Positions 1 through 45,553 of a stretch of 45,553 bases of DNA are shown here, piece by piece. Position numbers and translations under genes: made by a program. This stretch comes from Ilumatobacteraceae bacterium (GTDB lineage: Bacteria > Actinomycetota > Acidimicrobiia > Acidimicrobiales > Ilumatobacteraceae): the NCBI GenBank assembly GCA_031428795.1, contig JANOYI010000002.1, positions 1 to 45,553 of the forward strand. Reading direction: 5' to 3'. The notes under the pieces were generated by a model, which did not search any database, was not told where the DNA came from, and saw only the letters and a list, made by a program, of their open reading frames with translations. How positions within the stretch are numbered: the first letter of the stretch is position 1; each line of letters starts with the position of its first letter.

Positions 1-1071
1 AGCCAGCACCGGCCACTCGCTCTTCGCGTACAACGCAGCAGTGGTGGCGCGGTCGAGGGTGGCTTGGTTTCCCTCCCGCCCGTCGGTGGCGATCAGCGGG
101 GTCACATCCAGTTGTAGACGAAGGGCGTCCCATCGTGCGCCGACGTCGGGCGCATTGAATGCACAGGTGGTCTCGCCCTGGCACCACGCCGCCCAGTCGT
201 TGAAGGCGCCTTCGAAACCAACCAATTGCGTGAGGTATTGCTGTTCGATGGTGTCGCCGTTGGGCTCGTAGGCGCTGTCGAGCACCATCGCTCGCACGCG
301 GTCTGGGAAGAGCGTCGCGTACACGCCTCCCAAGTACGTGCCGTACGAAATACCGAGGAAGCTCATCTTCTCATCGCCCAGGCCGGCGCGAATCGAGTCC
401 ATATCGCGAGCGGTGTTGGCGGTGGAATAGAACTTCAGCGTGTCGCCGTAGTTGGCCTTGCAGCCGTCGATGAAACCCTGATCGGCCTCGTCCAGGAGCG
501 CCTGTTCCTCGGGCGTATCGGGGGTGTCATCGAGGTAGAGATGGGCGTCCTGGAATGCATCGTCGACGCATTTGATGCCGCCACTGCGGTCGACGCCACG
601 TGGGTCGAAGCCGACGATGTCGAACTGGGTCAGACCCAGTTCCAGCTGGATCACGCTGCCACTGACGGCGATCGGGTCGAAGCCCGAGCCGCCGGGGCCG
701 CCCGGATTGAACAGGACTGCGCCTTGACGGTCGTCAGTGGCGGGCACCCGCACCAGAGCGAGATCGAGGGTGTCGCCGTCGGGTGCGTCGTAGTCCAGCG
801 GGACGGTCAATGTGGCGCATTGCAGTTCTGGGTCCTCGGCGAGTTCGTCGGTACACACACCCCACTCGATCGTGCCCGTCGACAAGGGTTCAGTGGTGGG
901 CACGTCGGTGGTGTCCGGGGACGGGTTGTCGGTGGCAGTCGTATCCACGGCAGCGTTGGCCGTGACCGTGGTGCGGTCCTTCACGGCCACGCCACTCTCG
1001 CTGCTGCAGCCGGCGGCGAGAACCGCCACGGCCGCGATGATGGTGACCAGTGCCCGGCGCCTCGCTCGCAT
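1..1071 (-). CDS. secreted alpha/beta-hydrolase lipoprotein, tripeptidyl-aminopeptidase-like (C-terminus runs off the window)
   Basis: Absent from the ORF track because it has no stop codon in the window. My minus-strand translation from the ATG at 1071 gives MRARRRALVTIIAAVAVLAAGCSS (signal peptide plus lipobox), then FNPGGPGGSG and a GISYGT nucleophile elbow. The frame stays open to position 1. The listed + ORF 226..1134 is its antisense shadow. Confidence 0.8.
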   Translation of the reverse strand, partial: MRARRRALVTIIAAVAVLAAGCSSESGVAVKDRTTVTANAAVDTTATDNPSPDTTDVPTTEPLSTGTIEWGVCTDELAEDPELQCATLTVPLDYDAPDGDTLDLALVRVPATDDRQGAVLFNPGGPGGSGFDPIAVSGSVIQLELGLTQFDIVGFDPRGVDRSGGIKCVDDAFQDAHLYLDDTPDTPEEQALLDEADQGFIDGCKANYGDTLKFYSTANTARDMDSIRAGLGDEKMSFLGISYGTYLGGVYATLFPDRVRAMVLDSAYEPNGDTIEQQYLTQLVGFEGAFNDWAAWCQGETTCAFNAPDVGARWDALRLQLDVTPLIATDGREGNQATLDRATTAALYAKSEWPVLA

Positions 1072-1167
1072 GTTCGCCACGGTAGTAGTTGCCAGCGCGT
1101 CGACGACGTCGCGATTGGTCCGCTTGCGGCGTGATTGGTCAACCGATGACGCTCCATTAGTCAGGTT

Positions 1168-1956
1168 GTGACTATCGTGCGAGGAATGCGTCCCTCGTCT
1201 CGACTTCTTGCGGTGGTCGCAATGCTTGCGGTCGGGGTCGCTGCCTGCGGTTCCGACAGCTCCGACGTGCCCGCGACTGGTGTGGGCGACGTGACCGTGT
1301 TCGCTGCCGCTTCCCTGACTGCAGCGTTCACTGAAATCGGTGAAGCGTTCACGCTGGAGCACCCGGGCGCAGACGTAACGTTCAATTTCGCCGCCTCATC
1401 CGAGCTGGTCGCCCAGATCGGGCAGGGAGCACCGGCCGATGTGTTCGCGTCGGCTGACAAGAGCAACATGACCAAGCTGACCGACGCCGGCAACAACGCA
1501 ACCGAGCCGGAAACATTCGCCACCAATTTGCTGGAGATCATCGTGGGCCCGGGCAATCCGCAGGGCGTCGCCGGTGTCGCCGATCTAGCGAATGAGAATC
1601 TGATCGTGGTCACCTGTGCTCCCGAAGTTCCCTGCGGCAAGTACGCGGCGCAGGTCTTCGAGTCGGCGGGGGTGACGGTGGCGTTCAAGTCGCTGGAGGA
1701 AAATGTGAAGGCCGTCGTCAGCAAGGTGATCTTGGGCGAGGCCGACGCCGGCATCGTCTACAAGACCGACGTGGATGCTGCGGGTGACAAGGCTGCGGGC
1801 GTCGAAATCCCGACCGACATCAATGTGCTTGCCGAGTACCCGATCGCTGTGACTAAGGATGCCCCGAACGCCGAGGGCGCACAGGCATTCATCGATTTCG
1901 TTCAGAGCGAGCAGGGCCGAGGGATTCTGGCCTCGTACGGCTTTCTGGCACCATGA
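1168..1956 (+). CDS. modA: molybdate ABC transporter substrate-binding lipoprotein
   Basis: Has a lipoprotein signal (LAVGVAACGS) and the ModA-type motifs VTVFAAASLTAAF and ADVFASAD. It is followed by translationally coupled modB and modC. The start is uncertain: GTG 1168, GTG 1177 or ATG 1186. Confidence 0.85.
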   Translation: MTIVRGMRPSSRLLAVVAMLAVGVAACGSDSSDVPATGVGDVTVFAAASLTAAFTEIGEAFTLEHPGADVTFNFAASSELVAQIGQGAPADVFASADKSNMTKLTDAGNNATEPETFATNLLEIIVGPGNPQGVAGVADLANENLIVVTCAPEVPCGKYAAQVFESAGVTVAFKSLEENVKAVVSKVILGEADAGIVYKTDVDAAGDKAAGVEIPTDINVLAEYPIAVTKDAPNAEGAQAFIDFVQSEQGRGILASYGFLAP

Positions 1957-2804
1957 GCCAAGGCCGTAGCCGTCGCCGTAGCCGTAGACCTAGCCGGCGC
2001 GTCAGTCTGCCCGCCCCTGTGCTGGCCCTCGCCATCGTGGCGGTGCTGTTCTTCGCGCTGCCTCTGATTGGGTTGCTCTGGCGGGCGCCCTGGTCGAGTG
2101 CGTGGGGCTATCTCACTGAGGACAGCGCCCTCACTGCCCTGCGGTTGTCGCTGATCTGTTCACTGTGGGCCACCTTGCTCTCGGTGGTGTTTGGTGTGCC
2201 GTTGGCGTGGCTGCTTGCTCGTGTCGAGTTCCCAGGTCGCGCGGTAGTGAGGGCGCTGTGCACGTTGTCGATGGTGTTGCCGCCGGTGGTCGGGGGTGTC
2301 GCCCTCTTCTTCGCGCTCGGCCGACGCGGCCTCGTTGGCCAGTACCTCGATCGCTGGTTCGACGTTCGGCTGCCGTTCACGACTGCCGGAGTCGTGGTGG
2401 CGCAGACGTTCGTGGCGATGCCGTTCTTGGTGATCACGGTGGAGGCCGCGTTGCGTCAACTCGACCGACGAGTGGAGGACGCGTCGCGCACACTTGGCGC
2501 GTCGAGTTGGTACACGTTTCGCCGGGTCACGTTGCCGGCAATCCGCCCAGCGTTGGTGGCTGGAGCTGTGCTCGCGTGGGCCCGTGCATTGGGCGAGTTC
2601 GGCGCGACGATTACCTTCGCCGGCAACTTCCCGGGCACTACTCAGACCATGCCGCTGGCGGTCTACCTCGCTCTGGAAACCAATCCGGAGCAGGCGATCG
2701 TGCTTGCACTGCTACTCATCGCCATCTCGTTCGCGGTGCTCGTTGCGCTGCGCGACCGGTGGTTCGGGCGTAGCGATCGGTCGACGACATCGGTGCTCGC
2801 ATGA
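1953..2804 (+). CDS. modB: molybdate ABC transporter permease
   Basis: Multi-pass membrane protein of the CysTW/ModB type with an EAA-like loop (EDASRTLGAS). Its ATGA overlaps the modA stop. Confidence 0.85.
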   Translation: MSQGRSRRRSRRPSRRVSLPAPVLALAIVAVLFFALPLIGLLWRAPWSSAWGYLTEDSALTALRLSLICSLWATLLSVVFGVPLAWLLARVEFPGRAVVRALCTLSMVLPPVVGGVALFFALGRRGLVGQYLDRWFDVRLPFTTAGVVVAQTFVAMPFLVITVEAALRQLDRRVEDASRTLGASSWYTFRRVTLPAIRPALVAGAVLAWARALGEFGATITFAGNFPGTTQTMPLAVYLALETNPEQAIVLALLLIAISFAVLVALRDRWFGRSDRSTTSVLA

Positions 2805-3856
2805 CGTTGTCGGCTGGGTTCACATTGCAGTTGGGCACGCTCGACCTTCAGGCCGAACTGGAGGTGAAGCCGGGGGAACTGCTCGCGCTGCTCGGGCCGA
2901 ATGGTGCCGGCAAGAGCACGCTGCTGCGCTGTCTTGGCGGTCTCGCTCCCATCGATACGGGTCGCATCGTGATCGACGAAGCGGTGGTTGACGAACCAAC
3001 CACGGACACGTTCGTCGCGCCCGAGAACAGACCCATCGGCTTCGTGTTCCAGAACTATCTGCTGTTCGACAACATGACGGTGCTGGAGAACGTCGCCTTC
3101 GGTCTGCGCGCCCGAAAGACGGCGAAGGTAGACGCTCGCCGAACCGCCCGTGAGTGGATCGAACGAGTCGGGCTTGCGGACTACGCCGACCAACGACCTC
3201 ACTCGCTCTCTGGTGGGCAGGCGCAGCGGGCGGCTCTTGCGCGGGCATTGGCAACCAACCCGCGTGTGTTGTTACTGGACGAGCCGCTTGCGGCACTGGA
3301 CGCGGGCACCCGGGGCAGTGTGCGCCGCGACCTTCGTCGGCACCTGGAGACGTTCGAGGGCATGCGGATTCTGGTGACCCACGATCCGGTTGACGCGTAT
3401 GCGTTGGCAGACCGCGTTGCGATCCTCGATGCAGGTCGGATTGTGCAGGTTGGCACGCTCGCCGAGGTGACTGCGCACCCGCGGTCCCGCTACGTGGCGG
3501 ATCTGGTGGGCGTCAACCTGGTCACCGGAGTCGTAGTCGACGGCGTTCTCACTACTCATGCGGGTGCACATGTCGTCATAGCCGACGCGCTTGCAGGTCC
3601 GTCGTTCGCCGTCATTCGCCCCCACTCGATCTCACTCGTTCGCGAACCCGTTGCGGGGTCGAGTGCGCGGAATACCTGGGTGGGCACAATCGCGGAGGTC
3701 GACCGACTTGGCGATCGAGTGCGAGTCGGCATCGAGGGCCAACTTCCGCTGACTGCCGAGATCACAGCTGCTGCCCTCGATGCACTCCAGCTGCGCCTCG
3801 GCGACGAGATTCACGCATCGGTGAAAGCCACCGACATCGAGGTGTATCCGGCATGA
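2801..3856 (+). CDS. modC: molybdate ABC transporter ATP-binding protein with C-terminal TOBE/Mop domain
   Basis: Walker A GPNGAGKST, signature LSGGQAQR and Walker B LLLDEPLAALD are all present. The C-terminal TOBE-like segment reads ARNTWVGTIAEVDRLGDRVRV. Its ATGA overlaps the modB stop. Confidence 0.85.
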   Translation: MTLSAGFTLQLGTLDLQAELEVKPGELLALLGPNGAGKSTLLRCLGGLAPIDTGRIVIDEAVVDEPTTDTFVAPENRPIGFVFQNYLLFDNMTVLENVAFGLRARKTAKVDARRTAREWIERVGLADYADQRPHSLSGGQAQRAALARALATNPRVLLLDEPLAALDAGTRGSVRRDLRRHLETFEGMRILVTHDPVDAYALADRVAILDAGRIVQVGTLAEVTAHPRSRYVADLVGVNLVTGVVVDGVLTTHAGAHVVIADALAGPSFAVIRPHSISLVREPVAGSSARNTWVGTIAEVDRLGDRVRVGIEGQLPLTAEITAAALDALQLRLGDEIHASVKATDIEVYPA

Positions 3857-3869
3857 AAGTTGTTCGACC

Positions 3870-4406
3870 GTGGTGAATGTCGCGCGAACGAACGACCAGC
3901 TGCTGCTCGGCGAGTGGGCTTGCCTTGGCATTCTCTACCCTGAGCCGACTCACGGTTTTGCGATTGCGGCGCGCTTGAAGCCGGATCGCGACGTGGGTCG
4001 CGTGTGGTCGCTGTCGCGTGCGTTGACCTACCGGTCGCTGGAGCAGTTGACTCTTCGGGCCTACGTCCAGCCAGTCGGTGAGGAACCCGGAATTGCAGGC
4101 GGAAACCGCACGATCCTTGCCGCGACGCGCACGGGGCGTGCACAGTTGCGTCAGTGGCTGGCCACCCCAGTCACGCACCTCCGTGACATCCGGAGCGAAC
4201 TGTTACTGAAGCTGGTCATCGCCGAAATTTGCGAGATCGACATCAACAAAATGCTCGATGCGCAGCACGCGCATATTGCTCAGATGGCCGAAGTGATCGC
4301 GCGCAACATCGAAGCGGCACCCGGTGATGTCGTCGCGCTATGGCGCAGCGAGTCAGTGAACGCGGCACTGCGCTTCCTCGAGCGAGTGCCGCGGGCGCAC
4401 GGCTGA
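3870..4406 (+). CDS. PadR family transcriptional regulator
   Basis: The N-terminal winged-helix pattern LLLGEWACLGILYPEPTHGFAIAARL ... WSLSRALTYRSLEQL is typical of PadR. Confidence 0.7.
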   Translation: MVNVARTNDQLLLGEWACLGILYPEPTHGFAIAARLKPDRDVGRVWSLSRALTYRSLEQLTLRAYVQPVGEEPGIAGGNRTILAATRTGRAQLRQWLATPVTHLRDIRSELLLKLVIAEICEIDINKMLDAQHAHIAQMAEVIARNIEAAPGDVVALWRSESVNAALRFLERVPRAHG

Positions 4407-4412
4407 AGATTC

Positions 4413-4958
4413 TTAGACGGCGCGACCGAGGAACTTGAGGAACTCGGTCTGCAGATCGTCGCCCTCGGCGGGCTCGATCTTCGGGCCGAAGATACCTGGC
4501 ATGCGGATCATTGCGTCCATCGGCTTAAGGCCGGAGTAGGCAGCAGCGACGGTGTCCTGGTCGAGGGCTTCGTCGCCGCCCACGGAGCGGGCCAGATCCC
4601 AGGTGTGCACCAGCATGTCGGTGGACATGAAGCGGCCGATGAACTGCCCGGCGGGCATCGGCCCGAACGGACCCGACACGTTGGTGCTGAGGTCGGCGGT
4701 GGAGAGGGCGGCGAGCATGCTGGTGCGTGCCGAGTTCCATGTGCCCACCGGGTCGCTGGCATCGACTGCGGCCGGCTCGCCACCGGAGAGGCCGGCGACC
4801 ACGCCGTTCATCCCGGTTGCGAGGTGGGTGATGACGTCGGTGGCGGTCCAGTTCTCGCACGGGGCGGGGTTGGACCAGCTGTCGGCGGGTGCAGCCTGCA
4901 CGCGGGCATCGAATGCGTTGATGAGAGTGGTGTAGCGGTCAATGATTTCTTGGCTCAT
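4413..4958 (-). CDS. DinB-like / mycothiol maleylpyruvate isomerase N-terminal domain protein (TIGR03086-like)
   Basis: The N-terminus IIDRYTTLINAFDARVQAAPADSWSNPAPCENWTATDVITHL matches the actinobacterial DinB-fold metal-binding family pattern. Confidence 0.65.
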   Translation of the reverse strand: MSQEIIDRYTTLINAFDARVQAAPADSWSNPAPCENWTATDVITHLATGMNGVVAGLSGGEPAAVDASDPVGTWNSARTSMLAALSTADLSTNVSGPFGPMPAGQFIGRFMSTDMLVHTWDLARSVGGDEALDQDTVAAAYSGLKPMDAMIRMPGIFGPKIEPAEGDDLQTEFLKFLGRAV

Positions 4959-5006
4959 GACCGCGAACGTACACCCAGTAGCGTGAGGCTCTTCAACGAC
5001 AGCCCA

Positions 5007-5090
5007 GCCCGGGTGGCGGAATTGGCAGACGCGGGGGGCTTAAACCCCCCTTCTCGAAAGGGAGTGCGGGTTCGAACCCCGCCCCGGGCA
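5007..5090 (+). tRNA. tRNA-Leu (anticodon UAA), class II with long variable arm
   Basis: Hand-folded. The acceptor stem is GCCCGGG/CCCGGGC. The anticodon stem is GGGGG/CCCCC with loop CUUAAAC, giving anticodon UAA. The variable arm is TTCTCGAAAGGGAGT and the T arm is GCGGG-TTCGAAC-CCCGC. The discriminator is A and CCA is not fully encoded. Confidence 0.9.
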
Positions 5091-5270
5091 CCGTTGTGTC
5101 AGCTGGTAAACCAGGGCGCACACCCACGCTTCATGCCGCTGCCCTCAGCGGCCGGCGCCGGTGGTGCCGAGCTCCTGCGCATTCGGGCTCGAAAGGAGGT
5201 TGCGGTGTCAACCGGGCCTCGCCCTCGTTCGTGTGCACGGTATGAACGCAACGGGCAACAATTCGGACCG

Positions 5271-5436
5271 TCCGAACTCACCGCTCGTTTGCGCGCATAC
5301 TTCGCGGATGCCTATCGCCGAGGTCGCTGCCGTCCTGGGTGTTTCACCCGGGTCGGTGAAGACCTCACTGTCGCGGGCAAGGAGCGCTCTCGCCCCGACG
5401 CTGTCCGGGTACATGCATGGGGAGGTGGAGTCGTGA
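5271..5436 (+). pseudogene. ECF sigma-70 factor remnant (region 4 only, 5'-truncated and frameshifted)
   Basis: The track ORF 5161..5436 ends in MPIAEVAAVLGVSPGSVKTSLSRARSAL, a sigma-70 region 4.2 HTH. The preceding region 4.1-like SELTARLRAYFAD lies in the adjacent frame, consistent with a 1-nt indel near 5305. Only about 210 nt separate it from the tRNA, so region 2 cannot be present. Confidence 0.65.
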
Positions 5437-6923
5437 GTATCGATGACGCATCCCGCGACGAACTCGAACTAGCGATCGGTCGCGAGGCGGACGTGTTCCG
5501 AGATCACGTGGGCACGTTTGCCAACACGGACCTCGACTGGGAGGACTTCGAAGCGGCTCTGGCAGGAACGCGTGTGGTCAGCTCCACACCACCGACGTCG
5601 CGTCGTTGGCTCCAGGTGATTGCTGCCGGCGCGGCTGCTGCGACGATCGCAACTCTCGTCGTCGTGTTGACGATCCGTGATGGCACGCCGACAGTGGTGC
5701 CTGATGTCACCACACCGACCACAGGCCCGACGACTGCGCTGCCGGCGACGACGGCGGCGACTACCGAACCGGACCGAACTGGTCTCCTTCGCACGGGGCC
5801 GTTCGACGTTCTGACAGTGAGTGCCGTCGATGAGGTCGGCCGCGTGGGGGTTGATGTGGTCGTCCGGTCGTCCGACGGAACCGCACGATTGGTCCGATAT
5901 GTCGACAACGGCGAGCTTCCGGATGGGTGGACGCTCGGCGTAGGCGGGTCGGTTTCGTCAACTGGGTGGCTCGCTTTGTGGGCGCAGTCGTCCGACAAGT
6001 ACGGATGGGTGTTCGTCGATCTGCTCTCTGTCGATCGGCCGCCGCGCCTTGTGAGCGGCCTCACTGACGGCGGACGCTGGGGGCCTGCAGACCTGTTTGC
6101 GCTCTCCCTCAACGATGGCCGACCCGCAGTGATCGACCCGTCCACCGGTGAGGTGCGCGAGATACCCAACGCCAAGTATCCGGGCGGAAGCCCGGACGTC
6201 ATCTGGAGCGCTGACGGTGATGGCCTCCTCGCCAGCGAGGGCGGTTCGTTTGGTGGCATCTCTGAGATCGATGGGTCTAGCGACATCCAGCCCAGGACCT
6301 GGAGGTTGACTCCTCTTGACGGGTCCGCCGACCGGCCGGGTGTGCCTGCACTGGACCCGTTCGGGACGACTCGGTTTGTCACAGAAGGGGGCAGCTGGCT
6401 GACGGTGGGCGCCTGCCCGAGCGTGCTGGACAAGTGCCTTCCCAACGGCCAACTCATGGACGGCACATTGCAGAATCAGGTCGTGGTGGCCGACGCTGAC
6501 GGCAACTCGACGACGTGGTACGACGACGACCTTCCGGGAGCGCGCCTAATGCAGTCGTCCTTCTCGTTCGACGGGAAGTCGATGTGGCTGCTGTTGGAGC
6601 GCCAAGGGGCCGGCGGGGCAGAGCTCGTCCTCGCGCATATCTCCACGCCGCGTGAGTTGGAGATCACAGCGACCCTCCCAATCGCAGAACCGCCGCCAGA
6701 TCTCGTCTCTCGTGGCGGGGGTACGTCGGTGAGGTTCTTCGCGTCGTTGTGGCTGTCGCCCGACGACGAACTCGCGGTCATCTCCACAATACGAATCGAA
6801 ACAGACACCACAGATACTGAGAACCTGCTCATCCGCACCGACGGCTCGGCGCCTCCTGTTCCGGTCATCGCAAACGTCGCCGGCTACGTTCCTACTTCCG
6901 TGGCCGAACTGCTGGAGTCGTGA
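5433..6923 (+). CDS. single-pass membrane protein with Thr/Pro-rich linker and large extracytoplasmic domain (putative anti-sigma-type partner)
   Basis: A GTG at 5433 overlaps the sigma remnant stop (GTGA). The short cytoplasmic N-terminus is followed by a TM helix (WLQVIAAGAAAATIATLVVVLTI) and the linker TTPTTGPTTALPATTAATTEP. About 380 aa of ectodomain follow, with beta-propeller-like segments (IWSADGDGLLAS, SFSFDGKSMWLL). The upstream part of track ORF 4605..6923 is antisense or tRNA read-through and is not coding. Confidence 0.6.
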   Translation: MSIDDASRDELELAIGREADVFRDHVGTFANTDLDWEDFEAALAGTRVVSSTPPTSRRWLQVIAAGAAAATIATLVVVLTIRDGTPTVVPDVTTPTTGPTTALPATTAATTEPDRTGLLRTGPFDVLTVSAVDEVGRVGVDVVVRSSDGTARLVRYVDNGELPDGWTLGVGGSVSSTGWLALWAQSSDKYGWVFVDLLSVDRPPRLVSGLTDGGRWGPADLFALSLNDGRPAVIDPSTGEVREIPNAKYPGGSPDVIWSADGDGLLASEGGSFGGISEIDGSSDIQPRTWRLTPLDGSADRPGVPALDPFGTTRFVTEGGSWLTVGACPSVLDKCLPNGQLMDGTLQNQVVVADADGNSTTWYDDDLPGARLMQSSFSFDGKSMWLLLERQGAGGAELVLAHISTPRELEITATLPIAEPPPDLVSRGGGTSVRFFASLWLSPDDELAVISTIRIETDTTDTENLLIRTDGSAPPVPVIANVAGYVPTSVAELLES

Positions 6924-7004
6924 CGACCCTCGGACAACATGAGATCGACCGCCTGCTCCTATGGCCATCTGCCGCCGTCGTTCTGCGTCCTTCGAAGTCG
7001 TGAG

Positions 7005-7385
7005 TCAGACGATTTCGATGTGTACGCGGGTGCGGACGGAGTCGGTGATCCTTCGCATGTGTGTCGGGTTTGAAGTGATGATGGCGTCGCGCCTTCGGAT
7101 CGCCCCTTCGGCGACGGTGACATCGACGATGTCGTCGTGGGCAGCCTTTCCGGCGAGCACGCCCACCGCTTTGGCCTGGTCCTCTTCCATGACTTCGATG
7201 ACGCACAGGGCGAGGAGCCGGGCCAGGTTCGCTTGCCGGCTTCCCCCGCGCCATGCCTCGGCGACCACTGGCGCTGGGACGGTCGGGGCGATCTCCTCGG
7301 CCAGGAACCCGGCGTGCAGCGCCCACATCGCGCGGTCGTTACGGTCGGCGGCGATCAGCGCTCCGGTGTCGTACGTGACGCCCAT
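7005..7385 (-). CDS. vapC: type II toxin, PIN-domain ribonuclease
   Basis: 126 aa with the PIN-like pattern MGVTYDTGALIA ... DDIVDVTVAEGA ... ITSNPTHM. Its start overlaps the stop of the upstream RHH antitoxin by 1 nt (TGATG). Confidence 0.75.
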   Translation of the reverse strand: MGVTYDTGALIAADRNDRAMWALHAGFLAEEIAPTVPAPVVAEAWRGGSRQANLARLLALCVIEVMEEDQAKAVGVLAGKAAHDDIVDVTVAEGAIRRRDAIITSNPTHMRRITDSVRTRVHIEIV

Positions 7386-7648
7386 CAGGAGGCTTTGCGC
7401 CTCGAAGCCGGACGGCCGAGAATCGCCCTCGCGCGGGCGAGTCCATCAGCCAGCTCCTCGGTGGTGAGGGTGCCGTGCTGGCGCTCCCATTCGGCGATGC
7501 CGCGCCGACCGGCGTCGAGTCGCAAACGGTGTGCCGCGGTGCTGGCGATCCACGCGCTGACTGTGGTGCCCTCAGCTGCCGCAGCGCGGTCGATCTCGGC
7601 AGCGAGGTCCGATGGAAGTGAGATCGATCGCTTCTGTCGTTGGGCCAT
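7385..7648 (-). CDS. vapB: type II antitoxin, ribbon-helix-helix
   Basis: 87 aa starting at the ATG at 7648. MAQRQKRSISLPSDLAAEIDRAAAAEGTTVSAWI is a CopG/RHH N-terminus. The longer track ORF 7385..7939 reads through the tRNA fragment and is not credible upstream of 7648. Confidence 0.75.
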   Translation of the reverse strand: MAQRQKRSISLPSDLAAEIDRAAAAEGTTVSAWIASTAAHRLRLDAGRRGIAEWERQHGTLTTEELADGLARARAILGRPASRRKAS

Positions 7649-7656
7649 GACGAGAT

Positions 7657-7679
7657 GGTAGGACAGCAGGTAGGACAGC
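7657..7679 (-). promoter_or_regulatory. tandem direct repeat, candidate VapB operator
   Basis: GGTAGGACAGC occurs at 7657-7667 and again at 7669-7679, separated by 1 nt. The repeat starts 9 nt upstream of the vapB start codon. Confidence 0.4.
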
Positions 7680-7828
7680 GCAAACGCGAAATCCTGCACG
7701 GTTCCTGCACAAGACCTGACCGTACCTGTGGGACCCGGGCGGATCAGACGGACACGGACCGCCTGGACGAAGCCCTCGCCGAGGTCGCTCGGATCACCGG
7801 CCGAGATCACGTCACCCCCGCTCAGCAG

Positions 7829-7883
7829 CGGTGCCCGGGGCGGGTTTCGAACCCGCACTCCCGTTCGAAAAGGGGGGGTTAAG
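7829..7883 (-). pseudogene. tRNA-Leu 3'-half remnant (anticodon loop to 3' end), att-like
   Basis: The reverse complement aligns by hand without gaps to 5039-5093 of the intact tRNA-Leu, with 51 of 55 positions identical. Similarity stops in the anticodon loop. The sequence 5' of it has no GGGGG anticodon-stem partner and no acceptor 5' strand, so it cannot fold as a tRNA. Confidence 0.75.
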
Positions 7884-7945
7884 ACTTCACTTCCACGTCC
7901 GGGACGGGCGGATAATGGTGGTGGACGTGAGCAGGTCAAACGGAC

Positions 7946-10900
7946 TCAGCCGGACGCTCGTCGAATTCGATCAATCGCATGAGGTGGCCATCGACGCCGC
8001 AGACCGCTCGGCGCCGGTAGGCCCCGCCGCGACGGCATCTCGTCGAAGTAGGCGAGTGCGGCGGCGAGGTCGTCCTCGGCAAACAGGTTGACCGTACGGA
8101 GTTTGCCGTCGGCGCTGCCGTAGACGCCGATGAAGGCGAGCCCGATCCAGTAGTCGCCAGCACCGCCCAGCGTCCACATCGAGCCGGCGAGGACGCACGC
8201 ATCCTCGTTCGCGGCGTGGATGACGCTGTACACGGGTGCGCCCCGCAGCGTCTCGTCCTCGTCGCGGACGTGGAACAAGGCGAGACCGTCCTCGCGGTCC
8301 ATCGTGCCGTAGCCCAGCGGGCGGTGGTCGACCATCGTGAAGTCATCGTGCGTCAGGCGTGTCTGGCCGACGACGTCGCTGTTGCGATGCGCGTCCAGCC
8401 ACTGCCGGATCGACTCCGGCACGACATCGGCCGCAGAGGTCTCCAGGGCGGTTTGTTCGAAGGTGTTCGTCGCGGCGTGCAGGTCGCACTGTTCGAAGAG
8501 GGTGACCCGGACGATCCGGTCGTGTTCGTCGATTTGCTCGACCGACCAGTGTGAGTTCTCGATCCGGGTGAGCGCGAGGCGGTCGCCACGCACGGCGATG
8601 GTCTCGCGCTGCGTCACCCCGTACCCGAGCGTCGCAGGGTCGACGGTGCCGCTGCGCAGGTCGCCGAGGGTGACGGTCGTGCCGTCGATCAACGTGGCCG
8701 TGAAGTCGTCGGCGAGCAGACAAAGGACGTCGCCCGGTTCGCCGCATCGGGCCAGGGTGTTGGCGAGGCCGCCGGCGACCACTGCGTTGTTCACCATCGG
8801 GTCGGCGATGGTCTCGGCCGCCCACCGGCCGGCCAGCGCACGAGCGAGGTGCTCCTGATCGTGTTGAAAGTGGTCCATCTGAGCGATCAATCCGCTCGCT
8901 GGCAGCAATCGCTTGACGGTGACGAAGCGATCCACCAAGTCACCGCCGTGGCGATCGGTGAACTGGAGTCGGGAGTCGAGGAGCACCCCGGTCGGGCCTG
9001 CGAGCTCCACCCGTTTGTTGGTGAAGAGCGCCTCGCCGTCGTACCCGGTGATCGTTGCGAGACCGGCAGCGACGCCGGCTCGGTCCAACTCGCCCCAGCT
9101 GATCGCTCGATGCGTCGTCGACACGACGTAGGGCGCCAGAGTGCTCAGCGCCCTGGCGAGATCGCGGTCGTTCGCGGCGTCGAAATAGGTCAATGTCGCT
9201 TGCAACTGGGCGGCGTCGAGCGGCGACAGGTCCTCTATGTACCACGCGTCCAGCTGGTCGAACGCGGCGCGCAGGGCGGTGAGGTCGTACACGGCGGCCT
9301 CGGTCAGCAGGCCCTCGGTACTCCAGCGGGTGAGCAGGAGGAACTCGAACTCGAAGTCTTGATCTCGGTAGATCCACACGTGTCGCTGCAGCACCAACGA
9401 GTCGCCTCGGACCCCCATTGTTTCGGCGCTCATCGAGACCGGCTGGTCGGTGTAGGCGTGGCTGACCTCGGAGCGGCCCCTGTACGACCCGCCGGTGAGC
9501 GAGCGATGGCTCACCCAGACGACGTCGTCGTCGAGGCACGCTGCCCATTCGTCGAAACGGTCGGCTGATCGGAGATCGATCGCTCGCCGCATCCAGCGAT
9601 CGGCGTCGTTCCAGGGCTCGTCGTCCGGGGTCGGCAGGGCCTCGCTGAGCGCCGGGGCGCTGCCGTCGAGTTCGTGGAAGCGGGCCGTGGCGGCGTCGAG
9701 ATCGTCCTCCGGGAACAGTTCGAAGCTCGTGAGGAGACCGTCTCGCAGCCCGAGCACGGAGAGATTGACCACGCTCTCCCAGAGGTGGCCGGAGGTCGAG
9801 TCCGTGATGGCGGCGACCTTCCAGACCTGGGCTCGTGCGCTGCTGGCGGATACGCATTGAACGACCATTACGTCGAGGGCGTCGGGACCCCACGCGAACG
9901 TCGCCAGGAACCCGTCACGGTCGGATGCCGGGAATCCCAGTGGGCGGTGGTCCTCGACGCGGAACTCGTCGGCTAGGAGCGCTCGCATTGCCGCTTCCTC
10001 CCGGTTCCGCATGGCCCGGTTGGCGCGGAGGACGGTAGCGCTCACGTCGTCGACGTCGAGCTCCTCCCAGCGATCCTCGATGGCGTTCGCGGCCTTGGCG
10101 ATGCTTGCGAACTGACGCACACGTTGCAGGTGGCCGGTGTCGTCGACTTCTTCGACGGACCAGTGACCGGTGCCGTCGTCGAATCCGACGTACAGCATTG
10201 CCAACCGGTCTGTGAGCACAGACATGATTCGTCGGTCGACGACTCCGTAGCCGAGCGCTCTCGGTTCGACCGTGCCCGTGCGGAGGTCGTCGAGGGTGAC
10301 GGTGGTGCTGTCGGTCAGGGTGGCGGTGAAGTCGTCTGCGAACAAGGCGAGGAACTCGTCGAGTGAGGCGGTCCGCGCCCGGGCGTTCGCCACGCCACCC
10401 GTCCGCACGGCGGTGTTCGGCGCAGGGATCACGGCGTCGATCTCCGCCCGAGCGACATCGAAGCAGGCGAACGCCTCGTCGAATTCACCATCGGCGAACT
10501 GGTCAATCCGAATGGTCAGGCCGGTCGCTGGCTCCCAACTCGCAACGATCAAATGGTCATTGACGAGCTGCCCGGCTCCGGCTGTCGTGGCGATCAGACG
10601 GTTGCTGTGGCACCGCTGGGTCGATGACCGACGCCACTCGCGTTGCATCAGCAGGATCTGCGAGTCGGAATTTTCGGTCAACGTTCGCATCCGCTCACGG
10701 AAATCATCGAACCGCGAGTCGTGGCCCCAACCGATCAGGTGGTGGTCGGCCACCACCAAGCTGGGGTGGCAAAACCGCATGATCTGATCGAGGTCTCCGA
10801 CTCGGATCGCTTTCATGAATCGTAGGTTGAAGGCCTCCTCGGCCCCGTCGCTCGGGTCGAGCGTGTCGAGATACAGCCGATCCAGCTCGGCGATCGCCGC

Positions 10901-13900
10901 CCGCAGGTCGTCTGTCTCGAAGACGATCTTGATCAGCTGCAGCCCCCCGGACCAGCGGCTGATGACCAGCGAGTCGAGCCGCGGGCCGGTGGGGTCATCT
11001 CGGCGCGTCCAGTTCATCTCCGAGAGCACGAGATCGTCGCCTCGCGCAGCAATCGTGGTTACATCGCACGACATCGGCCCCATGGTCTCGCCAACGGCCT
11101 TCATCTGCTCGACCACGTCGGCCCTGTTCTCGATGATCATGCGCACACCCGAGCGAAGGTCGGCTCCTCGCACGTCGTCGTCCAGCATCGCTTCCCACGC
11201 CTCGAGGTCTCCTGACGTGAGCAGCTGAGTGTTCTTGCGGAACAACCGGTCCGCTTCGTTCCACGGCTCGTCCGATGGTTCGGCGGGCGACCCTTGGGCG
11301 TGTGAGTTACTTGCTGTCTCTGCGGGAAACGGGGTTGACTTCGACGCACCGGCAGTGAGCTCGACGCTGACAGTCGCGCCCTTCTGGGCGAAGAGCTTCC
11401 GTGCGGCCGACGCAGAGCTGTGGGCGCCGCCGTCGTCACCCGCTGCCGCGCGCACTCGGGCCAGGGTCGAGAGGGCGTTGGCGTGATCGAAGACGAGGTC
11501 GGTGCCGGTCGCCAAGCGGACCGCTTCGTCGGCCAGGGCGAGCGCCCTGCCGACGTCGCCACGGGCGGTCAGGATCTCCGCCTGCGCGGATCGTGCGGTG
11601 ATGGCGGTCTGCAGGTTCTGGCCAGCGAGCGCGTAGCTTTCGGTGGCGAGGTCGTCGGCCTCGCCGAGGTGTCCCTGCAGCAGGAGCGCGCGAGCGAGGT
11701 GGGCGGCGGCCTGGCCGGCGTCGGCGCCGATCCCGAGCTGGCCGAGCCCACCGAACGCGTCGCGCAGATGCGGCACCGCTGCCGCCGGATCATCGGCGAG
11801 CAACTCGACGATCCCCGCGTACAGGCTCGTCTCGAGTAGCCCGTGGTCGAGGCCGAGTTCGAGGCTGGTGGTCCTCGAAGCGTCCAGTAGCGATCGAGCC
11901 GTTTCGAACCGGCCGCGCATCGCTTCGAGCACCGCCTGGCATCGCGACGACGTGGCGACGACCGCCGGAGAGTCCGCAGTGATTCGCGAGAGGCGCATGA
12001 CGTCGAGGCACCGCCCGCCAGCGCGGGCGACCGGGCTCGGACCCCACAGCGCAGCGACCGGCGCACTGCTGAGCACGGTGGTGATGCGTCGTCGATCGTT
12101 GGCAGCGCGCGCCGCCGTGAGCGCGAGATCGAGTTCGGTCTCGGCGGCACCAACCTGACCGAGCCGGGCGAGTGCGCCCGCGCGCACGATGCGGGCCTTG
12201 GCCAACCCGGCCCGATCGCCGAGCGTCTCGAATTGGGCGGCGGCCTCTTCTGTCTGTTCCGTCGCCTGCTGCAACCCGGTCGGGTCGGTCATCACGGCGA
12301 GCTGAGCCGTGAAGCATGTCGCCCATGCAGCCAGTCGGGCATCGCCCTGTGCCCGCCCACCCAGACGCTTAACGAGTGCGACGCCGGTCGTTGTGTCACC
12401 CGCCGACAGCACCGACTCACACGCGAGCACCAGCAGCTCCGAGAGCGAGTCGGCGTCTTCAGCGAGACACTCGATGGCCCGCCGACTGAGACCCGCCGCT
12501 GCCGACAGGTCGTCACGCTCCAAAGCCCGGGTGGCGGCGACGTGCAGGAGCCCGGCCGCCCGCTTGCCGGCCTCGGTGGTGATGGCGTCGTCGTCGCCGA
12601 GCTGGCGCCGGTAGAGCCGTGCCTGTTCGAAGTGGTAGGCGGTCGCCACCTCGAACTCACCCACGAGCCCCGAGGCGGTTCGGTCCATCCAGTCGCCGAC
12701 GCGCAGGTGGAGTTCGGCCCGAGCGCCCTTCAGCAACCGCCGGTACGCGGCATCACGGATGAGGACGTGATGGAAGCGAACGATCGGCTCGTCGCCCCAG
12801 TACGTGCCGGTCGGTTCCACCTGCTCCTTGCGGCGCAGCCGTTCGAGGACCACTTCGAGATCGCGCCGGCCGATCTCCGGCACCAACTCGACGAGCGCGC
12901 CCAGTGGGAACTCCGGCCCGATCACCGACGCCCGCTCCAGCACCCGGCGCTCGACCGGCGGGAGGCGCTCGACGCGGGTGGCCAGCAGCGACTGGATGGT
13001 CGGCGGTACCTCGACGGCGTCGAGGTCGACGGCCAGCTCCCACCGATTCTCGAGCTGGGCGAGGACGCCGTCGTCGACGAGCATGCGGATCAACTCACGT
13101 ACGAACAGTGGATTGCCATCGGTCGAACTCGGCAGCTTGGCCGTCAGCTCGGCGGGAAGGGCGCCGCCACCGAGCAGCTCGGCCGCGAGGAGTTCGGTCG
13201 CCGCCGCGTCGAGCCCGTCGAGCGACACGACAAGCGCCACTCGACGACCCGTCTCGGTGAGAGCGGGTCGGATCTCGCGCAGTTCTGGTCGGGCGAGCCC
13301 GACGATCAGGACCGGCGCCGCCTTGGACCACTCCGCAAGATGCTCGAGCAGATCCAGGAAGAGTGGCTCGGCCCACTGGATGTCGTCGATCACTAGCACG
13401 AGTGGTCGGCGACTGCCGAGCATCTCAACCAGGCGACGCACGCCAAAGAACGCATCCTCCGTCGAGCGCGGTCTGGCGGTGCCGACGAAGCCGCCGAGCA
13501 ACTCGACGACCCGATCGGCGTCCGATTCGCCTCCGACCAGATCGCGTAACGCGGCGACGATCCGCTCCGGAGTATCACCATCATCGAGCCCCGCGACCTG
13601 CTGGAGGAGGTCCACCACTGGAGCGAACGTCGCCGTGCCGGCCCGCTCGCACCTGATCTCCACGATGTCGGCCGCGCCACTCGTGGCATTGCCGAGCTCG
13701 CGAGCCAGCCGGGTCTTGCCGACACCCGGCGATCCGATGACCGTCGCCAGCCGGGCCTGGGAAATCGCCAGCGTCTCGTCGAACAATGCCCGCAGCCGGC
13801 CGAGCTCGTTGTCACGCCCGATGAAGGGCGTCGAGTCGGGCTGCCCGAAACCGCCGATGGCGAACCCGCTGCCGTCGTCGGCCAGCACGAGCTGGAACGT

Positions 13901-14635
13901 GGCAAGCCCGTCGCGCTTGCCCTTGGCCGTCACCTCGACGAGAGGCTCGTAGCCGACGGTCGACCGGGTGAGCCGCCACGTCTCTTCGCCGACCAGCACC
14001 TGGCCCGGCGTGCACGCCGACTCGAGCCGGGCCGCCGTGTTGAGCACGTCGCCGACGAGATCGGCATCGTTGTCGTCGATCACGACCTCACCGGTGTTGA
14101 TCCCGACCCGTAGGCCGACTTCGACGCCGTAACGCGTCCCGATGTGATCACGAACCGGCTCGAAGCCGCGCTGCAGGGCGGCACCGGCGGCGACGGCGCG
14201 GTCGGCGTCGTCTTCGGCCACCTCGGGAACCCCGAACAGGGCCATCACACCGTCGCCGATGAACTTCGCGACCGTGCCGCCGTTGCTCTCGATCACCGAC
14301 TTCGCCATCGCGTGGTACCGGCCCATCGCTTCTCGGGCCGACTCGGTGTCGACGCTCTCGGCGAACGCGGTGGAGCCGACCAGGTCGCAAAAGAGCACGG
14401 TGACGGTCTTGCGAACCGCATCGGAGTCGGAAGGGGTTGCGACCGGTGCCTGCGTCGGGGCGCCACCTGCCGCGGCCGAGGTCCCGCAGCCGTTGCAGAA
14501 GCGGGCGTCGGGGCTGAGCTCACGGTCGCAGGCCGAGCACCGGACGGCGAGCGCCCCACCACAGGCGTCGCAAAAGCGTGAGCCGGCCCTGTTCTCGCGC
14601 CTACACCCCTGGCACTCCAAGCTCGATCCTCCCAA
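7946..14635 (-). CDS. double zinc ribbon / class III adenylate-guanylate cyclase / STAND P-loop NTPase / TPR-like / 8x NTF2-like multidomain protein
   Basis: 2229-aa ORF. CQGC..CDAC and CSAC..CNGC motifs lie in aa 1-52. The cyclase motifs are VTVLFCDLVGST, FIGDGVMALFG and GDVLNTAARLES. Walker A is GSPGVGKT and Walker B is LVLVIDDIQW. A helical-repeat region follows, then two super-repeats of about 550 aa. The track start is TTG 14635, but TTG 14620, preceded by GGGAGGA plus 6 nt, is the more likely start. Confidence 0.85.
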   Translation of the reverse strand: MGGSSLECQGCRRENRAGSRFCDACGGALAVRCSACDRELSPDARFCNGCGTSAAAGGAPTQAPVATPSDSDAVRKTVTVLFCDLVGSTAFAESVDTESAREAMGRYHAMAKSVIESNGGTVAKFIGDGVMALFGVPEVAEDDADRAVAAGAALQRGFEPVRDHIGTRYGVEVGLRVGINTGEVVIDDNDADLVGDVLNTAARLESACTPGQVLVGEETWRLTRSTVGYEPLVEVTAKGKRDGLATFQLVLADDGSGFAIGGFGQPDSTPFIGRDNELGRLRALFDETLAISQARLATVIGSPGVGKTRLARELGNATSGAADIVEIRCERAGTATFAPVVDLLQQVAGLDDGDTPERIVAALRDLVGGESDADRVVELLGGFVGTARPRSTEDAFFGVRRLVEMLGSRRPLVLVIDDIQWAEPLFLDLLEHLAEWSKAAPVLIVGLARPELREIRPALTETGRRVALVVSLDGLDAAATELLAAELLGGGALPAELTAKLPSSTDGNPLFVRELIRMLVDDGVLAQLENRWELAVDLDAVEVPPTIQSLLATRVERLPPVERRVLERASVIGPEFPLGALVELVPEIGRRDLEVVLERLRRKEQVEPTGTYWGDEPIVRFHHVLIRDAAYRRLLKGARAELHLRVGDWMDRTASGLVGEFEVATAYHFEQARLYRRQLGDDDAITTEAGKRAAGLLHVAATRALERDDLSAAAGLSRRAIECLAEDADSLSELLVLACESVLSAGDTTTGVALVKRLGGRAQGDARLAAWATCFTAQLAVMTDPTGLQQATEQTEEAAAQFETLGDRAGLAKARIVRAGALARLGQVGAAETELDLALTAARAANDRRRITTVLSSAPVAALWGPSPVARAGGRCLDVMRLSRITADSPAVVATSSRCQAVLEAMRGRFETARSLLDASRTTSLELGLDHGLLETSLYAGIVELLADDPAAAVPHLRDAFGGLGQLGIGADAGQAAAHLARALLLQGHLGEADDLATESYALAGQNLQTAITARSAQAEILTARGDVGRALALADEAVRLATGTDLVFDHANALSTLARVRAAAGDDGGAHSSASAARKLFAQKGATVSVELTAGASKSTPFPAETASNSHAQGSPAEPSDEPWNEADRLFRKNTQLLTSGDLEAWEAMLDDDVRGADLRSGVRMIIENRADVVEQMKAVGETMGPMSCDVTTIAARGDDLVLSEMNWTRRDDPTGPRLDSLVISRWSGGLQLIKIVFETDDLRAAIAELDRLYLDTLDPSDGAEEAFNLRFMKAIRVGDLDQIMRFCHPSLVVADHHLIGWGHDSRFDDFRERMRTLTENSDSQILLMQREWRRSSTQRCHSNRLIATTAGAGQLVNDHLIVASWEPATGLTIRIDQFADGEFDEAFACFDVARAEIDAVIPAPNTAVRTGGVANARARTASLDEFLALFADDFTATLTDSTTVTLDDLRTGTVEPRALGYGVVDRRIMSVLTDRLAMLYVGFDDGTGHWSVEEVDDTGHLQRVRQFASIAKAANAIEDRWEELDVDDVSATVLRANRAMRNREEAAMRALLADEFRVEDHRPLGFPASDRDGFLATFAWGPDALDVMVVQCVSASSARAQVWKVAAITDSTSGHLWESVVNLSVLGLRDGLLTSFELFPEDDLDAATARFHELDGSAPALSEALPTPDDEPWNDADRWMRRAIDLRSADRFDEWAACLDDDVVWVSHRSLTGGSYRGRSEVSHAYTDQPVSMSAETMGVRGDSLVLQRHVWIYRDQDFEFEFLLLTRWSTEGLLTEAAVYDLTALRAAFDQLDAWYIEDLSPLDAAQLQATLTYFDAANDRDLARALSTLAPYVVSTTHRAISWGELDRAGVAAGLATITGYDGEALFTNKRVELAGPTGVLLDSRLQFTDRHGGDLVDRFVTVKRLLPASGLIAQMDHFQHDQEHLARALAGRWAAETIADPMVNNAVVAGGLANTLARCGEPGDVLCLLADDFTATLIDGTTVTLGDLRSGTVDPATLGYGVTQRETIAVRGDRLALTRIENSHWSVEQIDEHDRIVRVTLFEQCDLHAATNTFEQTALETSAADVVPESIRQWLDAHRNSDVVGQTRLTHDDFTMVDHRPLGYGTMDREDGLALFHVRDEDETLRGAPVYSVIHAANEDACVLAGSMWTLGGAGDYWIGLAFIGVYGSADGKLRTVNLFAEDDLAAALAYFDEMPSRRGLPAPSGLRRRWPPHAIDRIRRASG

Positions 14636-14846
14636 CCCCGAGCGTCAGTCTCGCCGATTGAGGTGCCCAGTGCCAGGACGAAAGCCGAAATGCGCATCAC
14701 CGATCGTTCCTGATCGGAGATCTGAGCGACCGCCGAGGGTCGGTCCACCGCCGACGTCAGGACAGGTGGCCCCTGTGGGTACGGCGTGGGTGTGGAGGCG
14801 GGCGTTGCCGACGCTGTACCGTGTGGGCCGACATTTGGGGGTCGAA

Positions 14847-15137
14847 GTGGCCATCAGGGTGATCGTCGAGTTGAAGGCAAATCCGGGTCAGCGGGATGAA
14901 CTCATTAGTCTGATCGAACGAATCAGGTCGGACGGGCCGCCGATACCCGGATCGCTCGGCGCGACCTTCTACAAGTCAGTCGATGATCCCGACATGCTGG
15001 TCGAAATCGCCGACTGGGTGTCGGCGGACGCGCTGGCAGCCGTCATGACAGTGGCCGAGACGTCTGGTGCGTTTGCGCCGATGTTCGAGCTTCTGGCTGC
15101 CCCGTTCAGAGTCACGACGGTCGAACCGCTGGGCTGA
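14847..15137 (+). CDS. antibiotic-biosynthesis-monooxygenase (ABM)-like small protein
   Basis: About 96 aa from GTG 14847, with GGGGG 7 nt upstream. The sequence IRVIVELKANPGQRDELISLIERI ... LVEIADWVSADALAAV fits a ferredoxin-like ABM fold. The rest of track ORF 14259..15137 is antisense of the big gene. Confidence 0.55.
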   Translation: MAIRVIVELKANPGQRDELISLIERIRSDGPPIPGSLGATFYKSVDDPDMLVEIADWVSADALAAVMTVAETSGAFAPMFELLAAPFRVTTVEPLG

Positions 15138-15321
15138 ACTCGGGCGACTCGCCGGGCTGGCCGGGGTCGACTGGCTCGGCGGAAGGCCGCCGTGCGGCCG
15201 TTCGTCGCCGACCTGACGGCCACACCCAGTGCGCTAACTTTTCTTTTCTTGCCCCGGGCCCGGTCAAGAGCACGGGGACACGCCAGTCACGCGACGGGCT
15301 TTGTCCGAGAAGGAGGCAGCT

Positions 15322-15996
15322 ATGACGACGTTCGTCCTGGTCCACGGCGGGTTCGGAAGCCCCGCCGAGCTGGCACCGGTGATCCCCGAGCTCGAGGCGC
15401 TCGGCCATACCGCATTCGCCGTCGACCTACCCTGCACGGACCCTGCTGCCACGCTCGAGGACTACGCCCAAGCTGTGGTCGACGCCATGATCGGACTCGA
15501 TCCGCCGATCGTGGTCGTTGGCCACTCCGCGGGCGGTGCGACGATCTCGCTGGTGCCCAACCTGACACGCGTCGACGGCTTGGTCTATGTGACCGCCTTC
15601 GTTCCCGAGCCGGGGCGCTCGATCTGGGACATTGGCGGCCCGGAAGTCCGCGAGACCATCCTGGCCATCTCGCGCGATGACGGCAACGGCTGCCGGTCAT
15701 TCGACCTGGAGCTGTTGGCGTCGACTGTGCCACCCGAGGAGCGAGACCCGTATCTCGCGAACCTCAGCGCCACGCAGCGTCCGCAGGGTTGGGCGGCCAT
15801 GGAGCAGCCGTGGCCTGGTCGGTCGTTCCCCGACGTGCCGTGCACCTACGTCCTCTGTACGGAGGACAACGTCTTGCCGCCAGCAACCCAGCGGGAGATG
15901 GCGACCCGTTTGGGGGTGGTGCCCGTCGAGATCGCCTCGGACCATGGGGTCTTCGCGATCCGCCCCCACGACCTCGCAGCGCTGATAGCGGGTTAG
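15322..15996 (+). CDS. alpha/beta hydrolase (esterase-type)
   Basis: GAAGGAGG lies 6 nt upstream of the ATG at 15322. Has FVLVHGGFGS, a GHSAGG nucleophile elbow and a C-terminal SDHGVF histidine motif. Confidence 0.75.
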   Translation: MTTFVLVHGGFGSPAELAPVIPELEALGHTAFAVDLPCTDPAATLEDYAQAVVDAMIGLDPPIVVVGHSAGGATISLVPNLTRVDGLVYVTAFVPEPGRSIWDIGGPEVRETILAISRDDGNGCRSFDLELLASTVPPEERDPYLANLSATQRPQGWAAMEQPWPGRSFPDVPCTYVLCTEDNVLPPATQREMATRLGVVPVEIASDHGVFAIRPHDLAALIAG

Positions 15997-16079
15997 GTCG
16001 ATCCACCCCGTCAGCCTCATGTCGTGGCCTGGCATGGGCGAAGTAGAACGCTCCTGTCGCTGCGCTCCCGCTCGATCAG

Positions 16080-16253
16080 GTGGACGAAATGTTCGATCTG
16101 GGTGTCGAGATGCGCCGCGAACGCGCCCGCCGGGAGGGCCCAATGCTCAGCGAGTCGGCCATCGAAGCGGTCGTCGATGCGTGGCTGTGCTCCCGACCCT
16201 CTGCGCCCATCGGCGACAGCGCAGGTACTGCGTGCACCTGGCCGCGCCAATGA
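16080..16253 (+). CDS. small hypothetical protein, candidate antitoxin/partner of the downstream nucleotidyltransferase
   Basis: 57 aa, below the track cutoff. My translation is VDEMFDLGVEMRRERARREGPMLSESAIEAVVDAWLCSRPSAPIGDSAGTACTWPRQ. Codon third positions are GC-rich. Its TGA overlaps the ATG of the next gene (ATGA at 16250-16253). ATG 16089 is an alternative start. Confidence 0.4.
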   Translation: MDEMFDLGVEMRRERARREGPMLSESAIEAVVDAWLCSRPSAPIGDSAGTACTWPRQ

Positions 16254-16845
16254 CGGTTCTTCTCGACTCGTTGGCTGCTGCGGCCGACGACCTGAGCGAT
16301 CTGCAACGGCCGTTCGCACTCGTTGGTGGATTGGCCGTTTCTCTGAGGGCCGAACCGCGGTCACCCGCGATGCCGATCTCGTCGTGTCCGTTGGCGCAGA
16401 CGACGTCGCTGAGTCAACAATCAACGACTTACTCGCTCGCGGGTACGTCGTCGAGGTCGTTGTGGAGCAGCAGGCTCTCGGTCGGCTCGCGACCGCGCGC
16501 CTTCGCTCGCGCGTGCCCGGCGGTGTCATTGTCGACCTTCTGTTCACTTCCAGCGGCATTGAACCAGAGATCACCCAAGCCGCCGAAGTACTGACAGTTG
16601 CGCGGGAACTGCGCATGCCGGTGGCACGCACCGGCCACCTGATCGCGCTCAAGCTGTTGTCGTCCGATGGGGATCAACGCCGACAGGATCTGGTCGATCT
16701 TGACGAGCTCAAGGCCGTCGCCAGTGCCGACGACTGGACGCTTGCGGCCAGGGCGTGCACCATGATCGTCGAGCGCCGCTTTCACCGAAATCGTGACCTC
16801 CCGCAACTGCTAGCAAACCTTCAGGATCAAGGCGGTCGAAGGTAG
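16250..16845 (+). pseudogene. minimal nucleotidyltransferase-fold protein, frameshifted
   Basis: The N-terminus MTVLLDSLAAAADDLSDLQRPFALVGGLAVSLRAEPR lies in the frame of track ORF 16019. The continuation (V)TRDADLVVSVGADD ... VIVDLLFTSSGIE ... LIALKLLS lies in the frame of ORF 16024. The GG...R.T.D.D NTase motif is split at 16360/16361, which looks like one G lost from CGG(G)TC. Confidence 0.6.
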
Positions 16846-16875
16846 TCGGAGGTGGTTTTCGACCAAGCGTGAGGG

Positions 16876-17184
16876 TCAGCAGCCCAGGGCGTACGCCATT
16901 GCTGAGCAGACGCGCTGCATTGTGGCGTCGTCCAGTTCGCCGACTCGATGCGAGAGAAGCGTTTGCGACACGGTGTGTACGCCATCACAGTTCACTGCCG
17001 ACTCTCGTTCGAGTCCCATCGTGCTGGCCTGCAGCAGCACCTCGGCGCCGATGCCGCGGATGCTGGTAGTGATCTCTGCAACGGTGACAAGTGCTCGTAC
17101 GTCGATGACTTCGGTACGCGTGAGTACGAGCACGGGACGGTGCTTGCGGCCGACCTGTGCCATCCAAATCTCTCCACGTGTCAT
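16876..17184 (-). CDS. mazF: type II toxin, MazF/PemK-family mRNA interferase
   Basis: MTRGEIWMAQVGRKHRPVLVLTRTEVID ... SAVNCDGVHTVSQTLL is a typical PemK/MazF pattern. The ATG at 17184 overlaps the antitoxin stop (ATGA). Confidence 0.8.
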   Translation of the reverse strand: MTRGEIWMAQVGRKHRPVLVLTRTEVIDVRALVTVAEITTSIRGIGAEVLLQASTMGLERESAVNCDGVHTVSQTLLSHRVGELDDATMQRVCSAMAYALGC

Positions 17185-17390
17185 TCGTCGCTCCAAGCCT
17201 CGGCATCGGACCAGAACGCATCCGACTTCTCGGGTATTCGCTGATAGGCCAAACGGTCCGCCTTGGCCAGCGCTTCACGTACTGCAGCAGCGACGCCTTG
17301 TCGCGCCGCCAATGAGATGTTGATGTCGAGCTGTCGGGCCTGATCTGCCAGGGAGTTGTCGAGTGTGAACGTCGTACGAGTCGTCGTCAT
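17181..17390 (-). CDS. mazE: type II antitoxin (MazE-like)
   Basis: 69 aa starting at the ATG at 17390 (MTTTRTTFTLDNSLADQARQLDINISLAARQGV...). It has an acidic C-terminus and is translationally coupled to mazF. Confidence 0.65.
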   Translation of the reverse strand: MTTTRTTFTLDNSLADQARQLDINISLAARQGVAAAVREALAKADRLAYQRIPEKSDAFWSDAEAWSDE

Positions 17391-17396
17391 GCAGCG

Positions 17397-17416
17397 AATG
17401 CTAGCAAGTAATGCTA
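17397..17416 (-). promoter_or_regulatory. AT-rich promoter/operator candidate of mazEF
   Basis: AATGCTA occurs at 17397-17403 and 17410-17416, a 13-nt period, directly upstream of the mazE ATG. On the coding strand TAGCAT lies 7 nt upstream of the ATG, which is compatible with a leaderless transcript. Confidence 0.3.
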
Positions 17417-17478
17417 TCACTATGCGATGGCGCGTGAAGCCGCGTCACCGCCACATGGTCGTGCGAGTTCAGGTCCCG

Positions 17479-18072
17479 CTACCGGGGTCGGCGGCTGCGC
17501 CGTTGGGCTCGGTTCAGGGTTGGCTGAACTGGCGGGGTGGACTCGGGCCGATCGAGGCGGCGCACAGAGTGTGCGTGGCACTCGCAATAAGCGCTCTCCG
17601 GGAGGAGCACCTGCAGTACCTGGCCGGGTCGGGGGAGTGCGCCATAGCGATTCGCCCACATGCCGAAGTAGTCGCCGTGGAGGTGATTCTTGTGCACTTC
17701 GACGCAGCGCACCCCCTGGGTCGATGGCTGATCGAGAGCGGATCGCCCGTTGTCGGCGATGCCTTTGGCGATTTCGTTGAGCAGCCCATGCTGGATGTCG
17801 CGGTCCACGTCGAGGACGATGAGCTCGGGATGGCCGAAATTCTCGACGAGCCCGATGGTGTAGCTGAACGCAAGGTCGTCGTCGCTGACCTGGACGACCG
17901 CCCAGCCGTAGATCTTGACCTTCAGGTCGAACGCCTGCATGACTGTTTCGTGGGAGTAACCATCACATTGGAGACACATGTGGGCATCATGGACGAGGGG
18001 TGTCACAGAGATGATGAGCGTGCCACGCTGATGCAGGATCGCGACCTGTGTGTCCAAATCGAGGAGTGTCAT
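17479..18072 (-). CDS. DUF4262 domain protein
   Basis: GWAVVQVSDDDLAFSYTIGLVENFGHPELIVLDV is the pattern I recognise from DUF4262 family members. It lies divergent from the second cyclase-STAND gene. Confidence 0.55.
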   Translation of the reverse strand: MTLLDLDTQVAILHQRGTLIISVTPLVHDAHMCLQCDGYSHETVMQAFDLKVKIYGWAVVQVSDDDLAFSYTIGLVENFGHPELIVLDVDRDIQHGLLNEIAKGIADNGRSALDQPSTQGVRCVEVHKNHLHGDYFGMWANRYGALPRPGQVLQVLLPESAYCECHAHSVRRLDRPESTPPVQPTLNRAQRRSRRPR

Positions 18073-18150
18073 ATCGGCCCGACGGACTGATCTGTGCAGC
18101 TAGTGTGCGGCAGGTTTCAATGCTCCGTACGGGACTGAGGGGGTGTCGAC

Positions 18151-21100
18151 TTGGCCGGTTCTGGGCTGGTCACGATCTTGTTCACGGATCTCGTGGGTTC
18201 CACCGCGCTTGCTCAACAGCTTGGCGACACTGCGGCGGATGCTGTTCGTCGTGATCACTTCGACCAACTGCGTCGGGCTGTCACCGCAACTGGGGGCACG
18301 GAGGTCAAGACCATTGGCGACGCGATGATGGTGTCGTACAACTCGGCGAGCGACGCCATCGCTGGAGCTGTGGCGATGCAGCAGCGGGTGCATGGCCACA
18401 ACACAGACGGTGCGTCCGCCGTGCAGATGCGTGTGGGCATCAGTGCCGGTGATGCCTCGTTCGAGGACGGCGATTGGTTCGGTACGCCCGTTGTCGAGGC
18501 ATCGAGGCTCTGTGGCGCCGCGCAGGGCGAGCAGATCCTGGTGACCGACATTGTGCGCGTGCTGGCCGGTTCCCGCGCCGGATATCAGCTGTTGCCCGTT
18601 GGCCAAATCGACGGCAAGGGCCTTGCCGCGCCGATGACCGCGTGTGAAGTGCAATGGGAGCCGATCGCCATCGCTGGCGGGGGCCGGCTGGAGGTGGCGC
18701 TGCCGCCTCAGGTCGAGCAGGGTGACGTGTTCGGATTCGTCGGACGAGGGGAGCAGAAGGATGCTTTGTGGGGGGCCTGGAAGACGGTCACTTCGTCTGG
18801 CCGACTGGCAGTCTTCATCGGCGGCGAGCCTGGCATCGGCAAGACCCGCCTCGTCAAGGAGCTCTGCCGAGAAGCACACGATCAGGGTGGTGTGGTTCTG
18901 TGGGGTGCATGCGACGAGGAACTTGCGCTGCCCTATCAACCGTTCGTCGAGGCGTTCCACTGGCTCGCTGATGCATTGCCACCCGATGTTCTGCGTGAAC
19001 TGGCCGGCTCACTCGGCGGTGAGCTGCTGCCGCTGATCCCCGACCTTGCCAAGCGAATCCCGGGTCTCGAGCAGCGCCTCAGCGATGACGCCGAGGCCGA
19101 GCGTTATCGGTTGTTCGAGGCAACGGCCGAGCTACTGCGTGACCTTTCGGCGAGAGAGCCCGTGTTGTTGGTACTCGACGATTTGCATTGGGCGCGCAAA
19201 CCCACGTTGTTGTTGCTGCGGCACCTGCTCAAGTCGTCGGCGTCGATGAACGTGCTCATCGTCGCGACGTACCGCGACACAGACCTCGACCGTACTCATC
19301 CGCTGTCGGAGATGCTCGCCGACCTGCGTCGGCAGAACGGTGTCGAACGATTGATGTTGCGCGGACTCGACGAGTCGGGTGTTCAACAGTTCCTGGCGAA
19401 CACCGCCGGCCACGACCTCGACGACCGAGGCGTCGCCCTCGCGCAAGCGATCGCTCGCGAGACCGAAGGCAACCCGTTCTTCGTCGGCGAAGTGCTCCGT
19501 CACCTCACCGAGTCAGGTGCACTGGTCTACCGCGACGGTCGCTGGAACTCGGATAAGCAACTGGCCGACATCGGCATTCCGCAAGGTGTGCGCGAGGTGA
19601 TCGGTCGTAGGTTGTCGAACCTCGATGGCGCAGCCAACGAGGTCCTCGCGACTGCCGCGGTGATTGGGCGTGACTTTGAACTGCGCACGCTGAGCGCTGT
19701 TGCCGGAGGCTCCGATCGAGTATTGGACGCTCTCGGATCGGCCGAAACGGCTGGCCTCGTCGAGGCGGTCAACGGGCGCCCGGGCGTGTACCGCTTCGCG
19801 CACGCACTCGTGCGCTCAGCGCTGTACGACGAGCTGCCGACGAGCCGCCGGTTGCGGCTTCACCGAGATGTCGGGCTCGAGCTCGAACGCGAGGGTGATG
19901 ATTCGTCTCGGATCAATGAGCTAGCCCGACACTTCACCGAGGCCGCGGCGCTCGGCGAGATCGACAAGGCCGTCCGTTATTGCCGCAAGGCGGGTGAGGC
20001 GGCGAATGATGACCTGGCATTCGAGGAAGCGGCCGCACACTTCGAGCACGCGCTCGAGTCACTCGCCCTGCAGTCGCCCGTAGATGAACGCGTTCGCGCT
20101 CATCTACTTTTCGCCGCCGGCAACGCGCTTCACCAGATCAGCGATCCGCGAGGTCGTGAGCTGCTCGGCGCTGCGGAGGAATCTGCCCGTTCACTCGACG
20201 ACATGCCGCTGCTCGCTCAGGTTCTGATCGGAACGTCAGCCGATGTCATGACGCGCAATGCGGCCGAAGTCGACGAGCGCATCGCCGGCTTGTACGAGCA
20301 GGTCCTCGCGCGCAGCGATGAGATACCCGCCGATCTCCGCGCTCAAACGATGGCTGCGTACTCTCGTGAACTGTTCTGGGGCCCCAATCTGGAACGACGT
20401 CGTCAGCTGTGCGAAGACGCGCTCGACATCGCCCGGGCGACTGGCGATGTGCGAGTGCTGGCTGAGGTGCTGCACAGCGTCAACCTCATGATCGATCTGA
20501 CCGAGCCCAGCGGCTTCGACCAATTGCTGGCGTACTCCACCGAGATGGTTGAAGTGGCAGCCGGAGTCGATGATTCGCTCGTCTGTACTGCGCTCACATC
20601 GAGGTTTGTCGTCAACATGTGCCGGGGCTTTGTCGATCTCGGCGACCGCGATCTCGTGCAGGCCGAGCTGCTCGCCGAGCGGCTGCGCATCCCGCAGCAC
20701 ATCGCACGAACCAAGCTCCACCGCAGCGCGATGGCGCTGCTTGCCGGTCAGCTCGACGACTGCGAGCTGCTCCTCGCCGACTACGAAGGCTTCTGTGCGC
20801 GGGAGCAGGTCGGCGGATCCGCGGCCGGTGCTGGAGGTGTTCGCTACCGGCTGCAGTACGAACGCGGCGACCTTGATGGTCTCGAGGACTTCTTGGGATT
20901 ACTCATCGAGGCCCAGCCATTAGTGCCGGTGTGGCGCATGGCTCTGTGTGGCGTGTATCTCCAGTCGGATCGCCTCGAGCTGTGCCGACCGCACGTCGAA
21001 GCGATCGGCGCCGACGACTTCGCAATCGTTCCGCGTAACCAAGCGTTCCTCATCACCTGCTCCAGCGCGGCGCGCTTCGCCGCCGAAGTTGGTGTCCTCG

Positions 21101-21453
21101 ACGTTGCCGAGGCCGCCTACAGCCACGCGTCACCATTCGACGGTGTGTTCCCGTACTCCGGCGCAGCCTTCGAGTACCCGGTGGGCGTGGGCGTCGGAGC
21201 AGCGGCCGCCGCGCTGGGATGGTACGACCTCGCCGAGCAGCACTACGCCAACGCGTTTGCTTTGTGCGAGCGGGCCGGAGCGCCGACGTACCTCACCGCG
21301 ACCCAGGTTCACTGGGCAGAGATGCTCCTCAGTCGCGATGCTCCTGGCGACGCTCAACGTGCTCACGGTTTGGCGGCATCTGCTCGTGAGACCGCCCGAC
21401 GACTTGGCCTTGCCTACATGTTGAGGAGGGCTGACCGGGTCTTGGCCAGTTAA
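18151..21453 (+). CDS. class III cyclase / STAND P-loop NTPase / TPR-like protein (paralog 2)
   Basis: TTG start with GAGGGGG 7 nt upstream and an in-frame TGA at 18136. The cyclase motifs are VTILFTDLVGST, KTIGDAMMVSY and GTPVVEASRL. Walker A is GGEPGIGKT and Walker B is VLLVLDDLHWA. The C-terminal half is a long helical repeat. Confidence 0.85.
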   Translation: MAGSGLVTILFTDLVGSTALAQQLGDTAADAVRRDHFDQLRRAVTATGGTEVKTIGDAMMVSYNSASDAIAGAVAMQQRVHGHNTDGASAVQMRVGISAGDASFEDGDWFGTPVVEASRLCGAAQGEQILVTDIVRVLAGSRAGYQLLPVGQIDGKGLAAPMTACEVQWEPIAIAGGGRLEVALPPQVEQGDVFGFVGRGEQKDALWGAWKTVTSSGRLAVFIGGEPGIGKTRLVKELCREAHDQGGVVLWGACDEELALPYQPFVEAFHWLADALPPDVLRELAGSLGGELLPLIPDLAKRIPGLEQRLSDDAEAERYRLFEATAELLRDLSAREPVLLVLDDLHWARKPTLLLLRHLLKSSASMNVLIVATYRDTDLDRTHPLSEMLADLRRQNGVERLMLRGLDESGVQQFLANTAGHDLDDRGVALAQAIARETEGNPFFVGEVLRHLTESGALVYRDGRWNSDKQLADIGIPQGVREVIGRRLSNLDGAANEVLATAAVIGRDFELRTLSAVAGGSDRVLDALGSAETAGLVEAVNGRPGVYRFAHALVRSALYDELPTSRRLRLHRDVGLELEREGDDSSRINELARHFTEAAALGEIDKAVRYCRKAGEAANDDLAFEEAAAHFEHALESLALQSPVDERVRAHLLFAAGNALHQISDPRGRELLGAAEESARSLDDMPLLAQVLIGTSADVMTRNAAEVDERIAGLYEQVLARSDEIPADLRAQTMAAYSRELFWGPNLERRRQLCEDALDIARATGDVRVLAEVLHSVNLMIDLTEPSGFDQLLAYSTEMVEVAAGVDDSLVCTALTSRFVVNMCRGFVDLGDRDLVQAELLAERLRIPQHIARTKLHRSAMALLAGQLDDCELLLADYEGFCAREQVGGSAAGAGGVRYRLQYERGDLDGLEDFLGLLIEAQPLVPVWRMALCGVYLQSDRLELCRPHVEAIGADDFAIVPRNQAFLITCSSAARFAAEVGVLDVAEAAYSHASPFDGVFPYSGAAFEYPVGVGVGAAAAALGWYDLAEQHYANAFALCERAGAPTYLTATQVHWAEMLLSRDAPGDAQRAHGLAASARETARRLGLAYMLRRADRVLAS

Positions 21454-21568
21454 GAGTGCAGTTCATCCGATGCAGGGTTCGCTTCTCGCTGGAGACCGGC
21501 TTTCTGAATGTGTGTCGGATGAGCACGCGCCGAGACTCGGAGAAGAACTGCAGCTAGCGTTTGCGGCG

Positions 21569-22087
21569 ATGACACAACTCGGACGACGGCAGTTCCTCGC
21601 CACACTCGGCGCCGGCATCGTCGGCATGACGGGTGCGCTGGCCGCGTGCTCGAGCGCAGACGGCAAATCTGCTTCGACGCCCCCCACGGTGGGCAATACC
21701 GACGGTGTGCTAGCCGGTTTGACGCTCGAGGTCCGAAGGGACCCTGGTTGAGGCTGTTGCGAAGCGTGGGTCGGGTACCTGCGATCGAACGGTGCCGCAG
21801 TCGAGATGACGGATGATCCGGAACGAGCGGCGTTTCGAGCCTCGCTGGGCATTCCGGACAGCGCGGCGGGGTGCCACACGGGAACGGTCGATGGCTACGC
21901 AGTCGAGGGGCACGTGCCAGCGGAAGCGATCCGCCGTCTGGTCACGGAACGCCCCGACGCCGTCGGACTTGCGTTGCCTGGTATGCCTGGCGACTCGCCC
22001 GGAATGGGCGGAGACGAATCGGGCTGGGCAGGTCAACCGGTGGTACTCGTGAACACAGATGGCTCGCTCACAGATTTCTCGTACTGA
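21569..22087 (+). pseudogene. DUF411/CopG-like metal-binding protein interrupted by in-frame TGA (21749-21751)
   Basis: Has a Tat-type signal MTQLGRRQFLATLGAGIVGMTGALAACSS. The sequence then reads ...LEVRRDPG-TGA-GCCEAW ... CHTGTVDGYAVEGHVPAEAIRRL ... PGMPGDSPGM. Track ORFs 21470..21751 and 21806..22087 share one frame and are separated only by this stop, which sits where the first Cys of the CxCC motif is expected. Confidence 0.65.
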
Positions 22088-22128
22088 GGCCGTTGCGCCG
22101 AGCGGCAGCGAGGGGGAAGAATTGCGGG

Positions 22129-22314
22129 ATGGGTATCTACCGCACGCGAGTTCTGCCACGCATCATGAACGCGGCGATGAGCTCGGACGAGAACCGAGAG
22201 ATTCGTGCCCGCGTCTGCAACGGCCTGGAAGGCACCGTCGTGGAGATCGGTTTCGGGTCCGGCCTGAACGTGCCGTTCTACCCGGCGGCCGTTCACACGG
22301 TTCACGCTGTGTGA
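22129..22314 (+). pseudogene. class I SAM-dependent methyltransferase, N-terminal fragment only
   Basis: 62 aa reading MGIYRTRVLPRIMNAAMSSDENREIRARVCNGLEGTVVEIGFGSGLNVPFYPAAVHTVHAV, then a stop. It ends just after motif I (VVEIGFGSG). Full-length relatives are several-fold longer. Confidence 0.55.
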
Positions 22315-22379
22315 CCACCTGTTTGGTCGGTAGTGCCCGTCGTGACGAGCGTCGCGGCGGGGGCTAGGGTTCACGCGCG

Positions 22380-22635
22380 ATGAAGCAGTTCGGCCGCCGG
22401 CACTTCTGCGCCACACTCGGCGGTGGCATCGTTGGGTTACGGCTACGCGGTCGAGGGGCACGTACCGGCTGAGGCGATCCGACGGCTCGTCACGCAACGC
22501 CCCGACGACGACGGGCTTGCGCTGCCCGGCATGCCCGCTGACGCCCCGGGAATGGGCGGCGACACACCAAGTTGGGCAAATCAACCGGTGGTACTCGTCA
22601 ACCGCGATGGGTCGCTCACGGACTTCTCGTACTGA
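22380..22635 (+). pseudogene. DUF411/CopG-like remnant (internal deletion plus frameshift)
   Basis: The ATG at 22380 gives MKQFGRRHFCATLGGGIVG, a Tat-like signal. It runs straight, out of frame, into the C-terminal part GYAVEGHVPAEAIRRLVTQRP...PGMPADAPGM...LTDFSY (track ORF 22423..22635). The CxCC region is missing. The DNA is clearly similar to 21896-22087. Confidence 0.6.
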
Positions 22636-22840
22636 CGCGCCCGTGTCGCTAGCTTCTGGGCCAGACGCATCGTGTCGATCCCAGCCGAGCCAAACGCGTT
22701 ATTCTGTTGCTGCCGCGCTACTGCGGCTCGCCCGCTCTGGACCCTGGTTGGCGCTCCGACATGCGAGTTGCAGGAGCGCGAATGAATGTAAGCGAACGGA
22801 CTGCGGCAGGTTGCAGCGAGTTGCTATTACCTGCCGCACA

Positions 22841-24085
22841 TCATTGGTCCGCCAAGTCCCGGCGGAGACCTGTGGCGACGGCTGTCGATCTCATCGCTGC
22901 TCGGCCGCCAGCCAGCACGACGCGCGACAGTGCGGTGATCGGACCGGGGGGTGCACCGTCGACGAGGTCGTTCCAGGACAGGGCCCACACCGGTGCGACG
23001 AGCCTGCCCATCCCCGGCATCGTCAGCGCTCGCGCCAGCACGGAGACGCGAGCCGGAGATCCGGAAATGGCAGCGTGGTGGAGCGGCGATGCGAATGCGG
23101 CGAATCGGCCTGGACCGGCGTCGAGGAAGTGGCGATAGTGCGCTGCAGCAGTGCCAGGACTATGCAGGATCAGCGCTGCGGCCGCGGCTGCAGTCGTCAT
23201 TGCTGGCGCGATGCCTTCGCCCTGCAACGGATTGACGACGCCGGCAGCGTCACCGACGAGGAACGTACGATCTCTAGCGGCGACGGTGCCCACGACGCCC
23301 ATCTTCAACCAACCGCCGAGGCGGCGACCGTCGACTGCGGCGGTCAACAACCCGATGTTGCGCAAGTGGTCGCAGAATGCGTCGAACTGCGCGACTGCTC
23401 TCGACCCGGAGGCCCGATGAGCTCGCACACCGAGACCCAGCCCGATGTTCGCCCGACCATCGCAGCCAGGGAAAACCCAGCCATATCCAGGGAAACCGCG
23501 TCGAGGACCGTCGTCCCACAGCACGATCGCAGGCCGGTCAACCACCTGGTCGACGTAGGTTCTCTGCGCGAATCCCCACAGCACTCTGTTCGTGTCGATG
23601 AGGCCGGCAGCGAGACCCACCCCGCTGGTTGCCCCATCCGCTGCGACCACCACATCTGCCGAGAGCCGTCGGCCATCATCGAGTTCGACGACGCCGTCAC
23701 GAGCGGACACCACGCGGCCTGTCACCGGCTCCGCTCCGGCGTTGATCGCCTGGTCGCGCAACCAGGCATCGAAACGCGCGCGCGGTATTGCGAGGCCATG
23801 ACCGGGAAACGTTCGACCGGCTCGTGCGGGGAGGACCACTCGCCGACCGGTGGGTCCAACGACGATCATCTCCCCCACTTGTCGCCCCGCTGGTGGTGTC
23901 AGGCCGAGCGAGTCCATCAACGCCAGGGCCCGCGGCCCGATCAGGTCTCCGCACGCCTTGTCGCGCGCGAATGTCGCTTTGTCGATCAGCGCAACACGTG
24001 CGCCGCCCCGAGCCAAGACGAGCGCCGCAGTACTGCCAGCAGGCCCGGAGCCGACCACGACGGCGTCGAACCTCGCAGGCGTCAC
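22841..24085 (-). CDS. FAD-dependent geranylgeranyl reductase family oxidoreductase (MenJ-like)
   Basis: Has the dinucleotide-binding motif FDAVVVGSGPAGS, followed by DKACGDLIGP and LVGDAAGVVNPLQGEGI. The start is probably GTG 24085. GTG 24112 abuts the AAGGAG with no spacer, and the track start at 24298 overlaps the divergent gene. Confidence 0.75.
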   Translation of the reverse strand: MTPARFDAVVVGSGPAGSTAALVLARGGARVALIDKATFARDKACGDLIGPRALALMDSLGLTPPAGRQVGEMIVVGPTGRRVVLPARAGRTFPGHGLAIPRARFDAWLRDQAINAGAEPVTGRVVSARDGVVELDDGRRLSADVVVAADGATSGVGLAAGLIDTNRVLWGFAQRTYVDQVVDRPAIVLWDDGPRRGFPGYGWVFPGCDGRANIGLGLGVRAHRASGSRAVAQFDAFCDHLRNIGLLTAAVDGRRLGGWLKMGVVGTVAARDRTFLVGDAAGVVNPLQGEGIAPAMTTAAAAAALILHSPGTAAAHYRHFLDAGPGRFAAFASPLHHAAISGSPARVSVLARALTMPGMGRLVAPVWALSWNDLVDGAPPGPITALSRVVLAGGRAAMRSTAVATGLRRDLADQ

Positions 24086-24135
24086 GATTCGTCCGATGCT
24101 GTCATGGGTCACTCCTTGCCTCGAAGGTATCGGGC

Positions 24136-24903
24136 ATGACCGCTCATCCGGTCCGACCGCAACCAACGAAATTCGCGCAACGACTGTTCGCTGGTTTGCC
24201 CGATCACTACGACCGGCTCGCCGCCATACTTTCGCTCGGCCAGGATCGTCGCTGGCGTCGCGAAATGATCGACCACATCGCGCCAGCACTACCTGCAACT
24301 GTGCTCGACGTCGCCACCGGGCCGGCAGGGGTCGCCCTTCAATTGGCAGACCGCACCAACGCCACCATCACCGGTATCGATCTCAGCGACGACATGCTGG
24401 CCCGGGGACGACGGAACGTGATTGCTGCGCAGCGGGAAGATCGCATTCAACTCGTGCGCGGTCAAGGCGAGCAGCTTCCCTTTGCGGACCGCTCGTTCGA
24501 CGCGCTGACGTTCACCTATCTACTGCGTTACGTCGCCAACCCGGCGGCCACAATCGGGGAGCTGGCCCGCGTCGTCCGGCCGGGCGGCACGATGGCCAGT
24601 CTTGAGTTCGCTGTTCCTTCCCACCGATTCTGGCGTTGGTGGTGGGTGGGCTACACGCGCCTTGTACTCCCCGTGGCCGGAGCCGCGTTGGGAGGTCGGG
24701 CGTGGTTCGACGTCGGCCGCTTCCTCGGGCCCAACATCACGGATCACTACCGTCGCTTCACGGTCGACGACACCATCTCCGCGTGGCACGCCGCCGGATT
24801 CATCAACGTCGGAATGCGACGGATGAGCCTCGGCGGCGGACTCATCGTGTGGGGTCAACGACGCGCGGAGACGGCTGAGCCCGATGAAACTGGCCAACGG
24901 TGA
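24136..24903 (+). CDS. UbiE/MenG-family (demethylmenaquinone-type) SAM methyltransferase
   Basis: From the ATG at 24136: FAGLPDHYDRLAAILSLGQDRRWRREMI, motif I VLDVATGPAG, and LPFADRSFDALTFTYLLR. It lies divergent from the reductase, an arrangement that resembles the mycobacterial menJ/menH neighbourhood. Confidence 0.7.
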   Translation: MTAHPVRPQPTKFAQRLFAGLPDHYDRLAAILSLGQDRRWRREMIDHIAPALPATVLDVATGPAGVALQLADRTNATITGIDLSDDMLARGRRNVIAAQREDRIQLVRGQGEQLPFADRSFDALTFTYLLRYVANPAATIGELARVVRPGGTMASLEFAVPSHRFWRWWWVGYTRLVLPVAGAALGGRAWFDVGRFLGPNITDHYRRFTVDDTISAWHAAGFINVGMRRMSLGGGLIVWGQRRAETAEPDETGQR

Positions 24904-25658
24904 CCGAACCGTCGAGCGCGCTGCCCCCGGCCTTCTACGCCGTGTCCCGAACTGCCGGTCGTAGTGCCGTGGCCGATTGGTGGGTTTTGCTTCACGCCCC
25001 CTACACGCTCTGGCACCTCTCGTACGTCGGAGTGGGAGCAGCCCTCAGCCCAGAGTTCGACGGTCTTCGGTTGACCGCAACGTTGCTGGCGTTCTTCCTC
25101 GCTGTTGGCGTCGGAGCCCACGCGCTCGACGAATTGCATGGTCGACCGCTGCAGACCTCTATACCCGGTCCGGCACTGGTGGGCGTGGCGACCGTCAGTA
25201 TCGCCGGAGCGGTCATACTCGGGATCGCTGGCATCCAGCGAGTCGGGCCCGGCCTCGCTGTGTTCATTGCAGTCGGCCTCATTCTCAACTGTGGGTACAA
25301 CCTCGAATTGTTCGGCGGCCGATTGCACAACGACGTCACCTTTGCCGTTGCCTGGGGAGCCTTTCCAGTTCTCACTGCGTTCTACGCGCAAGCTGAGACC
25401 ATCCGGCCCGCAGCCGTCGCGGCGGCAATTGGCGCGTTCTGGTTGTCGGTCGCTCAGAGGGCGTTGAGTACACCGGCGCGAACGCTGCGCCGGCGAGTCG
25501 CGATGATTGATGGCACCATCACCTACACGGATGGTCGCACCGAGTCGGTGTCACGTCGCACGCTGCTGAGACCCCTTGAGATTGCCCTGATGACGATGAC
25601 GGTCAGCATCGTCGCCTTCGCAATTGCATTCATCGTCTATCGGGTTGATCAGGGGTAA
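24900..25658 (+). CDS. polytopic membrane protein, unknown function
   Basis: 252 aa with about 7 hydrophobic helices. A GTGA overlaps the methyltransferase stop, indicating translational coupling. Confidence 0.6.
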   Translation: MTEPSSALPPAFYAVSRTAGRSAVADWWVLLHAPYTLWHLSYVGVGAALSPEFDGLRLTATLLAFFLAVGVGAHALDELHGRPLQTSIPGPALVGVATVSIAGAVILGIAGIQRVGPGLAVFIAVGLILNCGYNLELFGGRLHNDVTFAVAWGAFPVLTAFYAQAETIRPAAVAAAIGAFWLSVAQRALSTPARTLRRRVAMIDGTITYTDGRTESVSRRTLLRPLEIALMTMTVSIVAFAIAFIVYRVDQG

Positions 25659-26153
25659 CTCTCCGCGATCAGCGCGCACCGTTCGGGTCGGCTTCATCAT
25701 CGACTCGGGCTGACTGTGCTTCGCGACGGGCTCATCTCGGACGAGGTGCTCGCCGCGATGGTGATTGAGGGCGTACCCGATGAACGTGTCATCAACCAGG
25801 CAGTCGCGGTCGTTCAGGCGCTGCCCGAAGGTGAGGCGTTGGTCGCGGTGCAAGACCTGTCCCGCCGGTTCGAACTGGAAGCCGCTCGGGTCTCAGGCCT
25901 ACAGGAGGTCGTCGGCGGCGAGCAGGCCACCGCAGCTGCACTCGACGGGCAGCCAACCGTTCGTCGATTCACTGTCGCCCGCCACCGGGACACTGAGCGT
26001 GACTCTCAGCTGAGACGCCCTCCGGTCTCTACGGCCACCTACCGGAGTTGTTGCAGGCCTGAGCGTGGTAGACGGCGACCGTTCCGTACTGAGTACGGAG
26101 GCTGTCGAGAAAGCGTCCTGTTAACGATGGCTGGATCACCCAAGGAGGGTCCC

Positions 26154-27113
26154 ATGTCATCACATCATTATTTGCCACGTCGGCCGCGTTGGGCGGTCGC
26201 CGTTTTGGCCTTGGCGGTCACGGTTCCGCTGCTCGACGTCGCCCATGCGGCTGACCTTGGCGAGTGGGGCCCCGCAGTCAGCGTCGAGGCCGCAGGCGGG
26301 GGAGCCGACCCCAACCTGAACACCAGTGCACTCGAAGGCTGTCCGTTCCAGGCGCCTGACGGCCGCACGCTGTTCCTCGCCTCAAACCGAGGTGGTGGGG
26401 AGGGTGGCATCGACATTTGGATTGCTACTCGCACCTCACCCGACGACCCATGGAGCGATCCCGTGAACGCTGGGGTGCCCGTGAACTCAGGTGCTGACGA
26501 CTTCTGCCCGACGATGTCGCGTGACGGTCGTCAGCTGTACTTCGTCAGCACGCGTTCCGGCGGCTGCGGCGGAGCCGACATCTACACCGCCCGGCGGCAG
26601 AGCGACGGCGTGTTTGGCGCTCTCGCGAACCTCGGCTGCGGGATCAACAGCGCCGGCGACGAAGCCAGCCCGTTCCCGCTCACGACTGCGCAGGGTGGGG
26701 TGCTGCTGTACTTCTCCAGCAATCGCGCTGGTGGCTTCAGCGCCACCGGCGACGGCAACGTTACCGGCGACAGCGACCTGTACCAGGCCCCGTTCCACGG
26801 TGGGGCGTTCGGCGCTCCGGTACTCGTGCCCGAGGTGAACTCGGCATCGACCGACGGCCAACCGAACCTACGCCGTGACGGGCTGGAACTGGTGTTCTTC
26901 AGTAATCGAGCCGGAGGCATCGGCCTGAACGACCTCTACAGCGCAACCCGCACTCGCCCCGGTGGCTGGGGAACGCCGGTCAATCTCGGCGCCAACGTCA
27001 ATACCGCTGCGAACGAGACGCGACCGTCGCTGTCGTGGGACGGTCACACGCTGTACTTCGGCTCGACACGGACAGGCGAGGGGTCGAGCGACATCTACGT
27101 TTCCACCCGTTAG
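26154..27113 (+). CDS. secreted TolB-like (PD40/WD40-like) beta-propeller repeat protein
   Basis: AAGGAGG lies 6 nt upstream of the ATG at 26154, followed by a signal peptide (RWAVAVLALAVTVPLLDVAHA). Repeated motifs of the form DG..L.F.S.R.GG.G..D.Y recur 5-6 times (for example LFLASNRGGGEGGIDIW, LYFVSTRSGGCGGADIY, LYFGSTRTGEGSSDIY). Confidence 0.75.
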   Translation: MSSHHYLPRRPRWAVAVLALAVTVPLLDVAHAADLGEWGPAVSVEAAGGGADPNLNTSALEGCPFQAPDGRTLFLASNRGGGEGGIDIWIATRTSPDDPWSDPVNAGVPVNSGADDFCPTMSRDGRQLYFVSTRSGGCGGADIYTARRQSDGVFGALANLGCGINSAGDEASPFPLTTAQGGVLLYFSSNRAGGFSATGDGNVTGDSDLYQAPFHGGAFGAPVLVPEVNSASTDGQPNLRRDGLELVFFSNRAGGIGLNDLYSATRTRPGGWGTPVNLGANVNTAANETRPSLSWDGHTLYFGSTRTGEGSSDIYVSTR

Positions 27114-27157
27114 TGCGGGCGGACAAAGGCCGCTCGACGCGCTGTAATAATGGCGAC

Positions 27158-30100
27158 ATGAGCCTCGCCCTGCCGGCAGGTGTGGTGACGATCCTCCTCA
27201 CCGAGGTTGTCGGCTCGGCGCGGCTCTGGGAATCTGCGCCGACCGACATGGATCAGTCCATGCACATCCACGATGGCATCGTTGCCGACGCGGTTGCGGC
27301 TGAGGGTGGCGTACTACTGAAGGCCCGGGATGAGGGCGACTCGACGTTCTCGGTGTTTGCCCGGGCCAGCGACGCCACCCGATCGGCGTACCGCATGCAA
27401 TCGACTCTCTCGCACCAGGCCTGGCCGGCGAGCGCTCCGCTCCAGGTTCGAGTGGCGCTGCACGCCGGCGAGGCGTCAGAGCGAGACGGCGAGTATGTCG
27501 GGACCACCGTCAACCGCGCGGCTTCGTTGCGCACCGTGGCGCACGGCGGCGAAGTGCTGCTGAGCGCCGCAGTGGCGCAGCTGGTGGCCGATCACCTGCC
27601 GATCGACGTCACCCTGGATTCGCTGGGCCGTATCCGCCTCCGCGACCTCGACCGTATGGAGGAGGTCTTCGCGCTACGAGGTCCCGGCCTCAAGCGCCCA
27701 CGCATCGAGATCCGCTCTCGCGGCGAGCCGGAGATCGATCGGCTGGCAATGGCCGGGGTGTCGCGACGAGAACGCGATGTGCTCGACGCTCTGGCCGAGC
27801 GCCTCACGAACGCCGAGATTGCTGCCCGCTTCAACGTGTCCGAACGCACCGTCGAGAGCCATGTGTCGTCGCTGCTCCGCAAGCTCGGCGGGAAGAGCCG
27901 AATCGAGCTCGCCGCGCGAGCGCGCGAGCTGCTGGCTGTGGCTGGCGCCCCGGAACTGCCGCCGATGCTCGAGATGAGCGTCAAGCGCTCTGGCTGCTTT
28001 GGCCGCGACCCGGAACGCGGCCTGCTGTTGGGTTGCTGGGAGGATGCTGCGTCAGGGCATGCTGCACTCGCTGTAGTGAGCGGCGAGGCCGGGATCGGCA
28101 AGAGTCGGCTCGTCGCCGAACTGGCGTCAGATGTGCACATCAGAGGGGGGCGAGTGCTGTATGGCGCTGCCACCGACGGAGCACAAAGCCCGTATCAGCC
28201 GCTCGCGGAAGCGCTGCGCGGTGTCGTTGAGGGGGCGTCGGAGAGCCAACTCCGCGCCGATGTCGGTCGCCATGCCGACGTGCTCACTCGGCTGATCCCC
28301 GATATCGCAACTCGCTTGGGCTCGAGCCGTGCTAGCGCCCGCCTCGACCCGCTTGCCGAGCGCCTGGAGCTTCACATTGGGATCGAGGAGCTACTCATCC
28401 GCAGTGCCCGTCGCCACCCGACGTTGCTCGTGCTGGAGGACCTCCATTGGGCGTCGCCAGCCACGCGCGACGCGGTCTTGCACCTCGCTCGCACGGTCGG
28501 CTCGGCACCGTTGCTCGTGCTGGTGACGACGCGCGACACTGCGCCGGATCTCGACGAGTCGTTGAACCGCTGGCTCGCCGAAGCAACCCGCCTACCGATG
28601 ACCACGACGGTGCGATTGACAGGGCTCGACCTCGAAGCCGCGTCGGCGTTGATGGCCGATCTCGGGAGCCGGGTCGACCCCGGTCATGCACAACACATCA
28701 CGGACGGCAACCCGCTCTTCCTGCGCGAAGTGGCTACGGGGGCCCAGGCCAGCCCGACGCTGCGCGATTTCCTCGCCGATCGCTACGCCCGACTGTCCGA
28801 GGATGACCTCGATGTGGTGGACAGTGCGGCGGTCCTCGGCGAGACCTTCCGTATCGGGGTGCTCGCTGCAGCGACGTCGCGCGCTGTCGACGAAGTGGCG
28901 TTGTCGCTGGAGCGTGCCGCGGCTGCCGGCTTGGTCGAACCCTTCGTCTACCAACCCGGCCGGTACACGTTTGTGCACGCCCTGTTTCGTTCGGTGCGCG
29001 CCGAATCCATCAGTCCAGGGCGAAGGATGAAGCTGCACGCCGGGCTTGCCGCCGCACTGTTGCCACACGCCGAAGACCCTGCCGTTTTGCCCGACCTTGC
29101 GTACCACGCGTGCATCGCCGCACCGCTCGGTGGTGCTGCAACCGCTGTCGAACTCGCCGCTCGTGCCGGCCTGCTCATGGCTACGGCCGGCGACCTCGGC
29201 CAAGCTGCAGTTCACTACCAACGAGGTCTCGACGTGATCGATCTGGTGAGCAAGCCCGACCCTGACATGCGTCTGCAGCTCAACGTCCGTCTCGGTGAGG
29301 CGCTGGTCGTGTTCGACCGCGAGCGTGGCCAGCAGATCTTGCGCGATGCGGCTCGCCTGGCCCGGCGGCTCGGCAACATTTCAGCGCTCGCGGACGCGGT
29401 GTGCTCGATGCCGCCATTCGCTGGCTCGGTCAGTAGCGGCGAGGACGATCCTGCCTTCATTGCCCTCGCCGAGGAGGCCCTCACATTGCTGCCCGGCGAC
29501 GACACCCAATGGCGGCCACGAGTGATGGCGATGCTCGGCGCGCACCTTGCGCTGGGCAGTAACCCGCTGCGCGGGGAGGCGCTCGGTCGCGAGGCGATCG
29601 CTCTCGCCAGGCGCAGCGCCGACCCCCTGACGCTCGCCTACGCACTCTTGTTGGTTCGGTGGCAATCCAAGTCCGACGAGAGGGACGACGGCTTGCGCGA
29701 GGCGTTCGCCGTCGGCGAGGTGTGCGGTCATCGCGGTGTCGCTCATCTGGCAGCCGAGGCGCTGTCCATCTCGGCTCGCGAACGCGGAAACCTTGATGAG
29801 ATGCGCGACTGGCACGAGCGGGCCGTGGAACGCAGCACCACACTCTCCTTGGGTGGCCTTCAGAACGAGGTGAACGCGGCGTACATAGACGGTGATCTCG
29901 ACCTGGCCGAGGCCCTCAATCGGCGCACGCTCGAACGCGATCGGCAGCTCGGCACGGGTCACCTCTACTCGGGGCCGACGTTCATCCTTCTCGAGCTCTG
30001 GCGCGGGCGCACACACGTCCACCTGATGGAGCCATTCGTGACCTCGTCGACCCACGTTGGCAGCGCAGCACAACCGCTGCTCGCGTTCTCCGAGCTGTGT

Positions 30101-30592
30101 GCAGGCGATCTCGCCGCCGCGTCCGCGCGATTGACAAGCGCCCGCGAAGCCGGTCTAGATCGTATGCAGCACCGGATGGGCTGGTCGTTCGCGTTGGCCA
30201 TGTGGGCCGAGGTCGCGGCCGCTGTCGACGACGTCGAAGCTGCCGTCGAGCTGCTCCCGCAACTCGAGCCCTACGCGGGGTGCCTTGCCGATAGCCGGGG
30301 CACGGTGTGGTGCACCATCGACTTCGCGCGCAGCCGTCTTGCGTGCTGCCTCGGCGAGTTCGAGGAGGCCGAGGCGTTGGCTGACGGCGCGGTTGTCGCC
30401 AGCCGCACTCGAAACACTCCACTCTTCCTGGGCCGTGAGCTCGTCGCGCTGGCCGACGCACGCGCCCGGCTCGGGGTGCCGGCGGTCGAGCTCGAACCAC
30501 TCATCGACGAAGCCAGAGCCATTGCCGATCGCGCCGGCGCGTCGATCATTCGCTCAGACCTCAGTCGCTTTGCATTGCCAGATAAGGCCTAA
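27158..30592 (+). CDS. degenerate class III cyclase / internal LuxR-type HTH / STAND P-loop NTPase / TPR-like protein (paralog 3)
   Basis: Starts at the ATG at 27158, downstream of the previous gene's stop, with AATAAT 6 nt upstream. The cyclase-like motifs are VTILLTEVVGS, DEGDSTFSVF and GTTVNRAASL. The HTH is RERDVLDALAERLTNAEIAARFNVSERTVESHVSSLLRKLG (nt 27761-27919). Walker A is GEAGIGKS and Walker B is LLVLEDLHWA. A helical repeat runs to the C-terminus. Confidence 0.85.
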   Translation: MSLALPAGVVTILLTEVVGSARLWESAPTDMDQSMHIHDGIVADAVAAEGGVLLKARDEGDSTFSVFARASDATRSAYRMQSTLSHQAWPASAPLQVRVALHAGEASERDGEYVGTTVNRAASLRTVAHGGEVLLSAAVAQLVADHLPIDVTLDSLGRIRLRDLDRMEEVFALRGPGLKRPRIEIRSRGEPEIDRLAMAGVSRRERDVLDALAERLTNAEIAARFNVSERTVESHVSSLLRKLGGKSRIELAARARELLAVAGAPELPPMLEMSVKRSGCFGRDPERGLLLGCWEDAASGHAALAVVSGEAGIGKSRLVAELASDVHIRGGRVLYGAATDGAQSPYQPLAEALRGVVEGASESQLRADVGRHADVLTRLIPDIATRLGSSRASARLDPLAERLELHIGIEELLIRSARRHPTLLVLEDLHWASPATRDAVLHLARTVGSAPLLVLVTTRDTAPDLDESLNRWLAEATRLPMTTTVRLTGLDLEAASALMADLGSRVDPGHAQHITDGNPLFLREVATGAQASPTLRDFLADRYARLSEDDLDVVDSAAVLGETFRIGVLAAATSRAVDEVALSLERAAAAGLVEPFVYQPGRYTFVHALFRSVRAESISPGRRMKLHAGLAAALLPHAEDPAVLPDLAYHACIAAPLGGAATAVELAARAGLLMATAGDLGQAAVHYQRGLDVIDLVSKPDPDMRLQLNVRLGEALVVFDRERGQQILRDAARLARRLGNISALADAVCSMPPFAGSVSSGEDDPAFIALAEEALTLLPGDDTQWRPRVMAMLGAHLALGSNPLRGEALGREAIALARRSADPLTLAYALLLVRWQSKSDERDDGLREAFAVGEVCGHRGVAHLAAEALSISARERGNLDEMRDWHERAVERSTTLSLGGLQNEVNAAYIDGDLDLAEALNRRTLERDRQLGTGHLYSGPTFILLELWRGRTHVHLMEPFVTSSTHVGSAAQPLLAFSELCAGDLAAASARLTSAREAGLDRMQHRMGWSFALAMWAEVAAAVDDVEAAVELLPQLEPYAGCLADSRGTVWCTIDFARSRLACCLGEFEEAEALADGAVVASRTRNTPLFLGRELVALADARARLGVPAVELEPLIDEARAIADRAGASIIRSDLSRFALPDKA

Positions 30593-30593
30593 T

Positions 30594-30647
30594 CGCTGGT
30601 TGCGCTGGTTGCGCTGGTTGCGCTGGTTGTGCTGGTTGCGCTGGTCG
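30594..30647. repeat. 9-nt tandem repeat, 6 copies (CGCTGGTTG)
   Basis: The copies read CGCTGGTTG x4, then TGCTGGTTG, then CGCTGGTCG. The array begins 2 nt after the TAA of the upstream gene and lies between convergent gene ends. Confidence 0.9.
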
Positions 30648-30673
30648 ATCGGCCTGCTCATCGTTGAACTGGC

Positions 30674-31753
30674 TCAGTCGTAGGCGAGTGGTTGCCAGGA
30701 GGCGCGGTCAGGGTGGTCGGGCGGCAGGGGAAGTGTCTCGACCGAGCCGGTGCGGGCGCTGCGGTACCAGGCGGTGACCAGTTCGAGCGTGGCCTGCGAG
30801 TCGTCGAGTGTGATGGGGAAGGGGTCGCCGTTGACGAGGGAGTCGACGAAGCGCTGGAACTGGCCGGTGAACAACGGCTTGGTGGGCGCGACATTTGCGA
30901 AGATCTGATCTGCGGCCGCAGCAACTTCGGGCTTCTTGAAGTCGAACCTCCACGGTCCTGCTGCCGGGTCATAGGGCGAGGTTGACGACTCGATGGTGAC
31001 GTTCTCGAAGCACCACACCAACCGGCTCGATTCGGCGGCCGCGCCCAGGTTCACGTTCATCGTCACCAGCCCGCCATCGGCGGTTCGGCCGATGGCCACG
31101 GCACAGTCCTCCGTCTCGATCTCGTTCACGCGAGTGGCGGTCAGCGCGCGGACTTCGGCGAGCGGACCGCCGATCCAGGTGAGCAGATCGTGGATGTGGA
31201 TGGAGTGAGTGAGCACCGAACCGCCGCGCTCGCCCTGCCACGTGCCCCGCCACGGCGCCTGGGTGTAGTACCCGCGCCCTCGGCGCCACCAGGTCGATGC
31301 CGAGGCGGTGTAAAGGCGGCCAGTGAGGCCGGCATCGACCAACGCTCGGGCGCGGAGCGCGCCCTCGCCGAAGCGGTACTGCAGGATTGGCATCAGCCGT
31401 GCGCCGGAGGTTGTCAGCGCTCGCTCGGAGGCGATGCGCAGCCGGTCGCATGCCGCCACCGAATCGACCAACGGCTTCTCGCAGACGACATGCACGCCGG
31501 CAGCCAGGCACTGCTCGATCTGCGCTTCGTGCATCAATGGGGGAGTACACAGGTCGACCACATCGACGCCCGCGGCGAGCAGTGCGGCGAGCGAGTCGAC
31601 GGTGGGCACCTTCCAATCCTGCTCGGCTTTCTCGCGGCGCTGCTCGTCGACGTCGGCGATCATCGAGACCGACGCGCCCTCTACGTCGAGCCAGCTGAGC
31701 AGATGCATCTGGCCGATACCCAGGCCGACCACGCCAACACGTAGATCGCTCAT
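30674..31753 (-). CDS. Gfo/Idh/MocA family oxidoreductase
   Basis: Has a Rossmann N-terminus LRVGVVGLGIGQMH and the EKPL motif (VVCEKPL). The ATG at 31753 overlaps the upstream gene's stop (ATGA). Confidence 0.8.
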   Translation of the reverse strand: MSDLRVGVVGLGIGQMHLLSWLDVEGASVSMIADVDEQRREKAEQDWKVPTVDSLAALLAAGVDVVDLCTPPLMHEAQIEQCLAAGVHVVCEKPLVDSVAACDRLRIASERALTTSGARLMPILQYRFGEGALRARALVDAGLTGRLYTASASTWWRRGRGYYTQAPWRGTWQGERGGSVLTHSIHIHDLLTWIGGPLAEVRALTATRVNEIETEDCAVAIGRTADGGLVTMNVNLGAAAESSRLVWCFENVTIESSTSPYDPAAGPWRFDFKKPEVAAAADQIFANVAPTKPLFTGQFQRFVDSLVNGDPFPITLDDSQATLELVTAWYRSARTGSVETLPLPPDHPDRASWQPLAYD

Positions 31754-32766
31754 GATTCTCCCCACTTGGTCGCTGCCTGCTGTGCCCGCAGCACGAGATC
31801 GCACACGGCGATCACGTGCGCCTGCGACATCAACCGCTCGCCCTCGTCGGCGATGTCGGCGAGTAGCTGCTCGGCCCAGTCGACCGGGCGATCCGACACG
31901 TCGACGCGGCGAGTGCCCTCTGCGTCGACCACGATGAGGTGCTCACTGCCCGGCTGGCCCGCAACGTCGACATTGGCTCGCGCCTCGATGACCCCATGAG
32001 TACCGACGATGGTGAGCCGCACATCACCCCACGTGCCGAGACCGTCGGCGGTGAGGTAGTCGAGCCGGTGATCGCCCACGATGCCGTTCGCGACCAGGGT
32101 CATCGTCCCGATGTCCTGCATGTCCGGATGGTCGGGACAGGCCGCGTTGCCGACAGCGGCGAGCCGAACCTTCGTGACGGCCGACGGCCCGTGAGCGCCA
32201 ACGGCGACTGCGAGGAACTGGTCGGCCTGGTGCGAACCGATGTCGACGAGGATGCCGCCCGTTGCTGACGAGTCCCAGAACCACGATGGTCGGTGCTTCG
32301 CGCTCAGCAGGTGCGGGCCAGCCCCCACCACGTGCACGATCTTGCCCACTGCGCCCGCACTGGCCATGGCGATCGCCTCGCCGATGGCGCGGTTCTCGAA
32401 CCGCTCGGAGAAGAGCACCGTCCAGGGTCTACCCGCGCGACCATCAAGGGCTGAGCGCAACTCGTCGAGTTCGGCCACGCTGGTGACGCCGGGCTTGTCG
32501 CTGAGAACGTGCTTGCCAGCCTGGAGCGCGGCCACTGCAACGTTCGCCCGTTCGGACGGCACGCCGGCGATGACGATGAGAACGATGGACTCGTCGGCCA
32601 GAATGTCGTCGGCGCTGCGTTCTTGCGATTCCTTGCGCCAGCCGGCGTACCTCGCCACGAGCCCGCCGTTGGGGGTGTGTGCGACGGCTGTTGCGCCTGC
32701 CGTCACCAGCCGGTCGACCATCTGGAACAGGTGCAGATGATCGGCACCGATGACCGCAAAGTTCAC
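31750..32766 (-). CDS. Gfo/Idh/MocA family oxidoreductase
   Basis: From GTG 32766: VNFAVIGADHLH ... LQAGKHVLSDKPGV. The longer track start at 32904 would overlap the upstream gene. Confidence 0.7.
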   Translation of the reverse strand: MNFAVIGADHLHLFQMVDRLVTAGATAVAHTPNGGLVARYAGWRKESQERSADDILADESIVLIVIAGVPSERANVAVAALQAGKHVLSDKPGVTSVAELDELRSALDGRAGRPWTVLFSERFENRAIGEAIAMASAGAVGKIVHVVGAGPHLLSAKHRPSWFWDSSATGGILVDIGSHQADQFLAVAVGAHGPSAVTKVRLAAVGNAACPDHPDMQDIGTMTLVANGIVGDHRLDYLTADGLGTWGDVRLTIVGTHGVIEARANVDVAGQPGSEHLIVVDAEGTRRVDVSDRPVDWAEQLLADIADEGERLMSQAHVIAVCDLVLRAQQAATKWGES

Positions 32767-32779
32767 GATACGACCGAGT

Positions 32780-35047
32780 TCACGACACGGCTCGGGTCGC
32801 AGCGTCGAAGTCGAGTGCCCAGCTGTTGGCGCCATTGTCGAGCTCGTGCACCAGGGACTCGTGCTCGATGGTGCCCCATGGGCCGTCGTGGCGCGGATGA
32901 CCATCGAGTGTCTGCTCCTCGCCGGCCACCACGAATGCGCCGGTCGACGAGAACTCGATGGCGCCCGACGACGGCGACGTCCAGGTCACTTGGAAACCCT
33001 CGGCCGCTTTGGCGACGACCGGCTCGTTCGCCGTGACGGCGGCGATGAACGTGTCGAAGTCGCCGTCGTCCTCGTCGTTGCCCACCTCGACGATCCATAC
33101 GTTGTCGGGTCCACCCTCGGCCACGAGGTCGTAGGGCTTCGTGAATGTGCGTGCCGGCACTCCGGGGTCATTGGCCTTGAACGTCGGCGTCCGCCACGAC
33201 CACAGTGCGATGTAGCCGCCCTCCTTGTTGGCGACGGTCCAGTTGCCCACTTGGCGCACCTCGTCGAAGCGGTCTTGCGGCACGAACGCATGCGTGAACG
33301 GACGGTACGGGAACACGGACCACAGCACGGCGTCCGTCGCCTCGCCCCACGCGGGTTGGTAGATGTGGATGGCGGTGCGGCGGTGCTGCGCGCTGCGCGG
33401 CATCGAGGCTTCGCCGGTCCAGTAGCCGGGTGAGTCGTCGTCGTTCCAGTCGTCGGTGACCTTCGGGGCGGTGAGCGGGTGGGTGGTGAACACCATTGCG
33501 TCCTCGTTGATGGCGGCCTGCCACGCGTGGACCTGGTCGCGCATCTCGCCGAAGCGATGGTCGAGCACGCTCGCCAAGCTGACCTTGCGATGGCGATACG
33601 CGTACGTGTTGGCCTCGCTGAGGAAGCCGAAGTTGACGATTGGGTCGAACTGGTGCAGCCAGGCTCGAACTCGTTCGGGGTCGTTGTCGTTGATTGCCGC
33701 GATCAGCTTCACCTGGGCGAACAGCTCGGTGTCCCACAGTTTGTGATCGGTGGCCTCCTGCACGCCGACCCGGGTCATCTGCCAGAGGCCGAGGCCGCCG
33801 AGGCTCCACCAGAACGGGAGGTTGGCGCGGTCGGCGAAGTCCTTGCCGTACGGGGCGACGGGTGCGTCTTCCAGCGGTGCGTGGGTGTCGAGAAACACCC
33901 CGTGGCGCTCGCGCACCACGCTCTCCTGGTCGTCGATCGCGATGTCGACCAGTAGCTGCGGCGGGCGGTAGCGCAGCCCGGCCGCCAGGAACGTGGCCCC
34001 ACCGTCGGTCTCCGACGTGTACTCGGCGGTGGTGTCGTCGAACAGGAACTTGGCCGACCCGAACGTGTCCTCGTCGAGCGACGACAGCTTGTCCTTCTTG
34101 TACGTGCGGCCTCGTGGTGCGGTGTAGCAACCGGCTTGCGTGTGTGCCGCCATATCGAGCACGCACAGGTCGAGCGCCATCGCTGCGGCCAGCACCAACT
34201 CGGGGTCCTCGGCCTGCTCGGCGAGCAGGTGCAGCGGCGTGATGTTCTTCAACATGTACACGTTGCTGTGCCACTCGAAGAAGCCCAGCTGCCCGCGCTC
34301 GCGTACCCACTCGAGAATGCCGGGCTTGGCGCGAGCCATGTGCTGAGCGCCGGTGAGACCAGTGACGGTGAAGACGTCGTCGGGGTAGCGCTGCCCTCCG
34401 AGGTATTCGATGACATAGTTGATGATGATGTGGTTCTCGGACCAGTACCACAGGTTGTCGAGGCGCCCTTCGGGCAGCGGGTCGTCATAGCGGTAGCGGT
34501 TGTTGACGACGCGTCGGTGGATCGCCTCGATCACGTCGGGCGAGAGTCGGGTGCTGTCGGTGTCCCCCTGTCCGAGTGCCAATACCCAATGCAAGTACAT
34601 GATCACGAAGTCGCGCGTGTCCTGCCACTCATCGATGCGAGCGAAACTGTCGACGAAGGACCCGACCGTGATGTCGTCGATTGCCCATGTGTAGTCGGGT
34701 TCGCGGGCGGCTCGCGCGAGATGCGCCGCCACGCCGACCGGACTACCAACGTGCGGTTGTTGGGTGGCGAACTGAAGGTACGCCGTTGCGCGCTGCTGGT
34801 AGGCGGCCTCGTCCATCAAACCTGTGCTGCCCGGCGCAGCCAGCACGGTGGCAGCGGTGATTGCAACCGCCTCGGTCGTGGTGGTGACGGCTTCGCTGGT
34901 GCTGGTGGCATCGGGCGCCGCTGTCGTGTCAGGCGCCGCGGTGGTGTCCGCGGAGCCGCCGCCGTCGTCGCTGCAGGCGACCACTCCTACGGCGAGCGCG
35001 CCGGTAGATGCCTTCAAGAACTGACGTCGGCCTATTGAACCCGTCAT
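32780..35047 (-). CDS. large Tat-exported lipoprotein, unknown function (possibly a glycan-active alpha-helical enzyme)
   Basis: Has a twin-arginine signal GRRQFLKASTGALAVGVVAC and a Thr/Ala-rich linker. The mature domain is about 690 aa, with WYWSENHIIINYVIEY and FFEWHSNVYM segments. I do not recognise the family with confidence. Confidence 0.6.
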   Translation of the reverse strand: MTGSIGRRQFLKASTGALAVGVVACSDDGGGSADTTAAPDTTAAPDATSTSEAVTTTTEAVAITAATVLAAPGSTGLMDEAAYQQRATAYLQFATQQPHVGSPVGVAAHLARAAREPDYTWAIDDITVGSFVDSFARIDEWQDTRDFVIMYLHWVLALGQGDTDSTRLSPDVIEAIHRRVVNNRYRYDDPLPEGRLDNLWYWSENHIIINYVIEYLGGQRYPDDVFTVTGLTGAQHMARAKPGILEWVRERGQLGFFEWHSNVYMLKNITPLHLLAEQAEDPELVLAAAMALDLCVLDMAAHTQAGCYTAPRGRTYKKDKLSSLDEDTFGSAKFLFDDTTAEYTSETDGGATFLAAGLRYRPPQLLVDIAIDDQESVVRERHGVFLDTHAPLEDAPVAPYGKDFADRANLPFWWSLGGLGLWQMTRVGVQEATDHKLWDTELFAQVKLIAAINDNDPERVRAWLHQFDPIVNFGFLSEANTYAYRHRKVSLASVLDHRFGEMRDQVHAWQAAINEDAMVFTTHPLTAPKVTDDWNDDDSPGYWTGEASMPRSAQHRRTAIHIYQPAWGEATDAVLWSVFPYRPFTHAFVPQDRFDEVRQVGNWTVANKEGGYIALWSWRTPTFKANDPGVPARTFTKPYDLVAEGGPDNVWIVEVGNDEDDGDFDTFIAAVTANEPVVAKAAEGFQVTWTSPSSGAIEFSSTGAFVVAGEEQTLDGHPRHDGPWGTIEHESLVHELDNGANSWALDFDAATRAVS

Positions 35048-36060
35048 GGGTGGTTCCCCTTTTTTGCGGATCTGTTGGTGGATGATGCGGAGCTGGTTTC
35101 CCGGGTGGACGCCCGAACGGTGAGGGTCACCGGCAGGGTGATCTCCTTCCGCTCTGTGGAGCCGGCGAGCAGCTCCGCGATGAGATCGAAGGCGGCGTCG
35201 CCGAGTTGCTGCACCGGTGCGGCAACGGTGGTCAGTGGCGGGTCGCTCATCGCCGCGGCGGCGATGTCGTCGGAGCCGACGACCGACAGGTCCCGAGGCA
35301 CCGATCTGCCTGCAGCGCGGTAGCCGGCCACGATTCCCAGCGCCTGCACATCATTGAAGGCGAGCACGCCTGTCACGCCCAACGCCATCAAGTTGTTGGC
35401 CAACGCTATTCCGGCCTCAAAGGTGGGTCGAACCGGGCCGAGCGAGAGGAGGTCGGGCAGCCTGCGGCTCACCCGATCGCGCTCGCGGCCGGACCAATAC
35501 GCGACCGGCCCACGGACCACGGCGATCGAGCGATGGCCCGCAGCGCGGAGGTGGGTGACACCCAACTCGATGATCGCCTCCTGGTCAAGCGCCACCGATG
35601 CGACACCCTTCGCACGGCGGTTCACGAAGACGAGCGGTGCGTCCCCGATGACCTGCAGCCACTTGTCGGCTGCTGCGACGGGGCTGCACACCACGAAACC
35701 GTCGACACTGCCGACCAGCGCTCGCGCTTCCAACAGCTCATCGGCTTCGCGCTGTTCGGTGTCGGCCAGCAGCATGGTTAGCCCGTTGCGCCGGCAGCCT
35801 TGCTGAACCGAGCGGACAACCTGTGCAAAGAACGGGTTGGTGATATCGGGAACCAACACGCCGATGGTGCCGGTGCGCCCGCCAGCAAGTTGCCGTGCGG
35901 CGCGGTTGGGTGTGTAGCCGAGCTTGTCGATGGCGGCGTGCACCGCGGTTCGTGTCGGCTCGCCGATGAGCTGCGGACGGCTGAGCACTCGTGACACGGT
36001 GCTGGGGTGTACGCCGGCTTCGACGGCGACGTCGGCGAGTGTGACCGCCTGACTCGACAC
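35044..36060 (-). CDS. LacI family transcriptional regulator
   Basis: The HTH is VTLADVAVEAGVHPSTVSRVLS ... YTPNRAARQLA, followed by a periplasmic-binding-protein-like effector domain. GTG 36060 has GGGAG 6 nt upstream. Its stop overlaps the next gene's ATG (ATGA). Confidence 0.85.
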   Translation of the reverse strand: MSSQAVTLADVAVEAGVHPSTVSRVLSRPQLIGEPTRTAVHAAIDKLGYTPNRAARQLAGGRTGTIGVLVPDITNPFFAQVVRSVQQGCRRNGLTMLLADTEQREADELLEARALVGSVDGFVVCSPVAAADKWLQVIGDAPLVFVNRRAKGVASVALDQEAIIELGVTHLRAAGHRSIAVVRGPVAYWSGRERDRVSRRLPDLLSLGPVRPTFEAGIALANNLMALGVTGVLAFNDVQALGIVAGYRAAGRSVPRDLSVVGSDDIAAAAMSDPPLTTVAAPVQQLGDAAFDLIAELLAGSTERKEITLPVTLTVRASTRETSSASSTNRSAKKGNHP

Positions 36061-36133
36061 GTGAGCTCCCACCCGTCTCGGGGATGGACAATGGACGAGA
36101 CGGCGGCGTGAGCATAGAGTGCGGCAGTCCAAC

Positions 36134-36149
36134 GTGCAAGCGCTTGCAC
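36134..36149. promoter_or_regulatory. LacI-family operator palindrome
   Basis: GTGCAAGCGCTTGCAC is a perfect 16-bp palindrome matching the TGnAAnCGnTTnCA LacI-family operator consensus. It lies in the divergent intergenic region between the lacI-type gene and the DUF993-like gene. Confidence 0.7.
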
Positions 36150-36194
36150 TGCGGCTGAAGGGAAGCCGTGAAACAGCAGTCGACCGAAGGAGTG

Positions 36195-37124
36195 ATGCCT
36201 GCCATTCGTCCGCGTCGCGCGATCACGGGTATGTCGGCGATCCTGCTGCCGTTCCTTGCCGACGGCGGCGTCGACTGGTCCGCCTTCGAGGCACATGTCG
36301 TGCGCACCAGCAGGGCCGGGTTGACGCCAGCTGTGAACATGGACACCGGTTATGTGCAGTTGCTCGACAGCGCAACCATCACCCAGGTGCTCGACCGCAC
36401 GGCTGCTCTCACCGGCGGTCGATTCGTCGCCGGCGCCTACGTGGCCGACTTGCCGGGCGACCGCCATGACGAAGTCGCCCTGCTGCGCGAAGCGCACGCG
36501 ATCAGTGAGCGCGGCGGCACGCCGGTGATCTTCCCCTCTCACGGCCTGGGGGCCCTGAGCGAGGCGCAATGGGTCGCCGCTCATGCGAAGGTCGGCAGCG
36601 AGATCGGGGAGTTCATCGGGTTCGAGCTCGGCACGATGTTCGTGCCCTACGGGCGTATCGTCAGCCTCGACACGTATCGGACGCTGATGGAGATTCCCGA
36701 GTGCATCGGCGCAAAGCACTCGTCGCTGTCTCGTCAACTGGAGTGGGATCGTCTGCTCTTGCGCGATCGGCTGCGTCCCGACTTCATGGTGCTCACCGGC
36801 AACGATCTCGCGATCGACATGGTGATGTGGGGCAGCGACTATCTCCTCGGCCTATCCACGTTTGCTCCGGCAGAGTTCGCGTTGCGCGATCGGCTCTGGC
36901 TCGTCGGTGATCCGGCATTCCACGAGCTCAACGACCTGCTGCAGTACCTCGGCCAGTTCACCTTCCGCCCGCCCGTGCCGGGCTATCGCCATGATGCGGC
37001 GCTGTGGTTCCAGCAACGAGGCTGGGCTGCGAGCGACGTCACACCGCCGGGCGCTGCTCGCCGACCCGACAGCGACCGCGACGTGCTGGCCGACATCGTT
37101 CGGCGGTTGGAGGTATGGGCATGA
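36195..37124 (+). CDS. DUF993 / dihydrodipicolinate-synthase-like TIM-barrel protein
   Basis: SAILLPFLADGGVDWSAFEAHVVRTSRAGLTPAVNMDTGYVQLL matches what I recall of DUF993 proteins. The start is probably the ATG at 36195, after GAAGGAG. Confidence 0.55.
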   Translation: MPAIRPRRAITGMSAILLPFLADGGVDWSAFEAHVVRTSRAGLTPAVNMDTGYVQLLDSATITQVLDRTAALTGGRFVAGAYVADLPGDRHDEVALLREAHAISERGGTPVIFPSHGLGALSEAQWVAAHAKVGSEIGEFIGFELGTMFVPYGRIVSLDTYRTLMEIPECIGAKHSSLSRQLEWDRLLLRDRLRPDFMVLTGNDLAIDMVMWGSDYLLGLSTFAPAEFALRDRLWLVGDPAFHELNDLLQYLGQFTFRPPVPGYRHDAALWFQQRGWAASDVTPPGAARRPDSDRDVLADIVRRLEVWA

Positions 37125-38542
37125 TTCCCCAGGTTCGCAAGTTGGCCACCTATGAATCGTTCACCGCGCACCTGCGTTCGCTCGGACTCGATCTGTCCGT
37201 CGACGCAATCGTCGAACCAGGAGGTGCGCTCGCGCAGCCGCTTTTGATCCGCGACGGTTCGGCAGGCGAGCTGCGCGTGACGAATCGCCTTGCGATCCTG
37301 CCAATGGAAGGGTGGGATGGCACGCAGGATGGCCGGGCAACGGAGCTGGTCGAGCGCCGTTGGCGGCGCTTCGCTGAAGGTGGCGCTGGGCTGGTGTGGG
37401 CCGAAGCCACCGCGGTGTGTCATGAGGGTCGGGCGAACCCGCACCAGTTGCTCATCAACCACGAAACGGTGGGGCAGTTGGCGAACCTGCGCGGCCTGTT
37501 CCGCAACGACCAGGTGGTGGGGCTGCAGCTCACGCACTCAGGTCGCTATTCGCGCCCAGATGGTGCGCCGGCACCGCTCACCGCGTATCGCCACCCGCTG
37601 CTCGACGCACCGAGCGGTGCGAGCGACGCGTCGGTGCTGACGGATGGTGAGCTCGACGACATCGTGGCGCTATTCGTCGATCGCGCGGTCCTCGCGCGCG
37701 AGGCTGGCTTTGACTTTGTCGACATCAAGGCGTGTCACGGCTATCTCGGACACGAGCTGTTGTCGGCGGTCGATCGCCCAGGTCGATATGGCGGCAGTTT
37801 CGCCAACCGTTCCAGCTTCATGCGCAGCATCATCGAGGGAGTTCGTTCCGCGGCGTCCGACCTCGTGATCGGCGTGCGGCTCTCGGTGTTCGACTCTGTG
37901 CCTTACGTTCCTGGCGACGATGGTCGAGGCGTGCCAGTGACCGACGAGCCATACCGTTTCGCGTTTGGTGCAGACTCGTACGGGCGGGGCATCGATCTCC
38001 GTGAACCGCACGCGCTCGTCGACATGCTGCGCTCGCTCGGCGTTGGCCTGCTGTGCACCACCGCGGGCAGCCCCTATTACTGCCCGCATGTGCAACGACC
38101 GGCGTACTTTCCTCCGTCCGACGGCTATTTGCCCCCGGAGGATCCGCTCGTCGGCGTCGCCCGCCAAGTCGCGGCCACCGCAGCGCTGGCCCGCTCCACC
38201 CCCGAGATGGTGGTCGTCGGTTCCGGGTATTCCTATTTGCAGGAGTGGGTACCGCACGTCGCTCAGGCGGTGGTCGCCACCGGCCAGGCATCGATGATCG
38301 GGCTCGGGCGGATGGCGTTGTCCTATCCCGACCTGCCCAGTGACGTGCTCGCCGGTCGCCCGATTCGCCGAGGGATGCTGTGCCGCACGTTCAGCGATTG
38401 CACCACAGCGCCCCGCGCCGGTCTGGTCTCTGGCTGCTACCCGCTTGACCCGTTCTACAAGAACCGTCCCGAACGTGTGGAACTGGCGGCGGTGAAGCGG
38501 CACACCAAAAGGTTTGGAACGATTGCCGAACCGCGAGTGTGA
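37121..38542 (+). CDS. NADH:flavin oxidoreductase, Old Yellow Enzyme family
   Basis: The ATG at 37121 has GGAGG 7 nt upstream and an ATGA overlap with the previous stop. Motifs include NRLAILPMEG, GAGLVWAEATAV, QLTHSGRY and FVDIKACHGYLGHELLS. Confidence 0.75.
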   Translation: MIPQVRKLATYESFTAHLRSLGLDLSVDAIVEPGGALAQPLLIRDGSAGELRVTNRLAILPMEGWDGTQDGRATELVERRWRRFAEGGAGLVWAEATAVCHEGRANPHQLLINHETVGQLANLRGLFRNDQVVGLQLTHSGRYSRPDGAPAPLTAYRHPLLDAPSGASDASVLTDGELDDIVALFVDRAVLAREAGFDFVDIKACHGYLGHELLSAVDRPGRYGGSFANRSSFMRSIIEGVRSAASDLVIGVRLSVFDSVPYVPGDDGRGVPVTDEPYRFAFGADSYGRGIDLREPHALVDMLRSLGVGLLCTTAGSPYYCPHVQRPAYFPPSDGYLPPEDPLVGVARQVAATAALARSTPEMVVVGSGYSYLQEWVPHVAQAVVATGQASMIGLGRMALSYPDLPSDVLAGRPIRRGMLCRTFSDCTTAPRAGLVSGCYPLDPFYKNRPERVELAAVKRHTKRFGTIAEPRV

Positions 38543-38549
38543 GGACGCC

Positions 38550-38735
38550 CTAGCCCAGCCCGGCTTGGCCGAGGATCTGTTCGCGTAGTGCAGCGAATTG
38601 GGCGTCGTCGATGATGCCCGACGCGTGCAGTTCGGCTAGCTTCTCCAGCCGCTCGACCGGGTCGTCGCCGGAATCTGAAGCGCTGACCACGAACTGAGGT
38701 TGTAGCGCGCCTGCCGACGGCATGGTCGTGCCCAT
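38550..38735 (-). CDS. SHOCT-domain small protein
   Basis: The C-terminus reads VERLEKLAELHASGIIDDAQFAALREQIL, the short C-terminal oligomerisation motif pattern. Confidence 0.6.
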   Translation of the reverse strand: MGTTMPSAGALQPQFVVSASDSGDDPVERLEKLAELHASGIIDDAQFAALREQILGQAGLG

Positions 38736-38845
38736 CGGGCGCGCAGGTTGGTACTGGTGGCCGAATCTGGCACGTGGTTCACCGACACCTCAGCCGCCTC
38801 GTCAGGACCTTCAAATGGCGAAGAGTTGGCGGAGCCGACCCACAG

Positions 38846-40522
38846 TCAGAGCAGGCGGACGGTGCCTTGCCGGGGGTCGACCTCGACCTCGGCGCCGTGG
38901 GGGATGCGGGTTGTTGCACCGTGGGCGCCGATGATTGCTGCAACACCGAACTCACGGGCCACGATCGCGGCGTGGCACAGCGCGCCGCCTTCCTCGACGA
39001 CGAGGGCGCCAACCACGGGCAGCAACGAGTTCACCGACGGTCCGGTGAACGGCGCGATCAGAACGTCGCCCGGCTCGAGTTGATCAAAGGCGAGCATCAG
39101 GTCGCGCACCACGCACGCCCGTCCGCGGTACGGGGTGTTGCCGATGCCGATACCGCACACTGTGGATGAGCCGTCGTTGGCGGGTGGAGCGGTTCCGTCA
39201 GCGGAGAGGTTGGCCATGATCGCTGCGGTAGCGCGAGCCATTGCCTTCGGGAACACATCGAATGACGGAGCAGCCTCAGGCTCGCCGAGCTGACGCGGCG
39301 GAGGTGTGGCCTCGATGCGGTCGCGCTCGGCCGCACGCTCGACGAGTTCGTCGGCGGACGGTCCGGCAGCGCCACGCAGCAGCCCGTCGAGTTCGTGCGG
39401 GAACAGCTCGACGATGTGCGCAACCTCCTGTAGCCCTCCGGCTTCCTGCAGGCGCCGGCCGGCCTCCAAGAGGGCTCGTCGCACCAGACCGCCCGGCCAG
39501 TTCCAACACAGGCCACGAATGTCCTCACGCTGGCGATGTCCATAGCGAGCTTCGACCAACAACTCGTCGAACAGCGTGCGGTGCTCAGCAGGGACACGGG
39601 CGCGAACTGCGGCGTCGTCGGGTGCGGCTACGTTCAGGTGATCGGCCGCGCTGAGTAGCGCTGCCAGCTGCAACACCGGAAGTTCCGCAAGCGTGGGTCG
39701 GTCGACGTCGTCGCTGGTCACCGTGCGCCACATGTGCAGCTCCAGCCACGCGTCGACCGCCGCAGCGATGTCGGGGCCGAGTGCTCGCACGTCGTCGACC
39801 GAACGGAACGCGGCCATCGGCACCCCGCTCTGCTGGATGGCGCGGGCAACCGGGCTCAACATCGCGGCCGTCTCCACCGTTGCGGGCGAGCTGCCGGTGA
39901 GAAGGCCACCGACCTCGTTGGCGCTGATTCCCCACCGCTCGCAGTGCGCCAGCAGATCACCGGTGGGTATCAGGTCGCCGCCATGTGTTGCCAGGTTCCG
40001 TTGTGCGGAGCTTTGAAAATGCGACAGCACACTTGCGATGTGTGCTGCCAGTTCGACATCGGTGAGTGGGCCGGGATCGACGGCCTGGAGCGCACGGTTG
40101 TTCACAAGCTGCACGGCACGGTCGCTGTCGAACCACTGGTCGACCTCCTGGCGCCAACGCCGTTGAGTGAAGGCCTGCTCGGCGGTCTTGTTGCGGCGAC
40201 GCAGCTCGGGGTGCACGCGGGTCAGCAGCTTCATCACGAATGCAGGAGGCGGTGCCTTGGGTTTGGAACCAGGCTTCTCGCCGATTGCGAGCGGTCGGAT
40301 GTACATGCAACCATGGACCAACTTGGCTTGCACGGTGGCGAGGGGCAGGCCATAGCGCTGCATTGGCTCGATGATTCCGCCTTCGAACGCTCGCTGGTAG
40401 GCGTCGCGCAAGAAGGGCGTGAGCGGCCGCAGCCCATGATGGGTGGTCTCCAGCTCCCACTGGCCGGGTGCTGGCGGCTCGAACGTCGCGGCAGGTGCGG
40501 TGTGGGTGGTTTGGTCAGTCAT
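38846..40522 (-). CDS. PEP-utilising-enzyme mobile (swivel) domain protein
   Basis: The C-terminus GRACVVRDLMLAFDQLEPGDVLIAPFTGPSVNSLLPVVGALVVEEGGALCHAAIVAREFGVAAI is the phosphohistidine swivel domain. The ATG at 40522 has GAGGGGA 5 nt upstream. Confidence 0.7.
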   Translation of the reverse strand: MTDQTTHTAPAATFEPPAPGQWELETTHHGLRPLTPFLRDAYQRAFEGGIIEPMQRYGLPLATVQAKLVHGCMYIRPLAIGEKPGSKPKAPPPAFVMKLLTRVHPELRRRNKTAEQAFTQRRWRQEVDQWFDSDRAVQLVNNRALQAVDPGPLTDVELAAHIASVLSHFQSSAQRNLATHGGDLIPTGDLLAHCERWGISANEVGGLLTGSSPATVETAAMLSPVARAIQQSGVPMAAFRSVDDVRALGPDIAAAVDAWLELHMWRTVTSDDVDRPTLAELPVLQLAALLSAADHLNVAAPDDAAVRARVPAEHRTLFDELLVEARYGHRQREDIRGLCWNWPGGLVRRALLEAGRRLQEAGGLQEVAHIVELFPHELDGLLRGAAGPSADELVERAAERDRIEATPPPRQLGEPEAAPSFDVFPKAMARATAAIMANLSADGTAPPANDGSSTVCGIGIGNTPYRGRACVVRDLMLAFDQLEPGDVLIAPFTGPSVNSLLPVVGALVVEEGGALCHAAIVAREFGVAAIIGAHGATTRIPHGAEVEVDPRQGTVRLL

Positions 40523-40610
40523 CGTGTCCCCTCGTCTAGCCTTCGACTTAATCATGTCTGTCAACTGTCGTCAATACATATTCTTGTCATGACGACTGAT
40601 CTCTGCCAAG

Positions 40611-41270
40611 ATGTTGATGGCCACAACGATGATGAAGGGACCGATGAGCGAAGCACCGAAGCGATCCACGAGCAAGCCGTATACGTCAGCGTTGCGCGAC
40701 CGTCAGACGGCGCAAACTCGAGAACTGATTCTCGACGCGGTGATCGCTCTGCTGGGTGATCGCCGCGCCGACGAGGTGGCCACCCGCGATATCGCCGCGG
40801 CAGCAGGGGTTTCTGAGCGCACCGTGTATCGCCACTTTCCGGATCGAGAGTCACTCCTTCACGGTTTGTCGCAGCGTCTCCACCTCGGCGGCGTCAAACC
40901 CTCATTTGGAATAGGTGGCGTCGACGACATCGCGCCAACCAGCCGTCGCCTGATGGAGTTGCTCGACGAGAACTATGTGACCGCCCAAGCCGAGGCGGTA
41001 TTCAACGCAGACCCGCGCCGTTTCGCCGCCGACACGCAAGCCAACTCACGCGAGATGCGCGACACGATTGCCAGAGACTTCCCCGAGCTGGGCGAGCGAG
41101 AGCAGCTTCGTATCGCCGCAGTGATCCGTTGCTTGGTGTCGACGCAGGCGTGGCTACGGATGCGAGAAGAGTTCGGTGTGCATGGCAAGGAATCAGGGCC
41201 AGTGGTGGCATGGGTGATCGAAACCATCATCCGCGAACTTCGCGCCGGAAACGGTCCGAGTACCGCCTGA
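40611..41270 (+). CDS. TetR family transcriptional regulator
   Basis: The HTH is TRELILDAVIALLGDRRADEVATRDIAAAAGVSERTVYRHFPDRESLL. It is divergent from the PEP-utilising-enzyme gene across an AT-rich spacer that contains the inverted repeat TCGTCA-N16-TGACGA (40568-40595). Confidence 0.8.
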   Translation: MLMATTMMKGPMSEAPKRSTSKPYTSALRDRQTAQTRELILDAVIALLGDRRADEVATRDIAAAAGVSERTVYRHFPDRESLLHGLSQRLHLGGVKPSFGIGGVDDIAPTSRRLMELLDENYVTAQAEAVFNADPRRFAADTQANSREMRDTIARDFPELGEREQLRIAAVIRCLVSTQAWLRMREEFGVHGKESGPVVAWVIETIIRELRAGNGPSTA

Positions 41271-41365
41271 GCATTACGGCAAAGATGCTCTGGAGGTGGG
41301 TGGGGGTGACGTCCGCGACCGGACCGGCTCCTGCTCGGCCAGGGCGAGGTGTACTTGTTTTGGTC

Positions 41366-41420
41366 CAGCGACAACTTGTGTTGCGCTTCACGCTGCCAGG
41401 TGCAAGGAAAGTTGTCGCTG
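41366..41420. repeat. long inverted repeat / stem-loop between convergent genes
   Basis: CAGCGACAACTT (41366-41377) and AAGTTGTCGCTG (41409-41420) are perfect 12-nt complements. A further TTGC/GCAA pairing lies inside. No T-tract follows. Confidence 0.5.
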
Positions 41421-41547
41421 AGCTGAATCAAATACCAGACGGTCCGGCGGCCGCAGCGGCGAGGACCTGCACCGGCCCGGGGATCGTCCCTTCAAGAGCA
41501 TGCGCCGCCGCCTCGTGACAGAGGTCGGAGGTAGCTGGGTGTCGTGG

Positions 41548-42165
41548 CTACGGACGTGGGCCGACTTCGGTCCCCGTCATCCGAGTGCGCTTGAGTTCGT
41601 AGAACTCTGGTAGCTGGGCCAGGAAGACCACGCTGTCCCACAGCGCGAGGCTGTCTGCGGTGCTAGGGACCTTGGTGATCACCGGGCCGAAGATGCCGAC
41701 TTCGGTGCCGTCTGCGGAGAGGACGGAGATGATTGGCGTGCCAACCGATGCGCCAACAAGTGCGAGGCCTTCGTCGTGGCGCCGGCGAATCTCGGCGTCC
41801 CACGATTCGTCTTCCGCCGCTGCGGCGTGGGACGTGTCGAGACCGACGCTCTCCAGTGCCTCGGCGACCGCCCACTCACGCTGCTTGTCGTGGTGAATTC
41901 GACGGCCGTACTCGAGATAGAGGGCGCCAACAGCGGCGTTGCCGTCGGATGCACGAACCGACTCCAGAACGCGCAGTAAGCCGTAGCTCCACTTGACCGG
42001 TGGGTAGTACTGGCTGTCCTCCGCTGGGTTGTTCTTCAGCAGCAGGCTGATCGGTTCCCACTGGATATCGAGATCCCGTTCGGCCGCGACCTCCCGGATC
42101 CACAGCGAGGTGACCCAGCACCAGGGACAAATCGGGTCGAGCCAGAAGCGCACGGGGGTAGGCAT
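41548..42165 (-). CDS. DsbA-family thioredoxin-fold oxidoreductase
   Basis: The N-terminus reads VRFWLDPICPWCW, a CPWC active site. Confidence 0.7.
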   Translation of the reverse strand: MPTPVRFWLDPICPWCWVTSLWIREVAAERDLDIQWEPISLLLKNNPAEDSQYYPPVKWSYGLLRVLESVRASDGNAAVGALYLEYGRRIHHDKQREWAVAEALESVGLDTSHAAAAEDESWDAEIRRRHDEGLALVGASVGTPIISVLSADGTEVGIFGPVITKVPSTADSLALWDSVVFLAQLPEFYELKRTRMTGTEVGPRP

Positions 42166-42284
42166 GGCTGCAGTGTGCCAAGCAGGGCGTACGTGACCAA
42201 CTACTGCATCGGGTGTTCATGGTGACGCAGTGCACAGGCGTCTAGGCCGTGCGATCATGGCGACGACAGATTGGGTGGTGAGGG

Positions 42285-43205
42285 TTGGCGTATCGGGAGC
42301 CGGAGTACTTGCCGTGGGATGGACGGCGGGTGCCGATCACCTTTGTGGGCGGCTACCTGGGTGCTGGCAAGACGACTGTCATCAATGAGCTGTTGCTGGT
42401 TACCGACCGGCCGATTGCCGTACTCGTCAACGATGTCGGCGCGATCAATGTCGACGCCGCCCTCATCCGGCGGCGACACGGCGACACGATTGAGCTGACC
42501 AACGGCTGCATCTGTTGCTCGTCGATCGATGAGGCAGGGCAGGCATTCGATCGCATTCGCTCACGCGCGGTTCCTCCGGATCACGTGATCGTGGAGTTGA
42601 GTGGCGTCGCCGAACCGCAGCGGATGATGCCATGGGCGCAGTCGGCCGGTTTCATTTTGGACGGTTTGGTCGTTGTCGTCGCTGCCGATCAACTCGCAGA
42701 TGGCGCGTTGCCCGAGTGGGTGGCCCAGCATCTGGTCACGCAGGTTCGGGAGGCCGATCTGCTGCTGTTGACCAAGACAGACTTAGTTGGCGATGCTGGT
42801 GCACGACTTGCGCATGAGCGGCTCGCCGAACTGGCGCCGGACACCCCCGTGCTGGACGGCAGTCGGGGTGTGGTCGAGCCGGGAACGCTCGGCCGGTTCT
42901 TGTCGCTTGGCGGTCGCCGGCCAGGCGGTACGACAGCGCTTCCAGAATCGACCCTGTTCGATGCCCACCGAGTGCAGTCGGTCGCTGCGCCGCGTGGACT
43001 GACGGCGGCCGAGCTGCGCGTCTGGATCGAACAACTGCCTGGCCAGGTAGACGGCGTCATCGTCCGGGTGAAGGGCATCTTGCGCACTGCCGACGAGGGG
43101 CTGGTTCTCGTGCAGGTGGTGGGGCGTCGCTGCGAGGTCACCCCAGTCCTGCACTCGGAGTTGCAGTCGGAATCCGACCTCGTCGTCGTCACGCTCGCTG
43201 ACTGA
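42285..43205 (+). CDS. CobW/COG0523-family G3E GTPase metallochaperone
   Basis: Has the P-loop GGYLGAGKTT, then ELTNGCICCS (CxCC) and LLTKTDL. The start is uncertain (42285 or GTG 42330). Confidence 0.8.
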   Translation: MAYREPEYLPWDGRRVPITFVGGYLGAGKTTVINELLLVTDRPIAVLVNDVGAINVDAALIRRRHGDTIELTNGCICCSSIDEAGQAFDRIRSRAVPPDHVIVELSGVAEPQRMMPWAQSAGFILDGLVVVVAADQLADGALPEWVAQHLVTQVREADLLLLTKTDLVGDAGARLAHERLAELAPDTPVLDGSRGVVEPGTLGRFLSLGGRRPGGTTALPESTLFDAHRVQSVAAPRGLTAAELRVWIEQLPGQVDGVIVRVKGILRTADEGLVLVQVVGRRCEVTPVLHSELQSESDLVVVTLAD

Positions 43206-43236
43206 AGTCGCCTGCGCTGACGGTTACGGTTCGCGT

Positions 43237-43908
43237 ATGCCCCGCCTTCGCGAAGTCTCCAAGGATGATGCCCACCCGTTTGCCCAGGCGCTCTACAGGA
43301 TGCTGTTTGGTGACCGCGATCCGGTGGTCGAGCCGGGGACTGCCAGCGGCACGCCGGGCAACTGGTGGACCGTGTTTGCGCTGGTGCCTGATGCGTTCGA
43401 TCACACGACCGGTGGCTTCCAGTTCTATCGATCGGCCGATCGCAAGCTGTCCCCGAAGCTTCGCGAGCTGGGACAGATCCGGGCCGGTTGGTCGGTCGGC
43501 AGTCAGTTCGTGTTCAGCCAACACTGCAAGGCATGCCGCGACGTCGGCTTCACCGACGAACAGGTCGCTGCAATTCCGGCGTGGTCCGTTGCCGACTGTT
43601 GGTCGCCTGTTGAGCGCGCAGTCCTCGCCTATGCCGACTCCCTCGTACTGCAGCACGGTCGGGTTCCGGACGGAGTGTTCGACGCGCTGCGCGATCACCT
43701 CAGTGATGAGGAAATTCTGGAGTTCACGTACATCACCACGACGTACATGATGCACGCTGTAATGAGCCGTGCACTGCGCCTGGAGTTCGACGACAAGGAC
43801 GACCCGGTGGTCGAAGTCGCGGACCCATCCGGCCGAAAGGCTGGCCTCGACGTGATGGCTGTGGTGGATGGGTCGGTTGACGCCGCTGATGGTGAGGCGG
43901 CCGACTGA
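43237..43908 (+). CDS. carboxymuconolactone decarboxylase (AhpD-like) family protein
   Basis: FVFSQHCKACRDVGF carries a CxxC motif in an AhpD-like context. The overall length and helical character fit the CMD family. Confidence 0.6.
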   Translation: MPRLREVSKDDAHPFAQALYRMLFGDRDPVVEPGTASGTPGNWWTVFALVPDAFDHTTGGFQFYRSADRKLSPKLRELGQIRAGWSVGSQFVFSQHCKACRDVGFTDEQVAAIPAWSVADCWSPVERAVLAYADSLVLQHGRVPDGVFDALRDHLSDEEILEFTYITTTYMMHAVMSRALRLEFDDKDDPVVEVADPSGRKAGLDVMAVVDGSVDAADGEAAD

Positions 43909-44198
43909 TGGAGGTCGAGTTCAGTGGTGAGATCTTCAACTGGCGCGGCCCGTCGCCGTTCCACTTCATCGCCGTGCCCGCGACCGACGTTCAGATTCTC
44001 AAGAAGGAGTGGTCATTCGCTAGCTACGGCTGGGGCATGATCCCGGTGACCGCACACATAGGTGATACCGACTACGCGACCTCGCTGTTTCCCAAGAACG
44101 GCGGCTATCTGGTGCCGGTGAAGGACGCAGTGCGCGACGCAGAGGCAGTGGACGATGGCGATGTCGTCGACGTGCGCCTGACGATTCGGCTGTCCTAG
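43908..44198 (+). CDS. DUF1905 domain protein
   Basis: The pattern WRGPSPFHFIAVPA ... YGWGMIPVTAHIGDTDYATSLFPKNGGYLVPVK matches DUF1905. Its ATGA overlaps the upstream stop. Confidence 0.65.
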   Translation: MEVEFSGEIFNWRGPSPFHFIAVPATDVQILKKEWSFASYGWGMIPVTAHIGDTDYATSLFPKNGGYLVPVKDAVRDAEAVDDGDVVDVRLTIRLS

Positions 44199-44719
44199 TC
44201 GCGCAGCGTGTAGCGGATCGGCAGTGTCTTGTTGCCGCCGACGAACGTCGTTTTCATTGTCGTCGGCACGCCATCCAGTTCGAGGCGCTCTAGCCGTGGC
44301 ACCACCGCTGGTTGTCGATGAACAGCCCGGTCGGCTCAGTAGCCGTCGTGTCAGTCATCGCGTCCCCCTGGTCGTCGCAGAATCTTGCCAGTTCAGCGGC
44401 GGGGTTCGCTTGTTGGGTCTTGTCTCGCTTCGGCGGCGCTTTCAAACCATGCTCTTGAAGTGGTTGGCGGTCGGCGTTGCCGCGGGCTGGGACCCGGTGC
44501 CGCCAGGCCCAGGTCCACCGCGTCTGAGCACTTCCGCTCGCCAGGCGGAACTGCACGAACGCAGATGAGCTCTGGGCAAGTCGCTGAGCTTGCCTGCGAT
44601 TTCGGCCACTCGGAGCGCATCTATCGTGGCGATTCCTCGGCCTGGATTATCGCTGGAAGCTATACGAAATATAGGAAGCATGGTTGGAATCATGAACGAA
44701 CACATGTACTATAGTGTGT

Positions 44720-45553
44720 ATGACAGTGCTCGACGATCACGCCGCAGACATCCTGCGCAACATCGACGACTTCGCTTGTGCTGCCGTCGAACACGAACGA
44801 CAGGCAGCCCTCCTTGCCCTCAACGCCGCCCATCTCGAAGCAACTGGTGCGTTCGGGCTCGACGGCACAGTCTCGATGAACGCCTGGCTCCGTCGACACC
44901 TACGCATGACACCCCAACGCGCCGGCGAATTGTTGGCCACCGGCAGGTTTCTCAACAAGTCCCATGTCTTCGCAGAAGCTGCCGTCGATGGTTCGTTATC
45001 CGCGTCGCAGATCGCAGTCGCCCGTCGCACTGGGAAACCGAAGTACTCCGAGATCCTGAGCGAAACCCAAGCGGGTCTGGTCGAGACCCTCAAGGAACTC
45101 GACATCCACCAGACCGTGCGCGCTGTCGATCACTGGATCCACCGTGCCGACGCACTCCTCGACGAGAAAGCACCACCGCTCGAGCGGCCCAACGAGCTGA
45201 CCTACGGCACCACCCTCGACGACGTCACCCACGGCACCTTCCGGTTGAACGAAGCAGCCGGGACCGAACTCGACAAAGCCATCCAAACAGCAATCACCCA
45301 CGCCGGCAAAGACGAGACCAGGACAACTGGCGAACGCCAAGGTGACGCGCTGTTCGACATCGCCGCGTTCTTCAACAAAAACCACAACGGAAACGAACGC
45401 CCCCGCAACCTCCCCAACGTCACCCTCTCCGCCGACGCATCAACCGTGGTCACCGATCACCCAGAAGGTGTCAACGTCGACACCCAACGCCCGATGTCAC
45501 CAGCATGCACCTCCACCTACCTGTGCGACTGCCGCATCCACGTCATCCTGCGC
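44720..45553 (+). CDS. DUF222 domain protein, N-terminal part of an HNH-endonuclease (13E12-repeat type) gene; runs off the window
   Basis: Absent from the track because it has no stop in the window. My translation from the ATG at 44720 is MTVLDDHAADILRNIDDFACAAVEHERQAALLALNAAHLEATGAFGLDGTVSMNAWLRRHLRMTPQRAGELLATGRFL ... ERQGDALFDIAAFF ... YLCDCRIHVILR. An AT-rich promoter-like stretch (TACTAT 7 nt upstream) precedes it. Confidence 0.7.
   Translation, partial: MTVLDDHAADILRNIDDFACAAVEHERQAALLALNAAHLEATGAFGLDGTVSMNAWLRRHLRMTPQRAGELLATGRFLNKSHVFAEAAVDGSLSASQIAVARRTGKPKYSEILSETQAGLVETLKELDIHQTVRAVDHWIHRADALLDEKAPPLERPNELTYGTTLDDVTHGTFRLNEAAGTELDKAIQTAITHAGKDETRTTGERQGDALFDIAAFFNKNHNGNERPRNLPNVTLSADASTVVTDHPEGVNVDTQRPMSPACTSTYLCDCRIHVILR

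Follow-up and report, generated by a model that had tools for sequence, protein, structure and literature searches.

The window (the whole 45,553-nucleotide stretch of Ilumatobacteraceae DNA analysed here) encodes an intact 2,224-residue protein in which a nucleotidyl cyclase and a STAND NTPase are joined to eight tandem NTF2-like domains. It belongs to a large recurrent family of giant Actinomycetota proteins that we did not find described; our literature search returned no paper on the cyclase-STAND-NTF2-array architecture.

The gene lies in an ORF (7946..14635, reverse strand) that, as originally predicted, is one open frame of 2229 codons without interruption. The frame length stands, but the protein is 2224 rather than 2229 aa long. 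Judging from the sequence, the true start is probably the TTG at 14620, reading MECQGC and giving a product of 2,224 aa, since GGAGGA lies 6 nt upstream, the closest homologue (P0001) begins MECRGC, and the gene call on an independent ENA metagenome contig (L002) agrees. Residue numbers throughout follow the 2229-codon ORF.

7946..14620, reverse strand: complete gene, 2224 codons plus stop, TTG start (open ORF, Shine-Dalgarno sequence, P0001, L002 gene call)
14627..14632, reverse strand: Shine-Dalgarno GGAGGA, 6 nt upstream of the TTG start (read from the sequence)

The L002 gene encodes a 2224-aa product identical to the window protein, and its DNA differs from window positions 5060-15919 by 1 mismatch in 10,860 bases; the ORF is thus neither interrupted nor an assembly chimera. 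Giant repeat-rich genes are prone to misassembly, and frameshifts riddle the related long-read loci L004 and L006. However, with an identical product and a single mismatch in 10.9 kb on an independent contig, a frame open across 6.7 kb at 67-70% GC, dN/dS below 1 in all modules, and super-repeats that at just 34% protein identity are too different to collapse, an assembly chimera, collapsed repeat or pseudogene is hardly credible.

The N-terminal half of the protein comprises four regions:

14483..14614, reverse strand: double zinc ribbon, 2 x CxxC...CxxC, aa 8-51 (Pfam DZR, 38.9 bits, cutoff 27.3, E 1e-9)
13889..14410, reverse strand: class III nucleotidyl cyclase, aa 76-249 (Pfam Guanylate_cyc, 61.1 bits, cutoff 21.9, E 1.4e-16)
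13301..13828, reverse strand: STAND-type P-loop NTPase, AAA_16, aa 270-445 (Pfam AAA_16, 76.9 bits, cutoff 32.6, E 3.4e-21)
11336..13300, reverse strand: helical arm or TPR-like region, aa 446-1100 (NCBIfam alignment, weak TPR_12 and MalT matches, family conservation)

The two predicted N-terminal CxxC...CxxC ribbons are borne out by the DZR match and by all eight cysteines in the translation (C8/C11/C22/C25 and C33/C36/C47/C50). A class III cyclase with both metal aspartates and the Asn/Arg pair had also been claimed; Pfam and the alignment to solved cyclases agree. The domain aligns to PDB 2W01 (E 6e-22) and 3R5G (E 1e-20), and the motifs FCDLVGST, AKFIGDGVMALFG and NTAAR are all in the translation. 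The key residues by this alignment are the metal-binding Asp84 and Asp128, Lys124 (4 residues before the GDG aspartate), Asp192 (7 residues before Asn199), Asn199 and Arg203. Across 53 family sequences, Asp84, Asp128 and Asn199 are each kept in 52 and Arg203 in all 53; position 124 is Lys in 42 and Gln in 10, and position 192 is Asp in 41 and Glu in 7. By sequence, then, the cyclase has the full adenylyl-cyclase (adenine-type) set of catalytic residues, and its product would be cAMP. Rv0386 has a non-canonical Gln/Asn pair; the window protein differs from it in having the canonical Lys/Asp pair, while the 10 of 53 family members in which Gln replaces the substrate Lys resemble it.

The claim of a STAND-type NTPase holds as well: profile search assigns the domain to the AAA_16/MalT type, and Walker A (GSPGVGKT) and Walker B (LVLVIDDIQW) are intact. 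Of the 53 family sequences, all retain the Walker A Gly and Lys and the second Walker B Asp, and 52 retain the first Walker B Asp. A sequence search of the PDB gave no match to the STAND region. As for the roughly 450 aa of helical repeats claimed to follow, the segment is conserved across the family, with phmmer matches spanning ~530 aa, but the profile matches are weak, TPR_12 falling below its cutoff (18.8 bits against 30.1). The protein has no transmembrane segment (highest 19-residue Kyte-Doolittle mean 1.48).

The C-terminal half is a repeat array:

10856..11272, reverse strand: NTF2-like unit 1 (A1), aa 1122-1260 (SnoaL_2 E 8.5e-8, AF2 model, unit HMM)
10421..10855, reverse strand: NTF2-like unit 2 (A2), DHH/DHR-type, aa 1261-1405 (AF2 and Foldseek, unit HMM; no Pfam match of its own)
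10046..10420, reverse strand: NTF2-like unit 3 (A3), short type with LADDFTATL insert, aa 1406-1530 (AF2, unit HMM; no Pfam match)
9626..10045, reverse strand: NTF2-like unit 4 (A4), DHRPLG-type, aa 1531-1670 (SnoaL_2 E 7e-3, AF2, unit HMM)
9224..9625, reverse strand: NTF2-like unit 5 (B1), aa 1671-1804 (SnoaL_2 E 5e-4, AF2, unit HMM)
8795..9223, reverse strand: NTF2-like unit 6 (B2), aa 1805-1947 (SnoaL_2 E 0.06, AF2 and Foldseek, unit HMM)
8423..8794, reverse strand: NTF2-like unit 7 (B3), aa 1948-2071 (AF2, unit HMM)
8024..8422, reverse strand: NTF2-like unit 8 (B4), aa 2072-2204 (AF2, unit HMM)
7949..8023, reverse strand: Arg/Pro-rich C-terminal tail, predicted disordered, aa 2205-2229 (pLDDT <50, residues 534-559 of model B)

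Two diverged super-repeats had been proposed. Alignment of A (aa 1122-1670) to B (aa 1671-2229) bears this out: it spans 542 aa with 34% identity (E 1.3e-76), a likeness far above chance. DEPWNEADR stands at aa 1122 and DEPWNDADR at aa 1672; LADDFTATL..TTVTL.DLR.GTV, DHRPLG and LF.EDDL.AA are common to both, and every motif quoted in the original prediction is in the translation. The AF2 models of the two super-repeats (pLDDT 84.7 and 86.5; pTM 0.80 and 0.85) each contain four alpha+beta units, unit-level HMMs find eight units in the order 1-2-3-4-1-2-3-4, and Foldseek matches the models exclusively to NTF2-like proteins. These models thus place eight predicted NTF2-like folds in the C-terminal 1,100 aa, in line with the suggested fold and about four units per super-repeat. 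At the sequence level, Pfam SnoaL_2 matches the whole protein in three stretches (E 1.2e-13); taken singly, only unit A1 exceeds its gathering score.

The strongest structural matches, Lsd19 and MonBI-MonBII (E 5e-10 to 3e-12), extend along ~280 aligned columns and so take in two successive NTF2 domains. Identity, however, is only 10-14%, target-normalised TM 0.37-0.39 and rmsd 12-14 Å, which means that the two domains are oriented differently to each other; unlike the window protein, Lsd19 and MonBI-MonBII are two-domain, stand-alone enzymes of biosynthetic clusters. Ketosteroid isomerase (target-normalised TM 0.75, rmsd 2.7 Å), limonene epoxide hydrolase, SnoaL-like CatM, Rv0760c and the CaMKII hub also match. 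With polyether epoxide hydrolases, limonene epoxide hydrolase and ketosteroid isomerase as best matches, and the homologue P0021 sitting among P450, TetR, thiolase, ChsH2-like and acyl-CoA ligase genes, the array might be an enzymatic output (SnoaL/epoxide-hydrolase/isomerase-like catalysts) or a hydrophobic-metabolite sponge controlled by the STAND-cyclase part. We consider this improbable: identity to the matched enzymes is 10-20%, PDB sequence matches of the array are marginal (E >= 0.019), the loci examined share no conserved biosynthetic or catabolic neighbourhood, and the effector of a STAND protein is normally N-terminal, a place taken here by the cyclase.

The array could also be a structural repeat scaffold that binds no small molecule, a rigid rod or platform for a protein partner or for oligomer geometry; its role would then be that of TPR, WD40 or LRR repeats in other STAND proteins. 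The high pTM of the four-unit models (0.80-0.85) suggests that the domains pack rigidly in fixed relative positions, as would be expected just as much of a structural repeat. Two unit types alternate regularly over ~1,650 units, the C-terminal helix linking consecutive units (F-D-x-D-D-L-x-A-A-x-A-x-L-D) is among the most conserved positions, and NTF2 domains are known assembly modules, as in the CaMKII hub. However, the conserved polar motifs DDRR, DHRPLG and RGDRLAL lie inside the domain and not at the linkers alone, and the nearest structural matches are to NTF2 proteins that bind ligands or act as enzymes, which makes a pure scaffold unlikely in our judgement.

An exhaustive profile search matched 2,381 protein clusters. 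Of the 150 top-ranking ones (155 proteins with the matches of the first search included), 55 have the same cyclase-STAND-TPR head followed by 4-29 NTF2 units. With at least 55 clusters, clustered at 50% identity, sharing the architecture, this is a recurrent family and not a one-off; the arrangement is therefore unusual, as had been claimed, relative to characterised relatives only. Every source that could be identified falls under Actinomycetota, Acidimicrobiia or Ilumatobacteraceae MAGs. The four-unit super-repeat, correct for the window protein, is confined to one subfamily; the building block common to the family is a pair of domains, RGD.L.L/DDRR-type first and DHRPLG-type second, and window units 1 and 5 deviate from the conserved DDRR motif.

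Among known proteins, Rv0386, Rv1358 and Rv2488c (cyclase - ATPase/MalT-like - TPR - LuxR HTH; bioRxiv 10.1101/2024.03.06.583649) share the N-terminal class III cyclase, AAA_16/MalT-type STAND NTPase and helical TPR-like arm. Unlike them, the window protein has a double zinc ribbon before the cyclase and eight NTF2-like domains after the arm; as predicted, Pfam finds no terminal LuxR/GerE HTH in it, and a paralogue in the same window carries one. The best NCBIfam match, the TOMM kinase/cyclase fusion TIGR03903, aligns over cyclase, AAA_16 and arm (aa 50-680 to model 262-892) but its score of 229.9 bits falls short of the cutoff, 705.75; the window protein lacks the kinase domain and its C-terminus differs. 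The order of N-terminal effector, central STAND NTPase and C-terminal repeat sensor is that of AfsR, MalT and GutR-type proteins, except that the output is a nucleotide cyclase rather than DNA binding and the sensor is extended by the NTF2 array. Three members (P0017, P0034 and P0100) have both outputs, with an AfsR-type SARP module (Trans_reg_C and BTAD) N-terminal to the cyclase; AfsR is given as SARP-NOD-TPR in PMC10936776. PMC7730460 describes a C-terminal SnoaL_2 regulatory extension on ECF41, ECF56 and SigJ-type ECF sigma factors, which sets a precedent for actinobacterial signalling proteins regulated through an appended SnoaL_2/NTF2 domain, although there it is a single domain on a sigma factor, with no NTPase, cyclase or array.

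Purifying selection acts on every module. Between the window protein and P0001, dN/dS is 0.09-0.14 in the head and 0.37-0.55 in the array units; the array is thus constrained yet evolves 3-5 times faster than the head, which is what sensor modules usually show. The same acceleration would suit a STAND receptor for antiviral defence or conflict, of the Avs/bNACHT or Pycsar kind, whose array recognises invader proteins and whose cyclase makes a nucleotide alarm. Super-repeat copy number varies among close relatives (1.25, 2, 3 and >= 3.5), an RHH-PIN toxin-antitoxin pair adjoins the gene in the window and in L006, three STAND paralogues are grouped in a 45-kb stretch, and the cyclase matches PADLOC PycC models (E 4e-18). 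However, the PycC matches reflect generic class III cyclase homology, none of the PADLOC models for Avs, NLR or other STAND defence systems matched, and PycC lacks the STAND and sensor body. The adenine-type Lys/Asp pair predicts ATP, not Pycsar's pyrimidine substrates, and no cNMP-binding effector gene is adjacent in the window or five related loci. Across the window and related loci there is no conserved partner gene; neighbourhoods are variable, housekeeping-like and metabolic. With array dN/dS below 1 and SARP DNA-binding modules, usual in regulators and not in immune proteins, on some members, we rate a defence role as rather unlikely.

The reading we favour, to which we give roughly even credence, is that of a ligand-gated cytoplasmic STAND adenylyl cyclase with the TPR-like arm and the eight NTF2-like domains as sensor. 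In MalT and AfsR-type STAND proteins the sensor lies C-terminal to the NTPase and TPR; the array occupies the same place, which argues for a sensory role. Against this, 8 to 29 domains far exceed what a single small-molecule sensor needs, and a number this high is no less compatible with a scaffold or a surface for recognising proteins. At rest, the ligand-gated cyclase would be an ADP-bound, autoinhibited monomer. The array would then bind its ligand. Small hydrophobic metabolites, one or several, in putative pockets of the NTF2 cones are the likeliest candidates, a protein partner being less likely. Binding would lift autoinhibition and allow nucleotide exchange in the AAA_16 NTPase and oligomerisation, which would pair the N-terminal class III cyclase domains as a catalytic head-to-tail dimer producing cAMP.

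The giant gene of the window is a single open frame of 2229 codons on the minus strand (7946..14635). The original prediction was right about this uninterrupted frame, although translation probably does not begin at its first TTG, 14635. Another TTG, at 14620, lies five codons further in and is preceded by GGAGGA with 6-nt spacing, and the closest homologue, P0001, starts at MECRGC, equivalent to this codon. The probable product is therefore 2224 aa long (residue numbers below follow the 2229-codon frame). A called gene with an identical 2224-aa product also lies on L002 (10.86 kb), an ENA metagenome contig of independent origin that differs from window 5060-15919 by one mismatch, and the GC content of the gene (0.66-0.70) is continuous with that of the flanking window. 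The independent recovery of the same product, together with the fact that the two halves of its C-terminal array are little alike, strongly argues against a chimera, and an artefact origin is essentially excluded.

Three domains at the N-terminus score above their Pfam cutoffs:

Domains of the giant protein matched by Pfam
aa 8-51: double zinc ribbon, DZR (PF12773), with eight Cys; 38.9 bits vs cutoff 27.3, E 1e-9
aa 76-249: class III cyclase, Guanylate_cyc (PF00211); 61.1 bits vs cutoff 21.9, E 1.4e-16
aa 270-445: STAND NTPase, AAA_16; 76.9 bits vs cutoff 32.6, E 3.4e-21

The eight cysteines bear out the two CxxC...CxxC ribbons first noticed by eye. Alignment of the cyclase domain to the solved cyclases 2W01 (E 6e-22) and 3R5G (E 1e-20) places the metal-binding aspartates at D84 and D128 and the transition-state pair at Asn199 and Arg203, as originally proposed. 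It adds the substrate-specifying pair K124/D192, with Lys124 four residues ahead of the GDG Asp and Asp192 seven residues ahead of Asn199. Judged by this alignment, the residue set is the canonical adenine-specifying one of class III. The catalytic residues are nearly invariant among the family sequences: each metal Asp is kept in 52/53, the Asn in 52/53 and the Arg in 53/53. The specificity positions of the 53 family cyclases vary more: the K124 equivalent is Lys in 42 and Gln in 10, and the D192 equivalent is Asp in 41 and Glu in 7. These substitutions hint at an altered nucleotide specificity in the subset that carries them.

The NTPase has Walker A (GSPGVGKT) and Walker B (LVLVIDD) motifs. 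Its assignment as a STAND-type P-loop enzyme is upheld by the AAA_16 match and by the conservation of both motifs in the family (Walker A Gly and Lys 53/53, Walker B DD 52/53 and 53/53). The helical arm that follows is conserved among family members and gives only a weak TPR_12 match at aa 894-960 (18.8 bits, under the cutoff of 30.1) and a similarly weak MalT match; the sequence of the STAND NTPase and arm has no match in the PDB. No segment of the whole protein reaches transmembrane-level hydrophobicity, and the C-terminal array is strongly acidic (D+E 182 vs K+R 100).

The last ~1,100 residues had been described as two diverged super-repeats, A (aa 1122-1670) and B (aa 1671-2229), which align at 34% identity over 542 residues (E 1.3e-76). 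On the whole protein SnoaL_2, a member of the NTF2-like superfamily (SnoaL_2/DUF4440 clan), scores 52 bits vs a cutoff of 27. When the eight pieces are scanned singly, SnoaL_2 matches A1, A4, B1 and B2 (E 8.5e-8 to 0.06), with only A1 (33.2 bits) above the cutoff and the other three sub-threshold; A2, A3, B3 and B4 scanned in the same way have no match. A PDB sequence search with a super-repeat profile likewise gave only marginal NTF2 matches.

AlphaFold2 models built on a six-sequence alignment (A: pLDDT 84.7, pTM 0.80; B: pLDDT 86.5, pTM 0.85) contain four units per super-repeat. Each modelled unit comprises two or three helices, one short strand, another helix, four long strands and a helix at its C-terminus. 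The units have the alpha+beta cone fold, in which three helices pack on a curved antiparallel sheet. In model B the last 25 residues of the protein are predicted to be disordered. Foldseek searches of the PDB with both models returned NTF2-like proteins exclusively. Two-domain matches to the polyether epoxide hydrolases Lsd19 and MonBI-MonBII extend over ~280 columns (E 5e-10 to 2.7e-12), and single-domain matches reach a target-normalised TM of up to 0.77. Among these are ketosteroid isomerase (target-normalised TM 0.75, rmsd 2.7 A), Rv0760c, limonene epoxide hydrolase, the SnoaL-like CatM, designed digoxigenin binders and the CaMKII hub. HMMs of the single units, derived from the alignment, find eight units in the order 1-2-3-4-1-2-3-4. 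These results confirm the NTF2-like fold and the eight units that had been suspected from sequence.

The NTF2 fold is otherwise known to bind small hydrophobic molecules, and we favour a sensory function for the array. One rival reading makes it an enzymatic or sequestering module. Hydrolases and an isomerase stand among its structural matches; the polar motifs conserved in the family, DDRR and DHRPLG, differ from the known catalytic motifs of NTF2-like enzymes. Another makes it a rigid protein-recognition scaffold. The CaMKII hub is among the structural matches.

The giant protein belongs to a large family that has no name. When the array was used in a word-indexed search, 10 proteins were found, one of which, P0001 (on a contig labelled Ilumatobacteraceae), shares the head. 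With an exhaustive profile search the count rises to 2,381 representative clusters (E up to 1e-3), or 583 at the stricter limit of 1e-30. Of the 2,381, the best 150 have up to 18 matched stretches and are mostly 1,000-5,200 aa in length. The head modules were then searched for in 155 proteins, namely these best 150 and the first-search matches:

Head modules found in the 155 proteins
34 proteins: DZR, cyclase, NTPase and arm at the N-terminus
20 proteins: cyclase, NTPase and arm
23 proteins: N-terminus consisting of the end of the arm only
76 proteins: NTF2 array without head
2 proteins: other partial sets (NTPase and arm; cyclase and arm)

Many of the 20 proteins with cyclase, NTPase and arm begin at cyclase residue 1-2 and are therefore taken to be truncated. 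Most array-only proteins begin inside a unit. We considered a separate family of stand-alone NTF2 arrays and rejected it: in the one case examined on a long contig (296 kb), P0006 sits behind DZR-cyclase-AAA_16 gene fragments, and six-frame unit mapping of its locus recovers one frameshift-riddled gene with about 23 units. By their mid-unit starts, most of the other array-only proteins are probably fragments too, and true stand-alone arrays may exist. Since frameshifts split called genes, fragments of giant genes are listed in databases as stand-alone arrays, and many such entries may be pieces of giant genes. In the long-read-style assemblies L006 (2195-15148) and L004 (6643-14962), frameshifts split the giant genes, so that each is called as several genes; in L006, gene calling also placed two small genes on the opposite strand across genuine NTF2 units.

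The 55 cyclase-bearing clusters within this set have 4-29 units (median 12), usually with two unit types in alternation. Consensuses drawn from about 1,650 units are ..DDRR....G...lAtRGdRLaL....FD.DDldaA.aELD.Ry for type 1 and adDf..vDHRplG.g....dGr..R.E.Fd.ddldaAlARFdEL for type 2/4. Arrays built of the four-unit 1-2-3-4 super-repeat set one subfamily apart, to which the giant protein, P0001, P0012, P0013, L003 and L004 belong. The longest product noted, P0017 (L009 1993-17595), has 5200 aa and 29 NTF2 units. Three members (P0017, P0034 and P0100) have an N-terminal SARP module (Trans_reg_C wHTH and BTAD), and P0100 appears to carry two cyclase domains. Extra C-terminal domains in some homologues were discounted, as these tails are Arg/Pro-rich out-of-frame junk. 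All identifiable sources are Actinomycetota, Acidimicrobiia or Ilumatobacteraceae MAGs. A search for related loci in GTDB genomes, which used a three-sequence alignment and narrow patterns (DEPWNEAD and similar), found 3 loci; given the narrowness of these patterns, the taxonomic range in GTDB is under-sampled.

Nei-Gojobori estimates for the giant gene against P0001 give dN/dS of 0.14 for the zinc ribbon and cyclase, 0.09 for the NTPase and 0.14 for the arm, vs 0.37-0.55 for units A1, A2, A3 and B4. Units A1 and A3 have much the same dS as the head (about 0.6-0.7), so these ratios indicate that the array is under purifying selection, yet changes its amino acids 3-5 times faster than the head. 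The array of P0001, whose head is 86% identical to that of the giant protein, consists of one super-repeat and one extra unit. Its units 1-2 are nearest A1-A2 and its unit 4 is nearer B4 than A4, which suggests a recombinant array. The Ilumatobacteraceae MAG locus L004 combines a head 77-92% identical over aligned segments with three 1-2-3-4 super-repeats, and L003 has at least 3.5 super-repeats in one open frame. Judging from these counts, super-repeat copy number varies among close relatives.

The genes around the giant gene, and further STAND genes and long ORFs of the window, are as follows:

Other features of the window
4605-6923, plus strand: long ORF, 772 aa, no Pfam match at E up to 1e-3; gene also called on L002
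7005-7385, minus strand: PIN gene (E 4e-4) of a VapBC-like pair directly downstream of the giant gene, same strand
7385-7810, minus strand: RHH gene (RHH_1, E 4e-4) of the same pair
14775-15137, plus strand: ABM-type monooxygenase (E 3.6e-7), upstream, divergent
15301-15996, plus strand: alpha/beta hydrolase (E 1e-21), upstream, divergent
18151-21453, plus strand: second cyclase-AAA_16 STAND gene, 1100 aa (Guanylate_cyc E 2e-13, AAA_16 E 8e-29)
27035-30592, plus strand: third STAND paralogue, 1185 aa; weak cyclase match (E 0.0026), GerE/LuxR HTH at aa 243-294
32780-35047, minus strand: long ORF, 755 aa, no Pfam match at E up to 1e-2

The paralogue at 18151-21453 lacks both zinc ribbon and NTF2 array; compared with relatives of the giant protein, it shares about 29% identity with their head. 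In the one at 27035-30592 the cyclase is possibly degenerate, and the HTH lies between cyclase and AAA_16 rather than at the C-terminus, an unusual position for this class, with MalT-like TPR after it.

Comparison of related loci revealed no neighbour conserved beside the homologues, neither the RHH/PIN pair nor the monooxygenase and hydrolase genes, although L006 also has a FitA-like RHH and PIN pair (1494-2121), immediately upstream of its homologous giant gene. RHH-PIN toxin-antitoxin pairs are abundant in Actinomycetota, and their presence at both loci may be coincidence. Neighbourhoods of homologues are metabolic, with genes for poly-gamma-glutamate synthesis or P450/TetR/thiolase/acyl-CoA ligase genes. 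At the P0021 locus (L008, 1-22293) a 3430-aa family member lies among P450, TetR, enoyl-CoA hydratase, ChsH2-like OB-fold, thiolase and acyl-CoA ligase genes. This single neighbourhood resembles lipid/steroid catabolism, which would fit a hydrophobic ligand for the NTF2 cones.

An immune function is the remaining rival: the giant protein could be an antiviral receptor. PADLOC gives it only generic matches to PycC cyclase models and a marginal one to mad8 (E 0.0019); none of the Avs or bacterial NLR defence STAND models in PADLOC matches. Pycsar systems consist of a cyclase gene and an adjacent cNMP-binding effector gene. We rejected membership because no such effector gene adjoins the giant gene, whose neighbours are RHH/PIN, ABM monooxygenase and alpha/beta hydrolase genes, and none was found at the related loci. 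The best NCBIfam match, the TOMM kinase/cyclase fusion (TIGR03903), covers the cyclase-NTPase-arm segment only (model positions 262-892). TIGR03903 requires an N-terminal kinase domain, and at 229.9 bits vs a cutoff of 705.75 the giant protein is not an equivalog. Regulators of the Rv0386/Rv1358/Rv2488c type end in a LuxR/GerE HTH; the giant protein differs, as foreseen, with no GerE or HTH match in a Pfam scan at E up to 1.

The best-supported reading places the giant protein with MalT, AfsR and Rv0386, as a STAND ATPase that transduces signals and has no immune role. Its modules, with their key residues, folds, recurrence and constraint, are established by the results above. From the domain order, the roles of NTF2 cones elsewhere and the workings of STAND proteins, we infer that the TPR-like arm and NTF2 array would form the sensor, that its ligand could be of the kind bound by such cones, and that oligomerisation-induced dimerisation would yield adenylyl cyclase activity as the output. 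Novelty lies in the NTF2 array that occupies the C-terminal sensor position, the head being of a known kind. Searches of the literature found no published description of cyclase-STAND proteins with NTF2 arrays. The fusion is unusual only next to characterised relatives, with at least 55 clusters sharing head and array. Databases name the family members generically ('nuclear transport factor 2 family protein', 'AAA family ATPase', 'class 3 adenylate cyclase/TPR repeat protein'), and proteins reaching 5,200 residues carry public labels such as 'NTF2 family protein' or 'AAA family ATPase' only. A 2026 STAND survey mentions neither cyclase nor NTF2 (PMC13581612), and the arrays escaped notice because the 2025 global map of the NTF2 superfamily left out proteins >1,000 aa (PMC12204192).

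STAND NTPases, among them NLRs, Avs, MalT and AfsR, offer a general way to convert molecular recognition into an all-or-none output. To our knowledge, the sensors described for them are solenoid repeats such as TPR, WD40, LRR, ANK and HEAT. If 4-29 NTF2 cones fill the sensor position, the range of STAND sensing would be wider, and the family would also provide cAMP signalling in the abundant uncultured Ilumatobacteraceae and other Acidimicrobiia. We tentatively raise the possibility, which we hold to be rather unlikely as a whole, that tandem NTF2-like domains are an unrecognised class of repeat sensor for STAND NTPases. Two-domain pocket modules would integrate many hydrophobic metabolites (or variable protein targets) into one cAMP output, and lineages would alter this repertoire by gaining or losing whole super-repeats. 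If true, NTF2 arrays would be comparable to TPR, WD40 and LRR arrays as STAND sensors, and the family would represent a new, widespread system of sensing among uncultured Acidimicrobiia of water and soil.
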